Assembly: GCF_022865125.1 (NCBI RefSeq)
Contig: NZ_CP094828.1
Location: forward strand, 2,379,219-2,411,218
Direction of reading: 5' to 3'
Length of the DNA: 32,000 nt
DNA from: Acuticoccus sp. I52.16.1
GTDB lineage: Bacteria; Pseudomonadota; Alphaproteobacteria; Rhizobiales; Amorphaceae
In this document: piece after piece, positions 1 to 32,000 of the stretch
How the letters are laid out: each line of letters begins with the position of its first letter
Position numbering within the stretch: the stretch's first letter is position 1
Notes under the pieces: generated by a model
Seen by the model: the letters and a program-made list of their open reading frames with translations, nothing else
Told to the model about the DNA's origin: nothing
The model's database searches: none
Position numbers and translations under genes: made by a program

Positions 1-211
1 GCTCGCTGACGACGTCATCGGCGAAGTGCCGGCCGTGGCGGGAGTCGAGGAAGTCCCGCACGCCCTCGGGCGAGCACGTGGTGGCCCTGGCGATCGTCTC
101 GGAGGCGATCGTCCATGCGGCGGCGGTGTCGGTCGCGTGCTCACAGCGTTCGATCGTGCCCCAGAAGCCCCACGCTTCGTTGTTGGTCGAAAGGGTCGTT
201 TCGATGGTCAT
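1..211 (-). CDS. Hypothetical protein of the phage region; N-terminal part only, as the gene runs off the left edge.
   Basis: Not in the ORF track because no stop falls in the window. The minus strand reads ATG (211-209) MTIETTLSTNNEAWGFWGTIERCEHATDTAAAWTIASETIARATTCSPEGVRDFLDSRHGRHFADDVVSE... with high GC3. A GGAG lies 8 nt upstream. It is divergent from the small terminase gene. Confidence 0.45.
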   Translation of the reverse strand, partial: MTIETTLSTNNEAWGFWGTIERCEHATDTAAAWTIASETIARATTCSPEGVRDFLDSRHGRHFADDVVSE

Positions 212-283
212 CGGCGTCGGCTCCAGCGCGGCTCGTGAGCGCTATACACGCTCTGATTGCCGTCGAAGCCAAGCGGATAACCC

Positions 284-308
284 GATCAGATCATTGCTCT
301 TTCTGATC
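284..308. repeat. Inverted repeat GATCAGA-N11-TCTGATC ending 2 nt before the small terminase start.
   Basis: Read directly: 284-290 GATCAGA and 302-308 TCTGATC are reverse complements. A third TCTGAT copy lies at 252-257. Confidence 0.35.
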
Positions 309-310
309 CG

Positions 311-889
311 ATGAAGGGATTGAGCGAGCGTCAGTACGCAGCCCGGATCGGGCTCTCGCGCGGAGCCGTGCAGAAGGCGAAGTCGGCCGGCCGGCTCGTC
401 CTGCACGACGATGGCTCGATTGACCCGGATCGGTCGGACGCGCTCCGCGCTGACACCACGGACGTGTCGAAGAGCCGGCCGGCGGAGCGGTCGACGATGA
501 AGCGCCCGGCCGGCATGCGAGCGGTCCCGGAGGCCGCGCTGTCGGGCGTGAGCGAGACGCTGAAGGAGAACGGGCTGGCGGCGCCACCGTCCACGGGCGG
601 CACGACGTTCCTGCAGGCGAAGACGGCGCACGAGGTGCTGAAGGCCCAGGAGCGCCGGATCCGGCTGTCGAAGCTCAAGGGCGACCTGGTTGACCGGGAC
701 CGGGCGAAGGCGATGGTGTTCAAGCTGGCGCGGGAGGAGCGCGATGCCTGGGTGACGTGGCCGGCACGCGTGGCGGCGCTGATGGCGGCCGAGCTGGGAA
801 CCGACGTCGGCGCCACGCAGAGGGTTCTGGAGAGCCATGTCCGCGCCCACCTCGAGGAGCTTGCGGAGCTCCGCGTCGCTTTCCGTTGA
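311..889 (+). CDS. Terminase small subunit (Nu1-like, N-terminal HTH).
   Basis: N-terminus LSERQYAARIGLSRGAVQKAKSAGRL is HTH-like. The C-terminal helical region is typical of alphaproteobacterial small terminases. The gene sits immediately upstream of, and overlaps, the GpA-type large terminase. Confidence 0.7.
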   Translation: MKGLSERQYAARIGLSRGAVQKAKSAGRLVLHDDGSIDPDRSDALRADTTDVSKSRPAERSTMKRPAGMRAVPEAALSGVSETLKENGLAAPPSTGGTTFLQAKTAHEVLKAQERRIRLSKLKGDLVDRDRAKAMVFKLAREERDAWVTWPARVAALMAAELGTDVGATQRVLESHVRAHLEELAELRVAFR

Positions 890-2816
890 GATCGAGACCT
901 TTGATGGCGCGGAAGATCTCGCGAAGGCCTGGCGCCAGGGTCTCACACCGGATCCGGCATTCACGGTCTCCGAATGGGCGGACCGGCATCGTTGGCTCTC
1001 GTCGCGAGCATCGGCGGAGCCGGGTCGCTATCGGACCGACCGGACGCCATACATGCGCGCCATCATGGACGCGCTGAGCCCGAGCCACCCGGCGCAGCGG
1101 GTCGTGTTCATGAAGGCGGCGCAAGTCGGCGCGACGGAGGCCGGCAACTGCTTCATCGGGTTCGTGATGCATCACGCGCCCGGCCCGATGCTGGCGGTGC
1201 AGCCGACGGTTGAGCTGGCGAAGCGCAATTCGCGGCAGCGGATCGACGCGCTAATCGAGGAGAGCCCGGCGCTGCGCGAGCGGGTGCAGCCGGCGCGATC
1301 GCGGGACGCTGGCAACACGCAGCTTTCGAAGGACTTTCCGGGCGGCGTGCTTGTGATGACCGGCGCGAACTCGGCGGTCGGCCTGCGCTCGATGCCGGCG
1401 CGGTACGTCGTCCTCGACGAGGTCGACGCCTACCCGGCGTCCGCCGATGAGGAAGGCGATCCCGTGGCCCTTGCCGAGGCCCGTTCGCTGACCTTCGCGC
1501 ACCGGCGCAAGGTGTTCCTGGTGTCGACGCCGACCATTCGCGGCGTCAGCCGGATCGAGCGGGAGTACGAGGCGAGCGACCAGCGGCGGTTCTTTATGCC
1601 GTGCCCGCTGTGCGGCCACATGCAGTGGCTGCGCTTCGAGCGTCTGCGGTGGGAGAAGGGTCGGCCGGAGACGGCGGCGTACCACTGCGAGGACTGCGAG
1701 CAGGCGTTCGCCGAGCATCACAAGGCGGCGATGCTCGGCGCTGGCGAATGGCGGGCAACGGGCACGAGCCAGGATCCGCGGACGATCGGCTTCCACCTGT
1801 CGGCGCTTTATTCGCCGCCGGGATGGAAGTCCTGGGCGGACATCGCGCGGGACAAAGAGATGGTCGCCGGGTCGGACGAGGCAGAGCGCGTGTTCCGCAA
1901 CACCGTGCTCGGCGAGACGTGGGTCGAGACCGGGGACGCGCCCGATTGGCAGCGGCTCGCCGACCGGCGGGAGCACGGGACTGCGGGGATCGTGCCCGCC
2001 GGCGGCCTGTTCCTGACGGCCGGCGCGGACGTCCAGAAGGACCGCATCGAGGTCGACGTCTGGGCGTGGGGGCGCGGGCTAGAGAGCTGGCTCGTCGAGC
2101 ACGTTGTGATCGAGGGCGGCCCCGGCTCGGAAGCGTGTTGGCACGGTCTGAACGAGCTGCTCGGCCGGGCCTGGCCGCACGAGAACGGATCGTCGCTGAC
2201 GATCGTCCGGCTCGCCATCGACACGGGCTACGAGACGCCGGCGGTGTACGCGTGGGCGCGGCAGGTTGGCTTCGCACAGGTGGCGCCGGTGAAGGGCGTC
2301 GAGGGGTTCAACAGGGCGAGCCCCGTCACGGGACCGACGTTCGTCGATGCGACCGTCGGTGGCAAGCGGCTGCGCAGAGGCGCACGTCTCTGGACCGTCG
2401 CCTCTTCGACCTTCAAGGCGGAGACCTACCGCTTCCTGCGGCTCGATCGCCCCGCGGCCGATGACGTCGAGGGCAGTGCATCGTTCGCGCCGGGCACCGT
2501 CCACCTCCCGCGCTGGGCGGACAGCGAGTGGCTGAAGCAGCTCGTCGCCGAGCAGCTCGTCACGGTGAGGAACAAGCGCGGTTTCGCCCGGCTCGAATGG
2601 CAAAAGCTGCGCGAGCGCAACGAGGCGCTGGACTGCCGTGTCTACGCCCGCGCCGCCGCATGGATCGCGGGCGCGGATCGATGGTCGGACGCGCATTGGC
2701 GTGAGCTGGAGCGGCACGTCGCGGCACCCGAAGGCGATGAGCAGGCGGCGCCCGCGAACACGATCCCGCGTCCCATGGCGCGGCGGCGAACGGTCCAATC
2801 GAGCTACATGCGGTGA
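837..2816 (+). CDS. Terminase large subunit, lambda GpA family.
   Basis: 659-aa ORF with a GpA-like layout: Walker-type region (VFMKAAQVGATE, VVLDEVDAYP), a CPLCGH...HCEDCE zinc-ribbon-like motif and a C-terminal nuclease-like half. The ATG at 837 overlaps the small terminase by 53 nt and I found no better in-frame start. Confidence 0.9.
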   Translation: MSAPTSRSLRSSASLSVEIETFDGAEDLAKAWRQGLTPDPAFTVSEWADRHRWLSSRASAEPGRYRTDRTPYMRAIMDALSPSHPAQRVVFMKAAQVGATEAGNCFIGFVMHHAPGPMLAVQPTVELAKRNSRQRIDALIEESPALRERVQPARSRDAGNTQLSKDFPGGVLVMTGANSAVGLRSMPARYVVLDEVDAYPASADEEGDPVALAEARSLTFAHRRKVFLVSTPTIRGVSRIEREYEASDQRRFFMPCPLCGHMQWLRFERLRWEKGRPETAAYHCEDCEQAFAEHHKAAMLGAGEWRATGTSQDPRTIGFHLSALYSPPGWKSWADIARDKEMVAGSDEAERVFRNTVLGETWVETGDAPDWQRLADRREHGTAGIVPAGGLFLTAGADVQKDRIEVDVWAWGRGLESWLVEHVVIEGGPGSEACWHGLNELLGRAWPHENGSSLTIVRLAIDTGYETPAVYAWARQVGFAQVAPVKGVEGFNRASPVTGPTFVDATVGGKRLRRGARLWTVASSTFKAETYRFLRLDRPAADDVEGSASFAPGTVHLPRWADSEWLKQLVAEQLVTVRNKRGFARLEWQKLRERNEALDCRVYARAAAWIAGADRWSDAHWRELERHVAAPEGDEQAAPANTIPRPMARRRTVQSSYMR

Positions 2817-2819
2817 GGC

Positions 2820-3092
2820 TCAGCGAAAGATCAGGCGGACGATGGCAAGCACCGCCACGGCTCCGACGAGAGCAACGAGCAGGATCAGGACCAGCCCGCC
2901 CGCGGCGAGCACGCCGGTCGCTAGCACCGCCACGATCAAGGGGAGCAGCAGCGCGCCGACCACGCCGACCACGATGTTGCGGACCTTGTTGCGGCCGCCT
3001 TGGACTGCCGATGCGAGGAACCCCGCGAGCACGCCGACCACAACGAGGAAGATCAGCCCGATCGTTCCCAGCGCCTGAAAGAACTCTTCCAA
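2820..3092 (-). CDS. GlsB/YeaQ/YmgE-family (transglycosylase-associated) small membrane protein, antisense to the packaging operon.
   Basis: 90 aa with three hydrophobic Gly/Ala/Val-rich helices (GLIFLVVVGVLAGFLASAV..GG.. VVGVVGALLLPLIVAV..). TTG start at 3092 with a GGAG 6 nt upstream. Its stop lies 4 nt from the terminase stop. Confidence 0.7.
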   Translation of the reverse strand: MEEFFQALGTIGLIFLVVVGVLAGFLASAVQGGRNKVRNIVVGVVGALLLPLIVAVLATGVLAAGGLVLILLVALVGAVAVLAIVRLIFR

Positions 3093-3179
3093 TCCCGACT
3101 CCGTCAGCTTGAGGTCTTAATCCAGCTGACCGTCGCACGGGCTGACCTCGCTGCACAGGCTCCGGACGAATGGACCACC

Positions 3180-3395
3180 ATGGCCACTCTTGAAGAATTG
3201 AGGACGCGCCGCGAGGCTCTGTTGGCCTCGCGTGCGAGCGGCGTCGCGCGCGTCAGCTACGACGGCAAGACCGTAGACTATCGCAGCCTCGCCGAGATCG
3301 ACCGCGCCATCGAGGCGCTGGATCGCGAGATCGCGGCGGCCGAGGGGCGGAGGATCCTGCGCCACCTCCGCGTCGTGAGCGACAAGGGGCTCTGA
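3180..3395 (+). CDS. Head-tail joining protein gpW-like.
   Basis: 71 aa, MATLEELRTRREALLASRASGVARVSYDGKTVDYRSLAEIDRAIEALDREI.. The size, pattern and position between large terminase and portal match lambda W. The ATG at 3180 lies inside the longer tracked ORF 3000..3395. Confidence 0.8.
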   Translation: MATLEELRTRREALLASRASGVARVSYDGKTVDYRSLAEIDRAIEALDREIAAAEGRRILRHLRVVSDKGL

Positions 3396-3397
3396 GC

Positions 3398-4864
3398 TTG
3401 CCGCTGCTGGATGGGCTTCGGCGCCGGCTCGGCGGGCCGACGACTGCGCGGTCACGCCTTGAAGGTGCCATGGCGCAGCGACGGCTCCGCGGATGGCAGC
3501 CGCCGCTGGAGAACATCAACTCGCTGGTCGCGTCGGGCGGTCCGCGTTTGCTCGCGCGAGCCCGCGAGCTGGTTGTGACGAACGGCTACGCGGCCAACGC
3601 GTGTGAGGCATTCGCCTCCAACCTCGTCGGCGACGGCATCAAACCATCATCGCTGATCACCGATCCGGCGCTTCGCGACGAGGTCCAGCGGCTGTGGCTC
3701 GCTTGGACCGACGAGGCGGACGTCGACGGCCTGACCGACTTCTACGGCCTGCAGGCGATGGTCGCTCGCGAGATGTTCGTGGCCGGTGAGTGCTTCGTCC
3801 GGATCCGGCCGCGCCGGCTCGAGGACGAACTGTCGGTCCCGCTGCAACTGCAGCTACTTCAATCGGAGATGCTGCCGTTCGAGATGACTGAGGCGCTGGA
3901 GGGCGGGCGGCGCATTCGCTGCGGGATCGAGTTCGATGCCATCGGACGGAGAACGGCCTACCACTTCCGCCGGAGCCACCCCGGCGACAGCACCGATCAC
4001 CGTGTCGGCACGTTCGAGACGGTGCGGGTGCCGGCGTCCGATGTGCTGCACATCTACCGGCCGATCGACGCGGGCCAGTTGCGCGGCCTTCCGCACGTTG
4101 CGCCTGCGATGGTGCGGCTGTTCCTGCTCGACCAGTACGACGACGCCGAGCTCGACCGGAAAAAGACGGCGGCGATGTTCGCCGGCTTCATCACGAAGAC
4201 CGCGCCGGAAGAGGCACTGCTCGGCGGTGTCGAGGTCGCGGAGGACGGCACTGGTACGGTCAGCCTGGAGCCGGGCACGCTGCAAGTGCTGCTCCCCGGC
4301 GAGGACGTGAAGTTCTCGTCGCCCGCAGACGTCGGCGGCGGTTTCGAGGCGTTCCAGTACCGGACACTGCTGGCGGTCTCGGCCTCGCTCGGTCTGCCGT
4401 ACCACCTGGTCACCGGCGACGTCCGGCAGGCAAACTACTCAAGTCTGCGCGCGGAGCTGGTCGAGTTCCGTCGGCGAGTCGAGCAGCTGCAGCACGGCGT
4501 CATCGCCTTCCAGCTGTGTCGCCCCGTCTGGCAGCGATGGCTCGACACCGCGGTGCTCGCCGGCGCGTTGAGGTCGACCGAGACGCCGGCCGAGCTTCGC
4601 CCGGTGCAGTGGATCCCGCCAAGGTGGGACTGGGTCGATCCGCTGAAGGACATCCAGGCGCAGGTGCTCGCCATCGAGTCCGGCCTGCTGTCGCGCCGCA
4701 AGGCGGTCGAGGCGACCGGCTACGACATCGAAGAGATCGACCGGGAGAACGCGGCCGACGCCACTCGCGCCGCGGATCTCGGCCTCGCCTACCGCACCAG
4801 CCCCGGCGAGACGCAGGGGGCGCGGGCGACGCCCCAGCAGACCCCGGACCCCAACGAGGAGTGA
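3398..4864 (+). CDS. Portal protein, lambda (gpB) family.
   Basis: 488-aa ORF directly after gpW, starting at TTG 3398, 3 nt after the gpW stop. An alternative ATG lies at 3470. Order and size fit a lambda-family portal. Confidence 0.88.
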   Translation: MPLLDGLRRRLGGPTTARSRLEGAMAQRRLRGWQPPLENINSLVASGGPRLLARARELVVTNGYAANACEAFASNLVGDGIKPSSLITDPALRDEVQRLWLAWTDEADVDGLTDFYGLQAMVAREMFVAGECFVRIRPRRLEDELSVPLQLQLLQSEMLPFEMTEALEGGRRIRCGIEFDAIGRRTAYHFRRSHPGDSTDHRVGTFETVRVPASDVLHIYRPIDAGQLRGLPHVAPAMVRLFLLDQYDDAELDRKKTAAMFAGFITKTAPEEALLGGVEVAEDGTGTVSLEPGTLQVLLPGEDVKFSSPADVGGGFEAFQYRTLLAVSASLGLPYHLVTGDVRQANYSSLRAELVEFRRRVEQLQHGVIAFQLCRPVWQRWLDTAVLAGALRSTETPAELRPVQWIPPRWDWVDPLKDIQAQVLAIESGLLSRRKAVEATGYDIEEIDRENAADATRAADLGLAYRTSPGETQGARATPQQTPDPNEE

Positions 4865-4868
4865 CCGC

Positions 4869-5873
4869 ATGCGGTCTTGGTACACGATCCGCGCCCTCGC
4901 CGAGAGCGCGGAGGTCGCGATCTATGACGAGATCGGCGCCTTCGGCGTCTCGGCGAAGGCATTCCTGGACGAGCTCGGCGGACTGCCCGATGAGCAGCGC
5001 ATCACGCTGCGCATCAACAGCCCCGGCGGCTCGGTCTTCGACGCGGTCGCGATCCACAACGCGCTGAAGCGGCACCCGGCCGGCGTGACCGTCTGGATCG
5101 ACGGCATCGCCGCTTCGGCCGCGTCGTACATCGCCATGGCCGGCGACGAGGTCGTCATGCCGGCGAACGCGTTCCTGATGATCCACGATCCGAGTGGCAT
5201 GGTGCTCGGCACCGCCGGCGACATGCGCGCGATGGCCGAGGCGCTGGACAAGATCAAGACGAGCCTGGTGGCGGGCTACGCCGCAAAGTCTGGCGGGACC
5301 GACGCGGACATTGCCGAGCTCATGCGCAGGGAGACTTGGTTCGACGCCGAGGAGGCGGTCGCGCTGGGGTTCGTGGACCGTGTGGCCGAGCCGGTTCGAA
5401 TCGCGGCGCGGTTCGACGTTGGCCGCTTCCGCAATGCGCCGCCCGAGCTGGTTGAGGAGGTGGGGCAAGTGGAGGCCATCGAAGCGTCCGACGATGATGG
5501 CGCGGCGGCGTCAGATGAGGAAGACGGCGATACCGCCCGTGCGAAGGCCGAGACCGAGCCGGAGTCCGCAGCGGCGCCGACCGAGCCCGATCCGCCGATG
5601 CCGTCCCCACATCCATCCGCTGCGGCCATCCGTTCGGAGGCGATGGCGCAAGCCCGTGCCGTCGTTGACCTCTGCACGCTCGCCGGTCTGCCGCAGATGG
5701 CGAGCCGCTTTCTTGCCGACGGCGTGCCCATCGACGAGGTTCGCGCCGCGTTGCTTGCCGCCCGCGCCGACGCTGGAGTGGAGATCGATGCGCACCACAC
5801 CCAGCCCGGCCGCACGGTCGGCGCACGACCCTGGGGCGAGGTGATCGCCTCCACCTTCAAGCCCAAAGGATGA
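4869..5873 (+). CDS. Head maturation protease, ClpP/S49-like, with a C-terminal acidic/scaffold-like extension.
   Basis: ClpP-like core: RINSPGGSVFDAVAIHNAL, DGIAASAASYIAMAG, LMIHDPSG. An Asp/Glu/Pro-rich linker and helical tail follow. The gene lies between portal and decoration/capsid genes. Confidence 0.85.
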   Translation: MRSWYTIRALAESAEVAIYDEIGAFGVSAKAFLDELGGLPDEQRITLRINSPGGSVFDAVAIHNALKRHPAGVTVWIDGIAASAASYIAMAGDEVVMPANAFLMIHDPSGMVLGTAGDMRAMAEALDKIKTSLVAGYAAKSGGTDADIAELMRRETWFDAEEAVALGFVDRVAEPVRIAARFDVGRFRNAPPELVEEVGQVEAIEASDDDGAAASDEEDGDTARAKAETEPESAAAPTEPDPPMPSPHPSAAAIRSEAMAQARAVVDLCTLAGLPQMASRFLADGVPIDEVRAALLAARADAGVEIDAHHTQPGRTVGARPWGEVIASTFKPKG

Positions 5874-5877
5874 ACCG

Positions 5878-6243
5878 ATGACCGTACTGACCGAAGGCCG
5901 CCATCCCGGCGGCTTTCTCGTCTGGGAGGCGTTCCGCGACTACTGCCACGAGGTGGTGACGGTGGCCTCCGGCACGCTCGAGCCCGGCACCGTGCTCGGC
6001 AAGATCACCGCGTCGGGCAAATACGCCGCCCATGATCCCGACGCCTCCGACGGCACCGAAACTGCCGTTGCCGTCCTCTGGGGCCATGCCGACGCCAGCG
6101 GCGGCGACACGCTCGCCGTGGCGCTCGTCCGTGGCCCCGCCATCGTCAACCAGCACGATCTCGTCTTCGCCGGCACGCCGTCGGCCGGCGAGATCGCCGC
6201 CGCTTACACCGCGCTCGCCGCGGCCGGCATCATCGTGCGCTGA
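5878..6243 (+). CDS. Head decoration protein (lambda gpD-like).
   Basis: 121 aa located immediately before the major capsid gene. The N-terminus (LTEGRHPGGFLVWEA) and overall pattern are typical of gpD-like decoration proteins. Confidence 0.75.
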   Translation: MTVLTEGRHPGGFLVWEAFRDYCHEVVTVASGTLEPGTVLGKITASGKYAAHDPDASDGTETAVAVLWGHADASGGDTLAVALVRGPAIVNQHDLVFAGTPSAGEIAAAYTALAAAGIIVR

Positions 6244-6254
6244 AGGAGCCCCTG

Positions 6255-7268
6255 ATGGCCGCCATGGACATCTTCGAAGGCGATGCCTTCTCCATCATCG
6301 AGCTCACCCGCGCGCTCGACAACATTCCATTCAAGCCGGCGACGCTGTCCGGATCGGGGCTTTTCGCGGACCGCGGCGTGCGCTCCCGCACAGTCGTCAT
6401 CGAAAGCCGCGATGGCACGCTCTCGCTGATCCCGTTCTCCGAGCGCGGATCGGCCTACGAGCAGCAGGTCCCCGAGCGCCGTGACGTGCGCGCCTTCGTC
6501 TGCCGGCAGTTCAAGAAGCAGGACGTCATTTGGGCGTCGGAGATCCAGGGCATCCGCGCCTTTGGCTCCGACAGCGAGACCCAGCAGGTCCAGGGCGAGG
6601 TCGCACGCCGCCTTCGCCGCCTCCGGTCCGACGCCGAAGCGACTTTCGAGTACCACCTCCTGAACGGCATCCAGGGTCTGGTGAAGGATCCGAAGGACGC
6701 GTCGACGGTCGTCAACTACTTCACCGAGTTCGCGATCACGCCGTCGGCCGAGGTCGACTTCGATCTCGACAACGCGACGCCTGCCTCCGGTGCGCTCCGC
6801 AAAAAGTGCCAGTCGCTGATCGAGAGCGTCGAGGAGGGTCTCGGCGGGCTCGCCACCGGCTCCGTCATGCTGCGCGCCGAGTGCGGCTCGTCCTTCTTTG
6901 CGGATCTCGTGGCGCACAAGGAGGTGCGCGAGACCTACCTCAACACGGCGGCGGCTGCCGATCTGCGGAGCCGTGTTGCGGACGAGGTCAGCTTCGGCGG
7001 GATCACCTTCCGGCGCTACCGGGGCAACGCTGCTTTCGGCGTGCCGGCGGACAAGGCGTTCTTCTATCCCGAGGGCGTCGAGGGCCTGTTCGAGATCTAC
7101 TACGCCCCAGCCGACACGTTCGAGACCGTCAACACGCTCGGCCTGCCGCTCTACGCCCGAGCCATCCCCGATCGAGACCGCGACGAGTGGGTGCGGCTCG
7201 AGATCGAGAGCAACCCGCTCCCGATCTGCACCCGGCCGCAGGCGCTCCGGACCGGCAAGCGGACCTGA
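6255..7268 (+). CDS. Major capsid protein, lambda gpE family.
   Basis: 337 aa. The N-terminus MDIFEGDAFSIIELTRALDNIPFKP and the size match the gpE family, and the gene follows the decoration gene. Confidence 0.9.
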   Translation: MAAMDIFEGDAFSIIELTRALDNIPFKPATLSGSGLFADRGVRSRTVVIESRDGTLSLIPFSERGSAYEQQVPERRDVRAFVCRQFKKQDVIWASEIQGIRAFGSDSETQQVQGEVARRLRRLRSDAEATFEYHLLNGIQGLVKDPKDASTVVNYFTEFAITPSAEVDFDLDNATPASGALRKKCQSLIESVEEGLGGLATGSVMLRAECGSSFFADLVAHKEVRETYLNTAAAADLRSRVADEVSFGGITFRRYRGNAAFGVPADKAFFYPEGVEGLFEIYYAPADTFETVNTLGLPLYARAIPDRDRDEWVRLEIESNPLPICTRPQALRTGKRT

Positions 7269-7579
7269 TGAGCGCGCTCGCCGCCGCGTTCGACGCGATG
7301 TTCGCCGACCCCAACGTTGGGCGGGACGCTGTCTACACGCCCGCGGGCAGCGAGCCTGTCCCGGTGCGGATCGTGCCCCGCCGAGCCGACACGATCAGCG
7401 AGTTCGGCGAGGCGCGGGTGTGGTCGGAGACGGTCCGCCTCGACGTCCGCGTCAGCGCAGTCGCCGAGCCGCGTCCTGGCGACGGCTTCGAGATCGATGG
7501 CGAGGCCTTCGTCGTCCAGGGCGAGCCGGTCCGCGATCGCGAGCGGTTGGTCTGGACAATTGAGCTGCGGCCGGCATGA
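7268..7579 (+). CDS. Head-tail joining / head completion protein.
   Basis: 103 aa, MSALAAAFDAMFADPNVGRDAVYTP..FVVQGEPVRDRERLVW. The ATG at 7268 overlaps the capsid stop (TGATG) and the gene sits in the connector region. Confidence 0.65.
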   Translation: MSALAAAFDAMFADPNVGRDAVYTPAGSEPVPVRIVPRRADTISEFGEARVWSETVRLDVRVSAVAEPRPGDGFEIDGEAFVVQGEPVRDRERLVWTIELRPA

Positions 7580-8239
7580 AACTCGATCTCAAGGTCGTCC
7601 CCGATCTCGCGACGCTGATGGCGGAGGAGATCGAAGCGGCCGAACGCGCGGTCACCACCGGTGTGGGAGAGAGAGGTCGGCGTTCGGCTGAAGGGCAACT
7701 GGCGGGCGCAAGTCGTCGGGGCGGGTCTCGGCCCGCGGCTTGGCAACACGATCCGCAGCGAGCGGTATCCGAAGCAGGGCACGAGCATCCGAGCCGCCGC
7801 GCTCGTCTGGTCGAAGGCGCCTGTCATCGTCGGTGCCCACGACCGGGGCGCGACGATCCGGCCGAGGTCGGGCCTTTGGCTCGCCATACCGTTGCCCGTC
7901 GCGCGGGAGCGCATTCGGCGTGGGCCTCTGACACCGTCCATCTGGGAACGCAAGACGGGGACCAGCCTGCGCATTGTGCGGCGTCGATATGGGCCGAGCT
8001 TGCTCGTCGCGGATAATGTCCGGGTGACGAAGTCGGGACGGATCCGGTCGAACGTCACCCGGCGGAAGGACGGCACGACCTACAGCCGGCTCGCCGGCCG
8101 ATCGTCCGCCCCGATCTTCCTGTTGGTGCCGCAGGTTCGCCTGCGAAAGCGGTTGGATCTTGATCGCGACGCGCGAGCGGCCGAGGCGGCGCTGCCGGGC
8201 GCGATTGTCTCCAACTGGGTCGAGGGGCGGCTCAGCTGA
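7576..8239 (+). pseudogene. Conserved phage connector-region protein with its reading frame broken at a (GA)4 tract. The 5' part is 7576 to about 7666 and the 3' part is ORF 7661..8239.
   Basis: The ATG at 7576 overlaps the upstream stop (ATGA) and reads MKLDLKVVPDLATLMAEEIEAAERAVTTGV with high GC3. Beyond about 7666 the high-GC3 frame is offset by +1 (..EREVGVRLKGNWRAQVVGAGLGPRLGNTIRSERYPK..). The junction is GGGAGAGAGAGG at 7665-7676. From memory, similar single-ORF proteins are annotated DUF6441; I cannot verify that here. Confidence 0.5.
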
Positions 8240-8266
8240 CGATCACTATGGCCACCTCAGTCTCGT

Positions 8267-8281
8267 TGGCATATATTGCCA
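8267..8281. promoter_or_regulatory. Palindrome TGGCA-TATAT-TGCCA, probable operator/promoter element of the parDE module.
   Basis: Arms 8267-8271 and 8277-8281 are reverse complements around an AT-only spacer. The site lies in the only real intergenic gap (8240-8300) of this part of the late operon, 20 nt upstream of the parD start. Confidence 0.45.
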
Positions 8282-8300
8282 TCCAAGTTGGAGGCTTCCC

Positions 8301-8558
8301 ATGGTGACCCGCAACGTCGTGCTGACCGAAACGCAGTCCGCCCTTCTCGACAGGTTGATTGATGAGGGGCGGTACCAGAACGCGAGCGAGGCGATGCGGG
8401 CAGGTTTGCGTCTCCTCGAGCGCGAGGAAGCCGAAATGGGTGAGTTGCGAGCCCGAGTCGAGCGCGGTCTCGACGAGGCGCGCCGCGGCGATCTCGCCGA
8501 AGGCTCTGGCGAAGATGCGGTCCGCAGAGCGTTCGCCCGCGCCCGCTCCGAGGCGTGA
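8301..8558 (+). CDS. parD: Type II antitoxin, ParD family (ribbon-helix-helix).
   Basis: 85 aa, MVTRNVVLTETQSALLDRLIDEGRYQNASEAMRAGLRLLEREEAE.., the classic ParD/COG3609 pattern. GGAGG at 8290-8294. The stop overlaps the toxin start (GTGA). Confidence 0.85.
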   Translation: MVTRNVVLTETQSALLDRLIDEGRYQNASEAMRAGLRLLEREEAEMGELRARVERGLDEARRGDLAEGSGEDAVRRAFARARSEA

Positions 8559-8896
8559 CCACGAAGCCGTGGCGGCTGACGCGGCAGGCGGAGGCCTCGC
8601 TGACCGACATTGCTCGGTGGACGATCGACACCTTCGGAACCCGCCAGGCCGACGCGTACGAGGCCGATCTCATCGACCGCTGCACCGCGATCGCGAACGG
8701 CTTGGCGGTGTCACAGAGCTGCAGGGCGCTGATCGATCTTAACCTGCCCGAAGACCTGCGCTTCGCACGCGCCGGCCAACACTTCATCGTCTTCGTCGAG
8801 GACCCCGAGCAGGTGATCATCCTCGATTTCCTCCACGCCCGCAGTGACCTTCCCGCGAGGCTGGAGCGCTTGAACACTCGCTCCAGCGAGCGCTGA
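8555..8896 (+). CDS. parE: Type II toxin, RelE/ParE family.
   Basis: 113 aa, ..WRLTRQAEASLTDIARWTIDTFGTRQADAYEADLIDRC..HFIVFVEDPEQVIILDFLHARSDL, which is a ParE-like pattern. The GTG start overlaps the parD stop. Confidence 0.85.
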   Translation: MTTKPWRLTRQAEASLTDIARWTIDTFGTRQADAYEADLIDRCTAIANGLAVSQSCRALIDLNLPEDLRFARAGQHFIVFVEDPEQVIILDFLHARSDLPARLERLNTRSSER

Positions 8897-8913
8897 TCCC
8901 TTCAAGGAACCTC

Positions 8914-9345
8914 GTGTCGGCCCGTGAACACATCCTGCAGGCGCTGCTCGGCGCCCTGCAAACGATCTCGTCCGCCGCCGCGCTCCGCGGCGAAGTCCTG
9001 CCAGAGCGGGTGCCGCCGGACGACGGGCTGCTGATCCTCCGAGATGGCGATCCGGGCGACCCCGACGTGACGCTTTCGCCGCGGACCTACCACTACGAGC
9101 ACCGGGCGGAGGTCGAGGCTATCGTCGCGCCGCGCCAGCCGACCGACCGGGACGAAGCGCTCGACGATCTTCTCACCGCCCTCGGCACCGCGATCGCGGC
9201 GGACCGTACCCTCGGCGGCCTCTGCGACTGGATCGAGGCGAGCGCGCCGCGGCCGGTCGATCTCCCGGTCGAAGGCGCGCCGACGATGAAGGCGGCGATC
9301 GTCCCGATCACGCTGACCTACTCCACGGCCGACCCGCTCGGCTGA
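8914..9345 (+). CDS. Tail completion / tail terminator-like protein (gpU/DUF3168-like; family uncertain).
   Basis: 143 aa located directly upstream of the tail tube gene. GTG start at 8914 with AAGGAA upstream. The product call rests on position and size only. Confidence 0.5.
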   Translation: MSAREHILQALLGALQTISSAAALRGEVLPERVPPDDGLLILRDGDPGDPDVTLSPRTYHYEHRAEVEAIVAPRQPTDRDEALDDLLTALGTAIAADRTLGGLCDWIEASAPRPVDLPVEGAPTMKAAIVPITLTYSTADPLG

Positions 9346-9370
9346 ACCCTTTCGCACAAGGACAAACCCT

Positions 9371-10309
9371 ATGGCACGCGCGATTGGAGCGCGGGCGCAG
9401 ATGGCGCTCGCGTTCGAGAGCGTCTACGGCACCGCGCCCGCGAGCGGCTTCCACCGCATGCCGTTCGCGAGCTCGACGATCGGGTCGGAGCAGCCGCTGC
9501 TCAACTCCGAGCTTCTCGGCTACGGCCGCGATCCACTCCCGCCGGTGAAAGACGCGGTCACGGCTGACGGCGATGTCGTCGTCCCGATCGATGCCGAAGC
9601 CTGGGGCGTCTGGCTGAAAGGCGCGTTCGGCAGCCCAACCACAACCGGCACCGGCCCCTACACGCATGAGTTCCGGTCCGGCTCCTGGACGCTGCCCTCG
9701 ATGGCGATCGAGACGGCGATGCCGGACGTGCCGCATTTCGCCATGGCGACCGGCTGTGTCGTCGATCGCCTCACGTGGCAGATGCAGCGCTCCGGCCTGC
9801 TCACCGCCACCGTAGGCCTGATTGCGCAGGGCGAGGCGGTCGCATCGAGCACCGGCGCAGGCGCGCCGTCGGATTGGTCGCTGAAGCGCTTTGGCCACTT
9901 CGCCGGCTCGATCAGCCGTGACGGTTCTGCCCTCGGCAACGTCGTCTCGGCGGAGGTCACATACGCCAACAACATCGACCGCATCGAGACCATCCGCGCG
10001 GACGGTCGCATCGACGGAGCCGACCCGTCCATCGCCGCGCTCACGGGCCGGCTCGATGTCCGTTTCGCCGACCAGACCCTGCTCAACCAGGCGATCAACG
10101 GCACCGCCGCCGAGCTGACCTTCGCCTACACGCTCCCATCCGGAGAGAGCTTCGAGCTCGTCGCCCACGCCGTCTACCTGCCGCGCCCGCGGCTGGAGAT
10201 CTCCGGGCCGCAGGGCATCCAGGCGAGCTTCGACTGGCAGGCCGCGCGCGACCCCGTCGCCGGCCGCATGTGCACCGCAACCCTCGTCAACGACATTGAG
10301 GAATACTGA
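9371..10309 (+). CDS. Major tail (tube) protein.
   Basis: 312 aa located upstream of the chaperone and tape measure genes. The sequence resembles the roughly 310-aa 'phage tail tube protein' seen in alphaproteobacterial prophages of this layout; this is recollection, not a search. Confidence 0.7.
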   Translation: MARAIGARAQMALAFESVYGTAPASGFHRMPFASSTIGSEQPLLNSELLGYGRDPLPPVKDAVTADGDVVVPIDAEAWGVWLKGAFGSPTTTGTGPYTHEFRSGSWTLPSMAIETAMPDVPHFAMATGCVVDRLTWQMQRSGLLTATVGLIAQGEAVASSTGAGAPSDWSLKRFGHFAGSISRDGSALGNVVSAEVTYANNIDRIETIRADGRIDGADPSIAALTGRLDVRFADQTLLNQAINGTAAELTFAYTLPSGESFELVAHAVYLPRPRLEISGPQGIQASFDWQAARDPVAGRMCTATLVNDIEEY

Positions 10310-10746
10310 TGCTTCGTCTCGATCTTCATCGCGAGCCGTTCTGGCTCGACCTCGCCGCCGGCGTCCGTGTCTGCCTCGCACCGCTCACCACCGCGCTGAT
10401 GGTCTCTGCGCGCAACGACCCGGCCGTCCACGAGATGCCGGACGACGCGCCCGACGAGGACCGCGCGCTGGCTTACGCCAAGGCCATCGCGCGCCGCGCG
10501 CTTCTCGGCTGGGAGGGCGTCGGCGATGCCGATGGCGAGCCGGTCGACCCGACCTTCGACGGCATCGATGCGCTGCTCGATCTCTATCCCGTCTTCGAGG
10601 CCTTCCAGCTGAAGTACGTCAACAAGGGGCTCCTGCTCGACGCGGAAAAAAACGGCTCGCAGCCCTCGCCGAATGGCACTTCGGCGGCGGGCAAGAATAC
10701 TGCGACGCCTGCCCGTCGCCGTGCCAAGAGTGCCCGGGCCGCCTGA
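10309..10746 (+). CDS. Tail assembly chaperone, G-like (zero-frame product).
   Basis: 145 aa between the tube and tape measure genes. The ATG overlaps the tube stop (TGATG). The gene contains the A7 slippery run. Confidence 0.7.
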   Translation: MLRLDLHREPFWLDLAAGVRVCLAPLTTALMVSARNDPAVHEMPDDAPDEDRALAYAKAIARRALLGWEGVGDADGEPVDPTFDGIDALLDLYPVFEAFQLKYVNKGLLLDAEKNGSQPSPNGTSAAGKNTATPARRRAKSARAA

Positions 10747-10973
10747 ACCTGCCGCAGACGATCGAGGGCTGGCAGGTGTGGGATCTGGCCCAGCGCATGG
10801 GCGGGCAGGTTCGTGTCGTACCCCGCGGCGTCGTCGGCTGGGACATGACCGCGGCGCTCGCCATGGCTGAAGCGCTCGGCGTCAGCGCGCTTGCCGCCGC
10901 TGAGATGCTGCCGGCGCTGGAGGCCGCAGCGGTGACCGCCATCACCAAGCAGATCGGATCGGAGAATGGCTGA
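10309..10973 (+). CDS. Tail assembly chaperone frameshift fusion, GT-like, made by a -1 slip at 10647-10653.
   Basis: The -1 frame reads ..KRLAALAEWHFGGGQEYCDACPSPCQECPGRLNLPQTIEGWQVWDLAQRMGG...ITKQIGSENG and ends at 10973, overlapping the tape measure start at 10966. This geometry matches lambda G/GT. Confidence 0.5.
10647..10653 (+). promoter_or_regulatory. Candidate -1 programmed frameshift heptamer A_AAA_AAC.
   Basis: A run of seven A (10646-10652) in a very GC-rich genome, in X_XXY_YYZ phase with the chaperone frame. The -1 frame is open and has high GC3 from here to 10973. Confidence 0.55.
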
Positions 10974-13143
10974 AAAGCGCGTCAGCGTCCGCCTCGCTGC
11001 CGTCGGCGGACGCCAGGTGAAGGCCGAGCTGCAGGGCATCGGCGACACTGGCGGCAAGGCATTCGGCCGGCTCTCGCGCGAGATGGAGGCGGCGAATGCG
11101 CGAATGGCGTCGTTCGCCCGGGCGGCCAAAGTCGGTCTCACCGCAGCCGCGGCAGGGGCGACGGCCTCGCTCGGGCTCATCGTGCGGTCCGCCGCTGAAA
11201 GCGGCGCGCAGCTTCGCCAGTTCGTGCAGGTCGCTAACACCACGCCCGAGGGCTTCCAGCGTTGGTCGGGTGCCGCACGGACGGTCGGCATCGAGCAGGA
11301 GAAGCTCGCCGACATCCTGAAGGACGTGAACGACCGCGTCGGCGACTTCCTCCAGACTGGCGGTGGGCCGATGGCCGACTTCTTCGAGAAGGTCGCGCCG
11401 AAGGTGGGCGTCACCGCCGATCAGTTCGCGCGCCTGTCCGGTCCCGAGGCGCTGCAGCTCTACGTCGACACCTTGAAGCGTGCCGGCCTGTCGCAGCAGG
11501 AGATGACGTTCCACCTCGAGGCGATGGCCTCGGACGCGACGCGCCTTCTGCCGCTGCTGCGCGACGGCGGTGCGGAGATGCAGCGGCTCGGCGATCGCGC
11601 AACCGATCTGGGAGCCGTGCTCGATGCCGACGCGCTCAAGGCATTGCAGCGGACCGAGGTCGTACTCGACACGATGTCGCTGGTGATGGAGGGGCTGCGC
11701 AACCGGATCGCCGTCGTGGCGGCCCCGGCGGTCGAAGCGCTCGCTTCGGCCTTCGTCTCGCTGGCGTCGGCTGGCGGCATCGTTCGCACCGCCATCGAGA
11801 CCATCATCGGCAACCTCGGCCGGCTCGCGACGTACGCCGCCACGGCTGCAGCGTTCTTCGCCGGACGCTGGGTCGCGGGAATGGTGGCGGCTGCGGTATC
11901 AGTGCGCGGCTTGGCTACGGCACTGGTCGTCCTCAGTGGCGCGCTGATCCGGACCGGCATCGGCGCGCTGATCGTCGGGGCTGGCGAGCTGATCTACCAT
12001 TTCGGGCGCCTCGTCAGCAGCACGGGCGGCTTCGGCAACGCGCTATCGCTGCTCGGCGATGTGGCGACCGAGGTGTGGGAGCGCATCAAGGCGGGTGGCC
12101 GCGCGCTGGCGCTCGCGCTTCAGTCGGTCTGGGCGTGGATCGAGGCGGGCTGGCTCTCCGTCATGGAGCGGATCCAGAAGAGCTGGGCCGAGCTGCTGCA
12201 CCGCCTGGCCCGCGGGCTCGACGGGCTCCCCGGGTTCGACGAGACGACGCTGCGGGTCCATGGCGCCGCAGTCATGGCGACGTCGGGCTTCTACGAGCTC
12301 GAGCTCGCCGTCGGCGAGGCAGACAAGCGCGCAAAGGACTTGGCAGCATCCGCGTCGGAAGCCGCCAAGGCCGCCACCGCGCCGCTGACGTCCCTGGCAG
12401 CACTCGGACAGACCGCCGAGGCGGCCGGCGCCGACAGCGAGGCGTCGCTGGAGCGCGCGGCGAAGGCAGCGGAGAACCTGAAGGATGGCGTGGCACAGAC
12501 CGCCAAAGCGGCGAAGACCGCAAAGCGCGAGGTCGCCGAAACCGCCGAGGTGGCGAAGACCGGCTGGAGCCAAGCGCGGGACGCGCTGACCGACTACGCC
12601 AAGCAGGCCATGGCGCTAGGCAGACAAGTCGGCGATACGCTGGTCAGCGCGTTCCGTAGCGCCGAGGAGGCGTTCGCCGAGTTCGTTCGGACGGGCAAGA
12701 TCGACTTCCGCAGCCTCGTCAGCTCGATGCTCGTCGACATGGCGAAGGTGGCGGCGCAGCGGTTCATCTTCGGGCCGCTCTCGAATGCGCTCTCGGCCGG
12801 TATCGGTCGCCTCGGTTCGGTGTTCGCCGGCGTTTTCCACGACGGTGGTATCGTTGGACGTCCGGGACCGATGCGACTCGCGCCGTCCGCTGCGTTCGCT
12901 GGAGCGCATCGGTATCACGCCGGCGGTGTCGCCGGGCTGCGGCCCGACGAGATGCCGGCGATCTTGCAGCGCGGAGAGCGAGTGCTTTCGCGTCGCGAGA
13001 CGGCGGCGCTCGATCGGGAGCGTGGAGCGGGCGGCGTGAACGTCACCATTGTCGCCAAAGACGCGGAGAGCTTCCGCCAGTCGCGCACGCAGGTCGCCGC
13101 GGACGTCGCTCGCGCGGTGGCGCTTGGACGGCGGGGGCTTTGA
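10966..13143 (+). CDS. Tail tape measure protein.
   Basis: 725 aa. The N-terminal region (LADILKDVNDRVGDFLQTGGGPMADFF..LEAMASDATRLLPLL) is lambda-H-like. There are central hydrophobic segments and an Ala/Lys/Glu-rich helical stretch. The C-terminus is FHDGGIVG..YHAGGVAGLRPDEMPAILQRGERVL. Confidence 0.9.
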   Translation: MAEKRVSVRLAAVGGRQVKAELQGIGDTGGKAFGRLSREMEAANARMASFARAAKVGLTAAAAGATASLGLIVRSAAESGAQLRQFVQVANTTPEGFQRWSGAARTVGIEQEKLADILKDVNDRVGDFLQTGGGPMADFFEKVAPKVGVTADQFARLSGPEALQLYVDTLKRAGLSQQEMTFHLEAMASDATRLLPLLRDGGAEMQRLGDRATDLGAVLDADALKALQRTEVVLDTMSLVMEGLRNRIAVVAAPAVEALASAFVSLASAGGIVRTAIETIIGNLGRLATYAATAAAFFAGRWVAGMVAAAVSVRGLATALVVLSGALIRTGIGALIVGAGELIYHFGRLVSSTGGFGNALSLLGDVATEVWERIKAGGRALALALQSVWAWIEAGWLSVMERIQKSWAELLHRLARGLDGLPGFDETTLRVHGAAVMATSGFYELELAVGEADKRAKDLAASASEAAKAATAPLTSLAALGQTAEAAGADSEASLERAAKAAENLKDGVAQTAKAAKTAKREVAETAEVAKTGWSQARDALTDYAKQAMALGRQVGDTLVSAFRSAEEAFAEFVRTGKIDFRSLVSSMLVDMAKVAAQRFIFGPLSNALSAGIGRLGSVFAGVFHDGGIVGRPGPMRLAPSAAFAGAHRYHAGGVAGLRPDEMPAILQRGERVLSRRETAALDRERGAGGVNVTIVAKDAESFRQSRTQVAADVARAVALGRRGL

Positions 13144-13769
13144 TGGCGTTCCACGAGGTCCGCTTCCCCGAGGACATCAGCCGCGGCGCGCGCGGCGGAC
13201 CGCAGCGGCGCACGCAGATCGTCGAGCTGGCTTCTGGCGCCGAGGAGCGCAATGCCAGCTGGGCCAACTCGCGGAGGCGCTATGACGTCGCCTACGGCAT
13301 CCGCCGCGTCGACGACCTCGCTGCTGTCGTCGCGTTCTTCGAGGCACGCAACGGACGGCTCTATGGCTTCCGGTTCAAGGACTGGGCGGACCACAAGTCC
13401 TGCACGCCGTCTGGGACACCCGGGCCCACCGATCAGCTGATCGGCATCGGCGACGGCGAGCAGACCGAGTTGCAGCTGACGAAGGCGTACGCGTCCGGCG
13501 GCCACAGCTGGGTCCGTGCGATCACCAAGCCAGTGTCCGGGACGGTCCGCATTGCCCTCAATGGCGCCGAGCAGATGAACGGCTGGTCCGTGGATGCCGG
13601 CACCGGGATCGTCACATTCGCCCCCGCGCCAGCCGACGGCGTCGCCATCCGCGCCGGCTTCGAGTTCGACGTACCCGTCCGTTTCGACACTGACACTTTC
13701 GACGTGACCCTCGACATCGAGCGGCTCGGCTCGATCACCTCCATCCCGCTCGTGGAGCTCCGCCGATGA
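13143..13769 (+). CDS. Distal tail protein, DUF2460 / RcGTA g12-like.
   Basis: MAFHEVRFPEDISRGARGGP..RNASW..RRYDV is the characteristic DUF2460 N-terminus. The ATG overlaps the tape measure stop (TGATG). The tracked ORF starts 3 nt earlier at a TTG. Confidence 0.85.
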   Translation: MAFHEVRFPEDISRGARGGPQRRTQIVELASGAEERNASWANSRRRYDVAYGIRRVDDLAAVVAFFEARNGRLYGFRFKDWADHKSCTPSGTPGPTDQLIGIGDGEQTELQLTKAYASGGHSWVRAITKPVSGTVRIALNGAEQMNGWSVDAGTGIVTFAPAPADGVAIRAGFEFDVPVRFDTDTFDVTLDIERLGSITSIPLVELRR

Positions 13770-14650
13770 AGGCGATCTCACCTGAACTGCAGGCCCATCT
13801 CGACGAGGGCACGACGACGCTCGCTTGGTGCTGGTGCATCGTCCGGTCCGACGGCGAGACGTTCGGCTTCACCGACCACGATCGCACACTGACCTTCGAC
13901 GGCACGGCCTTCGAGCCAGAGAGCGGTCTGACCGCATCTGAGATCCGATCCGGCTCCGACCTGTCGGTCGATGCGCAGGACGCCGAGGGTGTGCTGACGT
14001 CCGACCGGATCACCGAGACCGACATTCTGGACGGACACTGGGACAACGCGGCCGTCGAGGTCTGGCGGGTGAACTGGGCGGATGTCAGCCAGCGCGTCCT
14101 GATGCGTCGCGGCTCCGTCGGCCAGATCCGGCGCGGCCGTCTCGCGTTCGTCGCCGAGGTGCGCTCGCTCGCCCACGTCCTTGGCCAGACCGTCGGCCGG
14201 ACGTACCAGGCTACCTGCGACGCTGCGCTCGGCGACGCGCGGTGCCGCGTGGATCTCGACGAGGCCGCCTACCGCGGATCGGGGGCCGTGGTTGATCGCC
14301 TGCGCGACCGAGCCTTCACGGCCTCGGGAATCGGCGCGTTCGAGGTGGGCTGGTTCGTCCACGGCACGGTCCGATGGACCAGCGGTGCGAACGCAGGGCG
14401 CCTAGCGGAGATCATCGCCCACGATGTGACCGAAGGGCTCGTGACGATCACGATGCTCGAGGCGCCGGTGCGCGGCATCGCCGAAGGCGACGCGTTCGAG
14501 ATCCGCGCCGGCTGCGACAAGCACATCGCCACCTGCGCGGCGAAGTTCGCCAACGTCGCGAACTTCCGCGGCTTCCCCTACATCCCTGGGCAGGACACCG
14601 TGGTCCGCTACGCCACCACCGACGGCGGCCACGAGGGCGGCGTTCTGTGA
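13766..14650 (+). CDS. Baseplate hub protein, DUF2163 / RcGTA g13-like (BR0599-type C-terminus).
   Basis: 294 aa: LQAHLDEGTTTLAWCW.I.R.DG..FGFTDHD..L.FDG..F, and C-terminal CDK...TC..KF.N..NFRGFP.IPG. The ATGA overlaps the upstream gene. Confidence 0.85.
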   Translation: MKAISPELQAHLDEGTTTLAWCWCIVRSDGETFGFTDHDRTLTFDGTAFEPESGLTASEIRSGSDLSVDAQDAEGVLTSDRITETDILDGHWDNAAVEVWRVNWADVSQRVLMRRGSVGQIRRGRLAFVAEVRSLAHVLGQTVGRTYQATCDAALGDARCRVDLDEAAYRGSGAVVDRLRDRAFTASGIGAFEVGWFVHGTVRWTSGANAGRLAEIIAHDVTEGLVTITMLEAPVRGIAEGDAFEIRAGCDKHIATCAAKFANVANFRGFPYIPGQDTVVRYATTDGGHEGGVL

Positions 14651-15048
14651 CAGCACCGAGCCGGACGATCTGGGATGCGCTCGTCGCTCTCGCAGCGACA
14701 GCGCTTGACGTTCCGGTCGCTGAGGTGGGTGGACCAACGCGGGGTCCGGCGCGCGCTGCGCTCGCCCGGCAGCTCGCATTCTACCTCGCCGTCACGACAC
14801 TCGGGTGGACCGCGTCAGTTGCCGCACGTGTCGGCGAGCGCGACCGTGCCTCCGTGAGGCATGCGCTGGCGCTCGTGGAGGATCGGCGCGACTGCCCGCG
14901 GTTCGATGCCATGGTCGAACGCCTCGAAGAGGCGGCGCTCGCGGTCGGAGGCTTGGCTGGGGTTGCTGACAGCGTGCCAGGTCTGCCGGTCATCGGCGCG
15001 AGGACCTCGCGAGCGTCCGCTATCCCTACGGGCACGGTCAGCCGATGA
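14647..15048 (+). CDS. Small HTH protein resembling DnaA domain IV (DnaA C-terminal DNA-binding domain).
   Basis: The GTG at 14647 overlaps the g13-like stop (GTGA) and its own stop overlaps the next start (ATGA). The core ARAALARQLAFYLAVTTLGWTASVAARVGERDRASVRHALALVEDRR follows the DnaA domain IV pattern (R-x-IA-x-aR-Q-x-A-M-Y-L...S...IG..fG.RDHsTV.HA...i). It is the internal part of tracked ORF 14374..15048. Confidence 0.6.
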   Translation: MTAPSRTIWDALVALAATALDVPVAEVGGPTRGPARAALARQLAFYLAVTTLGWTASVAARVGERDRASVRHALALVEDRRDCPRFDAMVERLEEAALAVGGLAGVADSVPGLPVIGARTSRASAIPTGTVSR

Positions 15049-15491
15049 CGGCCGCCACAGACTCCATGTGCGTCGTAGCAGCGGCGCGGTCGTGGCTCGG
15101 CACGCCATATCACGATCAGGCCAGCCTGAAGGGCGTCGGGTGTGACTGCCTCGGCCTCGCGCGCGGCGTCTGGCGGGAAGTCGTGGGGTCGGAGCCGTTC
15201 CCAATCCCGCCGTACAGCCGAGACTGGGGCGAGACCGGCCCGGTCGAGGTCCTGGCGGAGGGCGCCCGCCGGATGATGCCCGAGATCGATCCGGCATTCG
15301 CCGAACCGGGTGCGCTGCTTCTGTTCCGCATGCGCTCGTGCGCGATCGCGAAGCACGTCGGCATCATGACGGCGCCCGACCGCTTCGTGCACGGCTATGA
15401 GCGGCTCGGTGTGATCGAGCAGGCGCTGACCCCTGTCTGGCGGCGCCGCATCGCGTTCGCATTCCACTTCCCGGCTCGGGATTCTGGCTGA
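15045..15491 (+). CDS. NlpC/P60-family cell wall peptidase, RcGTA g14-like.
   Basis: 148 aa: ARSWLGTPYHDQASLKGVGCDCLGLARGVW (catalytic Cys context) and ..KHVGIM.. (His). It lies between the g13-like and g15-like genes. Confidence 0.85.
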   Translation: MTAATDSMCVVAAARSWLGTPYHDQASLKGVGCDCLGLARGVWREVVGSEPFPIPPYSRDWGETGPVEVLAEGARRMMPEIDPAFAEPGALLLFRMRSCAIAKHVGIMTAPDRFVHGYERLGVIEQALTPVWRRRIAFAFHFPARDSG

Positions 15492-18400
15492 TGGCGACAC
15501 TCGTTCTCGGCGCTGTCGGCACCGCCATCGGCGGCGCCGTCGGCGGGACCGTCCTCGGCCTTTCCGGCGCGGCCATCGGCGGCATCGTTGGGTCGACGGT
15601 CGGCTCTGTCATCGACAGCTGGCTCGTCTCGCAGCTGGCACCGACGCAGCGCATCGAAGGGGCGCGGCTCGACAGCCTGCGCATCACCTCGTCCACCGAA
15701 GGCGCCGTCATCCCGCGACTCTACGGCCGCATGCGGATCGGTGGCAACATCATCTGGGCAACCGACTTCCGCGAGGACACGGAGACGTCCATCCAGGGCG
15801 GCGGCAAGGGTGGAGGGCCGAAGGTCAAGACAACCGAGTACCTGTACTACGCATCGTTCGCCGTGGCGCTGTGCGAGGGACCGATCACCGGCATCGGCCG
15901 GGTATGGGCCGACGGCAAGCTGATGGATCTCGCTGACGTCACCTGGCGCTGGTACCCGGGCGACGAGACGCAGGAGGCGGATCCGTTCATCGCCACCACG
16001 ATGGGCGCCGAGCCGACGCCGGCCTACCGCGGCACCGCCTACGTGGTCTTCGAGGAGCTGGCGCTGGACCGATATGGCAACCGCCTGCCGCAGCTCTCGT
16101 TCGAGGTGTTCAGGCCCATCGCCGATCCCGACACCGCAGAGGGCTGCGTCGAGGCCGTCACGCTCATCCCGGCGTCCGGTGAGTTCACCTACGCGACCGA
16201 GCCGATCCGCAAGGGCGGCAACGGAGAGACCGTCGCCGAGAACCTGAACGCGCTCACCGACACGACCGACATCGTCGTCGCGCTGGATCGGCTGCAGGCA
16301 ATGGTCCCGGCGGTGAAGAGCGTGTCGCTCGTCGTCGCGTGGTTCGGCAACGACCTGCGGGCGGGCGAGTGTCAGGTGCGGCCCGGTGTTGAAGTCCCGG
16401 CGAAGGAAACGACGCCGCTCGCTTGGTCGGTGAATGGCATCTCGCGCCCCGAGGCGCACCTCGTCAGCCGGGACGATCAGGATCGGCCGGTTTACGGCGG
16501 CACGCCGGCCGACTTCGCCGTCGTCGAAGCGATACGAGAGATGAAGGCCCGCGGCCTTCGGGTGACGTTCTACCCGTTCATCCTGATGGACGTCCTGCGG
16601 GGCAACACACTGCCGAACCCCTACAGCGACAACGCCAGCGAGGTGGGGCAGCCGGCGTTCCCCTGGCGCGGGCGGATCACCTGCTCGCCCGCGACCGGAC
16701 ATGTCGGCAGCGTCGATCAGACCGCGGCAGCGGGCGCTCAGGTGGCGGCGATGTTCGGCAGCGCGGCAGTCAGCGACTTTGCGATTTCGGGCGACACGGT
16801 CAGCTGGACCGGAAGCGCGGGCGATTGGGGGCTTCGTCGCATGGTGCTGCACTACGCGCACCTCTGCGCGGTCGCCGGCGGTGTCGACACCTTCCTGATC
16901 GGCTCGGAGATGCGCGGGCTCACCACCATCCGGGATGGGGCAGCGAGCTTCCCCTCCGTCGATGCCTACCGACAGCTAGCATCTGATGTGCGATCGATCG
17001 TCGGCGCGGGCACAAAGGTGAGCTACGCCGCCGACTGGTCCGAGTACTTCGGCCATCAGCCCCCCGACGGATCCGGGGACGTCTTCTTCCACCTCGATCG
17101 ACTTTGGGCGGACGGCAACATCGACTTCGTTGGGATCGACAACTACGTCCCGCTTTCGGACTGGCGCGATGGCTTCGAGCACGCCGACGCCAACTCCGCC
17201 CCGGCGATCTACGATCGCGCGTACCTGCAGGCCAACATCGCCGGCGGCGAGGGCTTCGATTGGTACTACGCCAACGCTGCCGACCGCGCGGCGCAGATCC
17301 GCACGCCGATCACCGACGGCGCAGGCAAGCCGTGGGTCTTCCGCACCAAGGATCTCGAGGCGTGGTGGTCCAACGAGCACTTCGATCGCCCGGACGGGAC
17401 CGAAGCCGCTTCCCCGACGGATTGGATCCCGCGATCGAAGCCGATCCGCTTCACCGAGTTCGGCTGCCCGGCGATCGACCGCGGAACCAACCAGCCGAAC
17501 GTCTTCTTCGACCCGAAGTCGTCGGAGAGCTTCCTGCCGTACTTCTCGCGTGGTTGGCGGGACGATGCGATCCAGCGCGCCTACCTCGAAGCGACCGTCC
17601 TCTACTGGCTGGATCCGGCCAACAATCCGTCGTCGCCGGTCTACGCCGGCCCGATGGTCGACGTGCCGGAGAGCGCCGCATGGACGTGGGATGCCCGGCC
17701 GTACCCCTTCTTCCCGGAACTCGCGGACGTCTGGACCGACGGCGCCAACTGGCGGCTCGGGCACTGGCTGACCGGACGTCTCGGCTCCGTTTCGCTCGCT
17801 GCGCTGGTGCGGCACCTTTGCCTGCGCGCCGGCATGCCGGAGGAGCGCATCGACGTGTCCGGCCTCTGGGGTTCGCTCGAAGGCTACACGATCACGGCGC
17901 TGGAGAGCCCGCGGGCGTCGATTGGCATGCTCGCTCGGCACTTCGGCTTCGACGCGAACGAGAGTGAGGGCGTCGTCCGCTTCCTCATGCGCGGCCGGCA
18001 GGCGTCCGCGACCGTCGCGCCCGATGATCTCGTCGCGCCCGCGGAGGCGTCGGACGTGTTCGAGCTGACGCGCGGCCAGGAGACCGAGCTGCCGCAGGCG
18101 CTGAAGTGGCAGGTCGCACGGGCGGACGAGGACTATGATGGCGCGCTCGTCGAGGCGCGACGCGTCACTGTCGAGTCCGCGCGCATCGCGTCTGAAGCGT
18201 TCCCGATGGCGGTGCCGCCTGAGGAGGCTGAGCGGCGTTGCCGGCGCGCGCTGATGGAGGCATGGACCGGGCGCGAAGGCATCGTGCTGCGGCTGCCGCC
18301 GTCGCGTCTGGCGCTCGATCCGGCGGACGTCATCGCGCTCGAACACGACGGCCGGCGCATGGACTTCCGGATCGCGTCCATTGCCGATGCCGAGGCGCGT

Positions 18401-19450
18401 GGCGTCGAAGCTGTTGTGCAGGACCGCACGAACTACGATCTCCCACCGGGTGAACCCCGACCTGCGGCGCCGAGCCAGCTTCCCAAGTTCGGTGCGCCTG
18501 ACATCGTGTTCCTGGATCTTCCGCAACTCACCGATGACCACGTCGCGCACCATCCGCTCGTCGCGGCGTACGCGAAACCCTGGCCAGGCCAGATGGCCGT
18601 CTGGCGCAGTCCGGCCTCGGACGGGTTCGAACTCGTCACGATGTTCGGACGGCGTGCGCGCCTGGGCGTCCTTGTCGACGACCTCTATCCGGGTCCGACC
18701 TCGCGGTTCGACCTCGGCAACGCGCTCGTGGTCGATCTCCGCCTCGGCTCGCTCGAGGGCGTGACCAACGTCGCGCTGTTCGGCGGTGCCAACGCGCTCG
18801 CCGTCGAGGCGTCGCCTGGTGTCTGGGAGATCGTCCAGGCGGCGGACGCTGAGCTGATCGCACCCAGACGCTACCGGTTGACCCGGCTGTTGCGCGGCCA
18901 GCGTGGCACCGAGGCAGCGATGGGATCGCCTGCGCTGGCCGGGTCACGCGTCGTAGTGCTCGACGCCAATCTGGCCCCGCTGCCGCTCGGCGAGGCCGAC
19001 ATCGGCCTCCCTTGGAACTGGCGCGTCGGCCCGGCGAGCCGCCCGCCCAGCGACGACACCTACGTCGCCCGCTCGTTCGCGCCCTCCGGCGCTGGGCTAC
19101 GACCGTTCTCCGTTTGCCACGTCGAGCAGCCATGGCGGACGGCGCGGACGCCCGGCGACCTGACGATCCGATGGACGCCCCGATCGCGGGCGCTCGCCGC
19201 CGACAGCTGGAACGGCGTCGATGTTCCGCTCGCCGAGGAGACCGAACGATACGAGGTCGAGATCCTCGACGGCACCGAGATGAAGCGGACGCTGACGACT
19301 GGCTCGACCAGCATCCTTTACTCGGCTGCGCAGCAGACCGCCGACTGGGGTGCTCTGCTCGGTCCCGGCGACAGCCTCCACGTCCGCATTTTCCAGCTGT
19401 CGGCCGTGGTCGGCCGCGGCGCGCCCCAGTCCGTCACGCTGTTCCTCTGA
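15491..19450 (+). CDS. Giant baseplate/host-specificity protein, RcGTA g15-like (TIM-barrel-like glycoside hydrolase domain plus phage tail domains).
   Basis: 1319 aa. It has an N-terminal glycine-zipper segment (GAVGTAIGGAVGGTVLGLSGAAIGGIVGSTVGS). Its size and its position after the NlpC/P60 gene are typical of g15-type proteins. Confidence 0.88.
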   Translation: MATLVLGAVGTAIGGAVGGTVLGLSGAAIGGIVGSTVGSVIDSWLVSQLAPTQRIEGARLDSLRITSSTEGAVIPRLYGRMRIGGNIIWATDFREDTETSIQGGGKGGGPKVKTTEYLYYASFAVALCEGPITGIGRVWADGKLMDLADVTWRWYPGDETQEADPFIATTMGAEPTPAYRGTAYVVFEELALDRYGNRLPQLSFEVFRPIADPDTAEGCVEAVTLIPASGEFTYATEPIRKGGNGETVAENLNALTDTTDIVVALDRLQAMVPAVKSVSLVVAWFGNDLRAGECQVRPGVEVPAKETTPLAWSVNGISRPEAHLVSRDDQDRPVYGGTPADFAVVEAIREMKARGLRVTFYPFILMDVLRGNTLPNPYSDNASEVGQPAFPWRGRITCSPATGHVGSVDQTAAAGAQVAAMFGSAAVSDFAISGDTVSWTGSAGDWGLRRMVLHYAHLCAVAGGVDTFLIGSEMRGLTTIRDGAASFPSVDAYRQLASDVRSIVGAGTKVSYAADWSEYFGHQPPDGSGDVFFHLDRLWADGNIDFVGIDNYVPLSDWRDGFEHADANSAPAIYDRAYLQANIAGGEGFDWYYANAADRAAQIRTPITDGAGKPWVFRTKDLEAWWSNEHFDRPDGTEAASPTDWIPRSKPIRFTEFGCPAIDRGTNQPNVFFDPKSSESFLPYFSRGWRDDAIQRAYLEATVLYWLDPANNPSSPVYAGPMVDVPESAAWTWDARPYPFFPELADVWTDGANWRLGHWLTGRLGSVSLAALVRHLCLRAGMPEERIDVSGLWGSLEGYTITALESPRASIGMLARHFGFDANESEGVVRFLMRGRQASATVAPDDLVAPAEASDVFELTRGQETELPQALKWQVARADEDYDGALVEARRVTVESARIASEAFPMAVPPEEAERRCRRALMEAWTGREGIVLRLPPSRLALDPADVIALEHDGRRMDFRIASIADAEARGVEAVVQDRTNYDLPPGEPRPAAPSQLPKFGAPDIVFLDLPQLTDDHVAHHPLVAAYAKPWPGQMAVWRSPASDGFELVTMFGRRARLGVLVDDLYPGPTSRFDLGNALVVDLRLGSLEGVTNVALFGGANALAVEASPGVWEIVQAADAELIAPRRYRLTRLLRGQRGTEAAMGSPALAGSRVVVLDANLAPLPLGEADIGLPWNWRVGPASRPPSDDTYVARSFAPSGAGLRPFSVCHVEQPWRTARTPGDLTIRWTPRSRALAADSWNGVDVPLAEETERYEVEILDGTEMKRTLTTGSTSILYSAAQQTADWGALLGPGDSLHVRIFQLSAVVGRGAPQSVTLFL

Positions 19451-19456
19451 AGGCCC

Positions 19457-20533
19457 ATGTCCGATAGCTCGACCCACCTCCTGCTGCCCTACCTTCTGGC
19501 GTCGCAGGCGCAGAAACACGTCACCCACAATGAGGCGCTGCGGCTGCTCGACGGACTCGTGCAGCTCTCCGTTCTCGATCGGGATCTTGCCGATCCTCCC
19601 GGCAGCCCAAGTGATGGTGACCGTTACATCGTCGCGAGTGGCGGCGCCGGTGCATGGAGCGGGTGGGACGCCAACGTGGCGTACTACGTCGACGGAGCGT
19701 GGATGCGGCTCGTGCCGCGTGCGGGCTGGCGCGCGTGGGTCGAGGACGAGGGCGTGCTGCTGGTGTTCGACGGATCCGTCTGGATCTCCTCCGCGCCGAC
19801 TGAACTACAGGCGCTCACACGGCTCGGCCTTGGCACCACCGCGGACGCGACGAACCCCTTCTCGGCGAAGCTGAACGCGGCGCTCTGGGCGGCACTGACG
19901 GACGCCGAGGGTGGCGACGGGACCCTTCGGATCACGCTCAACAAGGAGAGCGCAGCCGACAGTCTCGCGCTGCTCCTGCAGTCCGGCTTCTCCGGCCGCG
20001 CCGAACTCGGTCTCGTCGGTTCCGACGACCTCACACTCAAGGTCAGCGCGGACGGCAGCAGCTGGCACGAGGCGCTTGCCGTCGACCGAACCTCGGGGAG
20101 CGTCAGCGAGCCGAACCGCCCGCGGTTCAAGGCGTACACGAACTACGACAACTACGTCCCGCTCACGACGTGGACGAAGATTGCGATCAACACCACCGAG
20201 GCGAACGACCAGAACGTCTTCGATGCAGGCACCAACGTGTTCACCGTACCCACGGACGGCACTTATCTCCTCGGCGCTTCGTTGCTCTACAAGGTCAATG
20301 GCAGCCTCTCGTCGCGGATGCGCGGGCGTCTCGTCCTTAACGGAGCGACCGAAATCCGCGGCTCGCTGGGCGAGATCTCGGGGACGCACGTCTCGAACGC
20401 GACCGCGATCTGGCTGCAGACGATGGCGCTGCTGTCCGCCGGCGATACCGCCGAGCTGCAGGCCTACTTCCGCGGCGCCGACGGCTACGTCGCCGCCGAC
20501 CACACCACCTTCTGGGGCACCAAGATCGGATGA
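19457..20533 (+). CDS. Tail fibre-like protein: DUF2793 N-terminal domain with a C-terminal C1q/TNF-like jelly-roll domain.
   Basis: The N-terminus LLLPYLLASQAQKHVTHNEALRLLD matches the DUF2793 signature. The last ~135 aa (FKAYTN..TWTKIAIN..NVFDAGTNVFTVPTDGTYLLGASLLY..LVLNG..LLSAGDTAELQAY..TTFWGTKI) follow the C1q globular-domain pattern. Confidence 0.78.
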   Translation: MSDSSTHLLLPYLLASQAQKHVTHNEALRLLDGLVQLSVLDRDLADPPGSPSDGDRYIVASGGAGAWSGWDANVAYYVDGAWMRLVPRAGWRAWVEDEGVLLVFDGSVWISSAPTELQALTRLGLGTTADATNPFSAKLNAALWAALTDAEGGDGTLRITLNKESAADSLALLLQSGFSGRAELGLVGSDDLTLKVSADGSSWHEALAVDRTSGSVSEPNRPRFKAYTNYDNYVPLTTWTKIAINTTEANDQNVFDAGTNVFTVPTDGTYLLGASLLYKVNGSLSSRMRGRLVLNGATEIRGSLGEISGTHVSNATAIWLQTMALLSAGDTAELQAYFRGADGYVAADHTTFWGTKIG

Positions 20534-20551
20534 GAGGGCAGGCTCACGACC

Positions 20552-20839
20552 ATGCCGACGACACGCACACCCGACCACGTCACGCTGCCGAAACCTGAGT
20601 TCGAGCAGCTTCTCGAAACCGCCGCGGAGAAGGGCGCACGAAAAGCGCTCGCTGATGTTGGTCTCGAAGGCGAGACAGCCGCGGCGGACGTTCGAGATCT
20701 CCGCTCGCTCCTCGACGCGATCAAGGTCGTCCGCAGCACCGCCCTTCAGACTGCGGTGCATTTGATCGTCACCGCGATCCTTCTCCTCATGGTCCTCGGC
20801 GCTGCCATCAAGCTGAAGCTGTTCGGCGACGGATCATGA
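20552..20839 (+). CDS. Small protein with a single C-terminal transmembrane helix; holin candidate.
   Basis: 95 aa with a soluble helical N-terminal part and then LQTAVHLIVTAILLLMVLGAAIKLKLF. It is the last plus-strand late gene before the inverted module. The function is inferred from topology and position only. Confidence 0.5.
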   Translation: MPTTRTPDHVTLPKPEFEQLLETAAEKGARKALADVGLEGETAAADVRDLRSLLDAIKVVRSTALQTAVHLIVTAILLLMVLGAAIKLKLFGDGS

Positions 20840-20848
20840 GAAGGCGCC

Positions 20849-21751
20849 CTATGCGTCGTCGTCTGCGGCGTTCGCGATGGAGGCGTCCTTCGCGATGCGG
20901 CGGAACTCGGCGAGGATTTCGGGATGGTGACGCTCGAGATGGCGCTGAACCGCGCCGTTGCGCAGGAGAGCGGCGATGTACCCGCGGGCGATCACGAGGT
21001 TGAGGTGGTCGGGGCCGTAGGAGGCTTCCACCGATCGGATCTCCCGCTGCAGGCGCTCGAGCTCTGCCTCCATGCGTGCGGTCTGCTCCGGGCTGAGGGC
21101 CTTGGTCACGGGCTTCGACGCGTCGATGAGCTGGGCCTTCGGCGTCGCCGCCAGCAGCGCCTTCGCGTAGGCCGACGAAAAGGTGTTCATCGCCACCATA
21201 AGTTCGGCGACCTCGATCTGGCGCAGCGGCTTCATCTTCTTCAGGATCCGGAACGTCGCGAGCGGGCATTGCCGGTCCTTCAGAAGATCGGTGACCTCCG
21301 GCGCGATGCCGTCGAGAAGCTTGCGCCGCTCGCGGATGCGGCTGATGTCGACGTCGAGTGCCCGGGCGATGCGTTCCTCAGGCACGCCGCGCTCGATGGC
21401 CTTCAGGATCATCCGGTGCTCCTGCACGGTGGCGAGCCGGCTGATCCTCTTGTTGTAGGTAAAGGCTTCGTCGTCGGTCGCGATCAGGCAAGGGGCTTCG
21501 GGCAATCCGCTCGCGAGAAGGGCTTCCCGCCGCACGTGTCCGTCGAGGAGCAGGAACCCATTCGCACCCTGCCGGGAGACGACCAACGGCTCGATAAGCC
21601 CAATCTCGCGGATGGAGACGGCGATCTGGCGGAACTTGCGGCTGGCGCGGGTGGTCGGCGAGATCTGCTTCGTCGGGAGGATCCGGGCGAGCTCAATCGA
21701 CTGGACCTCGCCTTCGAAGGCGGTCCTGACACCGGGCGTCTGCGCGCTCAC
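20849..21751 (-). CDS. ParB/RepB-like protein 2 (ParB N-terminal domain, HTH, RepB-like C-terminal region).
   Basis: 300 aa: ..IAVSIREIGLIEPLVVSRQ..FLLLDGHVRREALLASG.. is ParB box-like, and RIARALDVDISRIRERRKLL is HTH-like. The GTG start at 21751 overlaps the upstream stop (GTGA). Confidence 0.8.
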   Translation of the reverse strand: MSAQTPGVRTAFEGEVQSIELARILPTKQISPTTRASRKFRQIAVSIREIGLIEPLVVSRQGANGFLLLDGHVRREALLASGLPEAPCLIATDDEAFTYNKRISRLATVQEHRMILKAIERGVPEERIARALDVDISRIRERRKLLDGIAPEVTDLLKDRQCPLATFRILKKMKPLRQIEVAELMVAMNTFSSAYAKALLAATPKAQLIDASKPVTKALSPEQTARMEAELERLQREIRSVEASYGPDHLNLVIARGYIAALLRNGAVQRHLERHHPEILAEFRRIAKDASIANAADDDA

Positions 21752-22650
21752 GTCTCTTCGCCGGAGACGAGTGCCGCCAGGGGGCGCGGCAGTGTGTCGA
21801 GCGACTCGGCCCTCAGCAGCGTGACGAAGTGAGCGTCCACATAAAGCGTCCTCAGCGCCGTCACGAGGAACAGGAGGCGGTTGCGGGTGACCTCGGCGCG
21901 CTTGACGATGAGGCGCTGCCGGTCGGCCTCCGCCTCGTAGGCGCGCACGAGGGCGTCGGGCGTCACCCGTCGGCGTGTCGGCTCGGGGTCGAAGTTGCGG
22001 TAGGCTTTGCCGTGGCGCTGCCGGCGTTCGAGGAGGCGCTTTGCCGCGAGCAGCTTGCGGCCGCGCAGCGTGCCCGTCTCGTAGGCCTGTGCGAGCGCGG
22101 CCTGCGCCCCCTCGTGATTGACGCCGGCGATGGTGACGGCGACGTTGAGCGGGATCTGCCCGGTCTCGACCGCGACGATCAGCCGGTCCTCGCCGGCCGT
22201 CAGCAAAGTGCCGATCATCTGGACGTACGTGGGCGAGAGTCCGGTCTTCGAGGCGATCTCGCCGTCGGCGTAGCCGCGCTCGCGCAGGGCGCCGATCTCG
22301 CGCAGCAGTTCCAGCGGGCGGTGCTGGCGCCGCGCGATGTTCTCGACCACCGAGCGAAGCATCCGATCCTCCTCGCCGACATCTTCGATGAGAGCGGGGA
22401 TGTCGCGCTCGCCGAGCGCCAGAAAGGCCTCAATCCGGCCCTGGCCGCAGACGAGTTCATAGGCCTTGCCGTCCGAGCGACCCGCGGCTCGGGTGACGGT
22501 GACTGGACGCTTGAGGCCGACTTTCGCGATGGAGTCGACGAGTTGCTCGAAGCTCGCCTTCGAGCGCTCGCGCGGGTTTTCGACGGCGATGGCGGCAATG
22601 GGAATACGCTCGATCCGGACCGTCTCGCCCTCGCCGTCGGTCGTCACCAC
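21748..22650 (-). CDS. ParB/RepB-like protein 1 (ParB N-terminal domain plus HTH).
   Basis: 300 aa starting at GTG 22650 (or 22647) inside GTGGTGA, which also holds the recombinase stop; GAGG lies 7 nt upstream. Motifs are LVDSIAKVGLKRPVTV, YELVCGQGRIEAFLALG and EIASKTGLSPTYVQ. The tracked ORF 21748..23499 is over-extended into the recombinase gene. Confidence 0.8.
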   Translation of the reverse strand: MVTTDGEGETVRIERIPIAAIAVENPRERSKASFEQLVDSIAKVGLKRPVTVTRAAGRSDGKAYELVCGQGRIEAFLALGERDIPALIEDVGEEDRMLRSVVENIARRQHRPLELLREIGALRERGYADGEIASKTGLSPTYVQMIGTLLTAGEDRLIVAVETGQIPLNVAVTIAGVNHEGAQAALAQAYETGTLRGRKLLAAKRLLERRQRHGKAYRNFDPEPTRRRVTPDALVRAYEAEADRQRLIVKRAEVTRNRLLFLVTALRTLYVDAHFVTLLRAESLDTLPRPLAALVSGEET

Positions 22651-24221
22651 GGTGCGACCTCGGCGAGCTTGGCCCGCTCCGCCATGGCGAAGAACGTGTC
22701 GAGCGTGTCGAACCGATAGGCGTCGAGCGCAAGGCCGTTGTGTTCGGCGAGCTTGAGGGACGTGTGGTTCAGCTCGGGAAGCGGGAGGAGATAGTAGTCG
22801 AGGGCGGCGTCGTTGCCGGCGGTCATGCGAACGGCGACGGTGATGTCGGGGGCGAGACCGGTGTCGAAGCGCAACTTCCAGCGGCGGCGTCCGGCGTTCG
22901 TGGTGGTACACCGCGCCACCACCACCGACGCCTTGAACTCGCCGTTGATGGTGAGGAGATCTGTCGCCGGGTCGCGGGCGACGTGTCCGCCGAGGGCTTC
23001 GATGCCGGCGATGGTTCCCGCCACCGCGTCGTGATGGAAGACGCGGAGCGCGCGGTTGATCTCCACGTAGCGGAAGTCGCGGTCCGGCGTGAAGCCGACG
23101 AGACCGTAGGCCCGCAAAAGGCTCCCGAAGCGATGGCGGTAGGCCCCGGCCGAGGGCATCCCTTCGCTCTCGTCGATGACGACGCCGGAGAGATAGCCGT
23201 GACGCGCAAAGAGCTGGCGCAGGCGGTCGATCATTTCGGCGTCCGAGAAGCGGCGGTTGCGCTCGGCGATGATCCCCTGCGCCGTGAAGAAGGTTCTGGC
23301 ATCGACGACGGGATCGAAGGCACCATCGGCGCGGATCCACATGTCGGACGCGTTTACCACCCGCGTCTTCTTCAGTTTGAAGGAGACGCGGTTGTAGACG
23401 TTGTTGCCGATGTACTTCTCGTTCGTGAGGATGCCGTGGACGACACCGCGCGTGAAGGGGCGGCCGAGGTCGGTGAGAAGGCCCTTCGTGTTGAGCCAAG
23501 CCGCGATCCGGCTCTCGCTCTCGCCGTCCTCCACGAAACGGCGATAGATCTCGCGGACGGTGGCGACCTCGTCGTCAGGGCCTGGAGCAAGGACCACTCG
23601 GTCCGTCTGAAGGCTCTTGTGCTCGCCGAGGCTGAGCGTTCCCTTGAGGGTGCCATCCTCCGCGAGAAGCAGCCGGCGCAGGCCATAGCCGGCCGTGCCA
23701 CCTTGACGAAAACCCTTCTCGATCAGCCGGCACTGTCCGGCGAACACCTTCGCCGAGAGTTCGCGGCTGTACTCGCCCGCCATGGCGCGCTTCACGCCCT
23801 TGACGATGGTGGCGACGGGGCTCCCGTCGTTCGCGAACTGCTCGGCGCAGTATTGGACTTCGATGTTTGCCCGGCGGCAGATGTATTCGTAGTAGGCCGA
23901 CTCGTCCGCGTCCTGGAACCGGCCCCAACGGCTGACATCGTAGACGAGGATGACCTCGAAGTCGGCGGTCCCGGCCTCGACGTCTCGGATCAGACGGCCA
24001 AGGCCATCGCGACCCTCGATCCTGAGACCGCTCTTCCCGGCGTCCTCGTAGGTGCGGACGATCCTCATGCCATGCGTCTCGGCGTAGGCGCCTATGGCCT
24101 CGGCCTGGTTCTCTGTGGAGTATCGCTGGTGTTCGGTCGACATGCGGACATACTGGGCGGCCCGCCGCTGCGGGCTGGCTGAAGCAACAGTCTCGTCTCC
24201 GAAGGCATCCGCCGTCGACAC
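22644..24221 (-). CDS. Large serine recombinase (resolvase-type catalytic domain plus recombinase domain, with a non-canonical C-terminal region).
   Basis: Catalytic region AAQYVRMSTEHQ..NQ.., VYDVSRWGR and GEYSRELS. The ORF is open to a TTG at 24308. The GTG at 24221 has AAGGAG 9 nt upstream and is my preferred start. Confidence 0.88.
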   Translation of the reverse strand: MSTADAFGDETVASASPQRRAAQYVRMSTEHQRYSTENQAEAIGAYAETHGMRIVRTYEDAGKSGLRIEGRDGLGRLIRDVEAGTADFEVILVYDVSRWGRFQDADESAYYEYICRRANIEVQYCAEQFANDGSPVATIVKGVKRAMAGEYSRELSAKVFAGQCRLIEKGFRQGGTAGYGLRRLLLAEDGTLKGTLSLGEHKSLQTDRVVLAPGPDDEVATVREIYRRFVEDGESESRIAAWLNTKGLLTDLGRPFTRGVVHGILTNEKYIGNNVYNRVSFKLKKTRVVNASDMWIRADGAFDPVVDARTFFTAQGIIAERNRRFSDAEMIDRLRQLFARHGYLSGVVIDESEGMPSAGAYRHRFGSLLRAYGLVGFTPDRDFRYVEINRALRVFHHDAVAGTIAGIEALGGHVARDPATDLLTINGEFKASVVVARCTTTNAGRRRWKLRFDTGLAPDITVAVRMTAGNDAALDYYLLPLPELNHTSLKLAEHNGLALDAYRFDTLDTFFAMAERAKLAEVAPW

Positions 24222-24434
24222 GCAATCGTTCTCCTTGTTTCGCTTGGCGGCGCTTGCGGCAGTCCGCTGTTCGGACGTGACGTTGGAGAGGCGCTCGCCG
24301 GAAGTCAACTCGAATACATTGTGATTACATCGTTCGCGCGAGGTTATCGGCGATAATGGCTTACGCTTCCTCAGATAATATTATTGCGTAGATGCCATTC
24401 GCTTCGGCCATCCGCAGAAAACCACCGTTCAACC

Positions 24435-24465
24435 GAGCCCGCCTTGTGCGGGCTCTTTTCGTTTT
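24435..24465 (+). terminator. Intrinsic terminator-like hairpin directly upstream of the endolysin ribosome-binding site.
   Basis: GAGCCCGC (24435-24442), loop CTTGT, GCGGGCTC (24448-24455), then TTTTCGTTTT. The GGAGG at 24466-24470 and the ATG at 24476 follow at once. Confidence 0.6.
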
Positions 24466-24475
24466 GGAGGTTCCC

Positions 24476-25162
24476 ATGACGCCCAAGTGGTATCAGCTCG
24501 CCACCGCGGAGCTGGGCCAACAGGAGATTCGTGGCGCGAAGCACAACCCGCGGATCGTCAGCTACCAGCAGGCGACGGGACTGCGCGCGACCGACGACGA
24601 GACCGCCTGGTGCGGGTCGTTCGTCGCGTGGTGTCTCCGCGAAGCCGGTGTTCGCTACGACGTTGCCCGTGCCGCCGCGGCGCGCTCCTGGTTGAGCTGG
24701 GGGCGCAAGCTGGACAAGCCGACCATCGGGTGCGTCGTCGTCTTCTGGCGCGGCAAACGCGACGGCTGGCAGGGCCATGTCGGCTTCTACGCCGGGCGCG
24801 CGAAGAACGGCGACATTCTCGTCCTCGGCGGCAACCAGGGCGACGCGGTCAGCATCCGTCCATACTCGGCGAGCCAGCTTCTCGGCTACCGCTGGCCGAG
24901 CGACGTCGCACTGCCGCCCGACATCGAGCCGCTGGCAAAGTCCGGGGTCGTGCAGGGCACGAGCATCGCCGTCGCCAGCGGCGGGGCGATCGTCGCCGAG
25001 AACCTTCCCGCGCTGGTCACCGAACTCGAGCGGGCGGATCGCCACATCCAGGCGGTGACCATCTTCGGCATCGCCATCGGTGCGCTGATCGTCGCCGGTG
25101 GCGGGTATGCCCTGTGGCGGAGGGTGAAGGCGGCTCGGCAGCTCGGCGAGGAGGTCACGTGA
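24476..25162 (+). CDS. Peptidoglycan hydrolase (endolysin candidate), CHAP/NlpC-P60-like 'TIGR02594-type' domain with a C-terminal transmembrane helix.
   Basis: MTPKWYQLATAELGQQEIRGAKHNPRIV.Y.., a Cys context (ETAWCGSFVAWCL) and a His context (WQGHVGFY). The C-terminal helix is VTIFGIAIGALIVAGGGYALW. GGAGG lies 6 nt upstream of the ATG at 24476. Confidence 0.78.
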   Translation: MTPKWYQLATAELGQQEIRGAKHNPRIVSYQQATGLRATDDETAWCGSFVAWCLREAGVRYDVARAAAARSWLSWGRKLDKPTIGCVVVFWRGKRDGWQGHVGFYAGRAKNGDILVLGGNQGDAVSIRPYSASQLLGYRWPSDVALPPDIEPLAKSGVVQGTSIAVASGGAIVAENLPALVTELERADRHIQAVTIFGIAIGALIVAGGGYALWRRVKAARQLGEEVT

Positions 25163-25404
25163 TGGGATGGCTTCTCGCAATGCCGTGGTTGCGGCGGCTC
25201 GGGATGTACGCCGCCGCTGCCGGCGCATTCCTCGCGGCGCTTGCCGCGCTCCGTCGCTCCGGCGAGCGCAGCGGACGTCTCAAGGAAGAACTCGAACAGG
25301 AACGGGAGGTGTCCGATGCGCGTAAGCGGATGCTCGATGCGTCGCGCGATCGTCCTCGCAGGCGTGATCATCTCGCTCGGCGCATGCGTGACGGCGAATT
25401 CTAA
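25162..25404 (+). CDS. i-spanin-like protein (N-terminal TM helix plus charged coiled region).
   Basis: 80 aa, MGWLLAMPWLRRLGMYAAAAGAFLAALAAL then RSGERSGRLKEELEQEREVSDARKRMLDAS.. The ATG overlaps the endolysin stop (TGATG). It is the internal part of tracked ORF 24487..25404. Confidence 0.5.
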   Translation: MGWLLAMPWLRRLGMYAAAAGAFLAALAALRRSGERSGRLKEELEQEREVSDARKRMLDASRDRPRRRDHLARRMRDGEF

Positions 25405-25561
25405 GCGGGCTGGAATCGCATGCGTGCCGGTGCCGGCTTACCAGCAGGATTTCTTGGATCGCGCTGCAGGTGAGGTCGAGCGCCTGGATGAGGGCTCGAC
25501 AGTCGTCCAAATGCTTGGGGACTACGCATTGATGCGGGCGCAGGCGGATGCTTGCCGCTGA
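25316..25561 (+). CDS. o-spanin-like lipoprotein, overlapping the 3' end of the i-spanin-like gene in another frame.
   Basis: GGGAGG lies 6 nt upstream of the ATG at 25316. The signal peptide MRVSGCSMRRAIVLAGVIISLGAC has a lipobox (L-G-A-C). The mature part is about 57 aa. It is the internal part of tracked ORF 25241..25561. Confidence 0.55.
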   Translation: MRVSGCSMRRAIVLAGVIISLGACVTANSKRAGIACVPVPAYQQDFLDRAAGEVERLDEGSTVVQMLGDYALMRAQADACR

Positions 25562-25630
25562 TCTGGCACGGCTTAAAGGAATTGGCGCGGCCTTCCCAGC
25601 CGGCGGCATTGCTCGGCCTCCTTCAAGTCG

Positions 25631-25646
25631 AACCTATGTATAGGTT
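25631..25646. repeat. Perfect 7-bp inverted repeat around a 2-bp centre, AACCTAT-GT-ATAGGTT; candidate recombination (att) core or operator.
   Basis: Read directly. It is AT-rich against a GC-rich background. It lies 70 bp after the last phage gene and 168 bp before the first host gene. Confidence 0.3.
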
Positions 25647-25813
25647 GGATGGTCACGATGTTGATGCGCCTTGTGGCTTGGGGGCGCGGCCTCGACGTCC
25701 TGCGGGTCGCCCGTGGCGGCGGATGGACCGATGACGATGTGGGCATTTGCCGACTCCGATCAGATAACTGAGATGCGTGTCGACTGCGAAGCCAAAAAGG
25801 GGATAGGCGGCCG

Positions 25814-27841
25814 GTGTTGAAGCAGGCGGATCCGGTGCCACGAGCTGAAGGGCCGACGGCAGTGTCGCGCGGCCGCTTCGCGCGTTTCATCTCGGCGGGC
25901 GCCGCTTTCGCGCTCGCCGCAGCGGTGTTCGCGTTCGACACCTTCAGTGGGTATGAGAGCGCGATCGCAGTCCTCTACGCGCTGGTCCTCGTTCTTGGCG
26001 CTGTTGCCGGCGGCCGGCTGTTCGTTCTGGCGGCGGCGATCGTCTGCGGCAGCCTCGCCATCGTGTCGTTTCTCGCCACGCACGTCGGCGCGATCGATGC
26101 CGGCAACACCGGTCGTCTCCTCGTCGCACTGGTCGCGATCGCGTTGACGGCAGCGCTGCTTCTCAGCCGGCTCAGCCTGCACCAGACGCGCTCGGCGCTC
26201 GCTGATAGCGAGCAGAACCTCAGGATCATGGCCGACACCGTGCCGCAGATCCTGTGGCAGGCGTTGCCCGACGGGCGCATCGTCTATCTGAGCCGGCGAT
26301 GGACGCAGATGACCGGGGCGCCGATCGCCGACGGTCTGGCGGCCGACGGTCTCGCCTTCCTCGACTGGTTCCACCCCGAGGAGCGGTCGACCGGTGTCGA
26401 ACAATGGACGGAGCTCATTCGCGAAGGCGAGCCGTTCGAGTTCTACCGCCGGCTCCGGGTCGCCGACGGGAGCTACCGCTGGCTGCAACTGAGCGCCTCG
26501 CCCCTGCGCGCCGAGACGGGCGAGATCGTGAAGTGGGCCGGCGTCGCGACAGACATCGACGAGGAGATGCGGGCGCAACTCGCAGTCCGCGCGACGAACC
26601 AGACGCTCGAGGCCCGTGTCGCAGAGCGCACCGCCGAGCTCGCCCGCAGCGAGCGGCGCTACCGCTCCGCGTTCGAGCAGTCCCACGTCGCGATGCTCGA
26701 GCTCGACATCACTGGGGTCGCCGAGGCGCTGGCCGATGCGAGGGTGGCCGGCAACGGGGACGGGACGGGCTATCTCATGACACATCCGGAGGAGTTCGAC
26801 CGCTGTGTCGGTGCGCTTCGGATGCTCGACGCGAACCGCGCAGCGGTCCAGCTCTTCGGCGCAAAGGACCGCCAAGCACTGCTGGCGCGCGAGGGCCGGC
26901 TTATGCGCAGCCGTACCCCTGAGGACATCGACCGCTACTATGCGCTCGTGGAGCGGCGGGAGACGATAGAGGCCGAGGCGGAGCTGCCGGTCATGGACGG
27001 CCGCGTCGTCAAGGTGCTCTTCGGCGTCTCGCAGATCGCGGCGCCGGACGGGCGCTGCCACGTCCTCGTCGGCATGGTCGACGTCACCGCGCGGGACCGG
27101 GCGCAGGAGCTTCTTCTCGCCGCGCAGGAGGAGCTTGCGCGTGCGAACCGCGCGGCGACGCTGGGCGCCCTGTCCGCCTCAATCGCGCACGAGCTGAACC
27201 AGCCGATCGGCGCGGTCATGATGGACGCGCAGACCGCGGCGCGCTGGCTCGAGCGGGACCCGCCCGATCTCGGCTCGGCCAAGCGTGCGCTGGCGAGGGT
27301 GGCCGGCAACGCCGAGCGGGCGAGCGGCATCCTGCGCCGCACCCGCGAACAGCTCGTGAAGGGGCGCCGCGCCGTGGCCCCGCTCGATCTCGGCGAGGTC
27401 GTCCGTTCCGCCGTGGCCCTCGTGGACCGGGAGCTGAAGGGGGGGCGCACACGGGCCGAGGTGCGGGTCGCGCCCGGCCTTCCGTCGGTGGAGGCGGACC
27501 GGATTGAGCTGCAACAGGTCATCCTCAACCTCGTGGTCAATGCCGTTCAGGCGATGCGTGACACGCCCGTCGGGGAGCGCGTCGTCACCGTCGATGTCGC
27601 GGGCGGCGAGAGAGGCGTCACCGTCGAGATCCAGGACCGGGGTTCGGGAATCGACCCGGAGCATATCGGCCGGCTGTTCGACGCGTTCTTCACCACCAAG
27701 CCGGGAGGGATGGGCATGGGCCTCCAGATCTGCCGCGCGACGATCGAGTCGTTCGGCGGTACGCTCGAGGTGCGCAACAACGAGACGGCGGGGGCGACCT
27801 TCAGCTTCACCCTGCCGGCGCATGAGGGTGACGCGCGATGA
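25814..27841 (+). CDS. Membrane-associated PAS-domain sensor histidine kinase (FixL-like transmitter).
   Basis: N-terminal hydrophobic helices, and PAS-like segments (MADTVPQILWQALPDGRIVYLSRRW..; YRSAFEQSHVAMLELD..). The H-box is LSASIAHELNQPIG, and the N/G boxes are NLVVNAVQAM, DRGSGI and FTTKPGGMGMGL. The GTG start at 25814 is uncertain. Confidence 0.85.
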   Translation: MLKQADPVPRAEGPTAVSRGRFARFISAGAAFALAAAVFAFDTFSGYESAIAVLYALVLVLGAVAGGRLFVLAAAIVCGSLAIVSFLATHVGAIDAGNTGRLLVALVAIALTAALLLSRLSLHQTRSALADSEQNLRIMADTVPQILWQALPDGRIVYLSRRWTQMTGAPIADGLAADGLAFLDWFHPEERSTGVEQWTELIREGEPFEFYRRLRVADGSYRWLQLSASPLRAETGEIVKWAGVATDIDEEMRAQLAVRATNQTLEARVAERTAELARSERRYRSAFEQSHVAMLELDITGVAEALADARVAGNGDGTGYLMTHPEEFDRCVGALRMLDANRAAVQLFGAKDRQALLAREGRLMRSRTPEDIDRYYALVERRETIEAEAELPVMDGRVVKVLFGVSQIAAPDGRCHVLVGMVDVTARDRAQELLLAAQEELARANRAATLGALSASIAHELNQPIGAVMMDAQTAARWLERDPPDLGSAKRALARVAGNAERASGILRRTREQLVKGRRAVAPLDLGEVVRSAVALVDRELKGGRTRAEVRVAPGLPSVEADRIELQQVILNLVVNAVQAMRDTPVGERVVTVDVAGGERGVTVEIQDRGSGIDPEHIGRLFDAFFTTKPGGMGMGLQICRATIESFGGTLEVRNNETAGATFSFTLPAHEGDAR

Positions 27842-28470
27842 CCGGGGCCGCGCCGCTGGTCGTCGTGGTGGACGACGATCCGGGGATGCGCGAGGCCATC
27901 GCCGACCTCGTGCGTTCCATCGGCATGGAGGTGGCGACTCATTCGAGCGTCGACGCGCTCTTCGAGGCCGGTCTCGATGGCGCCAACTGCCTTGTGCTCG
28001 ACGTGCGGCTCCCCGGCCAGAGCGGCCTTGAGCTTCAGGACCGGCTGCATCGCATGGGAATCGTCGTGCCGATCGTCTTTGTGACCGGCTTCGGCGATAT
28101 CCCCATGGGCGTCAGGGCGATGAAGGGCGGTGCGGTGGATTTCCTCACCAAGCCGTTCCGCAACCAGGAATTCATCGACGCCGTGAACGAAGCGCTCCGC
28201 AAGGATGCTGAGATGCGCCTCAGCCATGGCGCGAGCGACGAAGTGCTGCGTCTCGCCGCCTCGCTCACGCCGCGCGAGCGGGAGGTGATGGACTGCGTAT
28301 GGCGTGGGCTGATGAACAAGCAGATCGCCTATGAGCTGGGGATCGCCGAAATTACGGTGAAGATCCACCGCCGCAACGTCATGCAGAAAATGGGGGTCTC
28401 GTCCGTGGCCGAGCTCGTGCGCAAGGTCGAGGTGGTGAAGGCGAAGGACGGGGTCGCCTCTGGGTCTTAG
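27838..28470 (+). CDS. Response regulator, FixJ/NarL type (REC plus LuxR-type HTH).
   Basis: VVVVDDDPGMRE.., LVLDVRLPGQSG, DFLTKPF, and then LTPREREVMDCVWRGLMNKQIAYELGIAEITVKIHRRNVMQKM. The ATGA overlaps the kinase stop. Confidence 0.9.
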   Translation: MTGAAPLVVVVDDDPGMREAIADLVRSIGMEVATHSSVDALFEAGLDGANCLVLDVRLPGQSGLELQDRLHRMGIVVPIVFVTGFGDIPMGVRAMKGGAVDFLTKPFRNQEFIDAVNEALRKDAEMRLSHGASDEVLRLAASLTPREREVMDCVWRGLMNKQIAYELGIAEITVKIHRRNVMQKMGVSSVAELVRKVEVVKAKDGVASGS

Positions 28471-28550
28471 CCTATACGGACATATCAATGGTTTTCGGAT
28501 GGGCGGCCTGCCACATCCCACGTCTCTCCACGATCGAAAGCTTTGAACTG

Positions 28551-28922
28551 GTGTCAGTACCCCCTCTCGTTGCAATCGTAGACGACGATCCTTCCATGCG
28601 TGAAGCGCTCGAGGATCTCGTCGGGTCGCTCGGCTATCGCGCCCTCACGTTCGGGTCGGCCGACGACTACCTCGCCTCGCCGGAGCGCGAGGGCGTGCGA
28701 TGCATGATCCTCGACGTCCAGATGCCGGGGATGAACGGCCTCGACCTTCAGTCTCACCTGGTGGAGACGAATGGTGCGCCGCCGATCGTCTTCGTGACCT
28801 CCTACGGCGACGATACGGTGCGCCGACGCGCCACGCGCAACGGCGCGGTCGCCGTCCTTGAAAAGCCGGTGCAGGAGAGCGCGATCATCGGCGCGCTGGA
28901 CACCGCGCTCGGCAAGCGCTGA
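28551..28922 (+). CDS. Single-domain response regulator (receiver only).
   Basis: LVAIVDDDPSMREALEDLV.., MILDVQMPGMNG, VLEKPV. The ORF is open from the ATG at 28488. The GTG at 28551 gives the usual receiver length, so the start is uncertain. Confidence 0.78.
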   Translation: MSVPPLVAIVDDDPSMREALEDLVGSLGYRALTFGSADDYLASPEREGVRCMILDVQMPGMNGLDLQSHLVETNGAPPIVFVTSYGDDTVRRRATRNGAVAVLEKPVQESAIIGALDTALGKR

Positions 28923-28943
28923 GCGCGGCGCGACGCGCAAAAC

Positions 28944-28975
28944 GGCGCCGGTCGGATGACCGGCGCCTTTTTGTT
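28944..28975. terminator. Bidirectional intrinsic terminator between convergent genes.
   Basis: GGCGCCGGTC (28944-28953), loop GGAT, GACCGGCGCC (28958-28967), then TTTTTGTT. It is preceded by CAAAAC, so the minus strand also reads hairpin plus U-tract. Confidence 0.65.
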
Positions 28976-29021
28976 CGGCACGCACGGATTACTGCGAGAT
29001 GGCGTGGCCCTGCCGCCGCCT

Positions 29022-29990
29022 TCAGCCGTGAAGGAACGCGAGGAGGTCCTGGTTCACTCGGTTCTTCTCGGTCGTGCACATGCCGTGCGCGGCACCTTCG
29101 TAGATCTTGATGGTGGAGCCGGCGATCAGCTCGTGCTGCATCTTGCTCGCGTCCTGGTAGGGCACGATCTGGTCGTCGTCGCCCTGGAGGATCAGCGTCG
29201 GCACGTCGATGGCCTTGAGGTCCGCGGTCTGGTCGGTCTCCGAGAACGCCTTCACGCAGAAGTAGGCGGCCGGCAGGCCCGCCTGCATCCCCTGCCGCCA
29301 GAAGGCTTCGCGCACCCCTTCCGAGACGGCCGCGCCGGGACGGTTGTAGCCGTAGAACGGCATCGTCAGGTCCTTGAAGAACTGCGACCGGTCGGCGAGC
29401 ACCCCGGCGCGGATCTGGTCGAACACGGCCATAGGCGTGCCGCCCGGATTGGCCTCGGTCTTCACCATGATCGGCGGGACAGCGGCGATCAGCACGAGCC
29501 CCGCCACGCGGCCTTTGCCGTGTTTCGCCACGTAGCGCGCCGCCTCGCCGCCGCCAGTGGAATGGCCGACGTGGACTGCATCGCGGATGTCGAGGTGGGT
29601 CATCAGCTCGGCGAGGTCGGACGCGTAGGTGTCCATGTCGTTGCCGGTCCAGGGCTGGCTGGAGCGCCCATGGCCGCGACGGTCATGCGCGATCGCGCGG
29701 AAGCCGTTCTGCGCCAGGAAGAACATCTGGTCCTCGAACGCATCGGCCGACAGCGGCCAGCCGTGGCTGAAGACGACTGGCTGCCCGGTGCCCCAGTCGT
29801 TGTAGAAGATCTCGGTGCCGTCCTTGGTGGTGAAGGTGGACATGGTGCGTCTTTCGTCGCTGAGAGGATTGGGAAGGAGCGCCCCGCCGGCCGCGCCGGC
29901 CGGTGCAGACAGCGCCAGGACGGCAGCGCCCGCGCCGGCGGCCTTGAGGGTGTCGCGGCGGGTCAGGAGCAATGCATCGCGGAAGGGCAT
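29022..29990 (-). CDS. Alpha/beta hydrolase of the non-heme haloperoxidase/arylesterase type, with an N-terminal twin-arginine signal.
   Basis: Core [60 protein letters not shown]. The ATG at 29990 has a GGAG 6 nt upstream and gives [33 protein letters not shown]. The tracked ORF extends to 30092. Confidence 0.82.
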
Positions 29991-30114
29991 CGGAGACTCC
30001 GTGCTAGGTCGATCTTGCGGGTAGCGGCTGCGAGCCGAGCGCGAACGCTGCCCGCTTTCGCCCTTGGCCTCAGCAAACTTGGCAGGCCTCACGCGTATTC
30101 TCGATTATTTCAAA

Positions 30115-30132
30115 GTATAGACCAATCTATAC
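30115..30132. promoter_or_regulatory. Palindrome GTATAGA-CCAA-TCTATAC in a divergent promoter region.
   Basis: Read directly: 7-bp arms with a 4-bp spacer, in the AT-richer gap between the hydrolase and MATE genes. Confidence 0.3.
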
Positions 30133-30346
30133 CTTGCAGCCCGCGGTCGTTGGGGGCCGGACTTTTTGCCGACAATTCGGGACAAACGCGCCTGGTCCAG
30201 TCGTGAAACTGCACCAGCGGATCTAATTCGGTCTCGCGGTCATGCTGGCCGTGGAGAAATTGTCGAATGTCCATGCATGCTCCATCGGCCTGCGGAGATC
30301 GCGGGTGCCAGCCCGCGGGAGGCTCCGTGCCGTCGGAAGTTCTTTC

Positions 30347-31729
30347 GTGAACGGGCCGCTGGTGCCGAAGCCAACGCCCGCTCCTGGTCAGAGCGTGCGG
30401 ACACGCGCGCTGCTCGAAGCACCGATTGTGCCTTTGGTCCTCGGCCTAGGTGCGGCCAACGCGGTGCTGCAACTCGTTCAGGCCGCGGTCGGAATCCTCG
30501 AGATCGTCTTCCTCGCCCGCCTCGGGCTTGGCGCCCTCGCGGGGGCCTCGCTGGTCTTTCCGTTTCTAGCGCTGACCGTTGCGGTGTCCCAGGGGGCGAT
30601 CGGCGGCGGCATCGCGGTCGCGCTCGCCCGCGCGCTCGGGCGGGGGCGGCTCAGAGATGCCGGGCTCATCGGGTGGTGCGCCGTCCTCGTGGCGATCGGC
30701 TTCGGCATCCTCACGACGGCGGTGATGCTGACCTTCGGACCTCGGATCTACGCGGTGATGGGTGGCGAGGGCGACGGCCTCGCGATGGCGGTCCGCTACT
30801 CGTCGGTGCTGTTCGCGGGCGCGCCGGTGATCTGGGTCTTCAACGCTCTGCTCGCGCTTGTCCGGGGACAAGGCAGCATCCGACTCGCCACGACGGTGGT
30901 CTGCTGCGGTGCAGTCCTTATGGTGCCGCTGTCGCCGCTCATCATCTTCGGAGCGGGTCCGATTCCCGGCTTCGGCATCGCGGGCGGGGCGATCGCGCTC
31001 CTAGTCTACTATGTTTCTGGAGCCATCGTCTTCGCGGGCGTGATCTTCGGCGGGCGAAGCCTCGTTCGCCCGCCGTGGCCGCCGCGCCTATCCCTGCCGC
31101 TTGTTGCGGAAATCCTGCGCGTCGGGCTCATGTCGGCGCTCGTCGCAGCCTCCACTAACCTGACGATCGCGATTGTCACCAATTTGGTAGGCACGGCGGG
31201 TGTTGAGGCGCTGGCGGGCTACGGTGCCAGCGCACGCCTCGAGATTCTGCTCGTGCCCTTGTCGGCGGGCATCGGGATTCCGGCCGGCGTCATTGTCGGC
31301 ACGAATCTCGGTGCCGGACAAATCGCACGCGCGAAGGTCGCCGCCTGGGTGGCCACCACTGCGGGATTCGTGGTGGCCGAGGTCGTCGGTCTCGCCGCCG
31401 CGCTGCTGCCCGGCGTCTGGCTCGGCCTCTTCACGGAGGATCCCGAGGCCCTCGCCGTCGGCACGGAGTACCTGACCACCGTCGGTCCGTTCTATGGATT
31501 CTTCGGCGCGGCCTTCGTCCTCTACTGCGCGGCGCAGGGAACCGGGCGCATGATGCTCCCGGTCGCCGGTGCCTTTGCGCGCACCACCGTCGCAGCGACG
31601 GGCGGCGCACTCGCGGTCCAGCTGGGCGGGACGTTCCTCGCCGTCGGGATCGGCATGGTCGTCTTCGCCGCGTTCGGCCTCACCGGCCTCGTCCTTTCGG
31701 TCGGCTATGCCGCTTCCGCCAAGCGGTAG
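30347..31729 (+). CDS. MATE-family efflux transporter.
   Basis: About 12 hydrophobic segments with a MATE-like pattern (..GLGALAGASLVFP.. , ..GVEALAGYGASARLE.. repeated halves). The ORF is open from the ATG at 30242. The GTG at 30347 (GGAAG 7 nt upstream) gives the usual length of about 460 aa. Confidence 0.78.
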   Translation: MNGPLVPKPTPAPGQSVRTRALLEAPIVPLVLGLGAANAVLQLVQAAVGILEIVFLARLGLGALAGASLVFPFLALTVAVSQGAIGGGIAVALARALGRGRLRDAGLIGWCAVLVAIGFGILTTAVMLTFGPRIYAVMGGEGDGLAMAVRYSSVLFAGAPVIWVFNALLALVRGQGSIRLATTVVCCGAVLMVPLSPLIIFGAGPIPGFGIAGGAIALLVYYVSGAIVFAGVIFGGRSLVRPPWPPRLSLPLVAEILRVGLMSALVAASTNLTIAIVTNLVGTAGVEALAGYGASARLEILLVPLSAGIGIPAGVIVGTNLGAGQIARAKVAAWVATTAGFVVAEVVGLAAALLPGVWLGLFTEDPEALAVGTEYLTTVGPFYGFFGAAFVLYCAAQGTGRMMLPVAGAFARTTVAATGGALAVQLGGTFLAVGIGMVVFAAFGLTGLVLSVGYAASAKR

Positions 31730-32000
31730 CGAGATGCCGGATGGTCGTGGGACAGGTTCGGCCCCAGCGCCGCTCGGGCGGCGAGAAAGGCGTCCCAGTC
31801 GGCAAGGTTGGGCAGCGAAGGGATGGTCACCGTCTCGCCCGCGTCGAAGCCGGCGAGTGCGGCCTCGACGAGGAGGCCGGGATCCATCTTCATCGCGTCG
31901 GGGACGGCCGAGACGTCGGCCTTGGCGCGGTCGAACAGCTCGGTCTTCGTGAACCCGGGCAAGACGGCTTGCAGGCGCACTCCGGTCCCGGCCACCTCGG
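31705..32000 (-). CDS. Short-chain dehydrogenase/reductase (SDR); C-terminal part only, as the gene runs off the right edge.
   Basis: ..GTGVRLQAVLPGFTKTELFDRA...VEAALAGFDAGETVTIPSLP.. is a typical SDR C-terminal region. The 3' end overlaps the MATE gene end convergently by 25 nt. Confidence 0.6.
   Translation of the reverse strand, partial: EVAGTGVRLQAVLPGFTKTELFDRAKADVSAVPDAMKMDPGLLVEAALAGFDAGETVTIPSLPNLADWDAFLAARAALGPNLSHDHPASRYRLAEAA

Follow-up and report, generated by a model that had tools for sequence, protein, structure and literature searches.

A serine recombinase gene and two coupled ParB-like genes inserted in the lysis cassette of an Acuticoccus prophage

Why are genes for a large serine recombinase and two ParB-like proteins found, in inverted orientation, among the late genes of a prophage? 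The locus was analyzed in a stretch of 32,000 nucleotides of Acuticoccus sp. I52.16.1 (contig NZ_CP094828.1; hereafter, the window), which contains a prophage with a lambda-like head and a GTA-like tail. In a preliminary description, the ParB-like pair was regarded either as site-selection or directionality partners of the recombinase or, together with it, as a self-contained cassette carried by the phage.

Gene organization and predicted products

The recombinase gene (REC) and the genes of the ParB-like proteins A and B (PBA and PBB) lie on the minus strand with overlapping stop and start codons (Table 1). Re-reading of the open reading frames and junctions bore out the overlaps initially reported and confirmed that the three genes are real. 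The TGA stop codon of REC (22646-22644) lies within GTGGTGA, and PBA can start either at GTG 22650, with a 7-nt overlap with REC, or at GTG 22647, with a 4-nt overlap. The PBB start GTG (21751-21749) is overlapped by the PBA stop TGA (21750-21748) in GTGA. The length of 903 nt ascribed to both ParB-like genes holds for PBB, whereas PBA comprises 903 nt or, with the alternative GTG, 900 nt. Of 98 loci, 77 permit a stop/start overlap between REC and PBA, and 71 permit one between PBA and PBB; translational coupling is conserved in the family.

The open reading frame of REC extends to TTG 24308, previously taken as its upstream limit, which is probably too far upstream. GTG 24221 is favored as the start because it is preceded by AAGGAG at 9-nt spacing, is kept in the closest relatives and yields a protein of 525 aa, the modal length of the REC family; it is probably the true start. 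The upstream non-coding region, which holds the palindrome TTATCGGCGATAA and the near-palindrome GATAATATTATT and is partly kept in phage-borne relatives with 81-85% identity, presumably contains the promoter and operator of the trio.

Table 1. Coordinates of the trio and adjacent features in the window
Feature	Position	Strand	Evidence or remark
DUF6127 small membrane protein gene, last before the insertion	20552..20839	+	Pfam DUF6127, phrog_10540
Left insertion junction, 9 nt	20840..20848		From DUF6127 stop TGA 20837-20839 to PBB stop 20849-20851 (-)
PBB, ParB-like protein B, divergent paralog of PBA	20849..21751	-	Pfam, AF2/Foldseek, motif conservation
PBA, ParB-like protein A	21748..22650	-	Pfam, 1vz0 alignment, motif conservation
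REC, large serine recombinase (probable start)	22644..24221	-	Pfam, conserved residues, RBS, relatives, family length
Non-coding region upstream of the trio, ~185 bp, locally AT-rich	24222..24405	-	Read from the sequence
Hairpin gagcccgc-cttgt-gcgggctc followed by a T run, upstream of the endolysin RBS	24435..24459	+	Equivalent in L084/L085
CHAP-domain endolysin gene	24476..25162	+	Pfam CHAP
Rz-like genes, after the endolysin gene	25159-25404 and 25241-25561		PHROG match

Profile searches with Pfam agreed with the domain identities originally proposed, a recombinase and two ParB/RepB-like proteins. The only Pfam matches of REC were Resolvase (PF00239, 78.6 bits) and Recombinase (PF07508, 70.7 bits). 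Residues invariant in the family include M27, S28, T29 and Q32 of the RMSTEHQ motif, with S28 invariant in 38 sequences, as well as R98 and R101. REC retains all the catalytic hallmarks of serine recombinases and, judged by these residues, is catalytically intact. Its sequence matches in the PDB include 3guv, 3bvp and 2mhc, and the PF07508 part aligns with residues 189-299 of the SPbeta integrase. In comparisons with the SPbeta, Bxb1 and phiC31 integrases, both by PDB sequence and by Foldseek (alignments of ~331-335 columns), the matches end at approximately residue 330. REC also matched the 'integrase' family phrog_95 of PHROG, and scored far under the cut-offs of the CcrB and IS607 equivalog models (32.7 bits against a cut-off of 110 for the IS607 TnpA model NF033518).

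Thus, REC is similar to large serine recombinases (phiC31 Int, Bxb1 Int, SPbeta SprA/YokA, TnpX, CcrA/B) across ~330 residues, which encompass the resolvase catalytic domain with the Ser motif and the Recombinase domain, and likewise occurs in mobile contexts. In canonical large serine recombinases, a zinc-ribbon/coiled-coil module binds the att half-sites and controls synapsis. REC differs in that no such module was detected: there was no Pfam match to PF13408 at E <= 0.01, the C-terminal 200 aa contain a single Cys, and the C-terminal ~190 aa had no match and were assigned no fold by sequence and Foldseek comparison of a low-confidence model (mean pLDDT 64.7). Furthermore, in the loci found through PBB or through the RNA element described below, REC is co-encoded with two ParB-like proteins, not with a small directionality factor.

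PBA consists of a ParB N-terminal domain (ParB_N, PF02195, 38.4 bits), an HTH domain and a helical C-terminus, and also matches RepB (PF07506, 68.7 bits); its residues 13-194 align with Thermus thermophilus Spo0J (1vz0, E = 1e-14). PBB matches RepB with 164 bits and ParB_N with 24.1 bits, just below the cut-off of 26.3. The AF2 model of PBB (mean pLDDT 69.6; 82-89 in the N-terminal domain) matched Noc, ParB-CDP/CTPgS and KorB over ~200 residues in Foldseek (E = 8e-7), which supports a predicted ParB fold despite the sub-cut-off profile score.

The motifs CGQGRIEAF and DGHVRREAL, singled out at the outset, are both found in the pair. The PBA family (78 members) is characterized by the boxes NPRxR, GLKRPITV, GQGR, where GERR would be expected, and ENxARRQ. 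In the PBB family (82 members), LLDGHxR and DDEAFTYNKRISRLATIQEHKMI are invariant, with DGHxR at Box II and no ENxxR/ENLQRE box. The canonical GERR arginine patch (Box II) and ENLQRE (Box III), the boxes of CTP binding and hydrolysis, were found in neither protein across these 78 and 82 members. Both proteins resemble the ParB-CTPase family (ParB/Spo0J, Noc, KorB) in having a ParB/Srx-type N-terminal domain followed by a helical HTH domain, and PBA keeps three ParB-like boxes. They differ in the altered Box II, in the loss of ENLQRE from PBB, in having no ParA partner or parS-like array, and in being encoded as coupled paralogs after a recombinase gene. Orphan ParB-fold proteins were surveyed in a 2025 study that lists ParB-RepB fusions and never mentions recombinases (bioRxiv 10.1101/2025.10.10.680097).

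The insertion in the prophage

Among the lysis genes, the trio separates the DUF6127 gene, whose product is possibly holin-like, from the CHAP endolysin gene as an insertion of 3.56 kb. We identify it as an insertion because the DUF6127 and CHAP genes adjoin, ~70 nt apart, in the related phages L084 and L085, which lack the trio. On the left, the convergent DUF6127 and PBB genes abut closely, as they also do in two other loci (L141, L142), where 2-3 nt separate them. On the right, the hairpin ahead of the endolysin gene has an equivalent between the DUF6127 and CHAP genes of L084 and L085 and, by this comparison, is a phage intergenic element kept to the right of the insertion. Alignment with these two phages, together with the RBS, places the endolysin start at ATG 24476 (MTPKWYQ), not at 24392. 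The Rz-like genes are followed by host genes, including a two-component system and a MatE gene. The trio is embedded in the lysis cassette, and 1.3 kb separate it from the end of the prophage; all the large window ORFs scanned were phage structural or host genes.

The closest relatives (81-85% identity) carry the trio in the same slot, and within this phage family the module is found in three or more different slots of the lysis/accessory end. With dN/dS of 0.13-0.19 at dS of 0.7-0.9 for each of the three genes, REC, PBA and PBB are under purifying selection in the phage-borne copies.

The trio resembles phage morons and the contents of accessory hotspots (lambda b region, P2/P4 hotspots) as an oppositely oriented, apparently self-promoted insertion between late genes, and in related phages restriction, HEPN and Fic genes are found at the corresponding positions. 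It differs in that the cargo would be a recombinase complex rather than a recognized defense or virulence gene, and in that the cassette is at least as common outside phages.

A unit shared by chromosomes, plasmids and prophages

The trio is the core of a widespread, hitherto undescribed cassette; we found no description of REC-PBA-PBB in the literature. Loci were gathered through PBB or through the RNA element. In nearly all of the ~80 genome loci fetched via PBB alone, REC, PBA and PBB are ordered and tightly spaced, and the order held in essentially every locus where the contig was long enough, as well as on pAtC58, Methylibium RPME01 and Marinibacterium pLA6_006. The whole trio is present on 19 of 52 viral contigs, and part of it, cut by contig ends, on 17 more. 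The ordered trio thus recurs in chromosomes, plasmids and prophages, and some chromosomal copies are remote from phage genes. In about 90% of the genome loci, no phage gene lies nearby (within 10 kb). PBB was detected in 117 plasmid or chromid records of PLSDB, mostly conjugative, and in only one of 50,697 deposited phage records. The flanks are highly varied: 142 neighboring ORFs at 41 loci yielded 136 Pfam families, the commonest of which occurred only 3 times. No ParA family is among the top 25 listed; the homologs of the ParB-like genes are linked to a recombinase, not to ParA. Together with the comparison to L084 and L085, this distribution substantiates the earlier suggestion of a self-contained cassette carried by the phage.

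REC, PBA and PBB are passed on and exchanged together, as a unit. Between unrelated genomes, nucleotide similarity is limited to a block of ~3.8-4.3 kb, the left terminus of which, TGGC(G/T)GTGC..., is nucleotide-identical in at least 10 different flanking contexts. A 3.9 kb unit, 96.9% identical, is present in two different plasmid contexts, and a plasmid copy and a prophage copy (L003 and L071) are 84.7% identical. Copies that reside in the same genome share 64-72% nucleotide identity across the protein-coding genes, whereas an active transposon would be expected to leave identical ones. We could define neither a target-site duplication nor a terminal inverted repeat nor an att core for the module, and no nucleotide-precise empty site was found.

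Most of the other copies are larger: they add a small divergent gene, in many cases Fic, and, 3' of PBB, an RNA-like structure of ~125 nt that covaries strongly. The small divergent gene and the structured RNA-like element belong to a larger conserved unit, of which the trio forms only the core. The RNA-like element had no match in Rfam at gathering thresholds in four sources, or at E <= 10 for the element itself, and no guide-like variable segment was identified. In the window copy, neither a fourth gene, nor the RNA element, nor the terminal sequences seen elsewhere were found. That this stripped copy is nevertheless conserved argues that the trio is useful beyond its own movement.

IS607-type elements consist of the serine recombinase TnpA, TnpB and a 3' omega-RNA. 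The likeness to the module is an architectural analogy only: both are compact and combine a serine recombinase with accessory genes and a conserved 3' structured RNA. The accessory proteins of the module have the ParB fold, not the RuvC fold; REC is a large serine recombinase rather than an IS607 TnpA; and the window copy has no RNA.

Possible functions of the module

The best explanation, to which we give about an even chance, is that the trio represents a reduced copy of an accessory recombination module that is widespread and horizontally exchanged, with the ParB-like proteins acting as DNA-binding partners of REC. The insertion, between the DUF6127 and endolysin genes of a temperate siphovirus-type prophage, would be ancestral in this phage lineage. 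Linkage and coupling suggest that the co-translated, near-canonical PBA and divergent PBB probably form a complex with REC, in which they would supply DNA-site recognition or clamping and so set when and where REC recombines. In the fuller relatives, the small divergent gene, likely a regulator, and the structured 3' RNA would add further control. The module would be a cassette that is both self-contained and semi-autonomous, a 'moron' from the standpoint of the phage, with recombination serving its own spread or retention, and neither phage partition nor phage integration. Its role may be either selfish mobility or exclusion/defense.

The foremost alternative, possible although we hold it only tentatively, is that the trio is cargo functioning in exclusion, defense or addiction: the ParB-like pair would mark incoming or competing DNA, or load onto it, and REC would break, trap or rearrange that DNA, protecting the lysogen or plasmid host from other mobile elements. 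The module lies in accessory hotspots, and trio-free relatives hold, at the same prophage end, HEPN_Swt1 with DUF499, or Vsr with an AspBHI/Mrr-like endonuclease. Plasmid copies are found among AbiEii, Fic, ParDE, VapC, HNH and dnd-like methyltransferase genes, and Fic, including PADLOC SoFic matches, is the most recurrent neighbor, often co-oriented with the small gene; by contrast, few defense matches are found next to chromosomal copies, whose nearest neighbors are for the most part ordinary genes. Purifying selection on a stripped, apparently immobile window copy and the occurrence of co-resident copies as divergent variants fit a defensive role as well, but the left terminus, sharp to the nucleotide in many contexts, is rather what a mobile element would typically show. 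PADLOC-DB v2 yielded only weak MTase_II matches via ParB_N (E = 3e-3 and 3e-4) and none for REC, and we know of no defense system with a serine recombinase as the effector.

Another possibility, raised in the preliminary description, is that REC is the integrase of the prophage, with the ParB-like pair as its site-selection or directionality factors. It appears improbable, even though REC matches phrog_95 and serine integrase structures. The related phages L084 and L085 do without the trio; a tyrosine integrase lies beside the module in two loci, complete in L159 and as a fragment in L190; most trio loci have no phage genes in the vicinity, and many are on plasmids; and PBB is nearly absent from deposited phage records. 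The location near the prophage end, convergent with the late operon, is reminiscent of lambda int, and many related prophages place the module directly after the lysis genes, but in the window the trio lies inside the lysis cassette and is without the terminal sequences of other copies. The left part of the prophage, where any second integrase might sit, falls outside the window, and a survey of Paracoccus prophages reported a cluster of serine-recombinase prophages without identifiable att sites (PMC6536676), both of which leave some room for this role. On balance, the trio is most likely not the phage's own integrase.

Least probable, and in our view very unlikely, is replicon maintenance by REC as a multimer-resolution recombinase and the ParB-like pair as ParA-independent centromere-binding or silencing proteins, in a layout like that of the RP4 parCBA operon: the resolvase-type catalytic domain, the ParB-type folds with HTH and the plasmid records with PBB are compatible with it, but ParA is missing from the window and from the listed families of the flanks, the search found no centromere-like repeat arrays, the RepB equivalog score is low (see below), and neither partition nor dimer resolution is needed by the many copies that lie among chromosomal housekeeping genes or in integrated prophages.

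The absence of a ParA-type ATPase gene from the window, noted from the outset, was upheld: tblastn with an approximate Soj sequence gave nothing better than E = 0.5, and no deviant Walker A motif was found in any frame. No centromere-like or parS-like repeat arrays were found, and neither RepA nor RepC was present in the annotated neighborhoods examined. A plasmid-partition identity was rejected on the grounds of the missing ParA and repeat arrays and of the RepB equivalog models: against the repABC RepB model TIGR03454, PBA scored 30.3 bits (cut-off, 201.5) and PBB had no match, and the model PRK13866 gave 17 bits (cut-off, 522). Because the true repABC RepB models are not matched at these cut-offs, the Pfam label 'RepB' (PF07506), which both proteins carry, is misleading and denotes a label, not a function. 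NCBI names the homologs 'plasmid partitioning protein RepB C-terminal domain-containing protein'.

The recombinase operon and its products

The three open reading frames of the region lie co-oriented on the minus strand of the window and encode a large serine recombinase (REC) and two paralogous ParB-like proteins, A (PBA) and B (PBB). The gene junctions are those read in the preliminary description: the REC stop codon TGA (22646-22644) lies within GTGGTGA, and the PBA stop codon TGA (21750-21748) overlaps the GTG start of PBB (21751-21749). GTGGTGA offers two possible in-frame GTG starts for PBA, at 22650 and 22647. REC most likely starts at GTG 24221, yielding a protein of 525 aa; this codon is preceded by AAGGAG 9 nt upstream and is kept in the nearest relatives, and family members are most often 525 aa long. 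Overlaps of the same 4 or 7 nt are found in the annotated copies on plasmids (pAtC58, Methylibium RPME01 and Marinibacterium pLA6_006), and of 98 loci, 77 offer an overlapping start between REC and PBA and 71 between PBA and PBB. The three genes are a genuine operon, conserved and translationally coupled.

Pfam searches bore out the earlier domain assignments, with Resolvase and Recombinase in REC, and ParB_N and PF07506 ('RepB') in PBA; PBB strongly matched PF07506, with ParB_N just under the threshold. The catalytic serine-recombinase residues of REC are invariant in 38 sequences, but the similarity to the integrases of SPbeta, Bxb1 and phiC31, in both sequence and fold, covers only the first ~330 residues. 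No zinc-ribbon family was detected in REC, the C-terminal 200 aa of which contain one cysteine, and there was no structural match to the C-terminal region of the AF2 model (mean pLDDT 64.7, poor beyond residue ~330). PBA aligns with Spo0J of Thermus thermophilus over its N-terminal domain and HTH (E = 1e-14) and retains ParB-like boxes, although GQGR replaces GERR. PBB is characterized by an LLDGHxR motif and a long invariant DDEAFTYNKRISRLATIQEHKMI stretch, and its AF2 model, of modest confidence like that of REC, is similar to Noc, ParB and KorB over ~200 residues. True RepB equivalog models were not matched by the ParB-like proteins, and PHROGs placed both in families of unknown function.

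Upstream of REC, an AT-rich stretch contains a palindrome, TTATCGGCGATAA, and a near-palindrome, GATAATATTATT, which have GATAA/TTATC half-sites in common and could be operator sites; neither is conserved in the close relatives L141 and L144. A common operator upstream of REC was dropped from consideration because these regions are too divergent across clades, and GGAAT-N7-ATTCC is confined to the tested loci of the Roseobacter group (L029, L055 and L042); the window has a weak look-alike.

The insertion in the prophage late region

The window covers the late region of a prophage, with the genes ordered from a gpA-type terminase to Rz-like genes. The head genes (gpA-type terminase, lambda-type portal, ClpP-like protease and capsid protein E, in this order) are lambda-like, for which reason a GTA cluster was rejected. 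They are followed by the tail genes, which encode the tail tube, the tape measure, a GTA-like distal tail (DUF2460, hub and a 1319-aa GTA_TIM protein) and a DUF2793 fibre, and then by DUF6127, the trio, a CHAP endolysin and two Rz-like genes. Host genes (histidine kinase, response regulator and a MatE gene) begin at ~25.8 kb.

Two related viral contigs that lack the trio, L084 and L085, have the gene order of the window, but their DUF6127-CHAP gap is only ~70 nt long and consists of a hairpin and a ribosome-binding site (RBS). In the window, this hairpin and RBS are found to the right of the trio, and on the other side 9 nt separate the stop codons of PBB and DUF6127; the trio is therefore an insertion of ~3.56 kb, comprising the three genes together with ~185 bp upstream of them. 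The relatives and the RBS place the start of the CHAP endolysin at ATG 24476, not at 24392 as in the longest ORF; the 5' extension of that ORF overlaps the insertion junction.

The nearest relatives of the window trio (L141-L145), with 81-85% aa identity, occupy the same slot in the same stripped form. Within this lineage, dN/dS is 0.13-0.19 at dS 0.7-0.9 for each of REC, PBA and PBB; all three therefore function in the absence of the small gene and the RNA element that accompany the trio elsewhere. The window trio entered the prophage lysis cassette long ago, and selection has maintained it there. L142 has its PBA split into two ORFs, the result of either a frameshift or a sequencing error.

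Spread and composition of the module

PBB homologues form more than 5400 clusters at 90% identity (E <= 1e-10) and 280 clusters at 50% identity (E <= 1e-30), and at least 8000 candidate REC homologues were found, all at E <= 1e-10. The compared loci were ascertained via PBB or via the RNA motif. Among the eighty genome loci retrieved with the PBB profile alone, the REC-PBA-PBB order and spacing are the same in almost all cases wherever the contig permits; the exceptions are a truncated copy (L049 and L052, one and the same sequence) and a copy interrupted by an insertion (L026). The latter insertion, of ~1.2 kb, lies near the REC/PBA junction, and PBA residues 1-84 were not found there by tblastn. 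The hosts span many alphaproteobacterial orders, Betaproteobacteria and Gammaproteobacteria, and the trio also occurs in metagenome-assembled genomes labelled Verrucomicrobiales, Nitrospinaceae, Acidobacteria and Gemmatimonadetes and in a human-gut contig of 38.9% GC. Carriers include species of Agrobacterium, Ensifer/Sinorhizobium, Ruegeria and Paracoccus; A. fabrum C58 (pAt), Ruegeria conchae TW15 and Paracoccus siganidrum M26 have a full module. A full module is also present in NZ_CP110863.1 (13.5 kb; GC 64.7%), which was submitted as a plasmid of Lactiplantibacillus plantarum and is almost certainly a contaminant or a mis-assigned contig.

In an all-against-all BLASTN comparison, unrelated genomes resembled each other only over the ~3.8-4.3 kb that surround and include the trio. 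In Roseobacter-group loci, the left end, TGGC(G/T)GTGC...CCAGTCTC, is identical to the nucleotide in at least 10 different flanks, and the right end lies near TAAGCGCCATTATGTTAAAT. Two Agrobacterium plasmids carry a 3.9 kb unit, 96.9% identical, in different surroundings, and over 4 kb the plasmid-borne L003 and the prophage-borne L071 share 84.7% identity. The trio forms the core of a discrete module that occurs in plasmids, chromosomes and prophages and is exchanged horizontally between them, in line with the self-contained cassette envisaged as one alternative in the preliminary description.

The flanks are heterogeneous: 142 ORFs at 41 loci, called heuristically by GC3, belong to 136 different Pfam families, the commonest of which, Fic and ParE, appear three times each. 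ParA is missing among the best 25 of these 136 families, so that the ParB-like genes are linked to a recombinase and not to ParA, the opposite of the linkage that the preliminary description had named as a refutation; no ParA is encoded in the window either, as noted before, judging from the large ORFs and a tblastn search with an approximate Soj query.

In four full modules, searches for terminal inverted or direct repeats, target duplications and a crossover core returned chance-level matches, none recurring. No precise empty site was found in the pAtC58 flanks searched in PLSDB, in Ensifer adhaerens E-60 or in the viral loci: the pAtC58 flanks are a variable TA/Abi/Fic island with module swapping, in E-60 the right flank alone is collinear with other strains, and trio-free and trio-bearing viral loci have at most one short stretch in common (~720 bp, 80.7% identity, L197/L085). 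Targeting of tRNAs was rejected, given that tRNAs lie near a minority of loci and at variable distances. Identical copies within one genome were never found, all co-resident variants being divergent. In two different genomes (L077 and L047), the same foreign sequence (…GTAGTGGTTCAGATGTGATCTGACAGTTGGCCG…), which may be the end of another mobile element, adjoins the right end of the module.

The wider module includes further parts that are missing from the window. A small ORF of ~115-135 aa, divergent from REC and upstream of it, was detected in 53 of the 83 trio loci (tblastn with one product, E <= 1e-3). It belongs to no Pfam family, its sole match is a PHROG of unknown function, and it is missing from the window and the closest relatives; a regulatory role is possible. 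Where the module is carried by a prophage, a Fic gene usually lies 3' of the small gene in the same orientation, and Fic also neighbours the Agrobacterium copies. Two neighbouring ORFs matched the PADLOC SoFic model. Fic may be a fifth, optional component of the module or a separate defence gene.

Directly 3' of PBB, on the operon strand, 70 of the 83 trio loci have a GC-rich element of ~125 nt, which between co-resident modules is more conserved in sequence than the protein genes. It folds into five helices, with 98% pairing over 41 sequences and 10 pairs that show compensatory changes; the observed values were not reached in any of 500 shuffles, and slid controls paired at only 33-44%. The many G-U pairs indicate that one strand is under selection, as RNA or single-stranded DNA. 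The element matched no Rfam 15 family even at E <= 10 and is a candidate new RNA family. Searches with nhmmer and a covariance model showed that it is absent from the window and its closest relatives. In L029, two direct copies of the element bracket a PIN-domain gene and a 1162-aa helicase-like ORF (weak ResIII match) common to the 7.8 kb variants L028, L031, L032 and L036; this segment resembles cargo of a defence type that was picked up downstream of the module.

Coordinates of the trio, associated module components and neighbouring features
Locus	Feature	Coordinates	Strand
Window	REC (probable limits)	22644-24221	-
Window	PBA	21748-22650	-
Window	PBB	20849-21751	-
Window	Inserted segment	about 20840-24405	
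Window	Hairpin and RBS	24435-24475	
Window	5' extension of CHAP ORF	24392-24476	
Window	Palindrome and near-palindrome	24340-24390	
L142	Split PBA	1890-2785	
L026	Interrupted copy	7871-9339	
L026	Insertion (blastn coordinates)	about 8140-9367	
L077	Foreign sequence at right end	~11102-11160	
L047	Foreign sequence at right end	~11071-11130	
L029	Small gene	7050-7436	-
L001	Small gene	3083-3490	-
L070	Small gene	~7000-7389	-
L071	Fic/DOC-family gene	285-1511	
L172	Fic/DOC-family gene	12424-13650	
L188	Fic/DOC-family gene	11811-13010	
L170	Fic/DOC-family gene	1-1257	
L194	Fic/DOC-family gene	219-1475	
L190	Fic/DOC-family gene	2297-3448	
L044	Fic/DOC-family gene	420-2018	
L148	Fic/DOC-family gene	2381-3991	
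L055	3' element	10928-11049	
L029	3' element	10928-11049	
L070	3' element	10903-11024	
L029	Helicase-like/PIN segment with 3' elements (10928, 15961)	10928-16082	
L159	Tyrosine integrase, complete	12751-13941	
L190	Tyrosine integrase, fragment	68-568	
L085	Accessory genes after lysis genes	8172-11519	
L084	Accessory genes after lysis genes	8178-9891	

Phage copies and possible roles

A scan of IMG/VR for the RNA motif yielded 52 viral contigs, 19 with the full trio and 17 with a partial trio cut by the contig ends; 26 encode structural genes of the window's phage family. In these contigs, found by the motif itself, the element is directly 3' of PBB in 51 of the 52. The usual layout is a late operon and lysis genes, followed by the RNA element, PBB, PBA and REC, directed back towards them, and by the small gene and Fic, directed away. 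At least three slots are used, namely after the second Rz-like gene, after CHAP, and between DUF6127 and CHAP, the last in the window lineage only. After their lysis genes, the trio-free L084 and L085 carry HEPN_Swt1 plus DUF499, or Vsr plus an AspBHI-N/Mrr-type endonuclease, and this end of the phage genome is therefore an accessory or defence hotspot.

The module may well be a semi-autonomous, selfish accessory cassette. A role in exclusion, defence or addiction is less likely, as defence genes are sparse among the neighbours and PADLOC has no model for REC, PBA or PBB. The earlier suggestion that the trio serves prophage integration is weakened, and this role is now quite improbable: a tyrosine integrase (Arm-DNA-bind_3 and Phage_integrase), located at the end of related prophages, lies right beside the module, complete in L159 and as a fragment in L190; trio-free relatives carry other accessory genes after the lysis genes; and PBB occurs in only 1 of 50,697 deposited phage records. 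Partition or multimer resolution is highly improbable, and a partition locus was rejected, for want of ParA.

Serine recombinases are major genome-engineering tools, and their site choice and directionality are thought to depend on a zinc-ribbon/coiled-coil module and small directionality factors. The trio is a serine-recombinase module with unprecedented partners: in a large, widespread REC clade, two ParB-fold proteins appear to replace the zinc-ribbon/coiled-coil module. Because REC is without the usual module for DNA binding and control of synapsis, and is in every case co-produced with two DNA-binding proteins of the ParB type, we infer that the three most probably work together in a single recombination complex, whose ParB-like pair would choose or gate the DNA substrate. 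If so, the REC clade would represent a new way of controlling recombination, and ParB-fold NTP switches would have a new job beyond segregation, nucleoid occlusion and transcriptional silencing. It is conceivable, albeit unlikely, that the small gene, REC, PBA, PBB and the covarying 3' RNA together make the full module a ribonucleoprotein recombination machine of a new class. A serine recombinase that has no zinc ribbon would then be targeted or gated by ParB-fold NTP switches and by a structured RNA of its own; such a machine would be either a new type of mobile element or a new immunity system against mobile elements, and the window would contain its minimal, protein-only core.

Full-text literature searches found no description of the REC-PBA-PBB gene combination, and recombinases do not figure anywhere in a 2025 survey of orphan ParB-fold proteins (bioRxiv 10.1101/2025.10.10.680097). 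Thousands of genes labelled 'plasmid partitioning protein RepB C-terminal domain-containing' or, in prophages, 'integrase' are probably mis-described, and such labels can mislead calls of prophage boundaries and att sites. Genes y4cG/I/J/K of NGR234 might represent the trio cassette.
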